From IMG/VR virus record IMGVR_UViG_2718218355_000004: a stretch of DNA of 54,006 nucleotides; one strand, written 5' to 3'. Shown one piece after another: positions 1 to 54,006 of this stretch. Source of the stretch: a virus. Taxonomy: Duplodnaviria; Heunggongvirae; Uroviricota; Caudoviricetes. Position 1 is the stretch's first letter, and the number at the start of each line of letters is the position of its first letter. The notes beneath the pieces are model-generated. The model made no database searches and was not told where the DNA came from. It worked only from the letters and a program-made list of their open reading frames with translations. A program made the translations under genes and the position numbers.

Positions 1-234
1 ATGAAATCAAAAGACACCCTAAAGTGGTTCCCTGCGCAGCTTCCTGAAGTAAGAATTATCCTAGGGGATGCTGTAGTGGAAGTAGCAAAACAGGGAAGAC
101 CTATCAATACCAGAACATTGCTTGATTACATTGAAGGAAACATAAAGAAAAAATCATGGCTGGATAACAAAGAATTATTACAAACAGCGATATCAGTTCT
201 TAAAGACAACCAAAATTTAAATGGTAAAATGTAA
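1..234 (+). CDS. ynaE: Small prophage protein, YnaE/YdfK-like (77 aa)
   Basis: Complete ATG-to-stop ORF at the window start; sequence matches my recollection of the 77-aa YnaE/YdfK proteins next to pin genes in Rac/Qin prophages. Confidence 0.5.
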   Translation: MKSKDTLKWFPAQLPEVRIILGDAVVEVAKQGRPINTRTLLDYIEGNIKKKSWLDNKELLQTAISVLKDNQNLNGKM

Positions 235-550
235 TATAATAAACTTACTTTTTTATCATTTTTCCACTTTAACAACATTTTGCTCCACTTTTCCACGACC
301 AAACAACTTGAAATCTGGTTAAAATAACACGCAACACTATTCTTCTTCCTTGAGTCCGCCCGGAACTCGAAAAACAAACCGAGTTAAAGCCATTTTTCAC
401 AAAATCGATTTTGGGTCTCACCAAAATTACGGGGTTGCATACGCATTCGTTTATTTTCGAACGTGTACATACAAATATGCACAAAAATAATCATAATTAT
501 TTTCTGAGATGCATTATGATATGAACACCAATTTCGTATAGAGTCTCACT

Positions 551-1141
551 ATGTCTCAAATTTTTGCTTACTGTCGGATATCAACGCTGGATCAGACCAC
601 CGAAAATCAACGCCGGGAAATCGAAAGTGCAGGTTTTAAAATCAAACCTCAGCAAATAATCGAAGAACACATTAGTGGCTCAGCAGCAACCAGTGAGCGT
701 CCTGGTTTTAACCGGTTGCTTGCTCGCCTGAAATGTGGTGATCAATTGATTGTGACAAAACTGGATCGCCTTGGTTGTAATGCAATGGATATCAGGAAAA
801 CAGTGGAACAACTGACCGAAACAGGTATCAGAGTGCATTGCTTAGCATTGGGGGGCATTGACCTGACCAGTCCAACAGGAAAAATGATGATGCAAGTAAT
901 TTCAGCAGTCGCTGAATTTGAACGAGACCTTTTACTTGAACGCACTCATTCCGGGATAGTAAGAGCCCGCGGCGCAGGGAAACGTTTTGGTCGACCACCT
1001 GTGTTAAATGAAGAACAGAAACAGGTGGTATTCGAACGAATTAAGTCAGGTGTAAGTATAAGTGCCATTGCCCGGGAATTCAAAACCTCGCGGCAAACCA
1101 TTTTAAGAGCCAAAGCAAAACTTCAGACACCTGACATATAA
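551..1141 (+). CDS. pinR: Serine recombinase, Pin/Gin/Hin-family DNA invertase
   Basis: 196 aa with N-terminal resolvase catalytic domain (YCRIST...DRLGCNAMD, catalytic Ser near N-terminus) and C-terminal HTH; sits next to tail fiber/tfa genes as in Rac pinR. Confidence 0.85.
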
Positions 1142-1238
1142 AAAATAATCTCGGTGTGAGATGCTTTACGTCTTCCAAGCCCCCTTCCTTGCCGTAAATG
1201 GAAAGATACATCTAATTATAGAATTTATATGTTTTACC

Positions 1239-1814
1239 CTACGGCAGTGCTGGCCATTCAATATCCTGTGAAGTTGACGTATCAACACGGTTCAGCAATA
1301 CCCGATACTTTTTCCATGCTTCCAGCAACGAGATTTCTTCCTCCGTTGCAATTTCCAGATCTGCAGCATCCTGAAGCGGCGCAATATGCTCACTGGCTAC
1401 CTGCATCAGGTTGTTTTTTGTTTCTTCCGCCTCCCGGATCCGGAACAGTTTTTCTGCTTCCGTATCCTTCACCCAGGCTGTGCCGTTCCACTTCTGAAAC
1501 TCCCCTTCCGGCGATAACCAGGTAACATTTTCCGGTAACGGACCGAGTTCAGAAATAAATAACGCGTCGCCGGAAGCCACGTCATAAACCGTTTTACCCC
1601 GATGATCTTCAACGAGATGCCACGATGCCTCATCACTGTTGAAAACAGCCACGAAGCCTGCCGGAATATCTGGCGGTGCAATATCGGTACTGTTTGCTGG
1701 CAGACCTGTATGAGGCGGAATATATGCATCACCTTCACCAATAAATTCATTAGTTCCGGCCAGCAGATTATAAATTGTTATGGTCCGTGGTTGTTCACTC
1801 ATTCTGAATACCAT
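1239..1814 (-). CDS. tfaR: Tail fiber assembly protein (Tfa)
   Basis: 191 aa immediately downstream of the side tail fiber gene with overlapping stop/start; sequence typical of Tfa chaperones. Confidence 0.8.
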
Positions 1815-4800
1815 TATGCAAGCCTCACAATATAGTTAAATGCGATGTTTTTGACGGTGTTTTCCGCGTTACCAGCAGCGTTAACGGTGATGGTGTGTCC
1901 ATGTGAGCCAATCGCAACGGAGTGCGTATGAGCACCAATACCGACAGTATGTGCATGTGCGCCTGCGCTTGCAGCAGTGCCGGACAGCGAGTGGGTATGA
2001 GCACCATCTGATGATGTCTTCCCTGCATTACGAGTCTGGCCACTACCGCTTGTTGTGCTCATAATCCCCGCGCTTAGATTTGAAATCGCGGTATAACCAT
2101 TAGGGAAAATGCTCGTGTTCGTGCCACCAAATGCACCGGAACTCTTGTGTTGGTGCGCACCGGCACTATTTGCAGTCCCGCTAATACTATGGGTATGCGC
2201 CCCGGTGTTATTCGTGGATTTGGTTCCGTAATCAAACGACGATGTGTTTTTCGTCCCCAAATCCGTACTGGATGCGCTGGCGCTGTGGGTGTGCGATTTA
2301 ATGCCGTCCTGTTCCTGAGATAATACGGCTCGACCACTGGCAGGTTTGCCCTTAATCGTCCAGCCACGCATATCAGGGATCACGCCTGACGGATAAGCGG
2401 CTGCAAGTTTTGGGTAGGCAGATTTGTCAAAAGTCTGCCCCTGCATCAGGGCATAACCAGACGGAACGGTATCTGATGGCCACGGGATTGGTGCACCGAC
2501 TGGATAAAACTCTGCAGGAGGATGAGCCGAGGTGTAAAGCTGCGCCCAACCACTTTCAAAACCATAACCGTCTCTTGAAGAACGGTAGAACAGACCACCA
2601 TTTCTGTAATGCGCCTTCATCTGCAAGGTCCGGCAACTTCCGACTCCGGTATAGAAGTTAACCAGAATATAGCTGTCGCCAGAGCGGGTGACATTGTAAG
2701 CGCCTGATTCGGCATTCCATGGAACGCCCCCATCCGCATCGGCATACGCATCCGTTGCTCTTCTGGCAAAAGCAGCCACATGCGCGGCGGTTAAAGTGAT
2801 ATCAGTAGAACCATCAAATGGAACACCGGATATTTTTCTTGCAGTCTGAAGTTTTGTAGCAGTTGCAGCATTACCAGTGGTGTTCTGATTACCCGTAGTG
2901 TTTACACCTGGAAGGTTAATATTTGCAGAACCGTCGAAAACAACTCCACCGATAGATCTTGCCGTCTGCAATTTCGTGGCTGTACTTGCATTACCATTCA
3001 ATGAACCAGTTAATCCACCTGTAACAGACAACGGACCTGAAACTGTTCCTCCGGTTGTTGGCAGTGCTCCAATATCTAACGGCGTCGGTTTCTGATGTGT
3101 GCTATACATCGTATAAACAACACCATCGGTAACGCTGGAAGGCTTACTCGCTGAATATGTTGGCGATGTATAAATAGAAACTGTCGCATTTGCAGTACAA
3201 TCCCAATGGATATTTACACGAGTCGCATAATTGCCAATCTCAACGTAAATATCATATGTATCGCCGGATGTGTTGATCCAGGCGAAATTCGTTAATCCGA
3301 CGGCTGTACGCTTCCACAAAGCCCCGGTAATTCCTTTGGGGTTTCCATTGCCTGCTCGTAGAACCAGTTCTGAAATGCCTGCCTGATGTGGGGAACCGAC
3401 GTTGTAACCAGCGCCACCAATCAATGCGATGTAAACGATGGAACTCGCTTGTGGCATGGTAACCGTAGCCAGTTTGAACCACCCAGCCCCGCCAGAGAAA
3501 GACATCGTTACTGAATTTAAAGTACCAATATCTTTCGGCGTTAATGTTATATCCGCAGTCAGTGCTTTTCCGTTAACTTTTCGGTTAGATGGCACCCTGC
3601 TATTCGCATTGTCATTGGCTGCTTTAACTGCTTTTGGCGTTGCGGCCAGCGATTCACTGGTGCTATCAACAGCACTGCTAAGTTTCACAACACCTTTAGT
3701 TGTAAGGCTTGCGTCTTCCATCGCAACTGCACCGGCAATCTCTTCAGCACGATCAGCAGCAGCTTCCGCACGGGTCGCAGCGGATTCAGCAGCAGTTTTG
3801 CTCTGAGATGCTGCCGTCGCACTGCCTGCCGCCTCTGTTGCTTTCGTGGATGCCGTCGTGGCGCTGCCCTTCGCTGCTGACGCCTGTCTGGTCGCCTCAT
3901 CTTTTGAAGCAGACGCAGATGATGCCGATGACGCTGCCGAACTGGCGGACGATGCGGCTGCCGTTTTTGAGGATTCTGCACGGGTTTCCGACGCTTTCGC
4001 ATTCGTTTCGGATGTCTTCGCTGCGGAAGCAGACCTCGCTGCTGAGCTGGCCTGTACAGCGGCTTCGCCAGCCTTCGTTGTGGCTGTTGAAGCGGACGAT
4101 GCAGCACTTTCTGCCGATTTTCCGGCGGCGGTGGCACTGGCTGAGGCCTGCCCGGCACTTGTTGACGCGGCACTGGCAGACGACGCAGCCGCTGTTTTTG
4201 AGCCTGCCGCAGCTGAGGCACTCTGTCCCGCTGCCGTTTCAGAAGCCTTGGCGTTCGTCTCGGACGTTTTTGCCGCCTTCGCAGAATTTGCTGTCGCCGT
4301 TGCCGAGGAAGCTGCGCTGCTGGCGCTCGAGGCTGCGCTCGTTTCTGATGATTTTGCCGCCTCTTTTGAAGCCGACGCATCCCGGGCTGAGGTGGCAGCT
4401 TCTGACGCTTTCGTGGTCGCGGTGGATGCTGAAGTGGCTGCTGATTGTTGTGACGCTGCCGCATTCGTTTCTGACGTTTTTGCCGCAGCGGCACTGGTGG
4501 CCGCCGCGCTTTTTGAGGACTCTGCAGCGGCAGCACTTTTTGATGCTTCAGTGGCCTTTGCTGATGCCGTTCCTGCGCTGGAAGACGCTGACTGAGCCGA
4601 CGAAGCGGCCTGTCCGGCTGACGTGCTGGCTGCGCGTGCTGAGCCTGCAGCATCAGTCGCATGGGTTGCCGCCTCACGGGCAGATGTGCCGGCATCGCCG
4701 GCTGACTTCTTCGCGGCTGCCGTGTTCTGTGCCACTGCGGACGCGTTACGCGCCACCTCTTCCACCATCAGTTCAAAACGGCGCAGTGCCTCTGGCCGGA

Positions 4801-5092
4801 CATCATCCTCCGTCATTGCACCGAGGAAATCATTCAGTGTGCCCGGCTTTGAGTCCTCATATACGGTGATAATCCCGGCGTGTGACGGCGGGAATCCCTC
4901 CACCAACAGACTGACGCTGTACTGACCATACTCGACGTCCATTGTGTAACGCCCGGCTTCATCCGGGTTTTCTGAGGCCACTGTGTTCACCACCACCGTG
5001 GTGCTGTTGCGCCTGGCCTTTAGCTGAATGGTGCAGTTTTGTATCGGCTTACCTGCGCCATCTTTCAGTACACCTGAAATCCGTACTGCCAT
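1814..5092 (-). CDS. stfR: Side tail fiber protein
   Basis: 1092 aa; long Ala/Ser/Thr-rich repetitive shaft; C-terminal His-rich GAHTHS/GAHAH repeats typical of lambdoid side tail fibers; followed by tfa. Confidence 0.8.
3740..4735. repeat. Low-complexity tandem repeat region inside the tail fiber gene
   Basis: About 1 kb encoding reiterated [13 protein letters not shown] / SAASSASS units; generates spurious long ORFs in other frames on both strands. Confidence 0.6.
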
Positions 5093-5103
5093 ATTCCCCC
5101 CAC

Positions 5104-5130
5104 AAAAAAGCCCGCCTGAACCGGCGGGCT
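5104..5130 (-). terminator. Rho-independent terminator downstream of lom
   Basis: Minus-strand hairpin AGCCCGCC-loop-GGCGGGCT followed by TTTTTT. Confidence 0.5.
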
Positions 5131-5156
5131 GTCATAACACTGTGTTACCTGGCTAA

Positions 5157-5756
5157 TCAGAATTTATAACCGACACCAACGATGAAACTGTTGGTACGCC
5201 AGTCACCGCTGCCGGAGCCTTCATAAGCGACGTCAACGGCCACGGATTCGGTCGGGTTAAACTGCACGCCAGCCCCCCACGCCAGAGACGTGTTGCTGTG
5301 GCGACCGTCATCACTTCCGGTCAGCACATCGTGCTTTTTCCCCTTGTTGTCAGTTACGCGGAGATAATCCCCGGAGAAAGTCGACACACGGCTGTAAGCC
5401 ACACCCGCCATCGCATACGCGCTGAACCATTCATTCACGCGCACAGACGGCCCCGCCATTACGCTGAACCAGCGGTTACGAACGGAATCTTCATGCCAGC
5501 GGGTATCGCTGTAACGGGTCAGCTGGCGATTCTTGTCTCCTGCATAGCTGAATGACGTCACCAGCCCCAGTGTGTCCGTAAACTCATAACGGTATTTCAC
5601 GTTAATCCCGTTCAGATCATCACTGCCGGGGACGTTCGTCGAGGCATGAAGATACCCCGCGCTCAGCGTGGACTGATGTTCAGACGCCCATGCAGGCGCA
5701 CCGGATACGGCCAGACAAATGGCTGCGGACAAAATTGCTGCACAAACTTTACGCAT
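5157..5756 (-). CDS. lom: Outer membrane protein Lom (Ail/Lom/PagC family)
   Basis: 199 aa with N-terminal signal peptide and beta-barrel ending in aromatic C-terminus (GYKF); located between J and stf as lambda lom is. Confidence 0.85.
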   Translation of the reverse strand: MRKVCAAILSAAICLAVSGAPAWASEHQSTLSAGYLHASTNVPGSDDLNGINVKYRYEFTDTLGLVTSFSYAGDKNRQLTRYSDTRWHEDSVRNRWFSVMAGPSVRVNEWFSAYAMAGVAYSRVSTFSGDYLRVTDNKGKKHDVLTGSDDGRHSNTSLAWGAGVQFNPTESVAVDVAYEGSGSGDWRTNSFIVGVGYKF

Positions 5757-5777
5757 AATTACCTCTCGCTTTTCTGC

Positions 5778-5803
5778 AATAAAAAAGGCGTCATTCCTGA
5801 CGC
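5778..5803 (-). terminator. Rho-independent terminator between J and lom
   Basis: Minus-strand hairpin GGCGTCA-GGAA-TGACGCC followed by TTTTTTATT. Confidence 0.5.
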
Positions 5804-5826
5804 CCTTTATTGGGGTTATAAATATT

Positions 5827-8800
5827 TCAACGAATACTGATGCCGGAAGCGGCTTTTTTGGTCACAATCACCGTACAGTCGGTGATATTGCCTGCCCCCT
5901 GATTGCCTTTCTGGAAAATCTTAAACTCCAGAGTGACGCTTCCCCTGCCACTCGGCATATCAATAACTGCACTGTAACTACCGGGAATGGCCCCTTTAGT
6001 TTCTCTGGATGCGATTAATACGCCGTTTTTGCGAACTTCAAAACCATAACCCGTGTATCGCGTGCCTCCCGGGTTATTTCCGCTCCCCGGATCGTCATAC
6101 GCTATACCGTTAAAAATAATGGGCGGAATAATAATCTGGCGGTCAAAGTTATGATCATCGCTGATGGTGACTGTAACCGTCCCGTTTGGTGTTTCCGTAT
6201 TACCCCACGTACCAGCCTGTTTCGGGAATGATTTGGATACAGCTTTAACGAAGTCACCTCTGACCTGAGTCGCCTCCAGCATGCCCTTAATCGTACAGTT
6301 TTCATTTACCGTGACATTGTTGAGCGTCCCGGCGTTCGCATTCACACTGCCACTGATATCCGCATTTTTAGCGGTCAGCTTTCCGTCCGGTGTCAGGGAA
6401 AATGCCGGCGGATTTCCACCGCTGGTAATGGTGGGAGCCGTCAGGCGTTTCAGGAACACGTCATTCATGAATATCTGATCACCCTGACCAACAAACATCG
6501 GTTTTGTGTTGCCATTTGCAGGATTAATCATCGCAATCCTGTCCGCCGCCAGCAGCACCTGACTCTGCATGCCGTCAGGGGTGTTCTCAATACCGGCACC
6601 GATACCCGCAATATAAAGGCGTCCGTCCTGCATCTGCTGCAGCTTCACTGCCCACATGCTGTTCAGGTTATTATTTGTATCAACCTGAACCTTCTGTATC
6701 TGCTGGATCGCTGCACTCTGGTCTTCCAGTTTCTTATTGACGGTCTGTGTTATTTCATTGCTGACATCCGTTATGGACGTCCTGATTTCAGTCAGGTCAG
6801 GCGCAAGCTGACCGTTATCAATCTGCGTCCACAGCTCCTGAGCCAGATGGGTTTTCCCGATTTCTCCTTTGAAAAAATCCAGGTAACCTTCCGCATCATC
6901 GCTCGCCCGACCGACAGCCTCCACGAATGCCGATTTGCCAACGGTGTTCACACTGCGGATATAAAAGTAATAATCATGGCCCGGTTTGATATTGATACTG
7001 GCGGCTATCCAGTACAGCGCCGTACCAAGATAGCGGGCTGTGGTTTCAACCTGCCTGATATCGGTAATCCGCTTTTCCGAGAACCAGAACTCAAACTGTA
7101 CCGTCGGGTCATAAACAGCAAGATGCGGCGTGGCGGTTATCTGAAAATAGCCCGGCGTCAGCTCAATCCTCGACGGTGCTGCCGGTGCGGCAATCCGGAA
7201 CGATACCGACGCCGGATCACCCTGCTGCCCCCGGGCATTTACCGCCCGGACTGTCAGCCTGTAGTTCCCCAGCGCCAGTTGCGTGAAGCGGTATGTGGTT
7301 TCCGTCGTCCGGGCCGTGCTGACCAGCCGCTCACTGCCGTCGTCCGCTGTTACGGTCAGACGGAGCAGGAAGCTCACGCCCTTCACCACCTTCGGTGTGT
7401 CCCATCGCGCCAGCACCTGGTATTCCCCACTGTCTGCGGTGACTTCTGCGGTCAGGTGCTGCACCGCTGGCAGCGTGACACCATTCACCGTGCCGCTCTG
7501 GTCGCCGTCAAAGTGCGCCCCGTTATCCACGATGGCTTCTTTTTCCGGTACATGCTGCACGGCGGTGATGGCATACGTGCCGTCGTCGTTCTCACGGATA
7601 CTCACGCAGCGGAACAGGCGCTGGCGCAGCGTCGGCAGCTTCAGCCCCCATACGCTGTATCCGGCAACGCCGTCAGGAACACGGCTCACTTTTACCTTCA
7701 CGCCGTCGGTGACGGACTGGACCTCCACGCTGACCGGATTGCCACTTCCGTCAACCAGGCTTATCAGCGTGGTACCGGAGGATGGCAGCGTGATTTCACG
7801 GTCGAGCGTCAGCGTCCGGGTCTGGCTGTTCACCGCCAGCACGCGCCCGCCGGTGCTGATCCCCGCATAGTCATCATCGCAGACTTCAATGACATCGCCC
7901 GGCACATGGCGAAGCCCTTCCGCACCCACGCTGAAGTCCACGGTCTGCGTTTCCAGTAGTTCCGTTTTAATCAGCCACAGCCCGGCGCGGTGCGCCTGCC
8001 CCCGGCTGGTACAGCCAAAGGCATCCATCTTCGTGACGTTACGACCGTAACGGAGAATGGCCTGCGTATCTTCAACAAGCTCTGTCGCCGTCTCCCAGCC
8101 GTTATCCGGGTCAATCCAGTTCACCTCAACGGCATTATGGCGGTCCTTCAGGGCGCTGAAGCTGTAGCGGAACGGCGCGCCATCATCCGGCATCACCACA
8201 TTACTGCGGTTATAGGTCCACACTTTATCTGATGGTCGGTCCTGCACGAACGTCAGCGTCTGCCCGTTCCATACCGGCATACAGCGCATCGCCGAGCAGA
8301 AATCACTGAGCACATCCCACGCCTTGCGCTGTGTGGTCAGGTACGCATTACAGGTGATGCGCGGCTCCGTGCCGCCAAAGCCGTCCGGCACTGACTGGTC
8401 GCAGTACTGGCCGATGACATACAGCGCCCATTTATCCACATCCGCCGCACCAAGACGTTTCCCCATGCCGTAGCGCGGATGGGTCAGCATATCCCACAGA
8501 CACCAGACCATGTTGTTGCTGTATGCCGGTTTAAACGTTCCGTCCCAGATACCGCTGTATTGCCGCGTCTGCGGGTTATAGTTCGACGGCACCTGCAGAA
8601 TGCGCCCGCGCAGATGATAATTACGGCTCACCTGCTGGCTGCCGAACTGCTCCGAGTCCACCTGCACGCCGACCAGTGCCGTGTTCGGGTAGCACTGTTT
8701 CACATCGATGATTTCGGTGTATGACGACCAGAGCGTTTTGTTCTGCAGCTGGTCTGTGGTGCTGTCCGGCGTCATCCTGCGCATCCGGATACTGAACGGG

Positions 8801-9324
8801 CGCGGCGGCAGGTTATCCACCACCACCGAGGCCAGATACTGTGAAGTGGTTTTACCCTTAATGGTGATGTCTTTTTCCGTCACCCAGCCACCGTTACGCT
8901 GTATCTGAACCAGCAGGCGGACTTCCGACGGATTCCTGTCCCCCTTTGAGGTGGTTTCCACCAGTGCCTGCACGCCGAAAGTAAAACGCAGACGGTCAAT
9001 GTTTGCCGACGTGATGGTCCTGGTGATCGGCGTGTCATATTTCACTTCTGTACCGAGCACCGTCTCGGAGCCGGAGGATTCAAATCCCTCCGGCGGTGTC
9101 TGCTCCTGCTCACCGGCCCGGAACACCACCGTGACGCCGGATATATTGGTATTCCCCTCACTGTCCAGCACTGGCGTACTGTTCAGCAGCACGCTTTTTA
9201 ATCCATCCACCGGACCTTCAACCGGCCCTTCGCTGATGGCATCGATCACACTCAGCAACTGCGTGGACTTCAGGTTGTCCTTCGCTTCGCGCGGAGTATG
9301 CCCCTTACTGCTGCCTTTACCCAT
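5827..9324 (-). CDS. Host specificity protein J (tail tip / central fiber)
   Basis: 1165 aa; lambda gpJ-like sequence throughout, following I/K/L/M in lambda order. Confidence 0.9.
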
Positions 9325-9383
9325 TCCTCACGCTCCATAAACGACAAAACCGCCCGGAGGCGGTTTCACATAAACGTTTTTCA

Positions 9384-10055
9384 TCAGCGACCAATCACCA
9401 CAACCTGACCACCATCCCCTTCGTCTGCCGTGCTGATCTCCTGAGAGACCACCCGCGACCCCACGCGCATTTCACCGTACAGAACCGGCAGAACATTGCC
9501 CTGGGCAACCATGTTATCCAGTGAGGAGAAATAGGTGTTCTGCTTACCGTTATCCGTTGTCTGTGTACGGGGAGTTCTGGCTTTCGGTGCCAGCATCTGC
9601 GCCACACCACCGAGCACCATACTGGCACCGAGAGAAAACAGGATGCCGGTCATACCACCGGTCCCAATGGCTGCCCCCCATGCTGCAAGGGTGGCTCCGG
9701 CGGTAAAGAATGATCCGGCAATGGCGGCAGCCCCCAGGACAATCTGGAATACGCCACCTGACTTGGCCCCGGCGACTCTGGGAACAATATGAATCACAGC
9801 GCCATCAGGCAGAGTCTCATGTAACTGCGCCGTTAACCCGGACGTGCTGACGTCCCGCCCGGCAATCCGTACCTGATACCAGCCGTCGCTCAGTTTCTGA
9901 CGAAACGCCGGGAGCTGTGTGGCCAGTGCCCGGATGGCTTCAGCCCCCGTTTTCACACGAAGGTCGATGCGGCGACCAAATCGTTGTAAATCCCCGTAAA
10001 GGCAGATGCGCGCCATGCCCGGTGACGCCAGAGGGAGTGTGTGCGTCGCTGCCAT
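9384..10055 (-). CDS. Tail assembly protein I
   Basis: 223 aa, lambda gpI-like, with Gly/Ala-rich hydrophobic C-terminal half; position between K and J. Confidence 0.8.
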   Translation of the reverse strand: MAATHTLPLASPGMARICLYGDLQRFGRRIDLRVKTGAEAIRALATQLPAFRQKLSDGWYQVRIAGRDVSTSGLTAQLHETLPDGAVIHIVPRVAGAKSGGVFQIVLGAAAIAGSFFTAGATLAAWGAAIGTGGMTGILFSLGASMVLGGVAQMLAPKARTPRTQTTDNGKQNTYFSSLDNMVAQGNVLPVLYGEMRVGSRVVSQEISTADEGDGGQVVVIGR

Positions 10056-10696
10056 TTGTCGGTGTACCTCTCTCGTTTGCTCAGTTGTTCAGGAATATGG
10101 TGCAGCAGCTCGCCGTCGCCGCAGTAAATTGCGGCGTGATTCGGCACTGATGAACCAAAACAGCACAGCAGCACATCGCCCGGCTGTGCCGCTGACAACG
10201 GCACCTGATACAGCCCCGTCGCCTCCAGATTATCCAGATAGAGATTCTGGCCGTTACGCCACCAGTCATCCTCACGATAAAAGTCCGGCATCTCAATCCC
10301 CGCCAGATGATAAGCATCCCGGAACAGTGTGTAACAGTCCGTCACACCGTGCTCAAAGCGCCGCCCGGTGAGATGCGGCACACAGCGGAACTTATGAATC
10401 GTCCCCCGGCAGACCAGCCACCACGGCAAATCACTCTGCACCTGCAGCCGCCGGTCGGCCTCACTCAGCCAGGGCAGACCACCGGGGTGGCTGTGGACCA
10501 GCGCCACAATCTCACCCTGCATTTCTGCCTGCAGCCAGTCTTCCGGCGACATACGGAAATACGCCTCCGGCTCACCGGAGATATTCACGCAGGGAAAATA
10601 TCTTTCCCCCTCCGGCGTGCTTACCACGAAGCCGCACGACTCCGCTGGCGCACATCGCCGGGCGTGCGCCAGAATCGCTGATTCTGTCTGTGTCAT
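9953..10696 (-). CDS. Tail assembly protein K (MPN/JAB plus NlpC/P60 domains)
   Basis: 247 aa with HSHP metal motif and Cys/His peptidase-like C-terminal region; lambda gpK position. Confidence 0.85.
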   Translation of the reverse strand: MTQTESAILAHARRCAPAESCGFVVSTPEGERYFPCVNISGEPEAYFRMSPEDWLQAEMQGEIVALVHSHPGGLPWLSEADRRLQVQSDLPWWLVCRGTIHKFRCVPHLTGRRFEHGVTDCYTLFRDAYHLAGIEMPDFYREDDWWRNGQNLYLDNLEATGLYQVPLSAAQPGDVLLCCFGSSVPNHAAIYCGDGELLHHIPEQLSKRERYTDKWQRRTHSLWRHRAWRASAFTGIYNDLVAASTFV

Positions 10697-10701
10697 GGGA
10701 T

Positions 10702-11400
10702 TTACTGCGAAAGTTTGTTAATGGAAAGGAAGCCGCCAAAGTTGCCGACGTTATTGCGGAACTTACAACCGCTCAGGCATTTGCTGCATTTATCCTTCGT
10801 GATATCGGACGTTGGCTGGTCATATTCATCCGCGACAGCCGGACCGCTATAACCGCACTCGTCACCGCGATAGGTCCAGGTGCAGGTGTTGGCCAGCATG
10901 ATACGTCCCGGAAAAACAGCGCCATCCGTTTCCGTCGGCGTGGACAGTACAAAGGAGGCACTCACCGCGCTCAGTTCGCTGCACTGCTCAATGCGCCAGC
11001 GGCTGATCACCTCCTGCTCCGGATCGGCGTAACTGTTTCCGTTGACGAAGTTCACCGCATCCAGAAAACGGGCGTAAACCTTACGCCGGACCACCGTTCC
11101 GCCGACCAGACTCTGCATATCTTCCGCCATCCCGGTGACCATACCGTACAGGTTAGAAACCGTCAGCGTGGGGCGCGTACTGGTGCCTTTGCCATTCAGT
11201 TCAAAACCGCTCCCCTGAATGGGATACGGCTGATACTGTCGCCCCTGCCAGGTGACCGGCTCACCTTTTTCGTTCTGCTCATTACAGAAAAAATAACGTT
11301 CTCCACCTACCTCTGTCAGGTCGATTTCCCAGAGCACCACGCTGGCCGACTGCTCCGCACGGGTGCATTCATTCAGTGTTTCCTGTTGTATGTCCTGCAT
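10702..11400 (-). CDS. Minor tail protein L
   Basis: 232 aa, lambda gpL-like including Cys cluster near the C-terminus. Confidence 0.85.
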   Translation of the reverse strand: MQDIQQETLNECTRAEQSASVVLWEIDLTEVGGERYFFCNEQNEKGEPVTWQGRQYQPYPIQGSGFELNGKGTSTRPTLTVSNLYGMVTGMAEDMQSLVGGTVVRRKVYARFLDAVNFVNGNSYADPEQEVISRWRIEQCSELSAVSASFVLSTPTETDGAVFPGRIMLANTCTWTYRGDECGYSGPAVADEYDQPTSDITKDKCSKCLSGCKFRNNVGNFGGFLSINKLSQ

Positions 11401-11738
11401 CAGATCACCACTTCGTCAAACTGACACGAAAAATCGGTATAGGTGATATGTTCTGTCGCTGACCACGTTCGACACACCACTCTGATTTTTCTGTTAATAC
11501 CCGGCGGGCGCCAAAAAAAAGATTTATAGCCTTCATGCCGGGCTAAAAATTTTTCAAATGAATCACGTTCATTCGCCTCAACTTTGAAATCACAGGTGAA
11601 AACGCGCAGAGAATGATTAAGTCCATTTGGACTTCGTTGCTCATAACCATCGCCAAATCTTACAGTTTTTATCGATGGTTTATTTTCTGTTTTCATTCCA
11701 TCCTCTGGTAACCAGTGAAATTCTTCCGTATTAGCCAC
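11400..11738 (-). CDS. Minor tail protein M
   Basis: 112 aa with [10 protein letters not shown] motif as in lambda gpM; the listed start is a GTG. Confidence 0.75.
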
Positions 11739-14700
11739 TTAATATTCCCCCATCACGTCGCATATTTAACAGATTGCCCTGCACCCGCTGATCAACCATC
11801 CCCATAAGTGCTTTTATTGCCTGAGGGCCAATCTCTCCATTCTGGCCGTCATTTTGAATAGTGATTTGGTATACAGGGGCATAGGTAATATCTCCGCCTC
11901 CATTACCACTTTTACTATTAATAGCTCTGACACCAAGAGAACCATCGGAAGTTCGTGTTAATGGCATAATGGCTTCCGGTCCAGCCTCACCAAAAACACC
12001 AGCCCCTTTTGCAAAAGCAAAAAATTGCGGGGAATCATAAATACCGTTCGAATACGTGCTCAATGACGGAGACTCATAAACACCGCCCTTTGCATTCGGA
12101 ATAAATTTACGAATAGCACTCCCGATAGTTCCTAAAATCCCCCCAGAAGAACTGTTACTAATGCTGTCGAAAATCCCAGTAATTGAAGCCTTTAATGCCA
12201 TTCGACTAAGATCCGAAATCACGGAAGTAGCGAAAGAACGAAAATTTGCCTTGCCTGTCGTGACAAAATCACCCAGCGCATCGGTCATCCCATCAAACAT
12301 CTGAGTCGTGGTTGATTTTATCTGCTCACTGATATCCTTAGTGTCATCCAGCCAGTTATTGAATCCCTGGGAGGCACCACTAACCCAGTCTCCTGCCTGA
12401 ATATCGAGCTGCTCGTTTTTCTGTCTGACAATTTCTTTTTCCCGTTCCAGAGCATCATTCAGAGCCTGCATTTTCTCTTGAAAAACATGATCTGACATTC
12501 CACGGGATTTATCTGCATAGTCACGTTCAAGTTGCAGACGCTGATTGTTATATCCATGTTCAATCCGCAGTAATTCCTGCTGGCGTTGCTGATTTTTATC
12601 GCCAACCCCATAACCAGCAATCTGAATATCATACCCCTGCTGACGATTATCAATCGAAGCCTGCAATGAATCACGCCATGCTGTTATTTCGGCGGATTCC
12701 TTGATTAGCCTGTTATTCTTTTCAATCGCAACATTTTTCTCCATCAACGCGGTTATTTCTTCCCGGTGTAAGAGAAGCGATTTCTGATCCTGGGTTAATT
12801 TCGATGATGGTCGTGACTCTAGGTCGGCAATCCGCTGACGCCACTTAACCAGTTCCTGTTCAGAGGAACTTAATTTAACGGTCAACTCAGCTTGTGAACT
12901 TAGTAACGCATTCTGTTGATTCAGATGATCAATCATTCGTTGGGCTGCATCATCAGAATAACCTTTCGCCTTTGGTTGCTTTGGATCTTTATAACGCTCA
13001 TTTATTTGAGCGATAAGATTATTATATTCTTCCTTTGAATACTGATTCTTTAGCTTTTCCAGTTTTGCAAGTTCACTAGCTCTCTGCTGCTCCCGGGTCT
13101 GATATTGTTTTGAAAAGGCATCTGCTCTCTGTCTGAGTTCAATTCCTTCCTGTTGTCGCTTGTTGTAATCGTTTATTGATGAATTTAGTACGTCCTGAGC
13201 AATTTTTTCTGCTTGAAGTACGCCCAATTGCTGCTTTAATCGTGCCAGCCTTTTATTTTGAGCTCCGCCATCTCCAATGCCACCTAACCCGAAAACTCCG
13301 GGTCGGGTATTTTTTTCTATTTCATCAATTTGACGGAGAACATCTGAGATTTTTTGATCAAGGGAGGCCTCACGGCCAATATCCAGCATGGAATCCCATG
13401 CCCATTTTGCGGAGTCTGCGACAGCTTTCCATGCAGTCTCAAGATAACCAAGATTTTCTTTAATCTGGTTGGTGCGCTGGATCATTGAGGATGAGTATTC
13501 TTCTGTCGCAATGCGGGCGGCCTCCTGCTGGTTCCCTTCATCCTGTAGCGCCTTAATCTGGTTATAAGTCGCAAGTGTCAGAAAATGGTACTGATCATTA
13601 AGTTTTGATATGGCACTGACAGGATCCTTTGCAATTTCATTGAAGTCATTAACCAGTTGTTCGGTTGATATTCCTGTTACTTCGCTCGTTTTTACTATCG
13701 CTGTCGTCACTTGCTCCAGCGAACTGCTCGCTACCTTTCCCGAACGCACAAGCTGATTTAATACTGCCGCCGCAGCACCAGTTGTCGAATCAGCCGCATT
13801 CCCGGCACGTTGAGCTATATCGCCCAATTGCCCGCTGGTTGTCCCCAACTGATTTCCGGTAAGAATAAGAGATTTATTAAATTCGTCCTGCTCCTGAGAG
13901 CCTTTATAGTAAGCCAGTCCTAAGACCCCAACGGCTGCTGCGGCCAGGGTAAAAGGATTAATTAATCCCAGCACATAAGAACCTACACCTTTGATCGCCG
14001 GGCCAATCCCACCGAACATATCTTTTAGCTGGCCGCCCTGCTGCATTAACACCATAAATGGCGACTGACCAGTGGACAACCCAACAACAATATCCGTCAT
14101 TTGTGCAGGCAACATGCGCATAGCAAAAGCCGTTTGTTTTGCCGACATTCCGGTTTTGCTTAATTGTGATTGAGTAACCTCAAGCTCACTCCGCATAGCA
14201 CGAAGTTTTCCAGAAAGCTCCTCATACATTTCAGGAGAAAGCATCCCCTTAGCTTTTGCTTCATTGAGCTGTTTCTGTTGTTCTACCAGACGATTAAAAG
14301 CAGTTCCGACAGGATCAAGTTGAGCAATCAGACGTTGCAAAGCAACAACCTGTTCATCATGCGCTTTTGCTGCTTCTCGCTCTGCCTGAGCCTCTCCGGT
14401 AAGCTCTCGCCGTGTTTCCTGTATTTTTCGGCTATAATTCTCAAACTGAGAACCATTTATTTTCCCGGATGCAAACGCAGCATTAAGTTCATCATGCTGT
14501 TGTTCAAGATTTCTTAGCGCCGCAGCCAGAGGGTCGATCTTGTCCAGCATTCTTTGAAAGGCCTGAGCCTGCGCTTCCTGCTGGGCGGCAGCAAGTTTTC
14601 CGGCCTTCTCGGCTTCTCTCTGCGCTTGCGCAACCCCGCTCAATTCCTCTGTGGTTTCATTAAGTTTACGGACAAGAAATTCATATTCTTCTTTATCAAT

Positions 14701-14964
14701 AAGCCCTTTATCGAAAAATTTCTTTAATTCAGAATAGCGTCGACCGACAGTATCAATTGCGGCACCAACTGGATCAATAGCTGCTTTTAATTTTGCGAGC
14801 GCGTTCTTCTCATCTTCTGTTGCCTTAGTCACTTTCCCTGCGCTATTTGCAGCAGTTTCCCCAGCCTGCGTCATTTTGACTAATGAGGAGGTCAGATTGT
14901 CAGCATTATTTTTCGCTCCAGTGCTATCAATAATTATTGCGAGACGCGAGGTTTGCTCTGCCAT
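11731..14964 (-). CDS. Tail tape measure protein
   Basis: 1077 aa, largely coiled-coil/low-complexity, with Gly-rich hydrophobic segment; lies between the chaperone genes and gpM. Confidence 0.85.
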
Positions 14965-15129
14965 TTATTAAAACTCCTGACAACAAAAAACCCACCGCGA
15001 AGTTGGTTTCAGGCGACATAATAGTAGATATAGCGATTACGAGGCCACGCAATGCTTTTCTCCAGGAGCATCATCGATTTAATTAAAGACACCATCACAT
15101 CTCTGTAACAGAGTGTACGTAATTAACAA

Positions 15130-15899
15130 CTACACACACTGCTCCTGAAAATACTGGTCATCCAGTGCAAAGATCACTGCTTCAAATTCATCGCGCTCAA
15201 TCAATACCGGATGAGTGGCTAAATATTCATTTATCTCTGTCAGAGATAAAGGCAAAGGCACCCCAGCCATTCCAGCATAACGTCGGGCACGGGATATTAC
15301 CGAATAGGCGTACAACAACTCCTTAAGCACCGGGTCTATTTCTGGTTCCGGTATCGGTGGCAACCTGAGTTTTTCTCGCTTCCATCTTGCCTTTTCCCCC
15401 CTTTCTCCCCCGAACTCCGATAACCACCGCTGGGCAGCTATGGCTTTTTTATCGTATCCTGCTTCTGCTGCTCTTTACCCTGGGCGATGCTGGCTGCTTC
15501 TGCAAGGATCTGCCAGTACAACTCTGGATTCTGCTTAAGCAGCGCGATCCCTCGTTCTGCCGTATATTCCAGTGCAACCTCAACACCATTAACCAGTTCA
15601 CCAACCCCTTTCCAGTCTTTCAGCAGATAACGAGCGGCATTATCAATGAGTAAATCATCAACAGAATCCACCTCGGAAACCTTTGAAATATCAAACTCCT
15701 TCGTTCCGACGTGCAAACTGGCATCCATTTTCTCAATGTGGCGACGGATTAATGCATTACGGGAGCGATACTGATCGTTATCGCTGCTTGCCACCAACAG
15801 TTTTAACCCGTCTACAGGTTTTAAGTCCTTCATTGGCGTAAACCAGCGTTCTCCACCAATGATAATTTTCTGATTAAGAATAAACATCCATAACCTCAT
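15130..15899 (-). CDS. Tail assembly chaperone G-T fusion made by programmed -1 frameshift
   Basis: The G frame (15438..15899) ends IKKP-stop; the slippery heptamer A_AAA_AAG sits 3 codons before that stop, and the -1 frame stays open from there to 15130. Confidence 0.6.
15438..15899 (-). CDS. Tail assembly chaperone (gpG analogue)
   Basis: 153-aa acidic protein between major tail protein and tape measure. Confidence 0.7.
   Translation of the reverse strand: MRLWMFILNQKIIIGGERWFTPMKDLKPVDGLKLLVASSDNDQYRSRNALIRRHIEKMDASLHVGTKEFDISKVSEVDSVDDLLIDNAARYLLKDWKGVGELVNGVEVALEYTAERGIALLKQNPELYWQILAEAASIAQGKEQQKQDTIKKP
15444..15450 (-). other. -1 ribosomal frameshift slippery site (AAAAAAG)
   Basis: Canonical X_XXY_YYZ heptamer at the 3' end of the chaperone ORF. 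Confidence 0.6.
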
Positions 15900-15947
15900 T
15901 CAATGCGTCCCCCTGTAGGGCAGTACCACAGGAGGAATAACGGAAAA

Positions 15948-16910
15948 TCAACTAATCGCCTCAGCACTGGCTTTTGCGATCACGGCAGCCGGGGAATTTT
16001 TTTTTCTGGTTATCGTAGGTGCTTCATCTGCTGCGGTAATGCTCAATTGAACCTGGATAATGTCGCTATTACCCCCATCAGGCCATTCACCTGACACCTG
16101 AACCTTCGGGAAACTGAAAGTGTATGCCCCCTCTCCATTCGAAAGCGTGAAGCTGAACGGAACTGTTTCTCCAGTCAGTGTTTTACTCCAGATTTCCCAC
16201 GCGGCTTTAGACCATGAAAGCGTCACCGTACCGGACGGTGTAAAAGTAGTCGGAATATTTGCTCCTGCATAAGGCGAGCCAGTCCCGATACAACGCTGTG
16301 TCTGGAGTTTGTTATCGAACTGAATATCAAAACTGTCGATACAAAAACCGTTACCTCCGGCAACACCATTCAGGCTTACTGCTGAAACCTCCTTAAACGA
16401 ATAACGTAGCTTTCCTGCACTATCCACAGGTTCGCCTTTGATAAAATTCGTATCATCGGCCTTTGATTCCCAGTCCAGTCCGGCAAAGGTTACGGTCGCT
16501 GTAATATCGCCGTCGTTAGGGATCTGCATTTTCCATGAGCCAACCTGCGCTCCTCTGACGACAGAGGCAATTCCGACATCGGACGCATAGGTCGCCAGAG
16601 AAAATGTTATTCGCTCATTCCCCATTGTCAGAGAATCGCCTGACCATTCCGCGCCGAAACAGGATGCAAGAAAATCATCATGTTGACCCCAGCGAAATTT
16701 GGTACCAACATCACCGCCGACATCCACAGTGCCAGGCGTCGCCCCCTGAGCCATCCGGGAGCCACCAATCTCATTATTTTCGCCTTTATTCTGGGTGGGT
16801 TTTACTCCCCAGCTTGTGCGTTTTAATAAACTCCAGTCACTACTTGCTGGCGTAGTGCCTGCAACCGTCTCCCGGATAAATGCCGAGATAACCTTTGCAC
16901 CTGAACTCAC
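15948..16910 (-). CDS. Major tail (tube) protein
   Basis: 320 aa with strong AGGAGG SD and a GTG start, directly upstream of the G/GT chaperones. Confidence 0.75.
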   Translation of the reverse strand: MSSGAKVISAFIRETVAGTTPASSDWSLLKRTSWGVKPTQNKGENNEIGGSRMAQGATPGTVDVGGDVGTKFRWGQHDDFLASCFGAEWSGDSLTMGNERITFSLATYASDVGIASVVRGAQVGSWKMQIPNDGDITATVTFAGLDWESKADDTNFIKGEPVDSAGKLRYSFKEVSAVSLNGVAGGNGFCIDSFDIQFDNKLQTQRCIGTGSPYAGANIPTTFTPSGTVTLSWSKAAWEIWSKTLTGETVPFSFTLSNGEGAYTFSFPKVQVSGEWPDGGNSDIIQVQLSITAADEAPTITRKKNSPAAVIAKASAEAIS

Positions 16911-16936
16911 AGGAGCCTCCTATGTCATTAATTGCG

Positions 16937-17329
16937 CTAGAGCGCGCGATATGGAATTTGAAGATTAAGCTGGAACCAGCCATTCTTTTCGCCAACGGCT
17001 ATTGAGGAAACAGCCTGGTAACTGAGACGATCGTCATCCTGAAACTCAAACAGTTCCCGCAATTTATCGGCTGTCTCAGTAATGAGTTTTGAACCAGAAC
17101 CTGCGGGGACAAATAACTGAATAATGATTATCCCCGTGCGATAAACAATCGGCCCCGCGCCAATTTCATTAACTCCAGCCTGCCCGGGAATATTACTTAA
17201 CCGCGCCCAGATTAACTTACCGGAAGGATCGAACGTTGGCGCGTTCGGATACAATACGTCTTTTCCATCAATAATCGTCTGTGCCGTCATTCTGGAAATA
17301 ACCGTATTTCTGATTTCAGTAAACGTCAT
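16937..17329 (-). CDS. Tail terminator-like protein (gpU analogue)
   Basis: 130-aa ORF in conserved position upstream of the major tail gene. Confidence 0.5.
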   Translation of the reverse strand: MTFTEIRNTVISRMTAQTIIDGKDVLYPNAPTFDPSGKLIWARLSNIPGQAGVNEIGAGPIVYRTGIIIIQLFVPAGSGSKLITETADKLRELFEFQDDDRLSYQAVSSIAVGEKNGWFQLNLQIPYRAL

Positions 17330-17706
17330 TTGTAAACCTGTAAAACACCATGAAAAGCGTTGGCATACACGCCAGTTGGCGCTTGTTGTGAATGACCGTT
17401 TTCAAGAGCCTCTGCATAAGGAAGGTTATTCTGGATATAAATAACTCCGTAATTTGCAGCTTTCGAAATAACCCCGATCCCACGCTGAACAGCAATCGTA
17501 CCGTTCGGATCCACGTTATCAGATATACCAAAATCGGGATGCTGTAACGACACCAGGTTGTTATTTCTGAAACGTCCGGTATCAACCGGAGCAGCAATAT
17601 CAATAGCAGTAAGAATCTGAATAGCGATGTAGCGAATCTTCAGCCCTACATCTTCCTCAATCATCCCGGCAAATATTGACGGTTCTATATCCCATGCCTT
17701 TGCCAT
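17326..17706 (-). CDS. Tail completion / neck protein
   Basis: 126-aa ORF, translationally coupled within the head-tail joining cluster. Confidence 0.45.
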   Translation of the reverse strand: MAKAWDIEPSIFAGMIEEDVGLKIRYIAIQILTAIDIAAPVDTGRFRNNNLVSLQHPDFGISDNVDPNGTIAVQRGIGVISKAANYGVIYIQNNLPYAEALENGHSQQAPTGVYANAFHGVLQVYK

Positions 17707-18090
17707 TTACGCTCTCCTTAACTGGATAGAGTAAACTGATGCGGAAGGATCTACACTTGCTGTAATTACCTCGTATCGTTGTAACTGCCTTGATACAGGA
17801 TCATAAATCTCAATAATATGGTCGACAGCTGGTTTATCCGTAACCTCGCATACCAGAGCGGTTAATTTAAGGTCACCATGCAAAATATTAATCCCATCAA
17901 TTCTGCCCAGCTTATAACGTGTCAACACGCCTCGCCCGGTATAGATTGCGGTGGATTCGCCGCCAGTTTCCGTCACAGGATCCCAGTGCAGGTGCGTAAC
18001 GTAAGAACCAGAAAAATCACTCACGGCGTCCGCTAAATCCTCATCAAAAGCAGCGGCAACCTCTGACTGAATCTCTTCACGAAGCCCCAT
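17707..18090 (-). CDS. Head-tail adaptor / head closure protein
   Basis: 127-aa ORF; call is by gene order only. Confidence 0.45.
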   Translation of the reverse strand: MGLREEIQSEVAAAFDEDLADAVSDFSGSYVTHLHWDPVTETGGESTAIYTGRGVLTRYKLGRIDGINILHGDLKLTALVCEVTDKPAVDHIIEIYDPVSRQLQRYEVITASVDPSASVYSIQLRRA

Positions 18091-18485
18091 TATCCCCCCC
18101 TCACAACCCTGACTTGTGAGCGACTAAGTCCGTACGGTTTCAGCAGTGCTATCGCAAGCTGTAAATCGGGTTCAAGCAATGCAGTGCTGTTTGCTGGCAA
18201 CTCAGAAAATGATTTCGATACACTGACCCCGTCAGCCGACACGGCTTTACTGATAACAACGCCAGAATCATTTTTCTGCTGAAACAACTTACCGAATGAG
18301 GCAATTCTGGCTGCATATGCTCCCGCAAGTTTTACCTCTTCCGGAATACGGGATGGGTTAATTTTCAGGTTGAAGCCATTAAGCCAGGCATTAGCCATTA
18401 AAACAGCTTTATTTTTAGCGTTCTCACTCGTCCAGGCGTTCCCAAACGCATTATCAACGTCATCACAGGTCACGTAAGTGATCAT
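18090..18485 (-). CDS. Head-tail connector protein
   Basis: 131-aa ORF; call is by gene order only. Confidence 0.45.
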   Translation of the reverse strand: MITYVTCDDVDNAFGNAWTSENAKNKAVLMANAWLNGFNLKINPSRIPEEVKLAGAYAARIASFGKLFQQKNDSGVVISKAVSADGVSVSKSFSELPANSTALLEPDLQLAIALLKPYGLSRSQVRVVRGG

Positions 18486-18488
18486 GTG

Positions 18489-18665
18489 TTACTCCTGAGT
18501 TTTCCAGCCCATAGCCTTCCAGTTGTCAACTTCATCAGGATGAACATTAGCGATAGTTGGTGCGCCGGGAAACATCTGATAATCGGTCACCATAACCACT
18601 AACTCAATTTGCGTTTTTTGTGCGGCTTCACGCTGTGCTCTTTGCTCTTTAGTTAATCCGGCCAT
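18489..18665 (-). CDS. Small phage structural-cluster protein (58 aa)
   Basis: ATG ORF not in the supplied track, filling the gap between major capsid gene and downstream gene; translation MAGLTKEQRAQREAAQKTQIELVV... Confidence 0.35.
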   Translation of the reverse strand: MAGLTKEQRAQREAAQKTQIELVVMVTDYQMFPGAPTIANVHPDEVDNWKAMGWKTQE

Positions 18666-18707
18666 ATGCCCCCCATTAAAAATGGGGCCGAAGCCCCGTT
18701 TGAATGT

Positions 18708-19847
18708 TTAACCAAGAATCAGACAACCATGTGCCGGCTTCACTGATGAAACACCCCATGCCAGTCCAACTTCATAGCGCACCTGGCGATACTGACGATA
18801 CAGTGCAATCTGGAACGTAATCCCTGAAATCGGGTCCGTAACATTCATTACATCATCAGCATTATCGCCACCTTCCGGCATTGCCGGAGTACGGGATGCC
18901 AGCAGAAACGCGTTGCGATCAAACGCCATATTTGCCGTAAAGGCCCCAACAACTGTGATGGCAGTATCATCGGCCAGATCCTGACGCAGTCCGGGCGCTG
19001 CAAGAGTAATCAGATTGCTGGTCGCTGCTGCCACAACATACTGATTCGGATCACCAGCGAACGTAACAATCTGACCTGCAGAAATACTCCCCGAACCAGT
19101 ATCAATGGAAATAAGAACATCGCCTTCTTTTTTCTCTCCATTCACGAGATAACCAGTTGCAGCAACCTTTGGCGCTCGTTTCACACCTGCCGAACTGTGA
19201 ATATTGAATCCCTCCAGACGCCCCAACACGCCCTCACGCAGTAGCTGTTCAGTGCCGGATTCATTCACTTTAAACAATACAGACTGTTTTCCGCGCAAAT
19301 TAGCAATGGCAGTGGAGCCAAGCACCATCTGCAGATCGGTTGTCGGTGCGCCGTTATCCTCCAGAACCTGACGAGCCAGAGCAGCATCAGAAAGATCATC
19401 TTTAACACCAAACGGCGTTGTCCCTGCGGTTCCCACGGCGCGGGAAGCACCGAAATACAACGCACCAAGATCAGCCTCAACCTCGTTTGCAAGGGCGCGA
19501 AAAGCCTGCTTGAACTGATCAGCCAGAATGGTGTTGTAAGTCCCTGAAGGGCCAAGAGCCAGTTGTTCTTCACCATTCCATTTAACCGGTGCCATTTTGG
19601 ATTTAGTAATTTTTACATCAACAGTGCCAATATTTTGATCACCGGTATTCGGAGCTGACGGCCCCGGTACGATATCTTCGGTTTTCGCCTCAGGCGCAAC
19701 TGGCGCGGTTACCGTCTGATCTTTTGCTGCGGCGTCAGCTTTTGCGTTTTTTGCTACCGCAGGGATAAAACCTACCTGCTCACGGGATACAACATCCAGG
19801 GCGGTATAAATAGTCGGGATCAACCCGGTCAGGGTATTTCCAGCCAT
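18708..19847 (-). CDS. Major capsid protein
   Basis: Start chosen at internal ATG (MAGNTLTG...) preceded by AAGGAA SD; about 380 aa; position after scaffold. Confidence 0.75.
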   Translation of the reverse strand: MAGNTLTGLIPTIYTALDVVSREQVGFIPAVAKNAKADAAAKDQTVTAPVAPEAKTEDIVPGPSAPNTGDQNIGTVDVKITKSKMAPVKWNGEEQLALGPSGTYNTILADQFKQAFRALANEVEADLGALYFGASRAVGTAGTTPFGVKDDLSDAALARQVLEDNGAPTTDLQMVLGSTAIANLRGKQSVLFKVNESGTEQLLREGVLGRLEGFNIHSSAGVKRAPKVAATGYLVNGEKKEGDVLISIDTGSGSISAGQIVTFAGDPNQYVVAAATSNLITLAAPGLRQDLADDTAITVVGAFTANMAFDRNAFLLASRTPAMPEGGDNADDVMNVTDPISGITFQIALYRQYRQVRYEVGLAWGVSSVKPAHGCLILG

Positions 19848-19945
19848 AATTAAATATTCCTTAAAAATTTGCGTAATTGTGAATAGATGGAGTAATGAGC
19901 TATCCAGCCCTGACACCAGCTCCCATCCGGAAGCTGACAAATGTG

Positions 19946-20710
19946 TTAATCAACGATTGTGATACCGTCTTTCAATGCGTTTTGCTTACCTGCAACATCC
20001 AGTGCATCAAAAGCAGAGCGTTTCATCGTTTTCTGACCAATATCATGCTGTGTCGGACGGGAGCCGCCGCCATTGTTGCCACTGGCTTTCAGGATGTAGT
20101 CTTTCTGAGGGTAATTTTCGACAAGGAACTCCAGCGCCTCATCAAACTGCGCCAGTTCGCCAGGCTTCGCGCGGGAATAAATTTTGTTGCCGGAAGCGTC
20201 ATAAGCAACGATCCTCCCTTCTTCCACTTTGAATGCCTGCCCGAAGCGGGCTTGTAATAAATCTGCCGGGATCGCAATTTTATCGGCAATATATTTTGAA
20301 CCCGCAAAACTACCGCCAATCATAGAATCGTAAAGCTGCTTCTCCAGCATCTGAGAGCGTTGCTTTTCTTCATCTAATTGCTGCTGAAAATTTTTCGTAA
20401 TTTCTGCCTTAACCTGGTCAACCTGTCCCGCATCGAGCAGCTTTTTCTGGTCGATTTTTGACAGCATTTCCAGTGCCTCGATCGCCTTCTTCGGGTCTTC
20501 GATAGCGGCAAACTTAGCCAGTTTTTCCTCTGCAGCTTCTTTAGCCAGGCGATGATTTTTTGCCTCGCCATTAAGCTCTGTAATTTTTTTTGTCGCCAGC
20601 GGTGCATCGAAGCCAATTTCTTTACCATCGTCGTGCACATAAACTGGCAGGCCAGCAGTATCAATTTCTGCGTATTGTTTTCCGTTAATCTCGACCGTTT
20701 TCAGTTTCAT
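19946..20710 (-). CDS. Scaffolding protein
   Basis: Start at MKLKTVEINGK; acidic coiled-coil-rich about 254 aa between head morphogenesis and capsid genes. Confidence 0.55.
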   Translation of the reverse strand: MKLKTVEINGKQYAEIDTAGLPVYVHDDGKEIGFDAPLATKKITELNGEAKNHRLAKEAAEEKLAKFAAIEDPKKAIEALEMLSKIDQKKLLDAGQVDQVKAEITKNFQQQLDEEKQRSQMLEKQLYDSMIGGSFAGSKYIADKIAIPADLLQARFGQAFKVEEGRIVAYDASGNKIYSRAKPGELAQFDEALEFLVENYPQKDYILKASGNNGGGSRPTQHDIGQKTMKRSAFDALDVAGKQNALKDGITIVD

Positions 20711-20768
20711 ATTAGTACCTGGTTTAAGTCTTCCGACAGTTACGCTGCTCACCATCCGGATCGCAGCA

Positions 20769-20795
20769 ATAAAAAAGGCCACCCGAAGGTAGCCT
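20769..20795 (-). terminator. Hairpin plus T-tract between head morphogenesis and scaffold genes
   Basis: Minus-strand GGCTACC-TTCG-GGTGGCC followed by TTTTTTATT; imperfect stem. Confidence 0.35.
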
Positions 20796-20814
20796 GTTGT
20801 AATAAATGATTTAT

Positions 20815-21930
20815 TTAAATCCCTGCTTTTCTGAATACCTGTGCATCACGCTCACGGAGCTGCTTCAGCGTCAGCCATTCGCCTTTATCGGTGTAAAATT
20901 CATCTGGCGACATACCACCATCCCGAATCAGCTTTGCTCGGGTTTCCCCCACAATCTGTTTTTGTCTGGTGTAAGGCTGACGCAAAAACCATTCCCTGTA
21001 GGTTGTATCTCCGGCCACCACGCCATCCATGCTGGCCCGCTCAGCCGGGGAAATATCGCGAACATCAATACCCAGTTCCTTCGCTGATTTCAGAATGAAC
21101 GTTTCCGTTGAGCGGCAGCAGAAATGAATTTTTCCCGGCCCCTGCAAATAAGGCACGCTGTGACCTACAGGTTTATTATTCAGCGTATATTTGAGGCGAT
21201 CCCTGATTCGACATTGTGGCGTAGTACGATTATCAAGCGTTGATAACCATTGCTTACCCTTAATCAAATCATTATTCGCGCTGGCAAAACTCTCACGGGC
21301 AGTAGCAGCAAGATGCCCAACCGCTGTTTTTGCAATGCTGGCCGCATTAGCCCGGCTCATCTGCAATGCACCATCCTGAAATCCCTTACTGACATGTCCC
21401 CGAATTTTTCTTGCGATCTGCTCATTGGTATCCCCCAGCAAAAAACCCTGACGCACTGTATTTGTTATGCGTCTGAGCCGATCCGCCTCAAGATCTGAGG
21501 CCCACTCACTGAGCAGTCGTCCCTGGAATGGTCGCGCCATTGCAGCGGCATAAAGTGCATCAGGAGAGATACCAACCAGAGGGTGAACATCAGCAACAAA
21601 ATCAGGTAGCATAGAATCAAACAGACTTAACTGATAACCAGCCTCATAAATTGCCAGCTCGTTCAGCTCTCCGGAGAGACTGGTAAACATGCTGTTAATA
21701 GCAGTGCGGTTAACCTTTCTGACGCTCGCCAGAAGTGACTCCAGGCGCTTAACGGTAAAATTACCTGGATCGAGGCTGTCCAGTGCTATCAGCAGGCGAG
21801 CAGTAAGTTCCGCATCGCTGTCATTCAGTATTTTCACCATTCTGGCAGCCACGCCAGTGCTATAGCGGGATATCCAGACTGCATGAGCAATTGATTCATC
21901 ACGCAGCCGTTCATTCACGGTTTGCATCAT
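20815..21930 (-). CDS. Head morphogenesis protein (Mu gpF / SPP1 gp7-like)
   Basis: 371-aa ORF directly after the portal gene; family resemblance by eye. Confidence 0.7.
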   Translation of the reverse strand: MMQTVNERLRDESIAHAVWISRYSTGVAARMVKILNDSDAELTARLLIALDSLDPGNFTVKRLESLLASVRKVNRTAINSMFTSLSGELNELAIYEAGYQLSLFDSMLPDFVADVHPLVGISPDALYAAAMARPFQGRLLSEWASDLEADRLRRITNTVRQGFLLGDTNEQIARKIRGHVSKGFQDGALQMSRANAASIAKTAVGHLAATARESFASANNDLIKGKQWLSTLDNRTTPQCRIRDRLKYTLNNKPVGHSVPYLQGPGKIHFCCRSTETFILKSAKELGIDVRDISPAERASMDGVVAGDTTYREWFLRQPYTRQKQIVGETRAKLIRDGGMSPDEFYTDKGEWLTLKQLRERDAQVFRKAGI

Positions 21931-23317
21931 TGATTTCCATCAGCATTACACTCTGATTTTTTAATTCATCGATCACTTCCTCTGGACGGGAATCCTGATC
22001 GATAAATTTCAACGCCTGCAACACCCGAACCGCATCAATCTGACGTATATCACCGCCCTGACGCAATGACTGAACAGCCAGCGCGGAGGATGAGTCAAAC
22101 ACCTGGGCAGATACATCCAGTTCAGTGCGCACATCCACATTGCCACCGCAACTCTCTCCGATCCATTCCGCCATTATCTGGAGAATATTATCGAGGGCAT
22201 CTTCGAGGGAGTTCGCCATTGTATAAAGCGGCGAGTTTTCCTGCATTCGCTCTTCATTAGTCTGATCAACAGATTTGGTGGATGTATTTTCAGCACGCAG
22301 AAGTTTAGCGCCGGCATGACGCATCTGATTTTCCAGCTTCTCAAGTGATGTTTCGCCAGATTCTATCGCTGCGCCACTATGTTCAACATATTCGAGGCCA
22401 TTTTTTGTTCTGTCCTCAAAAATCGTAGCGGTGGATGCACCAACCGTCAGTTCTTCATTCCTGTCCAGCCCGTAGGCCACCAGCAATGGAACGCGGGTAA
22501 CATGAAGAATATTGTCCTGCTCGCTCTGGCTTTGCCAGTGCTTGATATTCAGCAAGCCAAGATTAAGCAATGGCGGTGTACCACGCATAAATCCTGTTTT
22601 CTTCGTGTACAGTGTTACCAGAGGAATATCATCACGGCTGGTATTCCATGACTCATGAAGCGTCCAGACAGATTCGCCATTAGTGCTTTCGCTACGTCGA
22701 TAAATTTCAACTCGACGGGGCATAATATGGCGGATCTGCTCCACCTTCTTCTGCCCGAAATCATCACCATCAATAATGATGACCTCTTTTATACGCAAAT
22801 CAGTGAGAACAACTTTCCCTTTTTCAACTTTCGATTTCCATCCAATAACCTGGCGTGGATTCAGCATCGTAACGTACGGACGACCACCGGTCGCGTTTTC
22901 ATCGGCTTTTGTACGAATCTCTTTCATATCCGTTCGTGGATAGTCCACCAGCGCATGTGCCACACCATACTGAAATGCGAGGCTGAAAAATTGCTGCGCC
23001 CACACATCCAGTCGGCTCCCCTCCATGTCGATATTTTCTGCATATTCCCTGATTTTTGCCGGCGTTTCCTCACTCAATACTGTCGGCTCTGCAAATATGC
23101 GCCCAATATTTTGCTTGATGCTTTCTTCATACACAGGAAGTAGCGTAGCCACAGACAGGCGTTTTTTATAAGCGTCTTCATCTTCGTTAGGCCATTTTGG
23201 GAGATAATTTTCCCCCTGCCTGCGCATTTCAAGCGTACCGCCCATCAGTGCGTCGTTAATATCCCACGCCTCCAGCATATCGTTATAGTCGAGGTTGGGT
23301 GTTGATATATCAGCCAT
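21911..23317 (-). CDS. Portal protein
   Basis: 468-aa ORF immediately downstream of the terminase large subunit. Confidence 0.75.
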   Translation of the reverse strand: MADISTPNLDYNDMLEAWDINDALMGGTLEMRRQGENYLPKWPNEDEDAYKKRLSVATLLPVYEESIKQNIGRIFAEPTVLSEETPAKIREYAENIDMEGSRLDVWAQQFFSLAFQYGVAHALVDYPRTDMKEIRTKADENATGGRPYVTMLNPRQVIGWKSKVEKGKVVLTDLRIKEVIIIDGDDFGQKKVEQIRHIMPRRVEIYRRSESTNGESVWTLHESWNTSRDDIPLVTLYTKKTGFMRGTPPLLNLGLLNIKHWQSQSEQDNILHVTRVPLLVAYGLDRNEELTVGASTATIFEDRTKNGLEYVEHSGAAIESGETSLEKLENQMRHAGAKLLRAENTSTKSVDQTNEERMQENSPLYTMANSLEDALDNILQIMAEWIGESCGGNVDVRTELDVSAQVFDSSSALAVQSLRQGGDIRQIDAVRVLQALKFIDQDSRPEEVIDELKNQSVMLMEINDANRE

Positions 23318-23319
23318 AA

Positions 23320-24621
23320 TTAAATCCGAAGTGATGTGACTCTTCCGGTCGGTTTGACAATAGGGAATTGCTTAACGATGAAATAACCTCCGGCATCATT
23401 CGGGTGATCATTGCCAGATTTTTTATCAGGCTCCCCCTTCTCATCCCAGACCTGTTGCTCCAGAGATTCGGCATATAACGGGCAACGCTTCACATTAACT
23501 TTATAGCGACGCTCACCATTGGCATTGCAGAACATTGCATTCATTGAGTTAACGCGATCTTTTACTGGCGGGTTCGAGCTGTTCACCACAACGTTAAAAC
23601 CAGCCTGCTTAAGCTGGGCTATATCCGTCGTACTTGCGTTACTTGATTTTCTGGAATCCCCGGAAGCATCTGGATAAATATAAATTTCCCTCACTTTCCG
23701 GTAATCATTCCCATCATACAGCCAGAAGCGTTCTTTAATGATGCGGATCATATCCGGCGTATCGTAGGCATTGATGATTTCAGTTACCGCACATGGAAGC
23801 CCCAAACGCAGCACATGGACGATTCCCGCCATCTTTCCAACGTTAAAATCCATCCCAATATAAATCGGCTCCCCTGGCTGCTCCACTTCTTCGCAATTAT
23901 TCAGTTTCCGGTCAAACTGATGGTAAACAGTACCACTTGTCAGGTTAGTAAACTGTCCTCGAAGATAGGCTTTAATCAGCTCTGGAGGGTATGATTCAAG
24001 AAGCGAAGGAATGTAATCTGCTGGCAGGTTCTTTTCATTATCGAAAGTAGATGCCTGCACCAGACCATACAGTGAGGCCAGCTCTGTTTTTTCACGCACG
24101 GCTTTAACAAACTGCTCGTAGACAAATTTGAATCCTTCCGGCGTGGTTGTAACGTCAATACCGTTGCGAAGTCCATCAATCTTATAACGCATACGTGCAA
24201 TTATCTTGCGCCACGCCGTTCTGGCTTTTTCCTTCGGCAAAATGTCCAGTTCATCCACCAACGCATTACCAATTTTGAAACCGACGATCGTTTGTGGCTT
24301 CTCCATCGATCTGCAGATAGTGGTTCCCCGATACTGGCGTCCGTAATAAAAGTGAACCTCTTTATTTCCCTCATTAATTTTTACGTTCAATCCCCAGTCA
24401 GCAGCAACTTCTTCCACTGTAGGGTAAAAAATATCGCGAATTTGGGGATACGTTGGCGCAAAATATCCCTGATTTATACCTGGATGCTCCCAAATCCCCT
24501 TGCATATGCCGCCACACCCAACCCATGTTTTGCCCGAGCCAAAACCAGCAATATAGGCTTTAAATTTATGGGGCATTGAAAGAAATCGCGCCTGAGGCAC
24601 ATTAAGCGTCGGAGAGATCAT
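23320..24621 (-). CDS. Terminase large subunit
   Basis: Walker A GFGSGKT near N-terminus and nuclease-like C-terminal half; start set to internal ATG (MISPTLNV) with AAGGAG SD. Confidence 0.9.
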   Translation of the reverse strand: MISPTLNVPQARFLSMPHKFKAYIAGFGSGKTWVGCGGICKGIWEHPGINQGYFAPTYPQIRDIFYPTVEEVAADWGLNVKINEGNKEVHFYYGRQYRGTTICRSMEKPQTIVGFKIGNALVDELDILPKEKARTAWRKIIARMRYKIDGLRNGIDVTTTPEGFKFVYEQFVKAVREKTELASLYGLVQASTFDNEKNLPADYIPSLLESYPPELIKAYLRGQFTNLTSGTVYHQFDRKLNNCEEVEQPGEPIYIGMDFNVGKMAGIVHVLRLGLPCAVTEIINAYDTPDMIRIIKERFWLYDGNDYRKVREIYIYPDASGDSRKSSNASTTDIAQLKQAGFNVVVNSSNPPVKDRVNSMNAMFCNANGERRYKVNVKRCPLYAESLEQQVWDEKGEPDKKSGNDHPNDAGGYFIVKQFPIVKPTGRVTSLRI

Positions 24622-25696
24622 CTTCATCACTCCTTACTCTGGCATCAACCACATTAATATTGATCGCCACAGGCTGGGGATGTTCATTATCTTCCACCGT
24701 TTCGATCTCTTTGCGCAGCTTCTGGTTTTCCATTCTGCGCCGTTCAATTTCCAGTTCCTGTAGCCGTTTATCTGCACATAAAGCCCCGCCAGCAGAAAAC
24801 AAACGCAACAATTCACGCCGGGCGGCAGCCTTATCCTCCAGCAGGATCTCAACGCCGAATTTTCCGAATTTTGCCCCTGCATATAATTGCCGCGCATCCC
24901 CATCAAGCAGAGTGGTATCAGCCATATAAAGCTGTCCCGTTCCCTCACCGCAGCACTTCGGGCAGTCCGGATTGGGTATGGCGTTATCAACAAAGCCGAG
25001 GCCTCCATATTCCGGTTCGGGTTTGCCATCTCTGGAAGCCTGCGCCGCTGCCTTGTCGAATTCTGCTATATCGCGCCACTGGTAGAGATGATTCTCGCCC
25101 CAGCAATAACGGCAGTTAACACGGCGAAATTGTGCAAGCTGATTGGGGTCGGCCAGGACAATAGCCATCAACTGACTCACTAGTAAATCCAGGTCTGCGG
25201 TATAGCGTTTCTGGTACTGATTGCGGAAGTAGCTGATAGCGCGAAAAACCCTGGCATTTCTAAGCATACGACTGGCGTTGCTGTTAGCTGTCGCACCTTG
25301 CCCCTCATAACCGGCTAGTCGGTACGCCTCTGTCGGCTTTTTACCCTGAGCAACAAGCATCGCAAACTTAGCCTGCTGGTCAGAAATGCCGAATTCATCG
25401 GGACAGAACGAAAATTCCTCCGCGTCGCCCTCATTCAGGCCCGCATCGAATACTGGCTTTTTTTCCTGAGATTTTTCGTTCCGCTTTTGTGCAGTCTGCG
25501 CAGATTTTTTCTGCGCACTTTTTTGCGCAGTTTTGCACATTTCTGTCTGCGCATTTTTCGGAGTTTTTTTGATGTAACGACGGGCTGTTGCGTAATTCAG
25601 TCCCCTTGCTTCACACCATGCCACCGGAGATATACCGGAGCGGGTGTATTCAGCAATATACTCCTGCTGCAACGCCCCCCAGTCCGGTCTGCTCAT
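24602..25696 (-). CDS. Terminase small subunit
   Basis: 364 aa; N-terminal HTH-like region and central TerS-like segment (AYRLAGYEG...SRMLRNARV); precedes TerL. Confidence 0.7.
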   Translation of the reverse strand: MSRPDWGALQQEYIAEYTRSGISPVAWCEARGLNYATARRYIKKTPKNAQTEMCKTAQKSAQKKSAQTAQKRNEKSQEKKPVFDAGLNEGDAEEFSFCPDEFGISDQQAKFAMLVAQGKKPTEAYRLAGYEGQGATANSNASRMLRNARVFRAISYFRNQYQKRYTADLDLLVSQLMAIVLADPNQLAQFRRVNCRYCWGENHLYQWRDIAEFDKAAAQASRDGKPEPEYGGLGFVDNAIPNPDCPKCCGEGTGQLYMADTTLLDGDARQLYAGAKFGKFGVEILLEDKAAARRELLRLFSAGGALCADKRLQELEIERRRMENQKLRKEIETVEDNEHPQPVAININVVDARVRSDEDDLSDA

Positions 25697-25699
25697 CAG

Positions 25700-25951
25700 T
25701 TAGTCCTGATTTTTATCCACCCTGAGTAGTTCGCGCAGAGCAAAGGCATCCCCTTTTCTGGCAAGCTTAAACAATGCCGCTCGTAACTCGGCTTCACCTT
25801 TCGCTCTGCCCTTACGGATGGCCGCATAAAAATCTGTCATTGCTTCCCGATTTTCTTTCAGTCGGTTCAGATCAACATCCAGAACGTCAGCGATTTGTTG
25901 TGCAGTCATCCGGCACGCTGCCAGAGACTCGACTTTCGAATACGGAATCAT
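25700..25951 (-). CDS. Hypothetical small HTH-like protein (83 aa)
   Basis: ATG with strong GGGGGTGA SD; overlaps the 3' end of the upstream gene. Confidence 0.4.
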   Translation of the reverse strand: MIPYSKVESLAACRMTAQQIADVLDVDLNRLKENREAMTDFYAAIRKGRAKGEAELRAALFKLARKGDAFALRELLRVDKNQD

Positions 25952-26840
25952 TTGTCACCCCCATTGATATGCAGGGTGTCTTCTTCCTGTATTTTTCGTG
26001 AAGGATTTTTACTGCAGCGTTGTTCCAGGTGACCTGATGGTGAATGCGTTTATGGCTGGCACCCATCAGTGAGATTTTTACGCACGACGGCGCATACATG
26101 ACGGAGTAAAAACTTTTAACGTAGGTTCCGGAATCCAGATACAGCTCGGTCATTCCGCCGCTGTTTTTCTGCGTCTGTTTCTGCCCTAACTGGACAGCAC
26201 CGATCGTCATAAACAATTCACCACAGCGACCGAGATTCGTGTACGTATTCACATCCTCGTTAATGCGCCCCATGAATGAGAACGGTCGATCAACCGAACA
26301 GATAAAGCTGTTCATTGCCTTGCGTTTCACCCACGAAGCATGGCCGCCATTGTCACCAAGAAAATCCCCGCCCTGCGACATAGCGATGGAAAGAGCAGGT
26401 ATTGATTCGTAGTACGCCAGCATTTCAGAAAGGATCGCATCCAGTTTCCTTATCGGAAAATAGGCCTGGTCATAGTTGCGATCCACCCGAAACTGGAACT
26501 CGTGATAATCATCATCGAGCTGAATGAAGTATTTACACCCGACCAGTTTTGCCAGGTCGAAACAGGCATTACGGGCGTAAAAAATTGAGCGGCGGTCACA
26601 GAAATTATCGGCTTCGTCAAAACGACTGGCGATATCGGCTTTGGAAAACACCAGCACCTGTTCACCAAATTCAGCCATGTACTGATTCCGTGTCTTATCT
26701 TCATCATCAACAACGATAAAAATTTTCCCGGTATAGCCAGCACGACGCAACGTCCGGTAAGTCAGAACTTTGTCCGGTCGCCCGTGAGTCAGAATAAAGG
26801 CGCAAAAATCATCACGCATATTCCTCCTCCTCACCACCAT
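25887..26840 (-). CDS. Putative GT-A-fold glycosyltransferase-like / nucleotide-sugar transferase-like protein
   Basis: 317 aa; N-terminal FILTHGRPD...IFIVVDDED resembles the GT2 opening strand-helix-strand, plus a DxD-like LDDDYH motif; no TM segments. Family call is by motif only. Confidence 0.4.
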   Translation of the reverse strand: MVVRRRNMRDDFCAFILTHGRPDKVLTYRTLRRAGYTGKIFIVVDDEDKTRNQYMAEFGEQVLVFSKADIASRFDEADNFCDRRSIFYARNACFDLAKLVGCKYFIQLDDDYHEFQFRVDRNYDQAYFPIRKLDAILSEMLAYYESIPALSIAMSQGGDFLGDNGGHASWVKRKAMNSFICSVDRPFSFMGRINEDVNTYTNLGRCGELFMTIGAVQLGQKQTQKNSGGMTELYLDSGTYVKSFYSVMYAPSCVKISLMGASHKRIHHQVTWNNAAVKILHEKYRKKTPCISMGVTNDSVFESRVSGSVPDDCTTNR

Positions 26841-27603
26841 GCATGATCTCCACCATGCGCTGCGTCATCCGGACAAATCCATTTTCAATAGCCTGCTGAT
26901 AATCAATGATCACCAGCGCCGACTCCTCGAAAAAACACTGAATTTCAGAGGGGGCGTGAGCGTAATAGTCCGCAATTCTGCTGAAATTAAACACCGTGTG
27001 ACGTTCTGCCGCACACAGGAGGAATTTCTCAATATCAGGCTCAAGGGACGCCGAACGTATCCGGCTGATCAGCTCCTGAGTTTTCGTATCGTCGTACAGT
27101 TCACTGATATCCGGTTTACCGCCCGACGGCTCATAAACAGGCGTATCAATTTTCGTCGTATACGGCTCCTCCTCATTTCCTGTACCGGGCAAAACATCCG
27201 TCAACAGTTCATCAATTTCTGTCGGGATGAAGCCTGTCAGGGAGACATCAAAATCAGCATTGATTAGGTCCGACAGCTCCATCCGCAACAGATCTTCATC
27301 CCAGCCAGCATTCATCGGCAGGCGATTATCTGCCAGGCGGTACGCCTTTTTCTGCTCATCCGTCAGGCCAGACAGAACAATGACCGGAACAGAATCCATT
27401 TTGAGCATTTCAGCCGCCATAACACGACCGTGACCCGCAATAATTTCGCCCTTTTCGTCAATCAGCACCGGATTAGTCCAGCCGAATTGCTTAATACTTT
27501 CTACCAGTTGTGCCACCTGCTCAGGGCTGTGCGTCCTGGCGTTGTGCGCATACGGTGACAATTCTTGTAATGGGCGATAGACTATCTTTAATTTCTCGCT
27601 CAT
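26812..27603 (-). CDS. ParB-like nuclease domain protein
   Basis: 263 aa; N-terminal ParB/Srx-fold signature (IIAGHGRVMAA with upstream VPVIVL). Matches my recollection of the ParB-like gene next to trkG in Rac. Confidence 0.7.
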   Translation of the reverse strand: MSEKLKIVYRPLQELSPYAHNARTHSPEQVAQLVESIKQFGWTNPVLIDEKGEIIAGHGRVMAAEMLKMDSVPVIVLSGLTDEQKKAYRLADNRLPMNAGWDEDLLRMELSDLINADFDVSLTGFIPTEIDELLTDVLPGTGNEEEPYTTKIDTPVYEPSGGKPDISELYDDTKTQELISRIRSASLEPDIEKFLLCAAERHTVFNFSRIADYYAHAPSEIQCFFEESALVIIDYQQAIENGFVRMTQRMVEIMHGGEEEEYA

Positions 27604-27740
27604 ACAGCCTTGCTTTATGAATAAAACGCACCCCAGCAGCCAGTGCTACTGGGGACGGAGGGGTTGCTGGTAAAGTTAGGTATTGGATCAATGAGTGAGT
27701 CAACATAATATTAAACTCACAATTATAAATCAGCCATATA

Positions 27741-29198
27741 TTAGGAGCGCCAAAAAAAACCTGAAAACAATATAATAACAGGATAAATTTCAAGGCGACC
27801 AAGAATCATAGCTATGCACATTAAACATTTTGCAATGTCATTAAGCACTCCGAATGACGATGCAGTAGCCCCAAAACCTAATCCCATATTATTAATACAT
27901 GCAGCCACTGTTGCAAATGATGTAAGAAAATCATATCCCATACCATTTAACACCAGTATAAAAAACACCGTGAAGAGAGTATAAAGAAAAAAGAAACTCC
28001 ATACAGACCTCATTACACGATCTGTAACTATCTTCCCTCCTACATTTACACTCAACAACGCTCTGGGATGAGAAAGCTGATTTATCTCGTGTTTGCTTTG
28101 TTTGAAAAGTATAAGAAATCGAAGTGACTTAATTCCACCACAAGTTGAACCTATACATCCCCCAAAGAAACTTGACAACAGCAAAAACACTATCGTGTGC
28201 GTGGGCCAACTTGCATAATCTTGCGTAGCTAAACCATTATCAGTGAGCATGGAGCTGGCAAGAAAAAACGAATGAATAAAACTTCCATGCAAGTCATACA
28301 TACCTATATGCCAGACCTGGAAAGAGGTAACAATGATCACCCCTAAGGCTATTAACAGAAAGAAACGAAGTTCAATATCTCTGATTAAAGGTTTTATCGT
28401 TTTCCTGCTAATAACAATATACCAAAGAGTGAAGTTGAAAGCCGATAGCAGGGAAAAAGAACCAGCCACCAGCTCAACCAAATAGTTATTAAAATATCCG
28501 ATACTCTCGCTATGAGTTGAGAAACCACCAAGCGAAACTGTGGAAATCCCGTGACAAATAGCATCAAACAAAGGCATTCCTGCAAGTCTATAACAGACAA
28601 TACAAGCAATACCTAATAAAGAATAAGTTATCCACAGTGTCCGTGACGTATCGGCCAGGCGGGGAGTGAGTTTGTCATCCTTAAATGGCCCCGGCATTTC
28701 TGACTGATAAAGCTTTGCACCACCAATACCCAATAATGGCAATACAGCAACCGCCAGAACAATAACTCCTAAACCACCTATAAAATTTAACTGTGACCGA
28801 TAGTACAAATATGCCCGAGGTAATGAACTAACATCATCAATTACAGTTGCTCCTGTTGTTGTTATTCCAGAAACCCCTTCAAACAGAGCATCAATGAACG
28901 TTAAATTAAGTTCTGAGTCAATCCATAAAGGGAATGCACTAATAACAGAAAACAAAATCCAAAACATTACAATTATAATAAACCCATCACGGGTACGTAA
29001 TTGAATGCCAGATTTCTTAGTTGTATACCACGCTCCGCCACCAATGCAAAAAAATATAACGAAAGTTATAAAGAAAACGAACAGGCTTTTTTCTTTATAA
29101 AACAATGCTACAACCATTGGTGGCAACATTGAAAGACTATAGAGCCAAACCAGGAACCCACACATATGAGTAACAACTCTTACATGAGATGTATTCAT
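27741..29198 (-). CDS. trkG: Trk-system K+ uptake protein TrkG (TrkH/TrkG family)
   Basis: Polytopic membrane protein; start set to ATG at MNTSHVRV; visibly AT-rich relative to neighbours. Confidence 0.9.
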   Translation of the reverse strand: MNTSHVRVVTHMCGFLVWLYSLSMLPPMVVALFYKEKSLFVFFITFVIFFCIGGGAWYTTKKSGIQLRTRDGFIIIVMFWILFSVISAFPLWIDSELNLTFIDALFEGVSGITTTGATVIDDVSSLPRAYLYYRSQLNFIGGLGVIVLAVAVLPLLGIGGAKLYQSEMPGPFKDDKLTPRLADTSRTLWITYSLLGIACIVCYRLAGMPLFDAICHGISTVSLGGFSTHSESIGYFNNYLVELVAGSFSLLSAFNFTLWYIVISRKTIKPLIRDIELRFFLLIALGVIIVTSFQVWHIGMYDLHGSFIHSFFLASSMLTDNGLATQDYASWPTHTIVFLLLSSFFGGCIGSTCGGIKSLRFLILFKQSKHEINQLSHPRALLSVNVGGKIVTDRVMRSVWSFFFLYTLFTVFFILVLNGMGYDFLTSFATVAACINNMGLGFGATASSFGVLNDIAKCLMCIAMILGRLEIYPVIILFSGFFWRS

Positions 29199-29335
29199 AT
29201 CTAAATATTCTTTCAATTATAACCACCTTGCTGCAATATTATGATTATACTGTATAAAATTTAACTCCTCTTAGATCTTACTTCACTGTTCCTTATGAAA
29301 CAATCATCAAAATGAATCATATTGTAGTTAAGATT

Positions 29336-29800
29336 TTACTTTAAACACTGCTCGGTTATGTATTGCTGAGCACCTTCAAGTTGGGCCTGCATCATTACCA
29401 GTCGTTCCCGGAGGGTGAAATAATCCCGTTCAGCGGTGTCTGCCAGTCGGGGGGAGGCTGCATTATCCACGCCGGAGGCGGTGGTGGCTTCACGCACTGA
29501 CTGACAGACTGCTTTGATGTGCAACCGACGACGACCAGCGGCAACATCATCACGCAGAACATCATTTTCAGCTTTCGCATCAGCTAACTCCTTCGTGTAT
29601 TTTGCATCGAGCGCAGCAACATCACGCTGACGCATCTGCATGTCAGTAATTGCCGCGTTCGCCAGCTTCAGTTCTCTGGCATTTTTGTCGCGCTGTTCTT
29701 TGTAGGCGATGGCGTTATCACGGTAATGATTAACACCCCATGACAGGCAGACGACGATGCAGATAACCAGAGCGGAGATAATCGCGGTTACTCTGTTCAT
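29336..29800 (-). CDS. Rz-like i-spanin
   Basis: N-terminal TM anchor followed by coiled-coil periplasmic domain; start overlaps endolysin stop; contains embedded Rz1. Confidence 0.8.
29395..29580 (-). CDS. Rz1-like o-spanin lipoprotein
   Basis: ORF embedded out-of-frame inside Rz; lipobox VVGC and a proline-rich stretch. Confidence 0.75.
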
Positions 29801-30294
29801 TGCTGACCCCACAAACAGATTTCACGCTCAATCTCACGACGAGTCATGAGACCTTTCCATTGCTTACCGCCAGCATATGTCCAGCGACGTAGCTGATCAC
29901 ATGCGCCTTTGATATCGCCCTGGTTTATTTTGCGAAGAAGCGTCGATGTTCTGAAATTGCCAGCACCCACGTTGTAAACGAATGAGTAAAGAGCGCCGCG
30001 CGTTGTTTCCGGTATATCGACTTTGATGTACGGGTTAATTTGTCTGGCGACCGTGGCAAGGTCTTTATTCAGGAGGGCTTTGCATTCTGCTTTGGTATAC
30101 GTTTTACCGAGCATGATGTCTTTTCCTGTATGCCCGTGACATACAGTCCATACACCAACAATATCTTTGTATGGTATGTAGCTGACACCTTCCAGACCAT
30201 CGTTACCACTTGGGCCAGTGATTAACACTGATGCTATAGCAATTGCTCCGCCACCAATAGCAGCAGCAACGACTTTTCGTAATGATGGAGGCAT
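29797..30294 (-). CDS. SAR endolysin (phage lysozyme, GH24-like)
   Basis: 165 aa with Gly/Ala-rich N-terminal signal-arrest-release segment and a lysozyme-like catalytic region. Confidence 0.85.
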
Positions 30295-30509
30295 TATTCA
30301 CCTCTCGCAGCCTTGCGCTTATCTTCTTTAATCTTGAAATAAAGGTTTGTCAGGTACGTCAGCAGGCCAAATACCAGACTACCCAGCACACCGATTGCAG
30401 CCCACTGTGACGGAGTTACTCTATCGAGCAACTGTAAAAACCAGTAGCCAGCACTGCCTGCGGAGGTGCCGTAGGCAATGCCTGTTGAAATTTTGTCCAT
30501 GGATTTCAT
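30294..30509 (-). CDS. Class II holin (phage 21 S-type pinholin)
   Basis: Start at MKSMDK (dual-start motif) with GGAGGTGAGG SD; two TM helices; charged C-terminus; overlaps endolysin start. Confidence 0.85.
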
Positions 30510-30611
30510 AGCCTCACCTCCGCACGGAACGGATGGCATAGTTATTATGTGTAGGCTTTCAGACACATCAATCAGAGCCTTAATTGATATATATGCTGGA
30601 GACGATGCAAT

Positions 30612-30635
30612 ATAAAAAGCTCGCCGTAGCGAGCT
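30612..30635 (-). terminator. Rho-independent terminator between the TolA-like genes and the holin
   Basis: Minus-strand AGCTCGC-TACG-GCGAGCT perfect 7-bp stem followed by TTTTTAT. Confidence 0.5.
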
Positions 30636-30760
30636 AATAAAATGTATTTCTCTGATATTATGTTTATTTGTATTAGCTCAGACTTGACATCACAGGTTTC
30701 GTATATAGAACATCATCAAATCTGTCAGTTTGCTATGAATGAGATATAGTAATTGAAGAG

Positions 30761-31156
30761 CTAACCTCGCATGTCAAAGCCAGATTTCTGAAAATCTCTG
30801 TAGACTTCCGGATTGTTGAAGGCCGGAAATTTGGCTTTATGAGCTGCGGACTTTATCGCTTCGCAATAGGCTTTATCACCGTTACTGGTAGATATTTTTA
30901 ACGCCGTGCCATCCTGAGAGAATTCCATATGCAACCTGCATTTTTTCCCTTTCCAGTTATGCGGCTCATCAAGTTTGGCATTAATTGCAGCTCTGATTCC
31001 CCGCGCTTGCGCCCCCCATTCATCCTGATCATCCCAGCGTCCTGAACTGCAACTACCTGTAGCAGTAGTTTTGTGGCAATCTGAAGGGTGTAAAGGTGTG
31101 CATCCCGCAACAAAACCGACCCAAAAAGTCAACATAACGATTTTCTTTAATCCCAC
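30761..31156 (-). CDS. Lipoprotein with TolA C-terminal domain (domain III)-like region, paralogue 2
   Basis: 131 aa; GTG start with GAGGAG SD; signal peptide plus lipobox VAGC; C-terminal region shares the spaced GKKC-L / DG / GD-C / EVY-F pattern with the neighbouring paralogue. Confidence 0.55.
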   Translation of the reverse strand: MGLKKIVMLTFWVGFVAGCTPLHPSDCHKTTATGSCSSGRWDDQDEWGAQARGIRAAINAKLDEPHNWKGKKCRLHMEFSQDGTALKISTSNGDKAYCEAIKSAAHKAKFPAFNNPEVYRDFQKSGFDMRG

Positions 31157-31306
31157 TTCTTGCTCCTCAATCCATTAAAATCTCAGCAATAGTAGTTGTT
31201 ACGTCCGCCACTGGCTCAGAGCTGACTATCCGCTAAATTTAGCTCAGTGCCGTAGCTGTGTCAGAACAAACCTAAGCCGAAACCGTTTATTACAAAACAA
31301 TAAATA

Positions 31307-31735
31307 TCAGGGTTTAAAATCCAGCACCCCATTTTGAAATACTTTATATACTTCCGGCGAAGGGGGGGCAGGTATATCAGCATTCTTTATCGCATTCATC
31401 GCTTCACGACATAAATCGAGGTCTCCACTTTCTCTTTTAACCTCCAGTAGAAGGCCATTCGGGGCCATATGCATTCTCAGTGTACACTCTTTTCCTGAAT
31501 ACTTACTCGCATCCCCGAACTGTTTTTCGATGGCGCTCTTGATTTGATGGGCATACAGACGGATATCCTCACTAACATCAGAAGTACGTTCAGATGAACT
31601 CACATACTGTGTCTCTATTGCTTTATCGGAGTAATATGATGTACGGTCATGATAATTTGTCGATACAGCATCAGTGCACCCGATAATAATCCCACTAATA
31701 ATCAACGTAAGAATTGATGCGCTACGAAAACCCAT
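31307..31735 (-). CDS. Lipoprotein with TolA C-terminal domain (domain III)-like region, paralogue 1
   Basis: 142 aa; signal peptide plus lipobox IIGC; C-terminal 85 aa (QIKSAIEKQF...GKECTLRMHMAPNGLLLEV...IPAPPSPEVYKVFQNGVLDFKP) closely resembles my recollection of the TolA C-terminus. Confidence 0.6.
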   Translation of the reverse strand: MGFRSASILTLIISGIIIGCTDAVSTNYHDRTSYYSDKAIETQYVSSSERTSDVSEDIRLYAHQIKSAIEKQFGDASKYSGKECTLRMHMAPNGLLLEVKRESGDLDLCREAMNAIKNADIPAPPSPEVYKVFQNGVLDFKP

Positions 31736-32326
31736 TTTTCCTCACATATGTCATATAGTAAAGGATTATATATACCGTTGTTTTGGACGCTCAAACAGCG
31801 AATCAGATCAAATAAAACGCACATTTGTTAACATTTACACAAAGTCTGCGTGGGATATTCTGAAAGAATATCCATAATGTGGAGAGAATCTATTGAAGTG
31901 CATGGTGCCGGGTGCCTCCCGGTGAACAAAATGTTCGTGATACCTGTCGGCGACAGAAAAGGTTAATGGTATCACCCCACCGCACAGGGGGATTCACCAT
32001 GCAGGAGTTTTCTTAGCAAACTCACTGCGCGCCCGGCAACTCCCAACCACATAAAATGCGGAGTTTGTGGTATTTATGCATATAACTCGCAGGAATTATC
32101 TTAAAAAACTGATGTCGATCCGGATTAAAAAGAAGCAGGTCATCATCAGATGACTGGAAAAAAGGAAAACAAAAAATACTCATCATACAGTTTTGATTGC
32201 AGGGATGAGCCTGCTATGCACAATATGCAGAATATAAGCAAGATAAAAATATGCAGGCATATTATTTCGGATTTTGTTATTAACACAACCTTTTTAATAA
32301 TCATTTGGCATACAATAAACCAGCCC

Positions 32327-32352
32327 AAAAAGAACCGCCTAAACAGGCGGTT
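32327..32352 (-). terminator. Rho-independent terminator on the minus strand
   Basis: AACCGCC-TGTTTA-GGCGGTT followed by CTTTTT on the minus strand, just below the IS2 insertion. Confidence 0.45.
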
Positions 32353-32600
32353 GGTCAATACAAAGGATGCTTCGTCTTTATTATAGTAATCTGAGGCGTC
32401 GGGTGTCTTGTATCAGACAACATATTGTCCCGCTAAACAGCGAATTACAAACCACCCTGCAATGATCTCTCATCTCATTTTATATGAGTTGACGACATCA
32501 GGATAACGCTAGACTGGCCCCCTGAATCTCCAGACAACCAATATCACTTAAATAAGTGATAGTCTTAATACTAGTTTTTAGACTAGTCATTGGAGAGCAG

Positions 32601-32966
32601 ATGATTGATGTCTTAGGACCGGAGAAACGCAGACGGCGTACTACACAGGAAAAGATCGCTATTGTTCAGCAGAGTTTTGAACCGGGAATGACGGTCTCCC
32701 TTGTTGCCCGGCAACACGGTGTGGCAGCCAGCCAGTTATTTCTCTGGCGCAAGCAATACCAGGAGGGAAGTCTTACTGCTGTGGCCGCAGGAGAGCAGGT
32801 CGTTCCTGCCTCTGAACTTGCTGCTGCCATGAAGCAGATTAAAGAACTCCAGCGCCTGCTCGGCAAAAAAACGATGGAAAATGAACTCCTTAAAGAAGCC
32901 GTTGAATACGGGCGTGCAAAAAAGTGGATAGCGCACGCGCCCTTATTGCCCGGGGATGGGGAGTAA
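32601..32966 (+). CDS. insC: IS2 transposase OrfA (InsC)
   Basis: 121 aa from ATG at [13 protein letters not shown]; HTH transposase N-terminal domain. Confidence 0.9.
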
Positions 32967-33829
32967 GCTTAGTCAGCCGTTGTCTCCGGGTGTCGCGTGC
33001 GCAGTTGCACGTAATTCTCAGACGAACCGATGACTGGAAAGATGGTCGCCGCAGCCGTCACTCAGATGATACGGATGTGCTTCTCCGTATACACCATGTT
33101 ATCGGAGAGCTGCCCACGTATGGTTATCGTCGGGTATGGGCGCTGCTTCGCAGACAGGCCGAACTTGATGGTATGCCTGCGATCAATGCCAAACGTGTTT
33201 ACCGGATCATGCGCCAGAATGCGCTGTTGCTTGAGCGAAAAACCGCTGTACCGCCATCGAAACGGGCACATACTGGCAAAGTGGCCGTGAAAGAAAGCAA
33301 TCAACGATGGTGCTCTGACGGGTTCGAGTTCCGCTGTGATAACGGAGAAAAACTGCGAGTCACGTTCGCGCTGGACTGCTGTGACCGTGAGGCACTGCAC
33401 TGGGCAGTCACTACGGGCGGCTTCGACAGTGAAACAGTACAGGACGTAATGCTGGGAGCGGTGGAACGCCGCTTCGGCAACGAGCTTCCGGCGTCTCCAG
33501 TAGAGTGGCTGACGGATAATGGTTCATGCTACCGGGCTAATGAAACACGGCAGTTTGCCCGGATGTTGGGGCTTGAACCGAAGAACACGGCGGTGCGGAG
33601 TCCGGAGAGTAACGGCATAGCAGAGAGCTTCGTGAAAACGATAAAGCGTGACTACATCAGTATCATGCCTAAACCAGACGGGTTAACGGCAGCAAAGAAC
33701 CTTGCAGAGGCGTTCGAGCATTATAACGAATGGCATCCGCATAGTGCACTGGGTTATCGCTCGCCACGGGAATATCTGCGGCAGCAGGCCAGTAATGGGT
33801 TAAGTGATAACAGGTGTCTGGAAATATAG
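32924..33829 (+). CDS. insD: IS2 transposase OrfB (InsD), DDE catalytic domain
   Basis: 301 aa overlapping insC in the -1 frame (typical IS3-family OrfAB arrangement). Confidence 0.9.
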
Positions 33830-34009
33830 GGGCAAATCCAAACGCATCATCAGCCCCTGCCAAGAAATATCAAAACTCCCGCCAGCAATGTGTTATCACA
33901 ATATTGTAAAAAAAACACAGCACCGAAACTATAACTGGTCTCTGTTATAATTTGGAGCAGAAAGACCAGTTGCCCAACTAGCAGCATTCTCCCCTGCTTT
34001 CCTGACGTA

Positions 34010-34036
34010 AAAAAACCGCATTAAGCGGTTTTTTTA
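34010..34036 (-). terminator. tR'-like terminator downstream of the Q-like gene
   Basis: AAAAAAACCGC-ATTAA-GCGGTTTTTTT; symmetric A/T tracts allow termination in either direction; about 80 bp downstream of the putative Q stop. Confidence 0.45.
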
Positions 34037-34115
34037 CGATGTCCATGTCTGCAATCCGCCTCGCGATACAGCTTTGCGAAGCATAGCAAAATTGAAGCAG
34101 TTTATACGTAAGAAA

Positions 34116-34658
34116 TCAAGCCATTTTCTCAGCAAATGATTCACGCATGGGAATATATAGGGCATACTCAGCAACAGCTAACCAATTAGCAATCCGTTTT
34201 TCGCATGTGCTAAAACACCACTCTGGGTGTGCATCATTTAGCAATTCAGCCATTTTGCGCTTAGTCATCCCCCGCCCTTCATAGCGTTGCCGGAGAATGC
34301 AAATCAATCCTGGATGCTCTGCCAGCACCTCACTTATGACTCGATCAATACATAACGCCTCTGCATCAGTACAATGCGCCAGCCAGCTCTTTTGCTTGCC
34401 GTTGATCATCTCTCGCAAAAACGCTTCCAGCTCAGCTTTCTCTATTCCCGCTTTTTTCATTCTGCGCAGGGCTTCATTAATGGCTGTTTTCGTCAGTTTT
34501 TTGGATGCCAACAACTGATTGAACATATTCCCTGACCTGCCACCGCCAATATACGACCAGCGCCCCCACATACGTAGTTTTCCCTGAATCCAGACACTTT
34601 CCAGCGTGGTGAGGCGAAGGTGTTCTCCGCTTTTTCCTGTATTCGTTGGGTAAATCAT
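34116..34658 (-). CDS. Putative late-gene antiterminator (Q-like)
   Basis: 180 aa in the Q position (after ybcO-like gene, before a terminator and the lysis region); assignment by position and general resemblance only. Confidence 0.4.
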   Translation of the reverse strand: MIYPTNTGKSGEHLRLTTLESVWIQGKLRMWGRWSYIGGGRSGNMFNQLLASKKLTKTAINEALRRMKKAGIEKAELEAFLREMINGKQKSWLAHCTDAEALCIDRVISEVLAEHPGLICILRQRYEGRGMTKRKMAELLNDAHPEWCFSTCEKRIANWLAVAEYALYIPMRESFAEKMA

Positions 34659-34945
34659 AAATGACCTTTCTTTCTCCAGATTTCTTGTGTGCGAAAAACC
34701 CCTTCAGCATGCATCAGGCGCAATTCTTCTTTGGTGTAATCGCTGGTTTTTACCCGCCCGTCGATTAGATCGTGGCATGAGCTACAGGCTATCGCCGCCT
34801 GCATATCGTGTGGTTTTGTCGCTGTTCCGCACGTCCCCGCCAGCCTGTAATGCGCCAGCACAGAGGTTTCGGGATTGTGATTGCAGTAGCCAGGGATTCT
34901 GATCTGGCACATCTGGCCTTTAGCCGCTTTACGTAAATTCACCAT
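34655..34945 (-). CDS. YbcO-like putative metal-binding nuclease (DUF1364)
   Basis: 96 aa with Cys/His pattern CQIRIPGYCN...NPETSVLAH...ACSSCHDLIDGR, as I recall for nin-region YbcO proteins. Confidence 0.6.
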   Translation of the reverse strand: MVNLRKAAKGQMCQIRIPGYCNHNPETSVLAHYRLAGTCGTATKPHDMQAAIACSSCHDLIDGRVKTSDYTKEELRLMHAEGVFRTQEIWRKKGHL

Positions 34946-35544
34946 TACGCAAACTCCAGTAGTTGTGCGGCCACATTTTCAACTTCCTCCTGAGAGGAGA
35001 ATTTACGGAACAGAATCCAGTTCCACAGCACATTCAGTACAGATTTATAAACCTGCTGAAACTCGACTTCGTCCATATTCGCAAAAGCGATGGATTTTGC
35101 CCGACGCCCACGGCTACCGTCCGGATAAATATGCTCGGTGTAAAATCCGGCCTGAATGGTTACCCACTCGCGGAAAGCCTCAAACGACTTTAGCAACGCC
35201 GTATCCCGGGTTCTACGAGTCGCAACGGTGTTAAGGTATTGCTCTGCGGCATCACTCAGGGCTGGCGTGTGTTCCCGACCAACTGATTCGCACAGGTAAT
35301 CAACGAAACCAGACAGCAGTTCTCGTTCGCGAGGCGTGATCGCCCCACCGACCGGAGTCCAGTAATCGAATCCCAGTTGCAGGAGTTTGAAAAAACGCTT
35401 GTGGAATGCGTAGTTACGCACACGCTTAAAGTCTGCGTGTATCCACTCACCTATTTTGATTTGATGCAGAAAATCGCAACTCTCCGGCGTCGCCGGGAGA
35501 AGTAAACCAGAAGAAGTTTGTTTGACCAGTTGTATATGCGCCAT
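34945..35544 (-). CDS. nin-region phage protein (YbcN/DUF1367-like)
   Basis: 199 aa translationally coupled to the ybcO-like gene; family name uncertain. Confidence 0.4.
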   Translation of the reverse strand: MAHIQLVKQTSSGLLLPATPESCDFLHQIKIGEWIHADFKRVRNYAFHKRFFKLLQLGFDYWTPVGGAITPRERELLSGFVDYLCESVGREHTPALSDAAEQYLNTVATRRTRDTALLKSFEAFREWVTIQAGFYTEHIYPDGSRGRRAKSIAFANMDEVEFQQVYKSVLNVLWNWILFRKFSSQEEVENVAAQLLEFA

Positions 35545-35817
35545 TTCTCAATCTCTCGATGGCGCAGTGCAGCAGATGCCAGTTGTTCAGGCTGACGTAT
35601 AAAGTATAAATAAACTGGTTCCAGTGTAAAGCCCCCACCTTAATGGAATAAAAACCAAACAACAGATTGCTGGGATACAAACAACGCTTATTATTAAAAG
35701 CGGTTAAACAAATTAAATTTTAATGTTATGCAAATTTGTCAGATCACCATAATATCTCATTTGAAAACCGCTGAAATAACAATCCTATCAGGATTAATCA
35801 TATTAAGGTGAGTAAAT

Positions 35818-35904
35818 ATGGAAAACAACAAATCTGCACATTACGCTCCTTTTTTATCTGTAATACTTTTTGTTTTTTGCTGTGTATGGGCATTATTTTT
35901 ATAA
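35818..35904 (+). CDS. Candidate small hydrophobic peptide (28 aa)
   Basis: ATG preceded by AAGGTGAG SD; translation MENNKSAHYAPFLSVILFVFCCVWALFL has one predicted TM helix; not in supplied ORF track. Confidence 0.3.
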   Translation: MENNKSAHYAPFLSVILFVFCCVWALFL

Positions 35905-35980
35905 AAATATTCACAGATAAAATAAACTCGCCGAATCAGGTTAAGTGTGGGTGCGTTGAGGATGCCTGACACATCAGAGG

Positions 35981-36002
35981 CGGCGAGGGATTTCTCCCTC
36001 GC
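35981..36002. terminator. Perfect 9-bp-stem hairpin 3' of hok
   Basis: GGCGAGGGA-TTTC-TCCCTCGCC immediately downstream of the hok stop; no strong T-tract, so it may be an mRNA 3' stabilising structure rather than a terminator. Confidence 0.35.
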
Positions 36003-36012
36003 CTAGTCACTC

Positions 36013-36168
36013 TTACTCCTCAGGTTCGTAAGCTGTGAAGACAGCGACCTCCGTCTGACCGGTTCGGATTCGCACCTCGCAGAGGTCTTTCCTCGTTACC
36101 AGTGCCGTCACTATGACGGTTAAACAGATGACAATCAGTGCGACTAACATCGCCTTTTGCTGCTTCAT
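36013..36168 (-). CDS. hok: Hok/Gef-family type I toxin (51 aa)
   Basis: MKQQKAMLVALIVICLTVIVTALVTRKDLCEVRIRTGQTEVAVFTAYEPEE, near-identical to my recollection of HokD/RelF; AAGGAG SD 7 nt upstream; the longer in-frame ORF in the track is an artefactual extension. Confidence 0.85.
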   Translation of the reverse strand: MKQQKAMLVALIVICLTVIVTALVTRKDLCEVRIRTGQTEVAVFTAYEPEE

Positions 36169-36379
36169 AGCCTGCTTCTCCTTGCCTTCCGGCGCGTAAG
36201 AGGCTAACCTACATGTGCAAAGCATGAAATTGGCCTCAGATTAATGTTAAGCGTCTTGCCGGACGCGTAATGTTATCTGGGGCTTTTCTCTATCTGCCTT
36301 TGGTGTTCATGCCTGAGGCAGATAGCCTCAAGCACCCGCAGCAATTCTACTTAACTCCCGTCACCTCGCCAATATAAAA

Positions 36380-36469
36380 TCAATCAGAAAGGCGATCCAT
36401 AAGAACAACAGCAAGACAATAAATTGCCATTACAGCCGCAATAGCTAGCGCACATTTGAGAACCAGCAC
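36380..36469 (-). CDS. Candidate small hydrophobic peptide (29 aa)
   Basis: GTG start 5 nt after a perfect AGGAGG SD; translation MLVLKCALAIAAVMAIYCLAVVLMDRLSD; different frame from the 74-aa Cys-rich track ORF. Confidence 0.3.
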   Translation of the reverse strand: MLVLKCALAIAAVMAIYCLAVVLMDRLSD

Positions 36470-36888
36470 GACAACCTCCTGTATTGGACGTACACCAGTT
36501 CTGATAAATATGAGGCTGTCTCATCATTGATTCAATATAACTATTGGGTATAGTTTCTGTGATTTTGTTCTGTAGAAATGGAACACAACAACCAGTCACC
36601 ACCAGCACTTCTTTAAATACGCCAAGTCCGACGCAAGCTAACCTTCTAGTCCGCTTTGAGCGAGGAGCGGACCAAACCCGGCCAACTGACTCTTAAAGGG
36701 GCCGCAGGAATTTTTCGTCTGAACTTTCGAAGCTCCTCTCCCTGAAGACAGAAAACTTCTGTGTGCTGTGGGAATATTGAATCTTTGCCTTAGATATAAA
36801 TAATTTTATCCCGCCTGAAGTTTACATTATTTTATTTATCTGTTTTTCTAAATCAGACTGCACTCCTTACTTAAATCAGGAGCCAGTC

Positions 36889-38088
36889 ATGCCATTTGTT
36901 ATTTATGTGTTTACTATCAGTGCCTTTGCGCTCGGACTCGCGGAATTTGTCCCCATTGGGCTGACAGACGTTATGGCTCAGGGGTTGTGTGTGGGTGTGG
37001 AGCAGACCGGGGCAGCGGTTACAACCTATGCACTGGGGGCAACGTTCGCGGCACCCGTACTGTCTGCGCTGACAGCAAGCTGGAGCCGGAAAAATGTAAT
37101 GCTTACAACTGCCGTTGTGTTTACTGCCGGTAGTCTGGCGGCCGCGTTTGCAGCCACATTACCTCAGCTCCTGTTAGCGCGGTTCATTGCTGGTCTGGGA
37201 CACGGCCTGTTTCTGGCTGCGGCATCCAGTACCGCAGCTCGTCTTGCTGGACCGGGTAAAGCAGGCAGAGCGGTGGCTGTGGTATTTGGTGGCTTTACTC
37301 TGGCGATGGCAATCGGCGTACCGCTGAGTACATGGTTGGGGGGGGTGGTCTCATGGCGTCCAGTTCTCGGCGCTATTGCCGCTTTTGGCGCGTTCGGATT
37401 CCTTGGACTGTTGTTCGGTATGAAAGATCCCGTACGCAGCGTGCCCGGTGAACATAGTGACTCAGCAATGCAGAATATCGGCATGCTGTTTAACCGTAAG
37501 TTGCTGGCCGGCGCGCTGGTTACGGTGCTGGCGTATGCAGGCTCGTTTACGGATTACACCTTTATCGCACCTATTCTGACGCAGGTGACAGGGGTTACCG
37601 GAGCAACGGTGAGTCTGTTTATGCTGGTTTACGGTATTACAGCTGCGGTAGGTAATATTCTTGGTGGGAAACTTACCGACAGCATGGGGGTTAATCGTGC
37701 CAATATACTCATCATTAGCGGCATTGTTGTTGTCGTGCTTGGTATGTGGCTGCTGTCATCCTCACCGGTGAGCATGGGCATTCTGGTTGCGCTGCTGGGT
37801 ATGGTGACATTTGCCGCAGTGCCGGCACTGCAGGCCCGTCTGATTGGTGTCGCTGAGCAACATGCTCCTCATGCGCATGGTGTTGCTGCCGGCCTGAATA
37901 TTGCGGGCTTCAACTCAGGTATAGCGCTGGGATCAGTACTGGGCAGCATTACTATAAGCCACGCCGGTATCGTGTATACCGGTATCAGCGGTGCGATTGT
38001 TTCTCTGCTCGGCCTGCTGTTGCTGCTTGCACAAATCCGTCGCAGCCACAGTCGTAAATTTCAACAGGTTAAAATCGTAGGCCAGTAA
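36889..38088 (+). CDS. MFS transporter (sugar/drug efflux-like)
   Basis: 399 aa with about 12 predicted TM helices and an MFS-type loop 2-3 motif. Confidence 0.8.
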   Translation: MPFVIYVFTISAFALGLAEFVPIGLTDVMAQGLCVGVEQTGAAVTTYALGATFAAPVLSALTASWSRKNVMLTTAVVFTAGSLAAAFAATLPQLLLARFIAGLGHGLFLAAASSTAARLAGPGKAGRAVAVVFGGFTLAMAIGVPLSTWLGGVVSWRPVLGAIAAFGAFGFLGLLFGMKDPVRSVPGEHSDSAMQNIGMLFNRKLLAGALVTVLAYAGSFTDYTFIAPILTQVTGVTGATVSLFMLVYGITAAVGNILGGKLTDSMGVNRANILIISGIVVVVLGMWLLSSSPVSMGILVALLGMVTFAAVPALQARLIGVAEQHAPHAHGVAAGLNIAGFNSGIALGSVLGSITISHAGIVYTGISGAIVSLLGLLLLLAQIRRSHSRKFQQVKIVGQ

Positions 38089-38099
38089 AGGGAGGTTAT

Positions 38100-38792
38100 A
38101 TGCTTACCCGTGAAAATATGCTTAATGGCACATTTGTCAGGGTGCATGAAGCGCTGCTCCCGGCGAATATGCTCTGGGACGCTGAAAAAATACGCGCATC
38201 AATGAACTCTACTCTGGAGGAGCGCCCGACGGGTGCTCCTGTCTGGATATTTGCCTACGGGTCATTGATGTGGAATCCCGTGCTGGCGATTGAAGAAATG
38301 CAACGGGCCCGTCTGAAAGGATGGCAGCGCAGTTTCTGCATTCGTTTGATATCCGGACGAGCGACTCCTGATGTCCCCGGCAGGATGTTATCGCTCGACG
38401 AAGGTGGAATTACCGAAGGTATTGCGTTCAGACTGCCGGAATCGACTCTTATTAATGAGCTGGAAATTGTCTGGACGCGCGAGATGATAACCGGTCTTTA
38501 CCGTCCGGTCTGGGCAGACGTTTCGCTAGGAAACGGTGAGGAAATTCAGGCGCTGGCTTTCGTATCAGACAGACTGCATCCGCATTATGAACAGGACAAT
38601 CTTACAGCGACCGTAGCGTTGAGCATCGCATCTGCCCGTGGAGACATTGGCACGAATGCAGATTATGTATGGAAACTGCAGGCCACTCTGGGTGCGTTGG
38701 GAATACGGGATGATTACGTGAGTGAACTGGCCCTTGCTCTGCATGAGGCTCCCTGTAACGATAAACTTCATCAGCGAGGCGCTTCACTATGA
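38100..38792 (+). CDS. ChaC-family gamma-glutamylcyclotransferase-like protein
   Basis: 230 aa with the ChaC signature IFAYGSLMWNP and alignment to ChaC throughout, from memory. Confidence 0.8.
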   Translation: MLTRENMLNGTFVRVHEALLPANMLWDAEKIRASMNSTLEERPTGAPVWIFAYGSLMWNPVLAIEEMQRARLKGWQRSFCIRLISGRATPDVPGRMLSLDEGGITEGIAFRLPESTLINELEIVWTREMITGLYRPVWADVSLGNGEEIQALAFVSDRLHPHYEQDNLTATVALSIASARGDIGTNADYVWKLQATLGALGIRDDYVSELALALHEAPCNDKLHQRGASL

Positions 38793-39670
38793 GCCATCTG
38801 AGCCATCTGCGAACGTTTCTTGAGGCCTATCGCTCTGGCTCCTTTTCAAAGGCGGCAGAACTACTGGGCATCACTCAGCCCGCGGCGTCACAGCATATCC
38901 AGTCTCTTGAGACTCTGGTTGGTAAGCGTCTGTTTATCAGGCAGGCCAGAGGCGTGACGGCAACCGAAGCTGCGGATGAGCTTGCCCGCTCAGTTTCACC
39001 CTTCATTGATGGTCTGGAAGAAAAGCTGTCCTCTTTCCGGTCAGGCTCTGTACGCGGGGGAACAATTAATCTGGCAGGACCGCCAGATTTTATTCATTCC
39101 CGGCTTGGGACAGTAATGGCTCCACTAATGAAGGAGGGGTATCGCCTACGCTTTCATACCGGCAATAAGCAACGTATTTATTCCCTTTTGCATGACGGGA
39201 GCGCCGATCTCGCTGTTACCGCATCTATGCCTGATGACCGTCTGTACGGCTATGCACATCTACTGACTGAACGCATGCTCCTTGTTCATGCTCCCGCCAT
39301 GTCAGAGATCATCGGATCAGAACCTGGTGCTGAAACGCTTGCCTCATTACCGCTGATTGCTTATGACGAAGAGTTGCCACTGATTAGAGCGCTCTGGGCC
39401 TCCATGTTTCAGAGAGCCCCTGAGATGCAGGCTACATTCACCATTCCGGATTTACGTATTATCCGCGACTTGGTCTGTGACGGCCACGGGTGGACAGTGC
39501 TGCCGGATTATCACTGTGACAATGACCTGAAAAGTGGTCGCCTGATTTCAGTGACACCTGCAGACCTCGCTCCGACTAATCATCTTTATCTGGTCTGGAA
39601 CAAAAGGACGGCTAATAACAGCCGAACCGCCTATGTTCGGGATTACATTCTTAAAACGTTTCCGCGTTGA
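38789..39670 (+). CDS. LysR-family transcriptional regulator
   Basis: 293 aa; N-terminal LysR HTH (FSKAAELLGITQPAASQHIQSLE) and C-terminal substrate-binding domain; start overlaps the chaC-like stop. Confidence 0.85.
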   Translation: MSHLSHLRTFLEAYRSGSFSKAAELLGITQPAASQHIQSLETLVGKRLFIRQARGVTATEAADELARSVSPFIDGLEEKLSSFRSGSVRGGTINLAGPPDFIHSRLGTVMAPLMKEGYRLRFHTGNKQRIYSLLHDGSADLAVTASMPDDRLYGYAHLLTERMLLVHAPAMSEIIGSEPGAETLASLPLIAYDEELPLIRALWASMFQRAPEMQATFTIPDLRIIRDLVCDGHGWTVLPDYHCDNDLKSGRLISVTPADLAPTNHLYLVWNKRTANNSRTAYVRDYILKTFPR

Positions 39671-39800
39671 TGTTTGAAACGGATGATTGGCGATGCGTAT
39701 CATAAGTTACGTATGTCCGCTTCTGGCACAAAGCAGACGCCCACTCTCACGCGAATGCTTTGCCCTTGACTTGCCAACAACCGTATCGCTTGCTCCGCAA

Positions 39801-41078
39801 CTATGGTTTTTTATTAGAATCTTCGCCACTAAATAAATTATAATAAATTGATTTTATTATATATCTGTCAGAATCTATATGGTCAGCACGAGTAGCATGC
39901 TCTAATGTTTCAAATGCTAGGGTTTGTGCGGCTTCAGCAAAAATTCCAGGCCACCCCTTACTCAGCATCGACAGTCCTTTAAGTACCCTTATCTGAATTT
40001 CCCTCATACTGGCACCATCGCGCGCAACAGGTGAGAAAAAGTCTTCAAGTAGATCGTTATTCTGAAGTGGTGCAACATGTACAGAAGGATATTTCACTTC
40101 TATTTCATCAGATTTATTCTGCGCGTAAGCGGAAAGTATACGTACACCTCTGCCAATGACATCAATGGCGGTTCCAGGATCGTTCACTGCGGGGGAAAGG
40201 GCTCGGCAGGCTATTTCGGCCATGACGCTAAGACAAAATCGGGGGTCCTGAGCAAATGAACGTACATCCGAGACAATAATCGTCTCAAGTAAATCGGTGC
40301 TGATTGATGACTCCTGGCCCTGACTCAGGTACAAAACTGGCGTGGACGGATGTATGAAACTGCCCGGCTGCGCCACGAGGTATACATGACGGGGATCATT
40401 GGTCAGCAGCTTGCTGAGTTTCACCATATCAACATATTCAACATAGCCAATCTTTTTCGGATAAACTGCAACCGTTCCTTTCGGCTGTTCATTGTTCTCA
40501 AGCCATGGATATCCGCCGAGACAGGGATTTCTTGCTCTCGCAATAAATGTTTCGATGGCCGCCTGTTCTACTTTTGCCGTTGTCTCACCAACCCTCCCCA
40601 GAGAGGTCAAATGCTGTATCCAGCGAAGCAATGTGATGAGGATTAAGGCAATGACAACCAGTGTTACAATGAATAAAATGACTCTCCCCCTTTCTCCATA
40701 AGCTCCCATATTGAGGGCAATAATCCCTACCAGACTGAAGAGAAAAGAACCGATGAAGGTGGCCAGTACATTTTGTGTGGTGACGTCTTCAACAACTAAA
40801 CGAGTAGCTCTGGGAGTCACATTAGTAGTGGCTGAACCGTAGGCTGTGACCATGATGCTCAGCGAAAATGTGGTCACTGCCAGCATACTCGATGCCAGTA
40901 TGTTCAGAATGTTATCGACTGCTTCCGCACCAACTTTCACGGAAACCGACTCAGGTATCATTGATTTAAAAAGAATTGATAAAAGGGCCGTTATTATTGC
41001 GACAATTGCGAATAACGTTGCCCTGAACCATAGTTTTTTAAATGTCTGCTTCAGCATCCATTTCCAGCGTGAAATCAT
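39801..41078 (-). CDS. Membrane protein, DUF2254-like
   Basis: About 425 aa with N-terminal multi-TM region and soluble C-terminal domain; start chosen at internal ATG with GAGGGA SD; family by recollection. Confidence 0.5.
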   Translation of the reverse strand: MISRWKWMLKQTFKKLWFRATLFAIVAIITALLSILFKSMIPESVSVKVGAEAVDNILNILASSMLAVTTFSLSIMVTAYGSATTNVTPRATRLVVEDVTTQNVLATFIGSFLFSLVGIIALNMGAYGERGRVILFIVTLVVIALILITLLRWIQHLTSLGRVGETTAKVEQAAIETFIARARNPCLGGYPWLENNEQPKGTVAVYPKKIGYVEYVDMVKLSKLLTNDPRHVYLVAQPGSFIHPSTPVLYLSQGQESSISTDLLETIIVSDVRSFAQDPRFCLSVMAEIACRALSPAVNDPGTAIDVIGRGVRILSAYAQNKSDEIEVKYPSVHVAPLQNNDLLEDFFSPVARDGASMREIQIRVLKGLSMLSKGWPGIFAEAAQTLAFETLEHATRADHIDSDRYIIKSIYYNLFSGEDSNKKP

Positions 41079-41113
41079 TCTGCATTCCCTCATATTGCAG
41101 CCGGGATAAATAA

Positions 41114-41134
41114 ATGCCGCCTCTGTGGCGGCAT
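41114..41134 (-). terminator. Hairpin downstream of the BCCT transporter gene
   Basis: ATGCCGCC-ACAGA-GGCGGCAT (minus strand) followed by an A/T-rich tract. Confidence 0.35.
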
Positions 41135-41141
41135 GTTGCTG

Positions 41142-43145
41142 TTAACGAACCAGATGCAGGAAGTGCAGGTGTTTTTCGTACTGGTCCAGTATGTCATTAA
41201 TCAGCTGTTCCTGATTCCAGCCCATTACATCATAATTTTGGCCGCCCTCTTTGAGATAGACTTCAGCGCGATAATATCGATGTTGTTCACTCTGCTGCTC
41301 ATCATTATCCAGCGCAGCGAGCGCGAAGGTCGGTGAGTTATACCCGCGAAGCCTCACTTCATATATATAATTCAGCTCGTTGCCCAAATCGACTTCAAGG
41401 CGAATACGATCCTCGGCGGCGTCACTGATGTGGCTTATCGTTCCCTGCTTGTTAAGTTCCTCCTGAACCAGCGTCATGGCGGGTTGGATAATGTCGTCCA
41501 TAAAACGTTTCACAAGAGAGCGCTTCGGCAAATACGCGATATTGCGTAACCTTCTCTGCCAGGGAATTGGGTTACGTGCAGCCGTAGGAGCAATAGTCGC
41601 CATGCTAAGGCTTTCACGCTTGGTCAAATCCCGACGCAGGGCTTTTAACAGTCCGTATATGGATATTAATAAGATAACTGAGAAGGGCAATGCACTCGCT
41701 ATCGTTACGGTTTGCAACGCACTCAGCCCCCCTGCGATCAGCAGGGCAATAGCAACAACGCCCATGAGCGATGCCCAGAAAATTCGCTGCCAGACGGGCG
41801 TGTTTGCCACCCCACCTGATGCCAGAGTATCCACAACCATTGCCCCCGAATCAGCAGACGTTACAAAGAAGACGATGACCATCGCCATTGCAATGAATGA
41901 CAGCACGGAAGAGAACGGGAAATGCTCCAGGAAATTAAACAGGGCAAGCGCAACATCCTGCTGAACGGTATTGGCGAGGTCAGTGGCGCCCTGGTTCATG
42001 ATGAGATAGATGGCGCTGTTTCCAAACACCGTCATCCACATGAGCGTAAAGCCGGCGGGAACAAACAACACGCCAGTCACGAACTCACGAATTGTCCTGC
42101 CGCGGGAAACGCGTGCAATGAACATACCTACAAACGGCGACCATGAAAGCCACCATCCCCAGTATAATAATGTCCAGCCCCCCAGCCAGTTGCTCGACTT
42201 GGGTTCATACGCGTAAAGGTTGAACGTTTTACTCACCAGTTCCGACAGATAACCACCCGTATTTTCCACAAATGACTTCAGCAGAAGCACAGTGGGACCC
42301 AGGCACAAGACCAGCGCCAGGAGCAACACCGCCAGGCCCAGATTAAGCTCAGACAGGATGCGTATTCCCTTGTCCAGGCCGGACACCACCGAAATCGTCG
42401 CTAACCCCGTGATGACCACGATCAAAATGACCTGTACCGTTTCATTGATGGGCACGCCGAAAAGATGGTTCAAACCGGCATTCACCTGCAATACACCGTA
42501 ACCCAGCGATGTTGCAACGCCAAAGACAGTGCCTATCACGGCGAAGATATCAACCGCGTGGCCTATAGGCCCGTAAATGCGATCGCCGATAATGGGATAG
42601 AGCGCAGAACGCAGCGTTAAAGGCAGACCGTGACGGTAACTGAAAAAGGCCAGAATCAGCGCCACGATGGCATAAATTGCCCATGCGTGCAGACCCCAGT
42701 GGAAGAACGTCAGGCGCATGGCTTCCTTCGCTGCCGCAACGGTCTCTGGAGTGCCGACAGGTGGCGAAAGATAATGCATCACAGGTTCGGCAACGCCAAA
42801 GAACATCAGGCCGATCCCCATCCCTGCCGAAAAAAGCATCGCGAACCAGGAGTGGTAGCTGAAATCAGGCTGCGCATGGTCTGGGCCCAGCTTTATATCA
42901 CCGTAACGTGAGAGTCCAAGGAACGTGACGCTCAGTAAAATCAGGGCCACAGCAAGTATGTAGAACCAGCTGGCATTCGTGAAGATTTGTTGCTGAAGTA
43001 GTTTAAAATTTTTGTCGGCGACATCCGGGAATACGGCGGCAAAGGCGACAAGAAGGAAAATTAGCAAAGCAGATGTAAAGAATACCGCTTTGTTAATCTG
43101 GCTTGTAGACTTCTTTGGGGTTGTATCATTTTCACTCATAATCAT
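41142..43145 (-). CDS. BCCT-family transporter, BetT-like (choline/betaine/carnitine)
   Basis: 667 aa; BCCT transmembrane core with conserved Trp-rich motif (WTLLYWGWWLSWSPFVGMFIARVSRGRTIREF) and long C-terminal cytoplasmic extension like BetT. Confidence 0.85.
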   Translation of the reverse strand: MIMSENDTTPKKSTSQINKAVFFTSALLIFLLVAFAAVFPDVADKNFKLLQQQIFTNASWFYILAVALILLSVTFLGLSRYGDIKLGPDHAQPDFSYHSWFAMLFSAGMGIGLMFFGVAEPVMHYLSPPVGTPETVAAAKEAMRLTFFHWGLHAWAIYAIVALILAFFSYRHGLPLTLRSALYPIIGDRIYGPIGHAVDIFAVIGTVFGVATSLGYGVLQVNAGLNHLFGVPINETVQVILIVVITGLATISVVSGLDKGIRILSELNLGLAVLLLALVLCLGPTVLLLKSFVENTGGYLSELVSKTFNLYAYEPKSSNWLGGWTLLYWGWWLSWSPFVGMFIARVSRGRTIREFVTGVLFVPAGFTLMWMTVFGNSAIYLIMNQGATDLANTVQQDVALALFNFLEHFPFSSVLSFIAMAMVIVFFVTSADSGAMVVDTLASGGVANTPVWQRIFWASLMGVVAIALLIAGGLSALQTVTIASALPFSVILLISIYGLLKALRRDLTKRESLSMATIAPTAARNPIPWQRRLRNIAYLPKRSLVKRFMDDIIQPAMTLVQEELNKQGTISHISDAAEDRIRLEVDLGNELNYIYEVRLRGYNSPTFALAALDNDEQQSEQHRYYRAEVYLKEGGQNYDVMGWNQEQLINDILDQYEKHLHFLHLVR

Positions 43146-43479
43146 TTATTCCATTAATTAAATCCGCACTGGATAGAAGGTACTACCTCTCACAGAGTAG
43201 CAAAGTTCAACTGGCTATGCGGGGTTAATCGGAATGCATGGTGGAATGAGTGCCGATACAAATCATCCTATATTCTAAGGAGTTTTAAGTTACTCAGCCT
43301 GCCAATTACTGGGGCATTTAATTTGTATGATCTGTATCAAAGCTGGGATATAAGTTAAGTGAAGTATATTAGGCACGAATTACCAGCGTCTGCTCTTGGC
43401 ACAAAGCGGACAACCACGCTAGCTCTACCCTGTGCCACAAAATGTCAATTTGCATCTGAACTAATGCACTTTAATCTCG

Positions 43480-43902
43480 TCACTTCAATAAATACCGAAC
43501 ATCCCCCTGATAAAACGACAATATGCGCTGCATAACTTCGCTCTTCCGGCACTCGCGACAGATTATGTTTAGGCGACTGTCGTAGCGACGTATTTCTCCG
43601 TCAGGTAATGACCAGATAAGGTCCGGATCAACCACAACCGGTTTCTTCAGCTTTGCCCTCGATAATTTTTTGCGGGCATTTTGCCAGTCTTTACGAGCCT
43701 GTTCAGACGGGAATAACCCGTAGCCAGAATTGTATACATCGCCACTGGCAACCAGCTCTCTGGCCAGAACGCTCATCAGATATCTTGTTGCCCCAGTTTT
43801 AGCTTCCAGTTGTCGTAACGTCTCGCGCCCACTCTGGCGTACGAGTTCAAGAACCTGCCCTTTAATTTTTTCCCGCTCTTCTTGTGTAAAAACTTTTGCC
43901 AC
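43480..43902 (-). CDS. Hypothetical protein (140 aa), possible winged-helix
   Basis: GTG start with AGGAGG SD; sits immediately after the replication initiator gene, where lambdoid phages usually encode a helicase loader, but shows no ATPase motifs. Confidence 0.4.
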   Translation of the reverse strand: MAKVFTQEEREKIKGQVLELVRQSGRETLRQLEAKTGATRYLMSVLARELVASGDVYNSGYGLFPSEQARKDWQNARKKLSRAKLKKPVVVDPDLIWSLPDGEIRRYDSRLNIICRECRKSEVMQRILSFYQGDVRYLLK

Positions 43903-43942
43903 AAGCCCTCCTGAAAATTACCTCATGACCAGAAATTAACAC

Positions 43943-45013
43943 TTACCCCCTGAAGCCCGGCGGAATTTCGTTATCCGGTTCAGAAATATGATTCACACAA
44001 CGCTGGTTGTTCGTGCCGCTTACCGGGAGCAACCAGGGGTTCTCAAAATTCCGGTCCGGTCCAAAAAACGTCGTCGCTCGCTGAACAAATTCCGTTCCCG
44101 TTTTCCCGGTAGCCGCCAAGTATCTTGCGTAACGCCTCACGCCATCCAGCATGGCCTCTGGTGGCACCCCCTCGCGTAATCTGGCCTTCCAGGCACTGAA
44201 AGCGGATTTCTTCGGGTTTGCCCCAGCACGCAACGGGTACTCCCGCCAGACCTGTTCGAACACATCCGGATAATCCACTCGTCCCACAGACTGCCCGGTG
44301 TTTTCCGGGACTACCCGATCGGCTTCCCGCTGAATGGCGGAATCGGCTTCAGGCTGCTGCAGTTGGTGTGATTGCTCCGCCCTTGCGGTCATCACCTGCT
44401 GCACAGCGCCCGAATCGGCTTTCAGCGCATACGCTGAATCGGCTTCCGGTGTCGTGCCTGCTGGCTGACCAAGATTGACGGTCTGAACATCCCCTGCCTG
44501 GTTCGTGGCGTTTTTTACGCCATGGACCATAGTGTTTTGATCTTCTTGATCTGTATCTTTATCTGTATCTTTATCTGTCGTGACTCGTCGTGACATGTGC
44601 GTGACATTTCGTGACGCGCCGTGACAATCGCCATTTTGTTCCCGCTTTCTTTCCCTCTCTCGCTGCGCCCTCTTGCGCTCTGCAGGAGATTTTGCGGTTT
44701 GCGAAATATTGCCGTTGTCCTCTTTAAGCACCTGGCGTTTTTCCCATCCAGTGATTAAATCACCATCAAGTACCCGCCCCTGCATCGTCTGCAAAATTGA
44801 ATCAATTACCTCTTCTGTCACGTCGAGCGCACTTGCCAAATCTTCTGTCGTGACATCAATGTGACCTCGCGTGACATTTCGTGACGCGCTCACCAGGAGG
44901 TGGATATACACTGCCATCACTGTTGCAATTGGCTGTCCTGACACCCTGGCAATTGTTCGCCACTTAGGGTCATTTGGCATGTCATGCCATAATCTGAGCC
45001 AGGCGTTAGCCAT
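43943..45013 (-). CDS. Replication initiator / replisome organizer protein
   Basis: N-terminal MANAWLRLWHDMPNDPKW resembles replisome-organizer N-domains; gene contains two iteron arrays; lies directly after the cro-like ydaS/ydaT pair. Confidence 0.6.
   Translation of the reverse strand: MANAWLRLWHDMPNDPKWRTIARVSGQPIATVMAVYIHLLVSASRNVTRGHIDVTTEDLASALDVTEEVIDSILQTMQGRVLDGDLITGWEKRQVLKEDNGNISQTAKSPAERKRAQRERERKREQNGDCHGASRNVTHMSRRVTTDKDTDKDTDQEDQNTMVHGVKNATNQAGDVQTVNLGQPAGTTPEADSAYALKADSGAVQQVMTARAEQSHQLQQPEADSAIQREADRVVPENTGQSVGRVDYPDVFEQVWREYPLRAGANPKKSAFSAWKARLREGVPPEAMLDGVRRYARYLAATGKTGTEFVQRATTFFGPDRNFENPWLLPVSGTNNQRCVNHISEPDNEIPPGFRG
44578..44624. repeat. Iteron array 1 (5 x CGTGAC at 10-11 bp phasing), putative ori
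   Basis: CGTGAC at 44578, 44588, 44599, 44609, 44619, preceded by AT-rich TATCTTTATCTG repeats at 44548-44577. Confidence 0.6.
44859..44895. repeat. Iteron array 2 (4 x (C/T)GTGAC at 10-11 bp phasing)
   Basis: Copies at 44859, 44870, 44880, 44890; the two arrays encode the repeated peptide SRNVT..VTT in the initiator. Confidence 0.55.
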
Positions 45014-45084
45014 ACTCACCTCTTTTGATACCGAATCTTTTTACTCACAAATTGCCGGAAGTGATCCGGTATGAATATTGCGAG

Positions 45085-45510
45085 TCAATGCACAGCCACA
45101 ATATTTCCTGCAGGGCCACCACGATTCATCTGGTTGAAACCAGCGATCGCCACTGCGACAAAATCATCAGCGTCTCTCACCAGTCGTTCCCGCGTCTCCA
45201 CTAGTTCCCGAAAATAGGCTGAGCTATGGCTGCGCATTCGGGCCACCAGCAGAGGTGGCATTGCTTTTTCGATAGCTGGTAACAACGCCTGAATTTTTTC
45301 AACTGCATCAGGGGTGTCTTTCTCTACCCAGCGGAAAATTTTCTGGGTATTGCGAGCCAGGGCTTCCGGATGGCTGTCGTCATACAGTTCTGGGAACGTC
45401 ATACCCAGTTCAAAATAAGCCCTGGTTATTTCAGCTGCCGGAACTTTTTCACCGTCCGGATGCGCCCAGGCATTCATCGCCATGCGGATGTGTTCATGCT
45501 TGATTTTCAT
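45085..45510 (-). CDS. ydaT: YdaT-like protein (cro-operon, toxic when derepressed)
   Basis: 141 aa; ATG overlapping the 3' end of ydaS; matches my recollection of Rac YdaT. Confidence 0.7.
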   Translation of the reverse strand: MKIKHEHIRMAMNAWAHPDGEKVPAAEITRAYFELGMTFPELYDDSHPEALARNTQKIFRWVEKDTPDAVEKIQALLPAIEKAMPPLLVARMRSHSSAYFRELVETRERLVRDADDFVAVAIAGFNQMNRGGPAGNIVAVH

Positions 45511-45775
45511 GAATCAAGCTCCTAGAAAGTGGTTGTGTTAACATTTTGGTATCTTCCAGCTCGGGCCAAATATTCATCCAATCAAAAGGCCTTAGTTGCT
45601 GACGTGTAACTTCACCATTACTGGCTCGCTCAATAAGGACACATAACGATGCCCCTAACACTTGACCTTTACTCAATGCCTTTCTTAGATAACCGATGCT
45701 GGTACCACACTCGCATGCAAACATACGCTGTTCATCTGACGAAAGAGAATTGAGAAATATTCTTAATTCTTCCAT
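45494..45775 (-). CDS. ydaS: Cro-like HTH protein YdaS
   Basis: 93 aa with HTH (ECGTSIGYLRKALSKGQ); divergent from the repressor gene across an operator region. Confidence 0.65.
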   Translation of the reverse strand: MEELRIFLNSLSSDEQRMFACECGTSIGYLRKALSKGQVLGASLCVLIERASNGEVTRQQLRPFDWMNIWPELEDTKMLTQPLSRSLIHENQA

Positions 45776-45804
45776 AGCTACTCCTTAGTAAACACAGCAA
45801 AGAA

Positions 45805-45880
45805 TACCCATAGGTAAACAAAAGTCAATACCCACAGGTTGTTTACCTTGCAGTAATCGCATCTATTATTTACCTATGGA
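45805..45880. promoter_or_regulatory. OR-like divergent promoter/operator region
   Basis: Three copies of a 12-bp operator-like motif: TACCCATAGGTA (45805-45816), TACCCACAGGTT (45829-45840), TACCTATGGA (45871-45880, overlapping the repressor start codon), plus inverted repeat TAGGTAAACA / TGTTTACCT. Confidence 0.5.
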
Positions 45881-46295
45881 CAAATATGAATTTAGACGAC
45901 AGCAACTCATCAAAATTCGTGATGAGAAATGCGATGGTAAAGCGGTTAACGTGGCCAGAAAGATCGGGCGCGAGCCTTCTTATGTATCAAGAATGTTGTA
46001 CCCAGAGGGGAAAAAGGGAAAAAAACGGATCGCTGATGATATGGTGGAGATTATCGAAGAGTCCTTTGGGTTACCCCGGGGATGGATGGATGGTATCGTT
46101 TCATCATCAACGAACACAGCCTCCAGTTATGAAACAAGGGTTCTAACGCCACGACAACGTATTTTTTTAGATCTCTTAGACGAACTGCCAGAAAGTGAAG
46201 CGGATAACTTATTAAAAACTCTTGAAGAGAAAAAACAGTATTACAATATGATCTACGAAGAAATCCGTAAAAAGAAAGCACAAAACGCATCATAG
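45876..46295 (+). CDS. racR: Prophage repressor (CI-like HTH), RacR-like
   Basis: 139 aa with HTH (VNVARKIGREPSYVSRML); divergent from ydaS/ydaT; operators on both sides. Confidence 0.55.
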   Translation: MDKYEFRRQQLIKIRDEKCDGKAVNVARKIGREPSYVSRMLYPEGKKGKKRIADDMVEIIEESFGLPRGWMDGIVSSSTNTASSYETRVLTPRQRIFLDLLDELPESEADNLLKTLEEKKQYYNMIYEEIRKKKAQNAS

Positions 46296-46327
46296 CTCAC
46301 CAAACAACTAGTCACCAGTTAAGACAC

Positions 46328-46365
46328 CGCAAAAAGTTACCCATGGGTATTTACTTTTTAAATAC
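46328..46365. promoter_or_regulatory. OL-like operator pair downstream of the repressor gene
   Basis: Perfect 12-bp palindrome TACCCATGGGTA (46328-46339) and TACCTATGGGTA (46354-46365), the latter the reverse complement of the OR site at 45805. Confidence 0.5.
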
Positions 46366-46549
46366 CTATGGGTATCCTTCTTTTCATACCAACCCACCCC
46401 GCCCCACAGAATGCAGGGCAATACTTCGAGTTACCAGGCAGTGGTCAGGGGTTAAGTAGCCAGCCCGAGGCGTAAGAACATGACGGCGGGATTCAAATTT
46501 TGCAGTGCAGCAGTTAGTTCCGCCACCCGGCGTTAAGGGGAGAGATAAG

Positions 46550-46684
46550 ATGGTGCATTACGAAGTAGTTCAGTATTTGATGGATTGTTGCGGTATCACT
46601 TACAACCAGGCTGTGCAGGCTTTACGCAGCAACGACTGGGATCTCTGGCAGGCAGAAGTCGCTATACGTAGCAACAAGATGTGA
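46550..46684 (+). CDS. Small prophage protein (44 aa)
   Basis: ATG with AAGGGGAGAG SD; MVHYEVVQYLMDCCGITYNQAVQALRSNDWDLWQAEVAIRSNKM; not in supplied track; resembles small Rac ORFs (ydaF/ydaG region). Confidence 0.4.
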   Translation: MVHYEVVQYLMDCCGITYNQAVQALRSNDWDLWQAEVAIRSNKM

Positions 46685-46694
46685 GATTCGCAAA

Positions 46695-46850
46695 ATGCAA
46701 AAAATCGACCTCGGCAACAACGAATCCCTGGTGTGCGGCGTGTTCCCCAACCAGGATGGAACGTTCACTGCCATGACGTATACCAAAAGCAAAACATTTA
46801 AAACCGAAACTGGTGCGCGCCGATGGTTGGAGAAGCACACAGTAAGCTAA
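46695..46850 (+). CDS. Small prophage protein (51 aa)
   Basis: ATG ORF MQKIDLGNNESLVCGVFPNQDGTFTAMTYTKSKTFKTETGARRWLEKHTVS immediately after the 44-aa ORF; not in supplied track. Confidence 0.4.
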   Translation: MQKIDLGNNESLVCGVFPNQDGTFTAMTYTKSKTFKTETGARRWLEKHTVS

Positions 46851-47335
46851 CGATTAAAACGTCTACTCCTGCTGTTCCAGAATAACTTCATAAAATGGGA
46901 GTATTTTTCGGTGACGAGATAATAAGAACAGTTTGCGCTATCACTCTGATGTTGAATGATGCCCTTCCGTTCTAATTTTTTCATAACCGGGTTACGGCAA
47001 GGAGAAGTGATAATAAGATTTCCTGTTTTAAGGAAATCTTTAAATACAGCGATTTCTTTCTCAGATAAACGAAGCAATACTCGTTGCTCTGGTAGTAATG
47101 AATAATGCTTTTGAATATGTGCTCGCAATCTTGAGAAGGAAATGGCGACCACGAAAGAAAAGGCAAAAACGATAATCTGAAAGAGCCAAGGTATTTCAGT
47201 ATAAGCATTGAATGCGACAGTAAACTCTTTCGGTATCAGCCAGAGAGTGAGACCAAAAATGATAATCGTATACATAAGTCTTTCGAGTGGCTCGTTAGCA
47301 AAAAGTTTCAACAATGGAGTAAATACATCCAACAT
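46847..47335 (-). CDS. sieB: Superinfection exclusion protein B
   Basis: Start at MLDVFTPLLK; 162 aa with two TM helices. Confidence 0.85.
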   Translation of the reverse strand: MLDVFTPLLKLFANEPLERLMYTIIIFGLTLWLIPKEFTVAFNAYTEIPWLFQIIVFAFSFVVAISFSRLRAHIQKHYSLLPEQRVLLRLSEKEIAVFKDFLKTGNLIITSPCRNPVMKKLERKGIIQHQSDSANCSYYLVTEKYSHFMKLFWNSRSRRFNR

Positions 47336-47776
47336 ATCAATAACTCTCAACTGTAAGGGTATTGAAATGTTAACACAAGCTCTCGCTGTAGGGGTATAGC
47401 CGAGACCACCGAAGCCCGGAGGTGGTGAAATAAAACCGGGCACAACACGAAGGCGCATTTCCGATATCCATAAAGAGTCGGTCTTGTCTGTTAAATTTAA
47501 ATGGTGGGAGTGCGCCTCCGGTTGTAAATAACGACATTGCTGTGTGTAGTCCTGGCGGCATCAGTTTTTTTCTTGAAGTTCGGCTGATGTCCGCCCTTTT
47601 TAAAGTGAATTTTGTGATGCGGTGAATGCGGCTAAGCGCACGTGGCACAGTTAAAAGTCATGTTAGTCCTTATTGGTTTGAGTGGGAAAGCCGACTGTAA
47701 TTGTTAACTGGTTGCAGTCACCTGGAGGCACCAGACACCGCATCAACAAAGTTCATTTGTAAAAATGGAGATAATT

Positions 47777-47998
47777 ATGATTGCACATCACTTCGGAACT
47801 GATGAAATACCACGTCAGTGTGTGACTCCTGGCGATTATGTTCTTCATGAAGGCCGGACATATATTGCCTCGGCAAACAATATTAAAAAGCGAAAACTAT
47901 ATATTCGTAACCTGACCACAAAAACATTCATTACTGACCGCATGATTAAAGTCTTCCTCGGTCGTGATGGTTTACCTGTAAAGGCGGAGTCATGGTGA
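47777..47998 (+). CDS. kilR: Killing protein KilR (FtsZ inhibitor)
   Basis: 73 aa from ATG at [10 protein letters not shown]; first gene of the early-left operon. Confidence 0.8.
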
Positions 47999-48168
47999 TG
48001 ACTAAGAAAATAAAATGTGCTTACCACCTTTGCAAAAAAGACGTTGAAGAAAGCAAAGCTATTGAAAGAATGCTTCACTTCATGCACGGGATTTTATCAA
48101 AAGACGAACCGAGAAAATATTGCAGTGAAGCTTGTGCCGAAAAAGACCAGATGGCACATGAACTTTAA
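47998..48168 (+). CDS. ydaE: Small zinc-ribbon protein YdaE (56 aa)
   Basis: ATG overlapping the kilR stop; [14 protein letters not shown]...CSEACAEKDQMAHEL with two Cys pairs; not in supplied track. Confidence 0.6.
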   Translation: MTKKIKCAYHLCKKDVEESKAIERMLHFMHGILSKDEPRKYCSEACAEKDQMAHEL

Positions 48169-48242
48169 TTAATTGACTATTCGAAACTGAATTTATGCCA
48201 GAAATGGCAGGTATTCGCTCAACCTTAATTAAGGAGAAAAAC

Positions 48243-48518
48243 ATGATTACCAATTATGAAGCCACTGTTGTAACTACCGATGACATTGTTCACGAGGTGA
48301 ATCTGGAAGGAAAGCGCATTGGCTACGTAATTAAAACAGAAAATAAAGAAACCCCATTCACTGTGGTTGATATCGATGGTCCATCAGGCAACGTAAAAAC
48401 ACTTGATGAAGGTGTCAAAAAAATGTGCCTGGTGCATATCGGAAAGAATCTGCCCGCAGAAAAAAAAGCCGAATTTCTGGCAACTCTAATTGCAATGAAA
48501 TTAAAAGGTGAAATCTGA
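48243..48518 (+). CDS. racC: RacC protein
   Basis: 91 aa from ATG at MITNYEATVV; immediately upstream of recE. Confidence 0.7.
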   Translation: MITNYEATVVTTDDIVHEVNLEGKRIGYVIKTENKETPFTVVDIDGPSGNVKTLDEGVKKMCLVHIGKNLPAEKKAEFLATLIAMKLKGEI

Positions 48519-48619
48519 AAGAAATAGCCTGCGTATGGCGCAGGCTATGAACAGTGTGTATCCGGCAAGATCATTCACTGAACAAAACGAATTTTAATCT
48601 GAGTTGAGGTTAAAAAACA

Positions 48620-51220
48620 ATGAGCACAAAACCACTCTTCCTGTTACGGAAAGCGAAAAAATCATCCGGTGAACCTGACGTCGTCCTGTGGGCAAGCAAC
48701 GATTTTGAATCGACCTGTGCCACTCTGGACTACCTGATCGTTAAGTCAGGTAAAAAACTGAGCAGCTATTTTAAAGCTGTTGCCACGAATTTTCCTGTCG
48801 TTAATGACCTGCCCGCTGAAGGTGAGATCGATTTTACCTGGAGTGAACGCTATCAACTCAGCAAAGACTCCATGACATGGGAACTAAAACCGGGAGCAGC
48901 ACCAGACAACGCTCACTATCAAGGCAATACCAACGTCAACGGCGAAGACATGACTGAGATTGAGGAGAATATGCTACTCCCAATTTCTGGCCAGGAACTG
49001 CCCATTCGTTGGCTTGCTCAACACGGCAGCGAAAAACCGGTAACGCACGTTTCACGCGACGGACTCCAGGCATTACACATTGCTCGGGCTGAAGAACTAC
49101 CGGCTGTTACTGCCCTGGCTGTTTCCCACAAAACCAGCCTGCTCGACCCGCTGGAAATTCGCGAACTCCACAAACTGGTTCGTGACACTGACAAAGTTTT
49201 CCCTAATCCTGGTAATTCAAACCTGGGACTGATAACTGCTTTTTTCGAAGCATACCTGAACGCTGACTACACCGATCGAGGACTGCTGACAAAAGAGTGG
49301 ATGAAGGGTAATCGTGTTTCACACATCACTCGCACGGCTTCCGGTGCTAATGCTGGCGGCGGAAACCTCACCGATCGCGGCGAAGGTTTCGTACACGATC
49401 TGACGTCACTGGCGCGCGACGTAGCCACTGGCGTACTGGCCCGTTCAATGGATCTGGACATCTATAACCTTCATCCGGCACACGCTAAACGCATTGAGGA
49501 AATTATCGCTGAAAATAAACCGCCCTTTTCTGTTTTCCGCGACAAATTCATCACCATGCCTGGCGGGCTGGATTATTCCCGCGCCATCGTGGTTGCGTCC
49601 GTAAAAGAAGCACCAATTGGGATCGAGGTCATCCCCGCGCACGTCACTGAATATCTGAACAAAGTACTGACTGAAACCGATCATGCCAACCCTGATCCGG
49701 AAATCGTGGATATTGCCTGCGGTCGCTCCTCTGCCCCGATGCCGCAGCGAGTAACAGAAGAAGGAAAACAGGATGATGAAGAAAAACCGCAACCATCTGG
49801 AACAACGGCAGTTGAACAGGGAGAGGCTGAAACAATGGAACCGGACGCAACTGAACATCATCAGGACACGCAGCCGCTGGATGCTCAGTCACAGGTAAAT
49901 TCTGTTGATGCGAAATATCAGGAACTGCGGGCAGAACTCCATGAAGCCCGGAAAAACATTCCATCAAAAAATCCTGTCGATGACGATAAATTGCTTGCTG
50001 CATCACGTGGTGAATTTGTTGACGGAATTAGCGACCCGAACGATCCGAAATGGGTAAAGGGGATCCAGACTCGCGATTGTGTGTACCAGAACCAGCCAGA
50101 AACGGAAAAAACCAGCCCAGATATGAATCAACCTGAGCCAGTAGTGCAACAGGAACCGGAAATAGCCTGCAATGCCTGCGGCCAGACTGGCGGGGATAAC
50201 TGCCCTGACTGTGGTGCGGTGATGGGCGACGCAACATACCAGGAAACATTCGATGAAGAGAGTCAGGTTGAAGCTAAGGAAAATGATCCGGAGGAAATGG
50301 AAGGCGCTGAACATCCGCACAATGAGAATGCTGGCAGCGATCCGCATCGCGATTGCAGTGATGAAACTGGCGAAGTCGCAGATCCCGTAATCGTAGAAGA
50401 CATAGAGCCAGGTATTTATTACGGAATTTCGAATGAGAATTACCACGCGGGTCCCGGTATCAGTAAGTCTCAGCTCGATGACATTGCTGATACTCCGGCA
50501 CTATATTTGTGGCGTAAAAATGCCCCCGTGGACACCACAAAGACAAAAACGCTCGATTTAGGAACTGCTTTCCACTGCCGGGTACTTGAACCGGAAGAAT
50601 TCAGTAACCGCTTTATCGTAGCACCTGAATTTAACCGCCGTACAAACGCCGGAAAAGAAGAAGAGAACGCGTTTCTGATGGAATGCGCAAGCACAGGAAA
50701 AACGGTTATCACTGCGGAAGAAGGCCGGAAAATTGAACTCATGTATCAAAGCGTTATGGCTTTGCCGCTGGGGCAATGGCTTGTTGAAAGCGCCGGACAC
50801 GCTGAATCATCAATTTACTGGGAAGATCCTGAAACAGGAATTTTGTGTCGGTGCCGTCCGGACAAAATTATCCCTGAATTTCACTGGATCATGGACGTGA
50901 AAACTACGGCGGATATTCAACGATTCAAAACCGCTTATTACGACTACCGCTATCACGTTCAGGATGCATTCTACAGTGACGGTTATGAAGCACAGTTTGG
51001 AGTGCAGCCAACTTTCGTTTTTCTGGTTGCCAGCACAACTATTGAATGCGGACGTTATCCGGTTGAAATTTTCATGATGGGCGAAGAAGCAAAACTGGCA
51101 GGTCAACAGGAATATCACCGCAATCTGCGAACCCTGTCTGACTGCCTGAATACCGATGAATGGCCAGCTATTAAGACATTATCACTGCCCCGCTGGGCTA
51201 AGGAATATGCAAATGACTAA
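48620..51220 (+). CDS. recE: Exodeoxyribonuclease VIII (RecE)
   Basis: 866 aa; C-terminal PD-(D/E)xK nuclease domain; stop overlaps the recT start (ATGACTAA). Confidence 0.95.
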
Positions 51221-52022
51221 GCAACCACCAATCGCAAAAGCCGATCTGCAAAAAACTCAGGGAAACCGTGCACCAGCAGCAGTTAAAAATAGCGACGTGA
51301 TTAGTTTTATTAACCAGCCATCAATGAAAGAGCAACTGGCAGCAGCTCTTCCACGCCATATGACGGCTGAACGTATGATCCGTATCGCCACCACAGAAAT
51401 TCGTAAAGTTCCGGCGTTAGGAAACTGTGACACTATGAGTTTTGTCAGTGCGATCGTACAGTGTTCACAGCTCGGACTTGAGCCAGGTAGCGCCCTCGGT
51501 CATGCATATTTACTGCCTTTTGGTAATAAAAACGAAAAGAGCGGTAAAAAGAACGTTCAGCTAATCATTGGCTATCGCGGCATGATTGATCTGGCTCGCC
51601 GTTCTGGTCAAATCGCCAGCCTGTCAGCCCGTGTTGTCCGTGAAGGTGACGAGTTTAGCTTCGAATTTGGCCTTGATGAAAAGTTAATACACCGCCCGGG
51701 AGAAAACGAAGATGCCCCGGTTACCCACGTCTATGCTGTCGCAAGACTGAAAGACGGAGGTACTCAGTTTGAAGTTATGACGCGCAAACAGATTGAGCTG
51801 GTGCGCAGCCTGAGTAAAGCTGGTAATAACGGGCCGTGGGTAACTCACTGGGAAGAAATGGCAAAGAAAACGGCTATTCGTCGCCTGTTCAAATATCTGC
51901 CCGTATCAATTGAGATCCAGCGTGCAGTATCAATGGATGAAAAGGAACCACTGACAATCGATCCTGCAGATTCCTCTGTATTAACCGGGGAATACAGTGT
52001 AATCGATAATTCAGAGGAATAA
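51213..52022 (+). CDS. recT: Recombinase RecT (single-strand annealing protein)
   Basis: 269 aa from ATG at [14 protein letters not shown]. Confidence 0.95.
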
Positions 52023-52078
52023 TTCAGCCTGGCGGTGTAATGCACCGCCAACTTGAAATATTTTTTATGAGAAAAATT

Positions 52079-52273
52079 ATGAGATATGACAATGTTAAAC
52101 CATGTCCATTTTGTGGTTGTCCATCAGTAACGGTGAAAGCCATTTCAGGATATTACCGAGCGAAGTGTAACGGATGCGAATCCCGAACCGGTTATGGTGG
52201 AAGTGAAAAAGAAGCACTCGAAAGATGGAATAAACGAACCACTGGAAATAATAATGGAGGTGTTCATGTATAA
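52079..52273 (+). CDS. ralR: Restriction alleviation protein RalR/Lar
   Basis: 64 aa from ATG at MRYDNVKPCPFCGC, Cys-rich. Confidence 0.8.
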   Translation: MRYDNVKPCPFCGCPSVTVKAISGYYRAKCNGCESRTGYGGSEKEALERWNKRTTGNNNGGVHV

Positions 52274-52475
52274 AATTACCGCCACTATTGAAAAGGAAGG
52301 TGGCACTCCTACTAACTGGACAAGATATTCAAAATCTAAACTAACGAAATCAGAATGCGAAAAAATGCTCTCAGGTAAAAAAGAAGCAGGCGTTTCCAGA
52401 GAGCAGAAAGTAAAACTGATAAATTTTAATTGCGAGAAACTTCAGTCCTCGAGAATTGCATTGTATTCAAATTAA
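52266..52475 (+). CDS. ydaC: YdaC-like small protein
   Basis: 69 aa from ATG at MYKITATIEKEGG, overlapping the ralR stop. Confidence 0.6.
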   Translation: MYKITATIEKEGGTPTNWTRYSKSKLTKSECEKMLSGKKEAGVSREQKVKLINFNCEKLQSSRIALYSN

Positions 52476-52553
52476 AAATTCATAGCTGATTATTAATAAT
52501 CAACATCGGGCGTCAATTTCAGTCTAACATTGGCGCCTGCCAGAGGTGATGCG

Positions 52554-52769
52554 ATGGCACAAGTAATCTTTAATGAAGAGTGGATGGTTGAATACGGCCT
52601 GATGCTTCGCACTGGTCTGGGGGCCAGACAAATTGAAGCATACCGCCAGAACTGTTGGGTGGAGGGCTTCCACTTCAAACGAGTATCTCCTTTAGGTAAG
52701 CCAGACAGCAAACGAGGGATTATCTGGTACAACTATCCAAAGATAAATCAGTTTATCAAAGACTCATGA
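52554..52769 (+). CDS. xisR: Excisionase
   Basis: 71 aa from ATG at [15 protein letters not shown] with AGAGGTGA SD; ends 2 nt before the int start. Confidence 0.7.
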
Positions 52770-52770
52770 T

Positions 52771-54006
52771 ATGTCTAAATTACCAACAGGTGTCGAGATT
52801 AGAGGTAGATACATTCGCATCTGGTTCATGTTTCGAGGAAAACGATGTCGGGAAACATTAAAAGGCTGGGAGATTACAAACAGTAATATTAAAAAGGCCG
52901 GAAATTTAAGAGCGCTGATAGTTCATGAAATAAACTCCGGTGAATTTGAGTATTTAAGACGTTTTCCCCAGTCCAGCACTGGGGCAAAAATGGTGACAAC
53001 GAGAGTCATAAAAACGTTCGGAGAGCTTTGTGATATCTGGACAAAAATTAAAGAGACAGAGTTAACAACAAACACAATGAAGAAAACGAAATCACAATTA
53101 AAAACACTCAGAATAATAATTTGTGAAAGTACCCCGATATCACATATTCGTTATAGCGATATCTTAAACTACCGGAATGAACTGCTGCATGGAGAAACGC
53201 TTTACCTGGATAATCCAAGATCCAACAAAAAAGGAAGAACCGTGCGCACAGTTGATAACTATATCGCCCTGCTCTGTTCGCTGTTGCGTTTTGCGTATCA
53301 GTCGGGATTTATATCAACCAAACCATTTGAAGGAGTAAAAAAATTACAGCGAAACAGAATAAAGCCTGATCCGTTATCTAAAACAGAATTCAATGCATTA
53401 ATGGAAAGTGAAAAAGGACAGAGCCAGAACTTGTGGAAATTTGCCGTTTACTCAGGACTTCGTCACGGGGAACTGGCAGCTCTGGCGTGGGAGGATGTGG
53501 ATCTCGAAAAGGGAATAGTGAATGTCAGAAGAAACCTGACGATACTTGATATGTTCGGTCCCCCAAAAACAAATGCCGGGATCCGAACAGTAACACTACT
53601 GCAGCCTGCTCTTGAAGCACTGAAGGAGCAATACAAACTGACCGGGCATCATCGCAAAAGCGAAATCACCTTTTATCATCGGGAGTACGGCAGAACCGAA
53701 AAGCAAAAACTGCATTTTGTTTTCATGCCCAGGGTGTGTAACGGAAAACAAAAACCTTATTACTCGGTAAGCAGTTTGGGGGCAAGGTGGAATGCAGCAG
53801 TAAAACGTGCTGGTATTCGCCGCCGTAATCCGTACCATACGCGGCATACTTTTGCCTGCTGGCTGTTGACGGCAGGAGCGAACCCGGCATTTATAGCCAG
53901 CCAAATGGGGCATGAAACTGCGCAGATGGTGTATGAAATTTACGGTATGTGGATTGATGACATGAACGACGAACAGATAGCCATGTTGAATGCGCGGTTA
54001 TCGTAG
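52771..54006 (+). CDS. intR: Tyrosine integrase
   Basis: 411 aa; C-terminal catalytic region with HTRHT motif; stop codon is the last 3 nt of the window, so attP/attR lies beyond it. Confidence 0.9.
   Translation: MSKLPTGVEIRGRYIRIWFMFRGKRCRETLKGWEITNSNIKKAGNLRALIVHEINSGEFEYLRRFPQSSTGAKMVTTRVIKTFGELCDIWTKIKETELTTNTMKKTKSQLKTLRIIICESTPISHIRYSDILNYRNELLHGETLYLDNPRSNKKGRTVRTVDNYIALLCSLLRFAYQSGFISTKPFEGVKKLQRNRIKPDPLSKTEFNALMESEKGQSQNLWKFAVYSGLRHGELAALAWEDVDLEKGIVNVRRNLTILDMFGPPKTNAGIRTVTLLQPALEALKEQYKLTGHHRKSEITFYHREYGRTEKQKLHFVFMPRVCNGKQKPYYSVSSLGARWNAAVKRAGIRRRNPYHTRHTFACWLLTAGANPAFIASQMGHETAQMVYEIYGMWIDDMNDEQIAMLNARLS

Follow-up and report, generated by a model that had tools for sequence, protein, structure and literature searches.

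A three-gene MFS-ChaC-LysR operon lies in a palindrome-bounded cargo cassette of a Rac-like prophage

The window, a stretch of viral DNA of 54,006 nucleotides, contains three intact genes on the + strand: a DHA1/exporter-like MFS transporter gene (36889-38088; 399 aa; PF07690, E 2.8e-42), a ChaC-family gamma-glutamylcyclotransferase gene (38100-38792; 230 aa; PF04752, E 3e-35), and a LysR-type regulator gene (38789-39670; 293 aa). The original prediction had placed three co-oriented genes here, and the reading frames were found intact exactly where they had been predicted. It had also described all three as translationally coupled, which was true of the ChaC and LysR genes, where the LysR start overlaps the ChaC stop (ATGA); the MFS and ChaC genes are separated by 11 nt containing a strong AGGGAGG Shine-Dalgarno sequence and are therefore closely spaced rather than overlapping. 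In a PHROG search, two of the three genes matched PHROGs of unknown function and the ChaC gene matched none, in agreement with the earlier statement that the genes have no phage function. Relative to a Klebsiella plasmid copy (92.9% identical), dN/dS was 0.105 for MFS, 0.174 for ChaC, and 0.086 for LysR, which indicates purifying selection on all three genes. Since RefSeq annotation places these three genes in hundreds of genomes and dN/dS is low, they are not chance reading frames.

The ChaC-family assignment was well supported. The PF04752 match scored 122.3 bits against a cut-off of 21 and covered residues 48-212 of the 230, and the protein was 45% identical to ChaC of E. coli K-12 over 216 residues. 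Both the YGSLMWNP motif and Glu128 of the REM motif were invariant among eight aligned sequences, E. coli ChaC and six relatives included. Structures of human ChaC2 were matched at 5e-8; because the glutamate falls 2 residues off E83 in the HMMER alignment to human ChaC2, the equivalence of Glu128 and E83 rests on the motif. Together with the motifs kept, the identity to K-12 ChaC marks the protein as a bona fide ChaC paralogue, as first proposed. It shares its length and the YGSLMWNP and REM motifs with E. coli ChaC, a glutathione-specific gamma-glutamylcyclotransferase, but represents a second copy, gained horizontally, whose operon also encodes a transporter and a regulator, whereas the native chaC gene adjoins chaA and chaB.

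In the LysR protein, the N-terminal HTH_1 domain (4.4e-21) and the C-terminal LysR substrate-binding domain (3.6e-26) both scored above threshold. Its best NCBIfam resemblance, to the ArgP/LysG subfamily, was weak (88.5 bits versus a cut-off of 197), and MFS as well as LysR scored far under every NCBIfam equivalog cut-off. The regulator gene is the last of the operon and runs with the others, which departs from the classic layout of a gene divergent from its target with a T-N11-A dyad; this atypical arrangement does not exclude the protein from the LysR family. Upstream of the MFS gene lies a sigma-70-like promoter candidate (TTGAAT-16-AATAAT; 36777-36804, + strand) that is a consensus match only, at 9 of 12 positions, such sites being about as frequent in the sequence as in shuffles (13 versus 11.2). 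The candidate falls in the part of the upstream region that is conserved down to cassette versions 65-75% identical. In the same region, 80-94 nt upstream of the MFS ATG, an AT-rich dyad, TATAAATAATTTTAT (36795-36809), was largely conserved in all four aligned cassette versions (those of the window, Klebsiella L003, L005, and L004). This dyad, a candidate LysR operator, contains no canonical T-N11-A box. No T-tract terminator was found after the LysR gene.

The element that carries the operon is a continuous Rac-like lambdoid prophage integrated at ttcA, with the gene order, in three complete genomes, intR/xisR/recET/kilR, immunity, replication, ren-like, cargo, hok, ninB, Q-like, lysis, trkG, head, and tail. 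One border of the cargo slot is a backbone ren-like gene on the - strand (DUF977, 'LygF'; 43480-43902; PHROG 142 Ren-like exclusion protein, 4.7e-45). The other is a hok toxin reading frame with its sok/hok leader, also backbone (36013-36337, - strand; PF01848, 1.6e-23), for which the sok match to Rfam RF01794 reached 116 bits against a gathering score of 59. Beyond it, a NinB/Orf-like gene (DUF1367; 34945-35544, - strand; PF07105, 6e-98; PHROG 319 NinB/Orf, 6.9e-70) starts the nin region. At the same site, other elements hold QueH, unannotated DNA, or nearly nothing; the deposited phage genomes Tritos, Evi, and mEp460_ev081 have the two flanks side by side or with some other small cargo between them. 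These observations bear out the proposal that the operon is prophage cargo, given one continuous prophage at ttcA and related phages and prophages with other cargo or almost none. The proposed position between hok and the replication module was correct but incomplete, since a second module intervenes between LysR and the ren-like and replication genes. The cargo is thus larger than first noted: a DUF2254 membrane protein gene (39801-41093, - strand; PF10011, 1.6e-92) and a gene for a BCCT transporter of the BetT (choline) subfamily (41142-43145, - strand; PF02028, 7e-199; NCBIfam BetT subfamily, 752 bits, above the cut-off of 695) together span 39801-43145 and adjoin the three-gene cassette. 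The same pair also occurs in a tRNA-Leu island of E. coli E24377A at 94% identity, and about 960 further E. coli records match its DUF2254 end at 90-95%.

Positions 36649-39738 are a 3.09-kb mobile cargo cassette bounded by two inverted 24-bp palindromes. At its left end lies an L-type copy, GTCCGCTCCTCGCTCAAAGCGGAC (36649-36672, - strand), with central CGCT; the window holds three matches to the palindrome versus 0.00 expected. The other two copies are R-type, with central GGCA. The middle one, GTCCGCTTCTGGCACAAAGCAGAC (39715-39738, + strand), is at once the right end of the cassette and the left end of the DUF2254-BCCT module, and the right one, GTCTGCTCTTGGCACAAAGCGGAC (43388-43411, + strand), borders the phage backbone, so that both ends of the second module are R-type. 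A Klebsiella IncF plasmid, which has its own palindrome pair, is homologous over exactly 36648-39739; homology to a P2-like prophage locus begins at 36648, with a different outer flank; homology to the E24377A island begins at 39719, inside the middle palindrome; and from 43389 onwards other Rac-like phages and prophages are homologous again. The three-gene cassette therefore occurs in a Rac-like prophage, a P2-like prophage, and an IncF plasmid, with homology ending in the repeats. Among 5,426 complete E. coli genomes it was present in 296 and missing from about 95%, and 285 had the Rac-type left junction; no deposited phage genome was found to contain it.

The palindrome was present in at least 120 IMG/VR stretches, as 217 copies. 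Its 5' (cargo-side) flanks fell into 134 clusters and its 3' (backbone-side) flanks into 72, the largest with 46, 32, and 18 members; the backbone flank of the right palindrome in the window belongs to the commonest class (46/215). Between palindromes lay 56 distinct segments, 47 of them bounded by inverted copies (-,+). Forty-four of these 47 pairs joined one L-type to one R-type copy, three had one end of neither type, and none was L/L or R/R. For pairs that shared a backbone but not the cargo, identity was 0.28 up to the palindrome edge; within the palindrome, positions 4, 8, and 9 were unlinked, positions 10-24 were at least 0.96 identical, and positions 17-24 were completely linked to the backbone. 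The reciprocal set, with the same cargo and different backbones, showed the opposite linkage pattern. Together these sets map the crossover to a central stretch of the palindrome, from position 9 to position 17. Such a placement fits a recombinase without proving one, and the exchange of cassettes is putatively site specific.

A close known counterpart is the Z/fun locus of phage P2, where palindromes of this 24-bp family flank fun(Z): gene G is followed 60 nt on by an R-type copy, and a degenerate L-type one precedes the pF promoter. The MFS-ChaC-LysR cassette itself stands at the P2-type fun position in one IMG/VR prophage. The slot described here differs in being lambdoid (Rac-like), between ren-like and hok/ninB; it consists of two modules that share a palindrome, and its cargo is metabolic or transport related, whereas that of P2 is an exclusion gene. 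Passages of a review (PMC8987985) attribute to Nilsson et al. (2004) the description of inverted repeats that permit site-specific exchange of fun.

We considered the possibility that the palindromes are not sites of a dedicated recombinase but short conserved sequences, possibly regulatory or insulating, that are used by general or RecET/Red-type homologous recombination. RecE and RecT are encoded in this prophage, and short-homology recombination might produce identical breakpoints; different cassettes and backbones have no homology in common beyond the 24 bp. No recombinase was identified for the palindromes, nor any candidate common to the P2-like and Rac-like backbones. There is also a published precedent in T4-type phages, where the promoter/stem-loop (PeSL) mobile regulatory cassettes resemble the present ones in that short repeated motifs flank gene-sized insertions or replacements; PeSLs are promoters and terminators that act via homologous recombination (Arbiol et al., 2010; PMC2839356). 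Against this stand the confinement of crossovers to the centre, as read from the unlinked positions 4, 8, and 9 and the backbone-linked positions 17-24, the L-plus-R composition of 44 of 47 inverted pairs with no L/L or R/R, an 8-8-8 layout that resembles a recombinase core site, and the site-specific recombination credited to the 2004 P2 study in the passages of PMC8987985 cited above. On balance, we regard homologous recombination as a distinct possibility, though with the odds somewhat against it. As single strands the palindromes fold weakly (-3 to -7 kcal/mol), and no compensatory changes were seen in them. Engineered, recombinase-mediated cassette exchange uses two heterospecific lox or FRT sites, to which the likeness of the L and R palindromes is an analogy only.

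Taken as a whole, the locus is best explained, with a probability that we put at roughly 0.6, as a mobile cassette exchanged at palindromes in a Rac-like slot and carrying a self-contained stress or detoxification operon. According to this explanation, cassettes would be swapped at the 24-bp palindromes, and the operon would have its own promoter and be read antisense to the phage early-right operon, with LysR exerting positive control of its own operon. ChaC would cleave glutathione or a closely related gamma-glutamyl peptide to 5-oxoproline and a dipeptide, and MFS would export a small molecule, either a toxic inducer or a reaction product, so that the operon would act as a self-contained stress or detoxification module and not as an uptake pathway. 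We regard the element as a genuine mobile cargo cassette of an already known sort, and infer its biochemical role.

The original prediction had read the operon as uptake and catabolism of a gamma-glutamyl compound. In the corresponding rival model, MFS would import a gamma-glutamyl compound or glutathione, ChaC would degrade it, and LysR would switch on the genes in response to the substrate, to the nutritional benefit of the lysogen. A transporter, a catabolic enzyme, and a regulator in tightly packed genes do form a classical catabolic layout, and ChaC belongs to a real glutathione-degrading family. The best NCBIfam matches of MFS, however, were all efflux families, namely Cmx/CmrA (207 bits versus an equivalog cut-off of 400), SotB-type (158 versus 401), AraJ (139 versus 499), and NepI, and its sole PDB relative was the sugar efflux pump SotB (6KKI). 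Since these scores fall short of every named exporter cut-off, the protein is exporter-like rather than a member of a named family; it looks like an exporter rather than the dedicated uptake system first proposed. Transport direction is not readable from sequence, and some DHA1-like MFS proteins are non-exporters. No MFS gene was found next to the nearest ChaC relatives in other genera (80 other species). The relatives in Cupriavidus, Paraburkholderia, and Caballeronia adjoin a divergently oriented LysR gene together with an RND efflux pump (HlyD/AcrB), although these relatives are only 43-50% identical and the pump type differs from MFS; in Erwinia and Serratia, ChaC stands beside Grx2 or an FMN reductase, plus LysR. 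The MFS-LysR pair, moreover, also occurs without ChaC. To our knowledge, the known bacterial glutathione importers are ABC systems, which likewise counts against uptake. Both the exporter-like MFS and the pumps beside ChaC relatives weaken the uptake reading, and we consider it unlikely.

Another alternative is that the three genes lack a joint function in E. coli, having hitch-hiked as a piece of a Klebsiella or Enterobacterales plasmid operon into a largely defective prophage, in which they are slowly decaying. Diverged versions (65-75% identity) do lie on Klebsiella plasmids amid IS elements and without palindromes, the cassette is still present in truncated Rac remnants, perhaps through linkage alone, and some E. 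coli copies are disrupted: the MFS gene is split in ET881 and ECONIH5, and IS100 lies within the ChaC gene in YZB902. Because several copies are damaged, selection on the operon in E. coli is not universal. Decay is, however, difficult to reconcile with dN/dS of 0.09-0.17 for all three genes, with matches at 99% identity or more and full coverage in most of the 296 genomes, and with a gene order and upstream dyad kept down to 65% nucleotide identity, and it is a doubtful explanation. IS1 was inserted at the left junction of the cassette in three genomes; in ECONIH5, all that lay left of the cassette has been lost through an IS1 deletion, so that the cassette superficially abuts chromosomal genes.

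The company that the cassette keeps raised the further possibility of an unrecognised anti-phage or inter-phage competition module, for example one in which LysR-triggered glutathione depletion and efflux would abort infection. A census of 94 ORFs from distinct cassettes (two long atypical segments excluded) indicated that across the 56 distinct cassettes the slot mostly holds anti-phage genes, including PD-T7-1, PD-T7-5, DRT-type reverse transcriptases, Tmn, PDC candidates, AbiGi, HEPN, SIR2, TIR, and Mrr. Plainly metabolic cargo (NUDIX+HAD, SDR, GNAT, QueH, and BCCT) occurs in it as well, and none of the five cargo proteins of the window matched PADLOC at E <= 0.001. We know of no defence system that uses ChaC, which also speaks against this alternative. 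In P2, the homologous slot is occupied by fun(Z), a gene that blocks phage T5 according to passages of PMC9519451 and PMC8987985, and the former notes the fun locus as a second P2 hot spot (Vassallo et al., 2022). The present slot resembles the P2/P4 and other prophage defence hot spots in its fixed position, very high cargo turnover, and enrichment in known and candidate defence systems; for such hot spots, cos-proximal recombination has been suggested (Rousset et al., 2022; PMC9122126), and the passages of PMC9122126 and PMC9519451 that bear on them do not describe flanking palindromes. The MFS-ChaC-LysR cargo, however, has no defence signature despite its position in a defence hot spot, and a competition module appears very unlikely. 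That the operon might be ordinary chromosomal DNA between two separate prophage remnants was rejected as vanishingly improbable, since nothing in its favour was found, the genes from int to tail follow the order of a single lambdoid genome, the flanks adjoin or enclose different small cargo elsewhere (in further prophages as in the deposited phages), and the cassette is missing from most E. coli genomes.

A broader proposal, speculative and with the odds clearly against it, is that the L and R palindromes are heterospecific sites of a natural recombinase-run exchange across P2-like and Rac-like phages, plasmids, and islands, and that the operon is a circulating cassette which, because its slot-mates are mostly anti-phage genes, could be an unrecognised defence or stress module based on glutathione. 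This second ChaC, with predicted regulation and a pump, occurs in about one of every 18 complete E. coli genomes, and the operon, if expressed, could alter glutathione turnover or toxic-compound tolerance in lysogens. A literature search returned no study on the effect of the operon; one review briefly mentions 'chaC' and 'LysR' in a prophage. For exchange between two unrelated phage families and a conjugative plasmid, the cassette offers a clean natural marker, the 24-bp site of exchange being defined. With a crossover that can be mapped to the site centre, the entry of morons and defence genes into fixed phage slots becomes directly testable, and the L/R pair serves as a sequence tag for harvesting more cargo and defence candidates from prophages.

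Because the operon lies antisense to phage transcription, with its own regulator and promoter-like site, lysogenic conversion by it, as originally suggested, is plausible. It resembles lambdoid morons and lysogenic-conversion cassettes, and trkG of Rac: each is extra DNA between conserved phage genes that is absent from relatives, and, like morons, the cassette is predicted to have transcription of its own, apart from the phage programme. What defines a classical moron is a promoter with a terminator rather than recombination sites, whereas the cassette ends at defined 24-bp sequences and recurs unchanged on further replicons. Rac itself already carries a host-type transporter gene in trkG, which in the window lies at 27741-29216 and has a GC content of 37.7%.

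The MFS-ChaC-LysR operon forms a separate cassette that ends in 24-bp palindromes, and it circulates among Rac-like prophages, one P2-like prophage, and one plasmid via a slot whose other contents are dominated by anti-phage cargo; this structural result, a palindrome-ended circulating cassette, was the most informative outcome of the analysis. A repeat search of the window returned three copies of an imperfect 24-bp palindrome, GTCYGCTYYTSGCWCAAAGCRGAC, at 36649-36672 (-), 39715-39738 (+), and 43388-43411 (+). No further copies were present in the window, and the chance expectation was 0.00. The three palindromes marked the limits of two cargo modules exactly, and every homology comparison made broke at them. 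Homology to the copy of the cassette on a Klebsiella IncF plasmid (92.9% identity) spanned 36648 to 39739, and the plasmid carried its own palindrome at each end. Homology to an island of strain E24377A began at 39719, within the middle palindrome. Strain M3 of E. coli had these phage flanks and the two outer palindromes around a different segment of ~950 nt; the site was occupied by QueH in an ST131 strain and was nearly empty in derivatives of E. coli B. At window positions 31203-31226 (+), beside TolA-like ORFs (30761-31735), the sequence GTCCGCCACTGGCTCAGAGCTGAC weakly resembled the palindrome (6 mismatches; estimated chance expectation of about 0.04); this fourth site could be another, degenerate cargo boundary.

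The three genes of the cassette were borne out as originally predicted, with strong Pfam matches and low dN/dS: an MFS transporter (36889-38088, +; 399 aa; MFS_1, 2.8e-42), a ChaC-like protein (38100-38792, +; 230 aa; ChaC, 3e-35), and a LysR regulator (38789-39670, +; 293 aa; HTH_1, 4.4e-21; LysR_substrate, 3.6e-26). The 11 nt from the MFS stop to the ChaC start contain an AGGGAGG ribosome-binding site, and the ChaC stop overlaps the LysR start in ATGA. Against the 92.9%-identical Klebsiella plasmid copy, dN/dS was 0.105 for MFS, 0.174 for ChaC, and 0.086 for LysR; judged from sequence conservation, these are functional genes rather than chance ORFs. An AT-rich dyad at 36795-36809, which overlaps a promoter-like site upstream of MFS, was largely kept across all four cassette versions aligned. 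The GC content of the cassette was mildly atypical (52.2% versus 46 to 48% in the flanks). Several E. coli copies of the cassette were disrupted, and the trait is thus dispensable in some lineages.

That the operon is cargo within a prophage was firmly supported by a single continuous gene order in three genomes. A 100%-identical copy in E. coli ECCHD184 lay within a continuous Rac-type lambdoid prophage adjoining ttcA, in the order intR, xisR, rcbA, ralR, recT, recE, kilR, sieB, immunity genes, and ydaT; then the replisome organiser and DUF977, followed by the cargo (BCCT, DUF2254, LysR, ChaC, and MFS); and finally hokD, DUF1367, DUF1364, DUF1133, lysis genes, trkG, and head and tail genes. 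Two further genomes shared this arrangement in more degraded prophages. This one lambdoid gene order excluded the possibility that the operon is ordinary chromosomal DNA lying between two separate prophage remnants. PHROGs matched DUF977 to a ren-like family and DUF1367 to NinB/Orf, so the cargo sits exactly at the boundary between ren and the nin region. Phage early-right transcription uses the minus strand, opposite to the three-gene operon (+), which is therefore antisense. An IS2-like insertion with transposase ORFs of 136 and 301 aa was also observed in the window (32556-33829, +), with the Q-like DUF1133 gene on one side and the TolA-like and lysis genes on the other; judged by coordinate offset, the ECCHD184 prophage, which matches otherwise, lacks it. 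This insertion may block late-gene expression, so that the window prophage may not be inducible. The classical Rac potassium transporter cargo trkG (27741-29216, -), whose GC content is very low (37.7%; GC3, 31.9%), shows that the window prophage holds several independent host-type transporter cargos.

The cargo proved larger than the three genes claimed, which stood, in that a second module of non-phage genes adjoined them: a DUF2254 membrane protein (39801-41093, -) and a BCCT transporter of the BetT (choline/betaine) subfamily (41142-43145, -; NCBIfam score of 752 versus a cutoff of 695). This module was flanked by two palindromes in direct orientation (39715-39738 and 43388-43411), both with the central bases termed R-type below, and was joined in prophages to at least 6 different left-hand cassettes, the ChaC cassette among them. 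The pair was present at 94% identity in the IS-ridden tRNA-Leu island of E24377A, and about 960 additional E. coli records matched its DUF2254 end at 90 to 95% identity. The BCCT and DUF2254 genes, which otherwise look like a single two-gene operon, are separated by a perfect GC-rich stem-loop of 8 bp (ATGCCGCC...GGCGGCAT, 41114-41134) that is predicted to be terminator-like on either strand.

The same organization recurred across IMG/VR, where an exact-pattern scan recovered at least 120 loci with the palindrome. In the loci listed, 217 palindromes were counted (up to 5 mismatches; estimated chance expectation of about 0.1). When copies were oriented by sequence, the 5' flank was highly variable among the matches listed (134 clusters, the largest of 11), and the 3' flank grouped into a small number of backbone classes (the largest of 72 clusters had 46, 32, 18, and 16 members). 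At least two copies were present in 75 of the 120 loci listed, nearly always arranged (-)...(+) with the conserved flanks outward. Among these matches, 93 interpalindrome segments reduced to 56 distinct cassettes of 0.4 to 9.5 kb, 47 of them in inverted arrangement (0.4 to 5.8 kb). Two forms of the palindrome were distinguished at positions 11 to 14, CGCT (L-type) and GGCA (R-type), and 44 of the 47 inverted cassettes listed had one end of each type; the other 3 had one end of neither type, and none was L/L or R/R. Direct pairs among the matches listed, DUF2254-BCCT included, were mostly R/R (4 of 8 types). A hybrid center, CGCA, half L- and half R-type, was seen in about 4 of the 217 copies listed (e.g., locus L106, 5613-5636); it would be expected from rare exchange between L and R at the central GC dinucleotide, and point mutation is equally possible. 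Some prophages held serial cassettes with back-to-back R and L copies 16 to 18 nt apart at each junction (loci L025, 1321-1386; L030, 2348-2411 and 3158-3223; and L044, L078, L088, L106, L116, and L117), a layout that resembles an array of independent cassettes.

The position of the crossover was mapped in 347 pairs that shared a backbone flank and differed in cargo. Identity in these pairs was at the random level (0.28) until 3 nt ahead of the palindrome; was 0.66, 0.41, and 0.44 at palindrome positions 4, 8, and 9; reached at least 0.96 over positions 10 to 24; and was about 0.9 further out. A reciprocal set of 9 pairs, in which one cargo was found in two different backbones, gave the opposite pattern: the cargo flank and positions 1 to 7 were almost wholly identical, and differences lay at positions 17 and 21 and in the outer flank. 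These opposite patterns place the exchange within the palindrome, in the interval from position 9 to position 17. The left end of the ChaC cassette read ...AAAGCGGAC followed by TAGAAGG in Rac, ...AAAGCAGAC followed by TGTCAGA in the P2-like prophage, and ...ATAGCGGAC followed by TGCGCTC in the plasmid.

With respect to the nature of the site, protein recognition of a duplex, or simply short homology, is a better fit than folding into a hairpin. The readings as intrinsic terminator or hairpin were rejected, as the palindromes had no T tract, folded weakly as single strands (z-scores of -0.5 to -2.7), and showed 38 C-A mismatches versus 2 T-A pairs with no compensatory changes. A role as LysR operators was considered, the palindromes lying 217 and 243 nt upstream of the two operons; it was rejected because they also border dozens of unrelated cassettes that lack a LysR gene. 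GTGCCAA, within the loop, recalls the Rci shufflon core, a likeness treated as coincidence since L-type copies lack GTGCCAA. We know of no convincing sequence resemblance to dif/cer (Xer), hix/gix, integron attC, IS200/IS605 ends, or REP, and an Rfam search of 35500-44000 at permissive thresholds matched sok alone, leaving the palindromes unmatched.

At least 80% of 36700-39900 was present in 296 of 5,426 complete E. coli genomes, with the Rac-type left junction in 285; the P2-type junction was found in none of the 5,426, and the cassette had no match among 50,697 deposited phage genomes. The P2-like context was seen at IMG/VR locus L093, where the cassette matched at 99.9% identity from 36648 of the window on and adjoined P2-type genes for tail sheath, tube, and tape measure. 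Phage P2 has the repeats of the window cassette on both sides of fun(Z), an R-type copy 60 nt after gene G and a degenerate L-type copy just ahead of TGTCAGATTTGATAGC and the pF promoter; the flank with TGTCAGATTTGATAGC and pF ranked second among the large backbone classes of the IMG/VR matches listed. In phage lambda, by contrast, the tR2 terminator occupies the equivalent ren-ninB place, and the palindrome is absent. Inverted-repeat-mediated exchange at P2 fun was proposed in 2004 (Nilsson et al., as relayed in a review, PMC8987985); the exchange principle is therefore prior art. Recombination near cos was discussed by Rousset et al. (PMC9122126), a term search of whose text gave no mention of flanking repeats of this kind, and the excerpts of Vassallo et al. 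(PMC9519451) made no mention of such repeats. A 2019 review names "chaC" and "LysR regulator" in the prophage of strain CRE1540 in passing. A literal sequence search of the literature for the palindrome gave nothing relevant, and keyword searches for the lambdoid slot gave no specific description.

Defense genes were prominent among 94 ORFs scanned from distinct cassettes and included PD-T7-1 (three ORFs), PD-T7-5, several defense-type reverse transcriptases, and Tmn; the candidate families PDC-S15, PDC-S35, and PDC-S06; and AbiGi, HEPN, SIR2, TIR, YobI-ATPase, and Mrr domains. Cargo of metabolic appearance included GNAT, SDR, NUDIX plus HAD, adenosine deaminase, and Ham1, and PADLOC matched none of the 5 window cargo proteins. 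The deposited phages Tritos, Evi, and mEp460_ev081 had the same L/R-bounded slot with cargo of 1.4 to 1.9 kb, namely, a 444-aa FRG-domain protein matching defense candidate PDC-S15 (1e-98) in Tritos (L214, 1732-3508), an acetyltransferase in Evi (L215), and a hypothetical protein of about 450 aa in mEp460_ev081 (L216). In the K-12 Qin prophage, an R-type palindrome, GGCTGCTCCTGGCACAAAGCGGAC, was located at record positions 1645981-1646004 (L211, 5982-6005), between relBE-hokD and ydfV/flxA and 109 nt upstream of relB; the K-12 relBE locus thus adjoins the same kind of site.

With respect to physiology, the original prediction found partial support. The window ChaC shared 45% identity with its E. 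coli K-12 counterpart (RefSeq, glutathione-specific gamma-glutamylcyclotransferase) and retained the YGSLMWNP motif and the REM glutamate. The MFS protein scored best against efflux families, and its sole solved relatives were the efflux pump SotB. The proposed uptake and catabolism of a gamma-glutamyl compound has less support than a LysR-activated module in which glutathione or a similar gamma-glutamyl peptide would be cleaved by ChaC and a small molecule would be exported by the MFS protein. Six Klebsiella plasmids carried the same gene trio at about 65% identity, and other plasmids carried a 75% version with MFS and LysR in the absence of ChaC. The latter pair suggests a regulator-plus-exporter core and the addition of ChaC to it.

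Among species-representative genomes, no conserved MFS-ChaC-LysR synteny was detected, relaxed thresholds included, and no MFS neighbor lay beside the nearest ChaC relatives (Serratia, 62%; Erwinia, 60%; Paraburkholderia/Cupriavidus, 43 to 51%); ORF clustering in these genomes was noisy because of spurious ORFs in high-GC genomes. In Erwinia, the neighbors were Grx2, hydrolase, ChaC, LysR, and a luciferase-like oxidoreductase, and in Serratia they were LysR, SnoaL, FMN reductase, and ChaC. To our knowledge, a recurring association of ChaC with efflux and LysR genes has not been described. Six Burkholderiales loci from Cupriavidus, Paraburkholderia, and Caballeronia (L141, 1320-7764; L134, L137, L140, L145, and L148; ChaC identity, 43 to 50%) had, after ChaC, genes for an adaptor of the HlyD type and an RND pump of the AcrB type, and in several Burkholderiales loci (e.g., L134, L137, and L141), a divergent LysR gene adjoined or preceded ChaC.

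Follow-up and report, generated by a model that had tools for sequence, protein, structure and literature searches.

Palindromic 24-bp sites of two centre types bound cargo units in a Rac-type prophage and suggest probable site-specific cassette exchange among mobile elements

The dif and pdif sites are 28 bp long, with an 11-6-11 organization and a conserved XerD arm (TTATGTTAAAT), and the pdif modules of Acinetobacter plasmids are reportedly XerC/XerD-dependent. In engineering, recombinase-mediated cassette exchange uses heterospecific lox or FRT spacers, so that two like-with-like crossovers swap a cassette. In T4-type phages, PeSL motifs flank non-essential genes in hyperplastic regions, and exchange between them shuffles modules and can yield mini-circles (Arbiol et al., 2010; PMC2839356). 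For the Z/fun locus of P2, site-specific recombination at inverted repeats was proposed, according to the summary of that work (Nilsson, Karlsson & Haggard-Ljungquist, 2004, Mol Biol Evol 21:1; PMC8987985). In this study, we describe related sites in a prophage of a different type.

The window, i.e., the whole stretch of 54,006 nucleotides that was analysed, is a Rac-type lambdoid prophage at ttcA. Its cargo slot lies between hokD and DUF977, and three sites mark off two cargo units within this one slot. Genes were annotated from the RefSeq annotation of the identical record together with NCBIfam and Pfam models. The following features are referred to below.

36013..36337, minus strand: hokD/sok locus, backbone left of the slot (annotation; Rfam sok match of 116 bits at 36163-36337)
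36649..36672, minus strand: type-B site, minus-strand reading GTCCGCTCC-TCGCTC-AAAGCGGAC, left boundary of the cargo slot
36889..39670, plus strand: cargo unit 1 (MFS-GGCT-LysR), bounded B(-)...A(+) (RefSeq, NCBIfam, Pfam)
36889-38088, plus strand: MFS transporter gene, in cargo unit 1
38100-38792, plus strand: gamma-glutamylcyclotransferase gene, in cargo unit 1
38789-39670, plus strand: LysR regulator gene, in cargo unit 1
39715..39738, plus strand: type-A site c1, GTCCGCTTC-TGGCAC-AAAGCAGAC, includes the left 15-mer
39801..41093 (RefSeq start: 39801-41078), minus strand: DUF2254 membrane protein gene (Pfam PF10011, E=1.6e-92)
41142..43145, minus strand: BetT-subfamily BCCT transporter gene (NCBIfam NF007399)
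43388..43411, plus strand: type-A site c2, GTCTGCTCT-TGGCAC-AAAGCGGAC, includes the right 15-mer
43431..43437, plus strand: TGTGCCA, reverse complement of the A centre, 19 nt outside c2
43480..43902, minus strand: DUF977 (ydaW-like) backbone gene, flanks the slot on its right and is conserved there in Rac-type prophages

A sequence-only reading of this DNA had reported 15-bp direct repeats, TGGCACAAAGC(A/G)GAC, at 39724-39738 and 43397-43411, enclosing two minus-strand genes. Both the repeats, which lie on the plus strand, and the genes, DUF2254 and a BCCT transporter, were verified. The left (TGGCACAAAGCAGAC) and right (TGGCACAAAGCGGAC) 15-mers agree at 14/15 positions, and the similarity noticed in their flanks does exist, extending over 33 nt (39715-39747 versus 43388-43420, 79%). 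When up to two mismatches are allowed, three matches to the 15-mer are found in the window compared with 0.29 expected, and three or more were obtained in 0/100 shuffles; the third match (36649-36663, minus strand) is a genuine further copy. Two aspects had been missed in the earlier reading. The 15-mers make up only the 3' two-thirds of 24-bp imperfect palindromes, and next door an inverted copy at 36649-36672 closes off the MFS-GGCT-LysR unit on its far side. In type A sites the centre TGGCAC stands between inverted arms of 7 bp, GTCYGCT/AGCRGAC, and the inverted copy is of type B, with the centre TCGCTC. Together with the right A site the B site forms an extended inverted repeat, in which the 37 nt of 36636-36672 are 76% complementary to 43388-43424. 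Both A sites of the slot are hybrids: c1 combines the left arm from unit 1 with the right arm from the DUF2254-BetT unit, and c2 the left arm from the DUF2254-BetT cassette with the right arm from the Rac backbone. On the backbone side, TGTGCCA at 43431-43437 has the appearance of a centre left over from an inverted partner site that has decayed; the same heptamer is found at +19/+20 in 30/117 unique A-site outer flanks, in Rac-type as well as P2-type backbones. Elsewhere in the window, a weak site-like sequence, GTCCGCCAC-TGGCTC-AGAGCTGAC, lies at 31203..31226 on the plus strand, with two arm mismatches and a hybrid centre (A left, B right).

The designation of the transporter as BetT-like is supported at family level, with a score of 752 bits on NF007399 ('choline BCCT transporter BetT'; curated cutoff 695) and a full-length alignment that includes the C-terminal extension (residues 10-667 on model positions 4-663 of 675). 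Assignment to the BetT subfamily is confirmed at this level, and uptake of choline or related osmoprotectants is a putative function, as is any fitness benefit from it. The 242-bp region upstream of the gene (43146-43387) moves with the cassette. Within the 54,006 nt no recombinase for the sites is encoded: there is no gene for int200, the recombinase discussed below, and no integrase adjoins the slot.

The sites belong to a large family with the 24-bp consensus GTCYGCT-N2-TSGCWC-N2-AGCRGAC, in which the arms GTCYGCTYY/RRAGCRGAC are identical to each other and the DNA flanking the sites is unconserved. The centre is exactly A or B in 121/134 unique sites, and among the exceptions the A/B hybrid TCGCAC is the most frequent. 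As for further copies of the motif, whose search the sequence-only reading had suggested, their distribution is non-random: they stand at unit boundaries in hundreds of loci, among them 52 Rac-type and 25 P2-type loci. The prophage sites match the A site of P2 (NC_001895; one arm mismatch) and P2-EC48 (AJ512681). In P2, an A(-) site, GTCCACTCTGTGCCAAAAGCGGAC, follows gene G and a decayed B(+) site precedes the F operon, with fun(Z) bracketed between them; GenBank AJ512681 annotates the sites as inverted repeats, and the 'left inverted repeat' of P2-EC48 covers the A site. More than 100 different cargo units in the sample are bracketed by sites, usually as B(-)...A(+). In enterobacterial and phage loci this arrangement accounts for 88/131 inter-site segments and A(+)...A(+) for 18/131, and tandem units are joined by linkers of 14-18 nt. 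The inter-site segments form 182 sequence clusters, and unrelated cargo occupies the same slot in related phages. The cargo comprises 115 protein clusters with metabolic and anti-phage functions, and no recurrent enzyme was found among the 25 most frequent cargo families. Among the neighbours that recur at slots and sites is DUF977, found in 42 loci at a median of 69 nt from a site; the others are G, FI and a UmuC-like gene. In E. coli, sites are present in 2,567/5,426 genomes (at least 47%) at 1-9 places per genome, and all copies whose context was inspected lie in a prophage, plasmid or genomic island. The identical 24-mer also occurs in multiple copies in intergenic clusters of Xanthobacteraceae, Nitrosomonadaceae and others (up to 15 sites per 8 kb); in Alpha- and Betaproteobacteria the hairpin resembles REP-type intergenic repeats in its behaviour, with no recombinase nearby.

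Comparison with related prophages places the breakpoints at the repeat. In the sister prophage L002, which carries SIR2, NTPase, amidohydrolase and TetR cargo, homology of the backbone extends up to 36672 and starts again at 43388, and the homology of the cassette in other contexts runs from 39713/39715 to 43411. The DUF2254-BetT cassette is 99.6-99.8% identical in L003, L005, L251 and ten IMG/VR loci (L130, L142, L150, L156, L171, L200, L208, L223, L228 and L243), and the 3,090-bp MFS-GGCT-LysR unit is also found in L200, L223 and L228. The DUF2254-BetT unit occurs in at least seven unrelated left contexts, including Rac-type prophages, an ICE-like island, another island and an IncY phage-plasmid. 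In every one of them homology runs precisely from site to site, the outer arm staying with the backbone and the inner arm with the cargo, so that one invariant centre and inner (right) arm is found combined with seven differing outer (left) arms. Every exchange could be placed within the 24-mer at positions 10-16 or 10-21. Likewise, a 1,033-bp unit common to the Rac-type L149 and the P2-type L169 is 99.7% identical exactly from site to site, with flanks that lack homology. The suggestion that the repeats are scars of module insertion, a recombination site, is supported, with qualifications. Since the breakpoints coincide with the repeat and the motif is non-random elsewhere, the reading of the sites as recombination sites at module junctions holds; they are not duplications made by insertion, but hybrid copies of a pre-existing 24-bp site. 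An empty LysR|DUF977 junction was absent from 5,426 E. coli genomes, about 300 of which have the full arrangement; this counts against the exchange reading, and exchange is therefore rare or currently inactive in E. coli.

We favour site-specific cassette exchange, with int200 as candidate enzyme, and give this reading a probability of roughly 0.6. Exchange would proceed by site-specific (conservative) recombination on duplex DNA, and the sites have the simple core-site architecture of tyrosine recombinases (lox/FRT/dif type), 7(+2)-6-(2+)7, with asymmetric centres and exchange inside the spacer. No covariation of the arms was detected at positions 4/21, 8/17 and 9/16, where pairing equals the independent expectation, and the stem often contains C-A mismatches. 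This lack of covariation fits protein-bound duplex half-sites rather than a selected hairpin. The protein int200 is a 200-aa tyrosine recombinase with a Phage_integrase domain only, in which the candidate catalytic residues R, K, HxxR, H and Y were recognised by eye; on Xer/integron-type models it scores only 47-54 bits (cutoffs 220-335). In 9/9 loci examined the 5' end of its gene adjoins a B-type site and the 3' end an A-type centre, and homology between contexts ends within the site centres. Members from different gammaproteobacterial orders share 76-92% identity, which mirrors how unusually conserved the sites are, and the 3' A-type half-site is retained downstream of the homologues from Providencia, from Idiomarina and from marine Cycloclasticus-like contigs. 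It is tempting to speculate, if on weaker grounds than for the exchange itself, that int200 moves the sites in trans. However, its gene is absent from the prophage and has degenerate proximal arms of its own (GTCCCTT; CAGCCCT); it is present in 864/5,426 E. coli genomes (16%), compared with at least 47% that carry sites, and it could be merely another exchangeable module.

Each site consists of two inverted 7-bp half-sites, GTCYGCT, with a variable dinucleotide on each side of a nearly invariant 6-bp centre, whose forms A (TGGCAC) and B (TCGCTC) may be incompatible, judging from the grammar. Backbones carry a slot bounded by inverted B and A sites, namely in Rac-type lambdoid prophages (hokD-DUF977), P2-like phages (G-FI), phage-plasmids and ICE-like islands, and the cargo between the sites would be swapped through reciprocal crossover inside the site centre. 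The DUF2254-BetT segment is an A-only unit and would form a circle with the single site GTCTGCTCT-TGGCAC-AAAGCAGAC; integration of this circle at an A site would give the direct repeats seen in the prophage. The predicted circle junction contains cgaattaccagcGTCTGCTCTTGGCACAAAGCAGACgcccactctc, and the predicted empty junction contains acgtatGTCCGCTTCTGGCACAAAGCGGACaaccacgc. Support for site-specific exchange comes from sequence comparison and not from directly observed recombination events, and crossovers mapping to the centre are equally expected from short-homology recombination, because the centre is the longest identical stretch.

An unlikely alternative is that no dedicated enzyme is involved and that the 24-37-bp sequences are short homology patches for general or phage-encoded homologous recombination (RecA, the RecET system of Rac or lambda Red-type functions), by which elements possessing such patches would trade cargo. 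RecE/RecT are encoded by Rac-type prophages, the 11-nt TGGCACAAAGC in which the crossovers lie is the longest run of identity, and the BetT unit next to LysR shows no presence/absence polymorphism in E. coli. PeSL-mediated shuffling is a documented precedent (PMC2839356). However, homology patches leave unexplained why arms and centre are near-invariant in hundreds of copies on unrelated backbones while the adjacent DNA is not conserved, why exactly two centre types follow a strict inverted B/A grammar, and why a tyrosine recombinase gene is site-bounded across orders. Moreover, 11-24 bp is at or below the usual minimal RecA substrate, and P2-like phages are not known to have a Red/RecT system, which also counts against this explanation. 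Quite improbable is the proposal that the sites are selfish hairpins like REPs or REPINs, spread on single-stranded DNA by an HUH (RAYT-type) enzyme, with insertion between genes accounting for their position at unit boundaries and nicking in the loop for exchanges that map to the centre. The inverted doublets with 14-18-nt linkers do resemble REPIN/BIME architecture, and the multi-copy intergenic clusters in Xanthobacteraceae, Nitrosomonadaceae and other groups point in the same direction. Against it stand the low copy number in E. coli (1-9 per genome) with all inspected contexts being mobile elements or islands, the frequent C-A mismatches and missing covariation of the stem, and the absence of a Y1/HUH gene (Y1_Tnp) from the most frequent neighbour families; kilobase units shared from site to site by different backbones are likewise not expected from REP dispersal.

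The sequence-only reading had also considered a shared regulator-binding site, for example operators for the adjacent LysR protein that co-regulate the flanking genes. The dyad symmetry is typical of operators, and one copy lies 240 bp upstream of the MFS operon and one 243 bp upstream of the BetT-like gene. This was nevertheless not borne out and is rejected as very improbable: sites are found around over 100 unrelated units of cargo, the majority lacking LysR (LysR-type proteins make up only 4/115 clusters), and flank fun(Z) in P2; one copy is downstream of both LysR and DUF2254, and the homology breakpoints fall inside the site. In addition, A and B sites score as neither promoters nor terminators, and no promoter-like site overlaps them. 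Direct repeats around a discrete two-gene block could finally suggest target-site duplications or the terminal repeats of a transposon carrying both genes, which we regard as scarcely credible. The repeats are already present in backbones without the block (L002), the unit has no transposase, and target duplications are typically far shorter than 15-24 bp. The outer arms vary with context as well, and the crossover must therefore lie inside the repeat and not at its edge.

More broadly, it is possible, though we advance it only tentatively, that two heterospecific 24-bp sites and a site-flanked int200 constitute a widespread natural cassette-exchange system shuttling defence, transport and metabolic cargo among P2-like phages, lambdoid prophages, phage-plasmids and islands. 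If so, it would explain how prophage 'hotspots' turn over, for which a mechanism has been missing; hairpins of this family may, in addition, be active across whole genomes in Alpha- and Betaproteobacteria.

Among known systems, integron cassettes are similar in that promoter-poor, enzyme-free units are each bounded by sites, form arrays and have hybrid junction sites; the int200 gene adjoins the site where variable cargo starts, as intI adjoins attI. However, the sites described here are conserved 24-bp palindromes of duplex type, whereas attC sites are 57-141-nt hairpins defined by structure (R''/L''/L'/R', R'=GTTRRRY), and the GTTRRRY motif is absent from the 24-bp consensus. Crossover occurs in the centre and not at one end, there are two inverted centre types, int200 (200 aa) is without IntI features, and the platforms are slots of phages, plasmids and islands. 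An integron platform with adjacent intI, attI and Pc was ruled out, no integrase being next to the slot. The pdif modules share accessory modules between short inverted sites with a 6-bp centre, adjacent arms that move with the module, and the same module in different backbones. A XerCD dif/pdif module was ruled out as well, the sequence being unrelated to dif/pdif and without the TTATGTTAAAT arm; the identity of the two arms suggests a single recombinase and not a XerC/XerD pair. By analogy, heterospecificity of B and A would make the system behave like a natural form of recombinase-mediated cassette exchange, from which it differs in not being engineered and in that the putative incompatibility of A and B is deduced from the grammar. 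PeSLs differ in combining a promoter with a terminator stem-loop and recombining by homology, whereas A and B sites, which resemble neither element, occur in unrelated element types. Like REP, BIME and REPIN sequences, the sites are imperfect palindromes of ~24 nt that occur as inverted doublets joined by short linkers; both have two alternating subtypes, and in Alphaproteobacteria the sites form multi-copy intergenic clusters. The sites differ in lacking a GTAG-type 5' motif, a RAYT nearby and stem covariation, and in E. coli they are low-copy and, in the contexts inspected, confined to mobile elements and islands, with high dispersed copy numbers only in non-enterobacterial genomes. With P2 Z/fun, the prophage shares the site sequence family and variable lysogenic-conversion or defence cargo between the sites. 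It differs in that the slot is that of a lambdoid Rac-type prophage, hokD-DUF977, and not G-FI (tail-fibre assembly gene G, sheath gene FI), and in that the DUF2254-BetT unit lies between two direct A+ sites and not within an inverted pair; an inverted pair does enclose unit 1, as it does the slot in its entirety (B- at 36649, A+ at 43388). Set beside the summary of the 2004 work, the two centre types, the grammar of tandem arrays, the occurrence on plasmids and in ICE-like contexts and the recombinase gene flanked by sites are observations of this analysis.

The two 15-mers that the sequence-only reading had placed around the cargo genes at 39724-39738 and 43397-43411 lie at exactly these positions and agree at 14/15 bases. 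Their motif is not random in the window: three matches with <=2 mismatches were found against 0.29 expected, and no shuffle gave three. The genes between them were also named correctly, as one encodes a DUF2254 membrane protein (Pfam E=1.6e-92) and the other a BCCT transporter that passed the curated NCBIfam model of the BetT subfamily over its full length (752 bits, cutoff 695). The similarity claimed for the flanking bases exists as well, and each copy belongs to a 24-bp imperfect palindrome with 7-bp inverted arms. Sites with the centre TGGCAC are here called type A, those with TCGCTC type B.

Sites and site-like sequence in the window
31203-31226, degenerate site-like sequence between two TolA-like ORFs, GTCCGCCAC-TGGCTC-AGAGCTGAC, its centre a hybrid of A (left) and B (right)
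36649-36672, minus strand, third copy, inverted, with the centre TCGCTC (type B), at the far edge of the adjoining MFS/GGCT/LysR genes
39715-39738, plus strand, A site, GTCCGCTTC-TGGCAC-AAAGCAGAC
43388-43411, plus strand, A site, GTCTGCTCT-TGGCAC-AAAGCGGAC

The three sites order a 6.7-kb cargo slot, located between the replication module (DUF977/ydaW-like gene) and the hokD/nin region, as B(-), MFS, GGCT and LysR genes, A(+), DUF2254 and BetT-like genes, A(+). In an Rfam scan of 35500-44500 (E<=5) nothing matched at the sites and sok was the only hit. Neither an intrinsic terminator nor a sigma-70 promoter was predicted at the sites; as read from the sequence, TGGCAC resembles the -24 box of a sigma-54 promoter, but lacks TTGC at the correct spacing. 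Base composition is unremarkable (43-55% GC). The DUF2254 and BetT-like genes are co-directional and always travel together, despite a GC-rich hairpin with an 8-bp stem between them (window 41114-41134) that scores as terminator-like on both strands.

The surrounding element is a Rac-type lambdoid prophage at ttcA with homologues of intR, recET, kilR, sieB and ydaS-W. Backbone segments share 99-99.9% identity with K-12 Rac (99.7% in the trkG region, window 27350-29780), and the window is intact where K-12 carries a deletion. K-12 Rac has lost the entire cargo slot, and its sole match in the arm scan, in stfR, has neither an A nor a B centre. The one near-empty Rac slot found, in strain A20, retains a remnant of ~270 bp with a decayed B site. 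In the sister Rac prophage L002 (3512-7024), the same slot is filled by a B(-)...A(+) unit with genes for a SIR2-family protein, a non-canonical NTP pyrophosphatase, an amidohydrolase and TetR; together they might form a defence or nucleotide-depletion module not yet characterised. Outside the slot, the window differs from the record NZ_CP159455, with which it is otherwise identical, by a 1,331-bp insertion at 32510-33841; 5 bp of that record appear on both sides as a target duplication. The insertion begins with TAGACTGGCCCCCTGAATCTCC, has ORFs of 136 aa and 301 aa, and fits IS2.

The repeats had been interpreted either as a recombination site or as a shared operator, with a comparison of breakpoints in related prophages as the proposed test. 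We made this comparison, and the ends of homology coincide with the sites. Prophages with the same backbone and other cargo match the window only rightwards from 43388 and leftwards up to 36672, the outer site edges. The operator alternative was rejected, as the same site bounds >100 unrelated cargo units. The DUF2254-BetT unit itself occurs in other contexts with 99.6-99.8% identity, and homology runs from window 39713/39715 to 43411/43412.

Further contexts of the DUF2254-BetT unit
L003, ICE-like region of strain M3
L005, island of strain 2018-18.25PC
L251, IncY phage-plasmid
A Shigella plasmid
Ten IMG/VR prophage contigs

The left end of the unit keeps its centre and its inner arm AAAGCAGAC in all these contexts, whereas the seven left neighbours contribute outer arms of their own (GTCCGCTCC, GCCCGCTTT, GTCCGCTCA, GTCCGCTTC, GTCCGCTAC, TTCCGCTCC and TTCCGCTTA). 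The right end keeps its inner arm GTCTGCTCT and has the outer arm of the backbone (AAAGCGGAC in Rac-type prophages, AGAGCGGAC in L003). Thus, every exchange fell between positions 9 and 17-21 of the 24-mer. The cassette's own site is T4/A21 and the recipient site C4/G21; both window copies are therefore hybrids, which explains the single mismatch between the 15-mers. Older copies of the unit (~93-94% identical) lie near fec on ST131-type chromosomes, with a decayed left site and IS600 in place of the right site. At ~93% identity, the gene pair is also present on 1,533 plasmids (1,266 from Klebsiella, mostly conjugative IncF), where IS elements flank it and A/B sites are absent (e.g. L252, K. 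pneumoniae pF138_2). These chromosomal and plasmid copies point to a common accessory gene pair of which one version became site-bounded, and the plasmid pool is probably the wider source of that version.

The site pattern, GTCYGCTYYTSGCWCAAAGCRGAC, was found in at least 120 loci of the viral collection and at least 120 of the genome collection. Among the matches listed, the IMG/VR loci have Rac-type (52/120), P2-type (25/120) or neither kind of backbone (43/120). The P2-type slot lies between the tail-fibre assembly gene G and the sheath gene FI, and a UmuC-like gene is a further recurrent slot neighbour. In L128 (7583-8857) and five other IMG/VR loci, all with backbones neither Rac-type nor P2-type, the median distance between an A/B site and a UmuC/ImpB-family polymerase gene is 38 nt, which makes a third slot type. 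The site grammar is strict. The 131 inter-site segments from enterobacterial and phage loci among the matches listed include 88 of the form B(-)...A(+), 18 of the form A(+)...A(+), most of which are the BetT unit, and 7 of the form B...B. Segment sizes are 450-6,139 bp (median 1.9 kb); linkers between tandem units are 14-18 nt long and belong to two families. The full set of 221 inter-site segments among the matches listed forms 182 sequence clusters. The cargo of B-A and A-A units, 115 protein clusters among the matches listed, includes metabolism and transport genes (LysR, MFS, SDR, ArsB, HAD, GNAT and others) and anti-phage genes (PD-T7-1, PD-T7-5, ThsA-like SIR2, reverse transcriptases, LmuA, restriction enzymes). 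The 25 commonest cargo families contained neither a recombinase nor a transposase, and no such enzyme was present among the recurrent slot neighbours checked. Units are also shared between backbones: a 1,033-bp unit is 99.7% identical exactly from site to site in L149 (Rac-type) and L169 (P2-type), with flanks lacking homology. A recurrent 1,032-bp unit showed no similarity to K-12 flxA. K-12 Qin (L247 15982-16996) carries a decayed A(-)...B(+) unit holding flxA; its A site falls within the annotated ydfV ORF, so that this ORF may be spurious or truncated by exchange.

Within the site, the 7-bp arms and the 6-bp centre are conserved and the flanks are not. The centre is exactly TGGCAC or TCGCTC in 121 of 134 unique sites, with the hybrid TCGCAC as the top exception. 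Of 117 unique outer flanks of A sites, 30 carry TGTGCCA at +19/+20 on the backbone side, in Rac- and P2-type backbones alike, which looks like a decayed inverted partner site. At least ~91 non-enterobacterial loci (among genome loci L006-L125, e.g. L019 620-800, L082 1260-1500, L022) have the identical 24-mer pattern, for which about one chance match is expected in the whole library. The carriers are Xanthobacteraceae/Pseudolabrys, Hyphomicrobiales, Nitrosomonadaceae, Acidobacteriota and one MAG each of Bacteroidota and Bacillota. There the copies form intergenic hairpin clusters with a common stem and alternating loops (TGGCAC, TGACCC, GGGGGTA), up to 15 sites per 8 kb, adjoining ABC substrate-binding, LysR and cyclase genes.

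A candidate enzyme, int200, is encoded in the unit beside the BetT cassette in L005 and the IncY plasmid. This 200-aa protein consists of a tyrosine-recombinase catalytic domain only (Pfam E=1e-17), with candidate catalytic residues, assigned by eye, in LRGCDL, KTG, HSMRR, LGH and RY. WP_001752951 and WP_001305361 are two examples of int200.

Positions of the int200 gene
L005, 5299-5901, minus strand
L253, 9001-9603
L256-L265, 3001-3603

The gene is present in 864 of 5,426 E. coli genomes and lies among A/B sites in all nine loci compared (9/9). In all contexts the segment upstream of its start codon is the same, with a perfect 15-bp hairpin that spans the ATG and then GTCCCTTAT-GAGCGA; homology between contexts ends in this B-type centre, and the distal arms and genes beyond differ. 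A hairpin also follows the stop codon, then ...CCCT-GTGCCA-NNAGCGGAC, in which the centre is A-type and the distal arm varies; beyond it the contexts diverge. In gene orientation the module reads B(+) int200 A(-), and its place is therefore that of a linker, on the backbone side, between two cargo units. More than 8,000 members make up the family, and identities among the matches listed, which extend from Escherichia to Proteus, Pantoea, Idiomarina, Pseudoalteromonas and Cycloclasticus, are 76-92%. Downstream of the homologous gene, the hairpin and GTGCCA-RRAGCGGAC recur in Providencia, Idiomarina and marine contigs. In the marine contigs the gene adjoins an IS and genes for arsenic and copper resistance. 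The window encodes no int200-type protein, so int200, should it be the enzyme, would have to act in trans.

Site-specific recombination at the 24-bp sites is the best explanation, to which we give a probability of about 60%. The sites, their grammar, the breakpoints and the sharing between backbones are demonstrated; the recombination chemistry and the identity of the enzyme we infer. With two centre types, exchange would resemble recombinase-mediated cassette exchange: like sites would recombine only with like, and centre mismatches would abolish recombination. The BetT unit might be a single-site circle, with the predicted junction cgaattaccagc-GTCTGCTCT-TGGCAC-AAAGCAGAC-gcccactctc, that integrated at an A site and would leave behind the empty junction acgtat-GTCCGCTTC-TGGCAC-AAAGCGGAC-aaccacgc. 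An empty LysR|DUF977 junction, joining the MFS/GGCT/LysR unit straight to the backbone, was searched for with a chimeric query; no record covers it and it is absent among 5,426 genomes, which is evidence against an active system in these strains. The main rival, unlikely in our view, is homology-driven exchange at short conserved patches, like the PeSLs of T4-type phages (PMC2839356). It predicts crossover positions identical to those of the site-specific model, but leaves the near-invariant arms and centres, the B/A grammar and the site-flanked recombinase unexplained.

Quite improbable is a REP/RAYT-like mechanism acting on single strands, for which the doublet architecture of the sites speaks, as do the multi-copy intergenic hairpin clusters beside ordinary chromosomal genes outside Enterobacterales. 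A selected hairpin was rejected: 61-nt folds are no stabler than shuffles, and pairs across the arms do not covary (observed against expected, 75 and 79.9 at 4/21, 46 and 45.0 at 8/17, 35 and 34.3 at 9/16). The lack of covariation favours two protein-bound duplex half-sites over a hairpin kept by selection. A transposon reading of the repeats was likewise rejected, with the breakpoints inside the sites. The half-site resembles the gamma-delta/Tn3 resolvase consensus, TGTCYNNTA. PinR is encoded in the window (551-1141; 196/197 identical to K-12 PinR), and no supporting evidence was found for a resolvase/invertase.

Variable hotspots, in P2-like phages as in other temperate phages, are now seen as important stores of genes for anti-phage defence and fitness. 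The hotspot literature still treats the route by which cargo passes from one element to an unrelated one as unresolved. Rousset et al. (2022; PMC9122126) speculated on cos-proximal recombination. In a September 2026 NAR paper (PMC13586616), how cargo is exchanged with other mobile elements counts as an open question; transposons, homologous recombination and illegitimate recombination are given there as options that do not satisfy, and boundary repeats are not mentioned. Here, in three or more kinds of backbone, the points of exchange coincide precisely with one short conserved site, and the nomination of a specific small recombinase opens the question to simple experiments. The finding also accounts for the presence in a Rac-type prophage of a predicted osmoprotectant transporter pair of the BetT type that is common on Klebsiella plasmids. 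Should the finding be confirmed, the sites would offer a practical way to delimit cargo units in prophages, and the site/recombinase pair could serve as a compact recombination tool.

A full-text search for the motif sequence found no paper. The site family was first described at the P2 Z/fun locus, and is known but little used. PMC8987985 credits Nilsson et al. (2004) with proposing site-specific recombination at the P2 Z/fun inverted repeats. In GenBank AJ512681 (P2-EC48 Z-region) inverted repeats are annotated, and our site scan reads A(-) ORF1 B(+) ORF2 B(+) ORF3 B(+). In phage P2 an A site immediately follows gene G and a decayed B site precedes the F operon; the sites thus bracket fun(Z). 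What makes this system worth experimental follow-up is that, beyond the P2 locus, it extends to lambdoid prophages, plasmids and islands, has a two-centre grammar and comes with a candidate recombinase.

Follow-up and report, generated by a model that had tools for sequence, protein, structure and literature searches.

That an iteron origin can lie inside the gene for its own initiator is a textbook principle, so the value of a further case lies in its details. In iteron plasmids, such as pPS10 (RepA), R6K (pi) and RK2 (TrfA), the repeats are 17–22 bp long, are usually located outside the rep gene and generally occur together with DnaA boxes. [quoted passage not shown]

Here we analyse a gene with internal repeats in a defective Rac-family prophage, carried on a 54-kb stretch of viral DNA (the window). 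A preliminary description had likened its arrangement to that of lambda, and the likeness holds for the layout of an origin within an initiator gene. As in lambda, the proposed origin lies between the segments that encode the N-terminal DNA-binding and C-terminal recruitment parts of the initiator, the sites adjoin an AT-rich region that unwinds in lambda (about 39 bp) and would unwind in the window (about 45 bp), and the gene, like lambda O, follows genes of the Cro and CII types and precedes one of the Ren type. The two systems are analogous and not homologous. Unlike lambda, the window has direct repeats with a 6-bp core, one per helical turn, in two arrays of five and four units; its initiator is not an O homologue and does not match Phage_rep_O, 18-bp sites are lacking and no P-type loader gene lies downstream. 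The SPP1 gp38 gene is similar in that repeats and an AT-rich element lie inside the initiator gene, whereas SPP1 also has a distant second set of repeats (oriR), a loader (gp39) and a helicase (gp40). Compared with iteron plasmids, the window differs in its 6-bp core units, their 10–11-bp period, their location in coding sequence and the lack of a DnaA box.

The same description had spoken of a Rac-like replicon. The prophage itself is Rac-like, sharing family and integration site with K-12 Rac: in the CP53 region, which is identical, intR, xisR, ralR, recT, recE, racC, kilR, sieB and ydaF adjoin ttcA. The replication module, by contrast, is distinct from the YdaU/YdaV (oriJ) module of K-12. 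The layout of K-12 YdaU is alike, with repeats, then ATAAAGATACAGATAAAGATC, then a C-terminal part that ends in a DnaT-like tail, but its N-domain is DUF1376, which is unrelated in sequence, its repeats are different ((A/G)RTGTTCAA, around six copies, the last four 12 bp apart), and it is followed by the DnaC-like gene ydaV, of which no counterpart was found in the window. In a BLASTP comparison, the initiator and K-12 YdaU matched only in the C-terminal tail (E = 8e-6) and in a linker with the DKDTDKD tract (E = 0.006).

The initiator gene and its prophage

By family and by position, the gene is assigned as a replication initiator. RefSeq labels its product 'hypothetical protein'; the mechanical open reading frame begins at a GTG at 45019 and encodes 358 amino acids, and we use this 358-residue numbering throughout (RefSeq numbers are lower by 2). 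Residues 3–358 match PHROG 3729, 'replication initiation protein', over profile positions 1–356 of 356 (E = 2.2e-257), and PHROG 4880 and 5968, 'replisome organizer', also match (E = 5.7e-6 and 2e-4). As in replisome organizers, the N-domain matches phage_rep_org_N (TIGR01714) over its full length (model positions 1–119), weakly and below the curated cut-off (E = 0.016; 15.4 bits against 49.8). Homologues carry the NCBI name 'phage replisome organizer'. No Pfam family, Phage_rep_O included, was matched at E ≤ 0.01; the name 'Replication protein O' on some phage records reflects annotators' naming only. A literature search found no experimental study of this initiator family and no paper that ties the hexamer described below to iterons.

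The gene is present on hundreds of viral contigs, and the 3-kb region around it is at least 80% covered in 477 of 5,426 complete genomes. It differs at 7 of 1,071 nucleotides from the gene of the isolated phage vB_EcoS-689R5, in which every base of the origin region is identical. The phages Tritos and Evi have this module as well, and relatives of it are found in Pseudomonas, Aeromonas and Ralstonia phages. No helicase or helicase-loader gene was found after the initiator gene (Table 1), and a promoter and terminator scan returned no more sites than in shuffled sequence.

The best structural match of the N-domain is the DnaD N-terminal domain. Because the equivalent domain of Bacillus subtilis DnaD is an oligomerisation scaffold and not a reader of DNA sequence, the DNA-reading part of the initiator is uncertain. 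The C-terminal matches are to families annotated as helicase loaders or primosomal proteins: the C-domain matches PHROG 1701, 'DnaD-like helicase loader' (E = 8.5e-63), as well as PHROG 270 and 9327, and is presumably a module for recruiting the replisome or helicase. It shares 63% identity with the C-terminal part of a protein of Stx phage 75/02; that protein has a different N-domain, and a DnaC-like loader gene comes directly after its gene. An AlphaFold2 model of the C-domain has four helices and no significant PDB match, and a profile of its homologues searched against PDB chains matched only the unrelated winged-helix N-domains of those homologues.

The protein ends like the host primosomal protein DnaT: around 20 residues at its end (SEPDNEIPPGFRG) match the extreme DnaT C-terminus. 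A search of PDB chains with the whole protein matched only the DnaT tail (6aep, 2ru8 and 9zbt; last 21–24 residues), and the DnaT model NF002770 matched at positions 156–179 only (19.2 bits against a cut-off of 201). The single-stranded DNA-binding domain of DnaT (PF17948) was not found in the window protein, although some homologues that share its N-domain do have it. The same tail occurs on K-12 YdaU and on homologues with unrelated C-domains.

Table 1 Features of the initiator locus (window coordinates; residues in 358-aa numbering except where RefSeq is cited)
Feature	Position	Strand	Description	Proposed role
Initiator gene	43943..45013	-	RefSeq WP_001262352.1, 356 aa, ATG at 45013	
C-terminal tail	43946..44008	-	VNHISEPDNEIPPGFRG, matches extreme C-terminus of host DnaT	
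C-terminal helical domain	44015..44287	-	aa 245-335	
Inverted repeat	44499..44529	.	TGGTTCGTGGCGT-TTTTT-ACGCCATGGACCA, on the side of the AT tract away from the iterons	
AT-rich tract	44535..44579	.	(TACAGATAAAGA)x3 encoding DKDTDKDTDQED, purine-rich on sense strand	Proposed DNA-unwinding element
Array 1 (linker array)	44579..44625	-	Five GTCACG (sense strand), 10/11/10/10 bp	Proposed core initiator-binding site of origin
Basic helix	44624..44686	-	aa 112-132, PAERKRAQRERERKREQ..., predicted helix	Candidate iteron-reading element
N-terminal winged-helix domain	44729..45013	-	aa 3-97, DnaD N-terminal domain-like	
Lone inverted unit	44817..44822	+	CGTGAC on sense strand, codons D66-V67-T68	
Array 2 (N-proximal array)	44849..44885	-	Four units, 10/10/11 bp in sense direction	Proposed auxiliary initiator-binding site
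DUF977 / Ren-like gene	43480..43902	-	Downstream of initiator, then cargo genes	
YdaT-like gene (CII position)	45085-45510	-	Upstream, same rightward early operon	
YdaS-like gene (Cro position)	45494-45775	-	Upstream, same rightward early operon	
Promoter-like site	45828-45801		Upstream of YdaS-like gene	

Two phased hexamer arrays

CGTGAC, which reads GTCACG on the sense strand of the initiator gene, forms two arrays around 260 bp apart in the window, array 2 being the upstream one. The first had been described as five copies at 10–11-bp spacing, and so we find it, with plus-strand copies starting at 44579, 44589, 44600, 44610 and 44620. The AT-rich repeat reported beside it is also there, as three copies of the 12-bp TCTTTATCTGTA at 44544–44579. 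The second array is real, but its coordinates had been placed about 10 bp too high (44859–44895 in place of 44849–44885), and its reported four copies of CGTGAC comprise three exact ones, at 44849, 44870 and 44880, and a 5/6 variant, TGTGAC, at 44860 (spacings of 11, 10 and 10 bp; in the sense direction GTCACG, GTCACG, GTCACA, GTCACG). A 21-bp sequence, GCGTGACATTTCGTGACGCGC, is identical between the arrays (44599–44619 in array 1 and 44869–44889 in array 2).

The clustering of CGTGAC in the initiator gene far exceeds chance. The total is not unusual, with 29 copies on both strands of the window against 20.4 ± 4 in shuffled sequences, but 9 of the 29 are packed into about 310 bp, where the Poisson expectation is 0.17 per 320 bp (P(≥9) of around 3e-13 per 320-bp stretch and around 5e-11 for the whole window). 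No second cluster was found elsewhere in the 54 kb.

The hexamers are translated within the open reading frame, as ASRNVTRGHIDVTT and ASRNVTHMSRRVTT. Array 1 encodes C-H-G-A-S-R-N-V-T-H-M-S-R-R-V-T in a segment predicted to be disordered, and array 2 encodes A-S-R-N-V-T-R-G-H-I-D-V-T, which maps to the end of a helix and the subsequent loop of the predicted N-domain. The repeats could in principle be a feature of the protein, a low-complexity peptide (SRNVT..VTT), or a product of slippage, with no role for the DNA in cis; the peptide ASRNVT does occur twice, and disordered regions such as the linker tolerate repeats. Yet the hexamer is translated in all three frames, as V-T, x-H-x and S-R, because a period of 10–11 bp shifts the frame from unit to unit, and the peptide is therefore not periodic across units. 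The repeated peptide noted in the preliminary description is thus encoded as stated, within the open reading frame, but is a by-product of a DNA repeat and not a protein repeat.

Constraint on the hexamers across homologous loci

We compared around 40 homologous loci and carried out a codon analysis on 26 of them (from E. coli, Pseudomonas, Bordetella, Serratia, Aquitalea and others). Locus diversity for co-variation came from a genome contig scan and alignment; a scan of viral contigs had given only 99%-identical E. coli copies, which were of no use for this purpose. Codon entropy at conserved residues averaged 0.23 bits where the third base lies inside a hexamer (n = 14) and 1.46 bits outside the hexamers (n = 58; Mann–Whitney p = 7e-8). 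Across 24–26 loci, the array 2 codons were invariant (V49 GTC in 24/24, T50 ACG in 24/24, G52 GGT in 25/25, H53 CAC in 25/25 and V56 GTC in 25/25), whereas conserved residues that flank the units use 2–6 codons. The lone inverted unit is kept by codon choice as well: V67 is GTG in 22/22 loci, and in an Enterobacter locus of the GTAACG class (L107) it is GTT; the unit there reads CGTTAC, which is the iteron of this locus inverted. These patterns indicate that purifying selection acts on the hexamer DNA itself. An explanation at the level of the peptide is, on the codon analysis, already contradicted, and it also has to face the joint switching of both arrays in other subfamilies (see below); we find it hardly credible.

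The hexamers sit inside the early operon transcript, and they might instead serve gene regulation, recognised by a repressor, a Cro-like, CII-like or host protein, or acting in the mRNA. Several observations make this very improbable. From locus to locus, the hexamers are accompanied by the N-terminal part of the initiator alone, and the neighbouring genes differ among homologous loci (CI/Cro in Pseudomonas phage P7869, a DicA-like gene in Aeromonas phage pAEv1818 and small unknown genes in Ralstonia phage Firinga). The operator and promoter region (45000–46400) contains zero copies of CGTGAC. The helical periodicity and the conserved inverted copies point to duplex DNA and not to RNA, and an Rfam search gave no meaningful match.

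The two arrays differ in how they vary. In 25 loci of the GTCACG class, the linker array has 3–6 units at a spacing of 10 bp (57 cases) or 11 bp (7 cases). Array 2, its synonymous sites frozen, occurs in nearly every locus, even where protein identity is as low as 38%; its loop takes insertions in other loci that add units, some of them inverted. In three loci with a CGAACG-type helix, array 2 is missing and there are only one or two degenerate units, so that not every locus needs array 2. We also rejected a helical phase conserved from array to array, as the distances scatter over 248–350 bp, and this gives no support for a fixed loop geometry. The arrays may accordingly have different jobs, array 1 and the AT tract being the origin proper and array 2 a regulatory site that acts through autoregulation (by blocking transcription), titration or origin pairing ('handcuffing'), as in iteron plasmids. 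Such a division refines an origin explanation and does not oppose it. In its favour are the AT-rich tract after array 1 only, the three loci that keep a reduced array 1 alone, the inter-array spacing without conserved phase and the unit-adding, partly inverted insertions in array 2; the near-universal freezing of array 2, however, is compatible with either an essential or a regulatory role. We regard this division of labour as possible, although on the unlikely side.

An AT-rich tract and a palindrome beside the linker array

The least stable 40-mer of the initiator gene is 44535–44574 (75% AT; dG −43.4 kcal/mol), which places it among the least stable 1.3% of the window. The full tract that it belongs to, 44535–44579, is 70–75% AT and contains two GATC sites (44539 and 44548). 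One sequence in it resembles an oriC 13-mer (GATCTGTATCTTT, 44548–44560, two mismatches), a weak match because the window contains 30 of this kind. After the last iteron of the linker array, nearly all homologues, irrespective of iteron class, have a (GATAAA/GATACA)n tract, and K-12 ydaU has one too. We found no DnaA box with 0 mismatches in 44400–45100, and a scan of the origin region for IHF sites found none.

On the other side of the tract lies an inverted repeat, a possible third element of the origin. As single-stranded DNA it folds with −8.7 kcal/mol (z = −2.9), and the gene of Stx phage 75/02 carries the same palindrome with one compensatory change. Across the family, the segments past the AT tract, considered as GC-rich inverted repeats that might be a general third element, had more stable folds than shuffles matched in composition (mean z = −1.56, p = 7e-7), but other 60-nt windows taken from these genes folded just as well (p = 0.59). 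Set beside the layout of lambda, the window has a palindrome beyond its AT tract.

Iteron classes and candidate reading residues

In an unbiased search for the top phased 6-mer, the two arrays of a locus had a common word in 20 of 21 cases; in the remaining locus, the word recurred in inverted form. In diverged subfamilies the word is GTAACG, CGAACG or GCAACG at the same two positions, with both arrays changed together. The class of hexamer goes with the N-terminal part of the protein and not with the C-terminal part: the C-terminal halves fall into 13 unrelated groups that are freely combined with iteron classes. That the classes are simply clades of the N-domain was ruled out, since identity between classes (0.65–0.66) is similar to that within the GTCACG class (0.70) when the iteron-coded residues are left out.

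The residues that discriminate the classes cluster at positions 116, 119 and 123 of the basic helix. The GTCACG class has K116, Q119 and E123; the GTAACG class has V or A at 116, Y or F at 119 and K123; the CGAACG class has A116, K117 (R117 in the window protein) and W119, along with a 9-aa deletion; and the GCAACG class has S116 and R119. The sole exception to the link between helix and class is one locus, L109, in which a GTAACG-type helix occurs with GTCACG repeats.

These correlations admit a broader and more speculative reading, which we consider unlikely as it stands: that initiator and origin form a compact, re-programmable recognition cassette. The basic helix would read, through residues 116, 119 and 123, a 6-bp word that recurs with each helical turn inside the coding sequence of the initiator itself, with one set of copies placed in a permissive loop of the DNA-binding domain. 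There would have been at least four specificity switches (GTCACG, GTAACG, CGAACG and GCAACG), which may have spread through gene conversion between the two arrays; conversion from array to array would fit the 21-bp identity common to the arrays of the window. The AT tract may double as a crossover point that joins the cassette to at least 13 C-terminal recruitment domains, many of which end in a portable tail mimicking DnaT that could allow the host helicase to be loaded without a loader of the phage's own. In the strongest form of this idea, the loop residues encoded by array 2 would touch DNA too, so that a changed site would change its reader.

A model for the prophage origin

We favour the following reading. 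The arrays are most probably iterons for the N-terminal part of the initiator that they help to encode and, with the AT tract, would make up the vegetative origin of the prophage. The earlier suggestion of a candidate origin inside the initiator gene, with its own initiator specificity, gains strong support here from comparative evidence, namely the frozen synonymous sites, the arrays that switch together and the iteron class that tracks the N-terminus.

Under this origin model, transcription from the early rightward promoter would yield the initiator, whose N-terminal region (the DnaD-like winged helix followed by the basic helix) would bind the GTCACG units. Assembly would be cooperative and would involve both the five units of the linker array and the four units of array 2, around 260 bp upstream, for which we infer an auxiliary or regulatory role; with one unit per helical turn, the protomers are proposed to line up on one face of the DNA. 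The complex would then destabilise and melt the adjoining 45-bp tract, which is AT-rich and strand-asymmetric. Finally, the C-terminal domain and the DnaT-like tail would recruit the host helicase-loading machinery, a route that we invoke because the prophage encodes no helicase or loader beside the initiator gene.

If confirmed, this model would pin down both origin and recognition word for a common E. coli replication module. Taken with the candidate reading residues 116, 119 and 123, the natural specificity classes constitute a testable code for protein–DNA recognition, and the iteron classes could supply mutually orthogonal pairs of initiator and origin. The locus would also be a case of dual coding, in which a DNA signal that acts in cis constrains the choice of codons, and even the length of a loop, in a structured protein domain. 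Finally, the DnaT-like tail offers a starting point for understanding how phages that have no loader gene may recruit the helicase of their host.

Phased hexamer arrays in the initiator gene

Reading of the sequence at 44200–45400 together with a pattern search bore out two elements of the preliminary description: five CGTGAC copies at 10–11-bp spacing in the linker array (array 1), which Tandem Repeats Finder also detected, and the AT-rich repeat beside it, three copies of the 12-bp unit TCTTTATCTGTA at 44544–44579. The second, N-proximal array (array 2) is likewise present, although it begins 10 bp lower than described and comprises three exact copies and one variant. An identical 21-bp stretch is common to both arrays (44599–44619 and 44869–44889). 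Nine of the 29 hexamer copies in the window are concentrated in about 310 bp, where a Poisson model predicts 0.17 copies per 320 bp (P ~ 3 × 10−13 per stretch).

Features of the initiator and its gene
Feature	Position	Strand	Remarks
Initiator ORF	43943–45019	minus	Contains the repeats; RefSeq start is ATG at 45013
Initiator tail VNHISEPDNEIPPGFRG	43946–44008 (aa 338–358)		Matches extreme C-terminus of host primosomal protein DnaT
Inverted repeat, 13-bp arms	44499–44529		Just beyond the AT tract; fold z −2.9
Array 1, CGTGAC starts	44579, 44589, 44600, 44610, 44620	+	Spacings 10, 11, 10, 10
Inverted hexamer, single copy	44817–44822		Pattern search
Array 2, exact CGTGAC starts	44849, 44870, 44880	+	Pattern search
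Array 2, variant TGTGAC start	44860	+	Pattern search
Basic helix motif RK(R)xQR			GTCACG class, 25/26 loci
Basic helix motif R(V/A)(R/K)x(Y/F)R + K123			GTAACG class, 4/4 loci
Basic helix motif RAKxWR + 9-residue deletion			CGAACG class, 5/5 loci
Basic helix motif RSRLRR			GCAACG class

The repeats are selected as DNA

The sense-strand unit GTCACG, recurring at a 10-bp period, falls in all three frames, and array 1 reads C-H, S-R, V-T, S-R, V-T. The units are indeed translated, and the repeated SRNVT..VTT peptide described earlier is a by-product; the repeat is a signal in DNA and not a peptide repeat. Scanning one genome per species with an N-domain alignment yielded 38 loci, 26 of which have GTCACG arrays at both positions, and a codon alignment was built on these 26. 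Codons within the units are invariant in array 2 (V49 GTC and T50 ACG, each 24/24; G52 GGT, H53 CAC and V56 GTC, each 25/25), in the inverted unit (V67 GTG, 22/22) and in the linker array (S143 TCA and V146 GTC, each 26/26), whereas residues of equal conservation elsewhere use two to six codons. Mean codon entropy was 0.23 bits inside units versus 1.46 bits outside (Mann–Whitney p = 7 × 10−8), showing that the phased repeats are under selection at the DNA level. Sequence flanking the 6-bp core shows only weak conservation. Units are spaced by 10 bp in 101 cases and by 11 bp in 30, usually with four in the N-proximal array and three to five in the linker. Pseudomonas phage P7869, in which an N-terminal region 63–70% identical to that of the window is fused to an unrelated C-terminal part, has GTCACG four times at both positions and also the tract encoding DKDTDKD (DKD tract).

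Both arrays change word together

In more diverged Pantoea, Enterobacter, Marinobacter and Sphingomonas loci, GTAACG replaces GTCACG at both positions; CGAACG does so in one uncultured phage and in four loci derived from metagenomes. In Ralstonia phage Firinga, with a protein sharing 38% identity with that of the window, the word is GCAACG. When the two array regions were searched independently for the 6-mer forming the longest chain phased at 9–12 bp, they gave the same top word in 20 of 21 loci and, in the remaining one, the same word inverted. Both arrays therefore switch hexamer together. The loop encoded by array 2 takes insertions of 6–22 residues, which add further units. For GTAACG, one frame would give a TAA stop; these arrays keep to the other two frames and alternate 10- and 11-bp steps, showing that helical phasing and maintenance of the reading frame act jointly.

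We considered what the hexamer class follows. It does not follow the C-terminal half, which falls into 13 unrelated groups freely combined with the classes, nor overall N-domain similarity once iteron-coded residues are removed. The class is linked to the protein's N-terminal part, and the residues that distinguish the classes are concentrated in a basic helix predicted at aa 112–132. The sole exception to the pairing of helix and hexamer is an Erwinia locus with a GTAACG-type helix and GTCACG repeats; it has 12 units, and several of these overlap one another in a 5-bp register (GTCACGTCACGTCACG).

Several loci depart from the common layout. In a Pseudomonas locus, the array-2 loop is lengthened by 22 inserted residues that bear three inverted units (GTGACA). 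Three Ventosimonas and Entomomonas MAGs combine a CGAACG-type helix with one or two degenerate linker units and no recognizable array 2, and may be decaying or minimal origins; one (L120) carries GATAAA x8. In a Serratia MAG and a Pantoea locus, the initiator linker (around nt 320–650 of the gene) contains an inserted domain of about 100 aa, GIY-YIG-like on visual inspection, with phased ACTACG(T) repeats at its start and again ahead of the DKD tract.

An unstable tract adjoins the linker array

The last linker unit is followed directly by (A/C)(C/T)AGATAAAGATA(A/C)AGAT... over 20–50 bp in nearly all loci, whatever their hexamer class; an unstable tract adjoining the linker array is conserved. 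In the window, this AT tract contains the least stable 40-mer of the initiator gene (44535–44574, 75% AT), is among the least stable 1.3% of the window and shows strong strand asymmetry. It has two GATC (Dam) sites 9 bp apart (44539 and 44548). One GATC site lies within GATCTGTATCTTT, a sequence two mismatches away from the oriC 13-mer consensus GATCTnTTnTTTT; this likeness is weak evidence, because the whole window holds 30 matches of equal quality. The inverted repeat beyond the tract recurs with one compensatory change in Stx phage 75/02 (gene nt ~505–545), and many relatives have CCCCC...GGGGG or another GC-rich inverted repeat at the matching relative position. Compared with shuffles of matched composition, the segments behind the AT tract fold more stably across the family (mean z −1.56, p = 7 × 10−7), yet not more so than 60-nt windows elsewhere in these genes (p = 0.59); a palindrome here is a possible general feature.

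Initiator architecture and a proposed mechanism

RefSeq labels the initiator (WP_001262352.1) a 'hypothetical protein', and a Pfam search of it returned zero matches. In PHROGs, it matches family 3729, 'replication initiation protein', over its full length (E = 2 × 10−257), and its C-terminal half also matches families labelled DnaD-like helicase loader and primosomal protein. NCBIfam gave a DnaT match confined to the last 24 residues and a weak match to phage_rep_org_N. AlphaFold2, run on an alignment of 76 sequences, predicted a confident N-domain (aa 4–95), the basic helix and a disordered segment (135–165). In this predicted structure, array 2 encodes the end of helix 31–47 and the loop 48–57, the inverted unit encodes the turn 66–68, and array 1 with the AT tract encodes the disordered segment. 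The C-domain was modelled as a small helical bundle, for which a structural search gave zero significant matches. Other N-domains, too, are followed by this C-domain, and the Stx phage 75/02 copy precedes a DnaC-like loader gene. The DnaT-like tail also occurs on many unrelated C-domains among the homologues and on K-12 YdaU. It resembles a short, portable motif and perhaps docks onto host replication-restart or helicase-loading proteins.

We propose that the initiator would oligomerize through its DnaD-like domain along one DNA face, seating its basic helices in successive major grooves; strain in the complex could open the AT tract, and the C-domain and tail would bring in DnaB of the host together with the machinery that loads it. 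Array 2 may either belong to a single large complex or act as a regulatory site.

Prophage setting and known origins

Many E. coli chromosomes carry the region at 100% identity. The prophage belongs to the Rac family, given its site at ttcA and its intR, xisR, ralR, recT, recE, racC, kilR and sieB genes. It is defective: tail genes are absent, IS3 and IS5 are inserted, and a five-gene cargo block (~6 kb) follows the Ren-like gene. The products of this block (~36900–43150, before hokD) are an MFS transporter, a gamma-glutamylcyclotransferase, a LysR regulator, a DUF2254 protein and a BCCT transporter; in K-12 Rac, the corresponding place is taken by ydaV and ydaW. Deeper in the prophage are the IS copies and a split tolA-like gene.

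The notion of a Rac-like replicon applies to the prophage, but not to its replication module, which differs from the ydaU (DUF1376) and ydaV (DnaC-like) of K-12 Rac. BLASTP matches between the initiator and YdaU are limited to the C-terminal tail and the DKDTDKD tract, and K-12 ydaU has the same AT tract behind repeats of a different word. These phased repeats, (A/G)RTGTTCAA (L123:4475–4650), number about six, the last four 12 bp apart; ATAAAGATACAGATAAAGATC and a CCCCCCC...GGGGG repeat come next. This part of ydaU is a possible site of the K-12 Rac origin (oriJ).

The suggested lambda-like origin is apt for logic and gene order: a repressor-like gene and, divergently, Cro-like (YdaS), CII-like (YdaT), initiator and Ren-like (DUF977) genes mirror lambda cI and cro-cII-O-P-ren, although a P counterpart is absent. 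Protein family and site structure differ from those of lambda (PMC6022878) and of SPP1 oriL (PMC6316719), both alike in design logic. Our literature search found no paper linking the GTCACG hexamer to iterons, and the N-domain was not found in any model phage. The principle of the proposed origin design is ordinary and already known; of moderate interest are a short word once per helical turn, the two arrays, the natural specificity classes and the DnaT-like tail.

Follow-up and report, generated by a model that had tools for sequence, protein, structure and literature searches.

The palindromes that flank a CI-like repressor gene in the window (the whole 54,006-nucleotide stretch of DNA analyzed) are most probably the operators of a lambda-style immunity switch, a reading to which we assign a probability of about 0.85. 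Five sites with the core motif TACC-N4-GGTA flank the gene for the 139-residue repressor at 45876–46295. Three of them (O1, O2, and O3) lie in the 100-bp spacer between this gene and a divergent cro-like gene, and the other two follow the repressor gene. A first-pass annotation had proposed that the palindromes are OR-like and OL-like operators of this repressor; comparative genomics strongly supports the proposal, and promoter geometry supports it as well. The genes and sites are as follows.

45085–45510, minus strand: ydaT-like (CII-equivalent) gene; Pfam YdaT_toxin, phrog_163
45494–45775, minus strand: cro-like gene, 93 aa, loosely of the YdaS family, divergent from the repressor gene
45805–45816: O1, OR1-like candidate operator, TACCCATAGGTA, found by motif search
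45829–45840: O2, OR2-like candidate operator, TACCCACAGGTT, found by motif search
45844–45855: O3, OR3-like candidate operator, TACCTTGCAGTA, found by core-pattern search
45871–45882: start-codon site of the first-pass annotation, TACCTATGGACA, over the ATG at 45876; doubtful
45876–46295, plus strand: repressor gene, 139 aa, with an XRE-type helix-turn-helix N-terminal domain and a DicA-like helical C-terminal domain
46338–46349: OL2-like candidate operator, TACCCATGGGTA, a perfect palindrome that adjoins the −35 hexamer of a PL-like promoter
46363–46374: OL1-like candidate operator, TACCTATGGGTA, which overlaps the −10 hexamer of the PL-like promoter

The first-pass annotation had counted five related 12-bp sites. 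Four of these are solid, the fifth (45871–45882) is doubtful, and the conserved O3 had been overlooked. One site had been described as a perfect palindrome, and the site at 46338–46349 is one. The two downstream sites had been placed 26 bp apart, but the distance measured centre to centre is 25 bp, and the end assigned to the whole element, 46365, cuts the last site, which runs to 46374. The spacing is 24 bp between O1 and O2 and 15 bp between O2 and O3. The window O3 has one imperfect half-site (AGTA); O3 has a perfect core (TACCTTGCGGTA) in the E. coli variants L027 and L028.

The raw number of 12-mers in the window is not significant, with 3 matches at up to two mismatches compared to 1.18 expected and a count at background when three mismatches are allowed. 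The analysis was therefore based on the core pattern, a test for clustering, and comparison with relatives. The 54-kb window holds 19 matches to TACC-N4-GGTA with at most one mismatch, and 5 of the 19 fall within 625 bp around the repressor gene compared to 0.16 expected (Poisson P ~9e-7). An unbiased repeat search recovered the same site family and identified the PR-side and PL-side regions as inverted copies of each other.

The sites are positioned on consensus promoter elements, and the conserved leader of the early-left operon begins beyond the downstream pair.

45801–45828, minus strand: PR-like promoter, TTGACT-16-TATTCT, called by a consensus promoter scan
45842–45869, plus strand: PRM-like promoter, TTTACC-16-TATTAT, called by a consensus promoter scan
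46350–46378, plus strand: PL-like promoter, TTTACT-17-TATCCT, read from the sequence by analogy with PR
46385–46500, plus strand: conserved leader of the early-left operon, where homology with K-12 Rac and many prophages resumes

O1 covers the spacer of the PR-like promoter and reaches into the start of the −10 hexamer, and O2 adjoins the −35 hexamer. This promoter would drive the cro-like, ydaT-like, and replication genes; the genes behind the cro-like gene are the ydaT-like gene, a replication-initiator gene, and a DUF977 gene. The PR junction GTCAATACC is conserved in relatives, and the record of a Mannheimia phage has an annotated PR promoter at the equivalent place, overlapping O1. O3 overlaps the −35 hexamer and the spacer of the PRM-like promoter, and the centre of O2 lies ~41.5 bp upstream of the predicted PRM start, which is the A of the repressor ATG at 45876. 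With 6 nt between the PRM −10 hexamer and the ATG and without a Shine-Dalgarno sequence, the repressor mRNA is predicted to be leaderless. A −10-like hexamer ends 6–7 nt before the ATG in most enterobacterial relatives as well, mostly without a Shine-Dalgarno sequence.

The hexamers of the PL-like promoter are weak in the window (8/12), fall below the scan threshold, and were not called, but relatives carry stronger PL hexamers around the downstream pair. The predicted PL start is at ~46385. A promoter on the minus strand at the downstream pair was considered and rejected, since the hexamers on that strand are a poorer match and the conserved GGTATTGAC junction occurs on the plus strand only. 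The 115-nt leader at 46385–46500 has no Rfam match, and its predicted fold is no better than that of shuffled sequences (z −0.34), so a structured RNA was not detected there. The genes downstream of the repressor gene include a ydaG-like ORF, a DUF1391 (ydaF-like) ORF, and sieB.

Conservation of the sites was determined in 24 loci (143.9 kb in total), consisting of 23 GTDB species-representative loci that encode repressor relatives plus phage mEp043. The repressor relatives are 39–82% identical over the best-matching segment, and the 110 bp upstream of each start codon were aligned. The hosts include Yersinia, Arsenophonus, Edwardsiella, Brenneria, Klebsiella, Leclercia, and Aeromonas, along with Burkholderiales (Paraburkholderia, Herbaspirillum, and Alcaligenes among the genera), Xanthobacteraceae, Stenotrophomonas, and others. 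The first-pass annotation had suggested a motif search in related prophages, and this search returned 67 exact TACC-N4-GGTA matches compared to ~2 expected and a maximum of 9 in 200 shuffles, all at corresponding positions. Thirty-four are upstream of the repressor ATG, 28 form downstream pairs 25–26 bp apart, and the remaining 5 are downstream singles, each of which has a degenerate partner.

The aligned sites have distinct signatures. O1 reads TTTACC-N4-GGTAA at about −72 in 17 of the 17 three-site loci, with TACC and GGTA invariant. O2 reads TCAATACC-YRYR-GGTY at about −47, and O3 reads TTTACC-N4-GGTAA at about −32. Downstream, the OL2 equivalent in 14 loci is TTTACC-N4-GGTA directly followed by TTGAC-like bases, and the OL1 equivalent in 14 loci lies 25–26 bp from its partner with GGTA running into a TAnnnT hexamer. 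At O1 and at both left-operator sites, the outer four bases of each half-site do not vary, in contrast to the centres and flanks, and the E. coli variants differ mainly in the four central base pairs. YRYR forms the centre in 17/17 loci at O1 and in 15/17 at O2, and the O3 centre is variable. The operators of phage 434 (ACAA-N6-TTGT) likewise conserve their outer bases, and their varying, uncontacted centre tunes affinity via DNA shape. The YRYR centres of O1, O2, and OL set against the variable centre of O3 suggest, by analogy, a 434-like logic in sites that differ from the 434 operators in sequence and have a centre of 4 bp.

The closest sequenced phage is mEp043, whose annotated cI product (228 aa) is 65% identical to the window repressor over residues 1–86. 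Sites are present at −72, −47, and −32 in mEp043, and a downstream pair 25 bp apart lies between a clear terminator and the gene annotated as antitermination protein N. A TAGACA-17-TATATT promoter overlaps this pair, and PRM reads TTTACC-16-TAGAAT. Thus, mEp043 resembles the window in the repressor N-terminal domain, the cro family, and the operator layout, but its CI has a Peptidase_S24 domain whereas the 139-residue window repressor does not. A literature search found no published operator analysis for mEp043. The same three-plus-two layout is present in Escherichia phage CharmingMan and Mannheimia phage vB_MhS_587AP2, and Xanthomonas phage Rb1 carries sites too.

The repressor was annotated merely as a "hypothetical protein". 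It belongs to phrog_5736, "transcriptional regulator", with an E value of 4e-70, and it has no Pfam match and hence no Peptidase_S24 domain. The N-terminal domain contains the conserved motif PSYVSRMLYPEGK..KKRI and has 25 invariant positions in an alignment with relatives. It is the most conserved part of the module (77–82% identity across genera). Where the N-terminal 75 residues are shared, most relatives carry Peptidase_S24 (PF00717); these proteins are 223–292 aa long. The ~50 C-terminal residues of the window protein instead resemble the DicA C terminus (NCBIfam NF007257, E 2.8e-5, residues 86–136 aligned), and the score of 23.9 bits is far below the family cut-off of 101.

A sequence search of solved structures gave weak, irrelevant matches to ADAR Z-alpha domains (E ~0.08), so a fold search was needed. 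The AlphaFold model (pLDDT 84.6) predicts four N-terminal helices, a disordered linker at residues 77–86, and a helical hairpin. Foldseek aligned the model to XRE-type helix-turn-helix proteins, with the Rep repressor of a Salmonella temperate phage (5d50) as the top PDB match and the domains of C-protein, HigA, and HipB aligning at 2.5–4 Å over ~70 residues. With marginal E values (1e-3 and worse), these matches are read as a fold assignment alone. Residues 34–41 (PSYVSRML), the putative recognition helix, are nearly invariant in relatives, and this is in line with the invariant half-sites. Covariation between recognition helix and half-site was considered as well and not adopted; VISRML occurs together with TACT/AGTA at some sites in loci L022 and L024, which encode the most divergent relatives, and the evidence is mixed and limited to these two loci.

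Most related loci have a divergent cro-like homologue. In the Klebsiella loci the cro-like gene is missing and both repressor and sites are retained, which speaks for sites that follow the repressor. The published YdaT site is TTGATT-N6-AATCAA (PMC9986795). Its sole exact match in the 54 kb is at 45500–45517, at the ydaS/ydaT junction.

The window sequence from 46500 to 54006 is 99.9% identical to K-12 Rac (recE, recT, racC, sieB, and intR), and strain TA8571 has an identical module between trkG and ttcA, inside a Rac prophage. These data identify the prophage as Rac. The first-pass annotation had described the module as a Rac-type immunity switch, which holds for the prophage context but not for the switch itself. 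BLASTP detected no similarity between the repressor and RacR (E 1.7). The RacR operators have the form (T/A)TAGGC-n3-GCCTA(T/A) (PMC9638921), and sites of this form were found in the spacers of K-12 and of the racR-type strain L029 but not in the window. Because the repressors are dissimilar and the operators differ, the window and K-12 Rac modules are predicted to be heteroimmune. The two prophages are otherwise alike in their flanks and in their geometry, with three sites in the spacer and two around a downstream promoter.

The DNA that follows the repressor stop codon is unrelated to the DNA that follows racR in K-12 and a second strain until CATACC (46385), where the sequences become nearly identical. 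Just before this boundary, K-12 carries the RacR-type sites TTAGGCATAGCCTA and TTAGGCATTACCTA around a TTGACA-17-TATAGT promoter (11/12), a two-site geometry that matches the window pair exactly; the racR-type strain likewise has two RacR-type sites and this promoter there. Judged from these alignments, the immunity cassette spans the segment from within ydaT to the PL start and has its own operators at both ends, a layout that should be expected, by analogy, of a lambdoid immunity region. Strain S21EC has the cassette at the dicA-dicC position, upstream of Qin-type ydfABC-dicB, in a prophage whose integrase adjoins potC. At least 80% of a queried 1.1-kb stretch comprising the repressor, the cro-like gene, and the sites is present in 821 of 5,426 complete E. 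coli genomes.

The module was compared with characterized switches. Lambda also has divergent repressor and cro genes, three palindromes in the spacer over PR and PRM, a 24-bp O1-O2 spacing, a PRM start ~41.5 bp downstream of the centre of O2, a repressor mRNA without a leader (predicted here), and, beyond the repressor gene, a further operator set at a PL of the same direction. The lambda sites are 17 bp long whereas the window sites (TACC-N4-GGTA) are 12–14 bp, and the O2-O3 distance is 15 bp in the window compared to 23 bp in lambda. The window OL has two sites, ~0.5 kb from OR, and the lambda OL has three. Unlike lambda CI, the window repressor is without an S24 self-cleavage domain, and the CII equivalent is YdaT-like. 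In the PaaR2/YdaS/YdaT module of CP-933P, too, the CI analogue is not cleavable, a YdaS-type protein serves as Cro and YdaT as the CII analogue, the repressor gene is leaderless (predicted here), and there are both OR and OL sets; the YdaT part of the window module is of the CP-933P type. The comparison covers these module features, and the CP-933P repressor operon differs in carrying paaA2-parE2. Leaderless paaR2 and the PaaR2/YdaS repeats based on GTTTAGTAA have been described (PMC8630535); the CP-933P operators are 18-bp palindromes on this repeat, whereas the window spacer repeats read, by eye, as TACC-N4-GGTA. DicA of Qin shares the C-terminal 50 residues, but the N-terminal DNA-binding domain of the window repressor is unrelated to the DicA model. 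A search of the full-text literature, whose coverage leaves out most subscription journals, found no description of the TACC-N4-GGTA operator family, all matches being primers or papers on other subjects. The lambda-like operator principle is textbook knowledge; the site sequence and the repressor family appear to be undescribed.

From the sites, their conservation, their positions relative to the consensus promoters, and the domain make-up of the repressor, we infer how the sites would be bound, in what order they would be occupied, how PRM would be activated from O2, and how Cro would compete. A repressor dimer most likely binds the 12–14-bp palindromes T-TACC-YRYR-GGTA-A. Its binding at O1 and O2 would block PR and keep the cro-like, ydaT-like, and replication genes silent. 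Lambda CI bound at OR2, centred ~41.5 bp upstream of the start, activates PRM, and the placement of O2 at this position makes positive autoregulation by the window repressor plausible. At high repressor levels, O3 would be filled and PRM shut down, giving negative autoregulation. O2 and O3 are 15 bp apart and on opposite faces of the helix, so lambda-style cooperative or simultaneous occupancy of these two sites is not assumed. Repressor at both left sites would block PL, which would read into the Rac early-left operon through the ydaG-like and ydaF-like genes and then kilR, racC, and recET. The cro-like protein is probably a competitor of the repressor for its sites. Induction probably does not occur by RecA-stimulated self-cleavage, since a DicA-like C terminus takes the place of the S24 peptidase domain.

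Several other explanations of the palindromes were weighed against the operator model. The idea that they are chance or unrelated elements, such as restriction-site-like words, could draw on the unremarkable 12-mer count, but it is effectively refuted by the clustering around the repressor gene and by positional conservation across bacterial classes. Another explanation holds that the sites are bound by the cro-like (YdaS-family) protein alone and that the 139-residue protein acts at other places or is no DNA-binding repressor at all. In most loci the sites are accompanied by a cro-like gene, and YdaS of CP-933P footprints the equivalent intergenic region (PMC8630535). Outside the Klebsiella loci, conservation of the sites does not discriminate between binding by the repressor, by the cro-like protein, or by both. 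We nevertheless consider an exclusive role of the cro-like protein highly improbable, because Klebsiella has repressor and sites without that gene, no part of the module is better conserved than the repressor N-terminal domain, which matches the invariant half-sites, its predicted fold is helix-turn-helix, and most relatives fuse it to an S24 peptidase as in a classical CI. A more specific alternative concerns the autoregulatory site that the first-pass annotation had placed over the start codon. In this alternative, the third right-operator site is 45871–45882, and it mediates autorepression like K-12 RacR O3, which overlaps the ATG (PMC9638921). The left half and centre of the site (TTTACCTATG) are perfect, a repeat search found that its left part shares 12/14 bases with the downstream −10-side site, and the sequence is kept in four E. 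coli variants. The full site matches at 9/12 bases and at only 6/8 core positions, a quality expected by chance ~0.4 times per 100-bp spacer (an estimate), and its right half is fixed as Met-Asp-Lys coding sequence, in which the E. coli GAC is a worse match than the GAT of the relatives. The site was not found in any of the non-E. coli relatives when their upstream regions were aligned, and 45844–45855 is conserved instead. These data make 45871–45882 an unlikely third operator; given its resemblance to the downstream −10-side site, it may at best be a weak site confined to the E. coli lineage. Autoregulation is plausible via O3 and its overlap with the PRM −35 hexamer.

The remaining alternative concerns the downstream pair, where a terminator scan called the following element.

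46338–46384, plus strand: hairpin formed by both downstream sites, with a T-rich tail

The call consists of 46338–46374 plus TCCTTCTTTT. The two left sites can pair in RNA because they are similar palindromes, and the resulting hairpin of 16 pairs has a predicted folding energy of −24.1 kcal/mol (z −4.05). The terminator scan found no other terminator-like element between the repressor stop codon at 46295 and the pair; in contrast, mEp043 has its separate terminator upstream of its pair. These results fit a pair that is solely the intrinsic terminator of the repressor gene, without any operator or promoter function. However, the 12-mer is also present at OR, and in the other loci the pair sits 0.2–2.5 kb from the repressor gene and its two sites have differing centres that weaken the hairpin. 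Conserved −35 and −10 hexamers surround the pair, K-12 Rac has a strong promoter and RacR-type sites at the same position, and a T-rich stretch also follows the −10 hexamer of PR. A terminator function to the exclusion of any operator is very unlikely on this evidence. That the pair serves as both operator and terminator is a possibility we put forward tentatively.

In the proposed lambda-style switch, the repressor would control the Rac early-left genes, including kilR and recET, as well as the ydaS- and ydaT-like genes. Among the K-12 homologues are the killing protein KilR and YdaS/YdaT, whose derepression upon loss of RacR is lethal. A broader and more doubtful proposal is that TACC-YRYR-GGTA and its repressor domain have remained constant over at least three proteobacterial classes while the induction-sensing domain was swapped (S24 or DicA-like), and that the left operators double as an RNA terminator in the E. 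coli Rac variant. If true, one immunity group with different induction triggers would unite phages and prophages from widely differing hosts, and the same 37 bases would serve as DNA operator, promoter, and RNA terminator. The operator consensus and the promoter map make the switch testable and allow Rac, Qin, and lambdoid immunity groups to be assigned from sequence. Repressors that share a DNA-binding domain and are either self-cleaving or not form a natural pair with which the exchange of induction signals between phages could usefully be studied.

The repressor encoded at 45876-46295 looks like a chimera. Its N-terminal part is an mEp043-type DNA-binding domain that is joined to Peptidase_S24 in other proteins, and residues 86-136 form a DicA-like C-terminal helical domain. 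The recognition site of YdaT from CP-933P is TTGATT-N6-AATCAA (PMC9986795), and the whole 54-kb window holds a single exact match. It lies at the cro-like/ydaT junction, with the start codon of the ydaT-like gene inside the site:

Window 45500-45517: YdaT-site match, TTGATTTTCATGAATCAA, exact to the published CP-933P pattern.

Three features lie in the early-left region beyond PL, the predicted promoter at the left operator pair:

Window 46385-46500: unannotated stretch of ~115 bp, beginning at the predicted PL start.
Window 47541-47596, + strand: DicF-like RNA (Rfam RF00039, 39.1 bits, E 2.5e-6, under the gathering score of 48).
Window 47598-47784, + strand: STnc100-like match (29.3 bits, E 8e-4).

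The first is 90-97% conserved in many E. coli genomes, K-12 among them, and in several phages. An Rfam search of this stretch gave no match, and its fold is not unusual (z -0.34). Its probable role is that of leader to the early-left operon. The DicF-like and STnc100-like matches follow one another just past sieB in the Rac early-left region.

The TACC-N4-GGTA sites are kept in five Klebsiella spp. loci (L005, L007, L009-L011) where the cro-like partner is absent and the repressor relatives are S24-type. Downstream of the repressor in L010 come a lysozyme-like ORF and genes for small membrane proteins, possibly a lysis or tailocin-like cassette under the repressor's control. The genome of strain TA8571 carries a 100% identical module, and in its locus (L026) an IS1 insertion, at 12416-13113, adjoins the repressor/cro spacer. 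The cro-like gene is hit at its 5' end, which would cut PR off from the genes it drives. In mEp043, a repeat with the half-site word of the operator sites may add a third, differently spaced element to the left operator:

L025 (mEp043) ~3553-3582: wide-spaced inverted repeat TTACCTG-N12-CAGGTAA, upstream of the left pair.

The available text of the published RacR study describes three RacR sites, all in the racR-ydaS spacer (PMC9638921). A further pair was located downstream of racR:

L030 (K-12 MG1655) 2333-2374 and L029 (a racR-type strain) ~1409-1458: a pair of operator-like sites of the RacR type, in K-12 Rac TTAGGCATAGCCTA and TTAGGCATTACCTA.

In K-12 Rac these sites flank a near-consensus promoter, TTGACA-17-TATAGT. 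Judged from sequence, the site pair and promoter 3' of racR look like the OL/PL of Rac.
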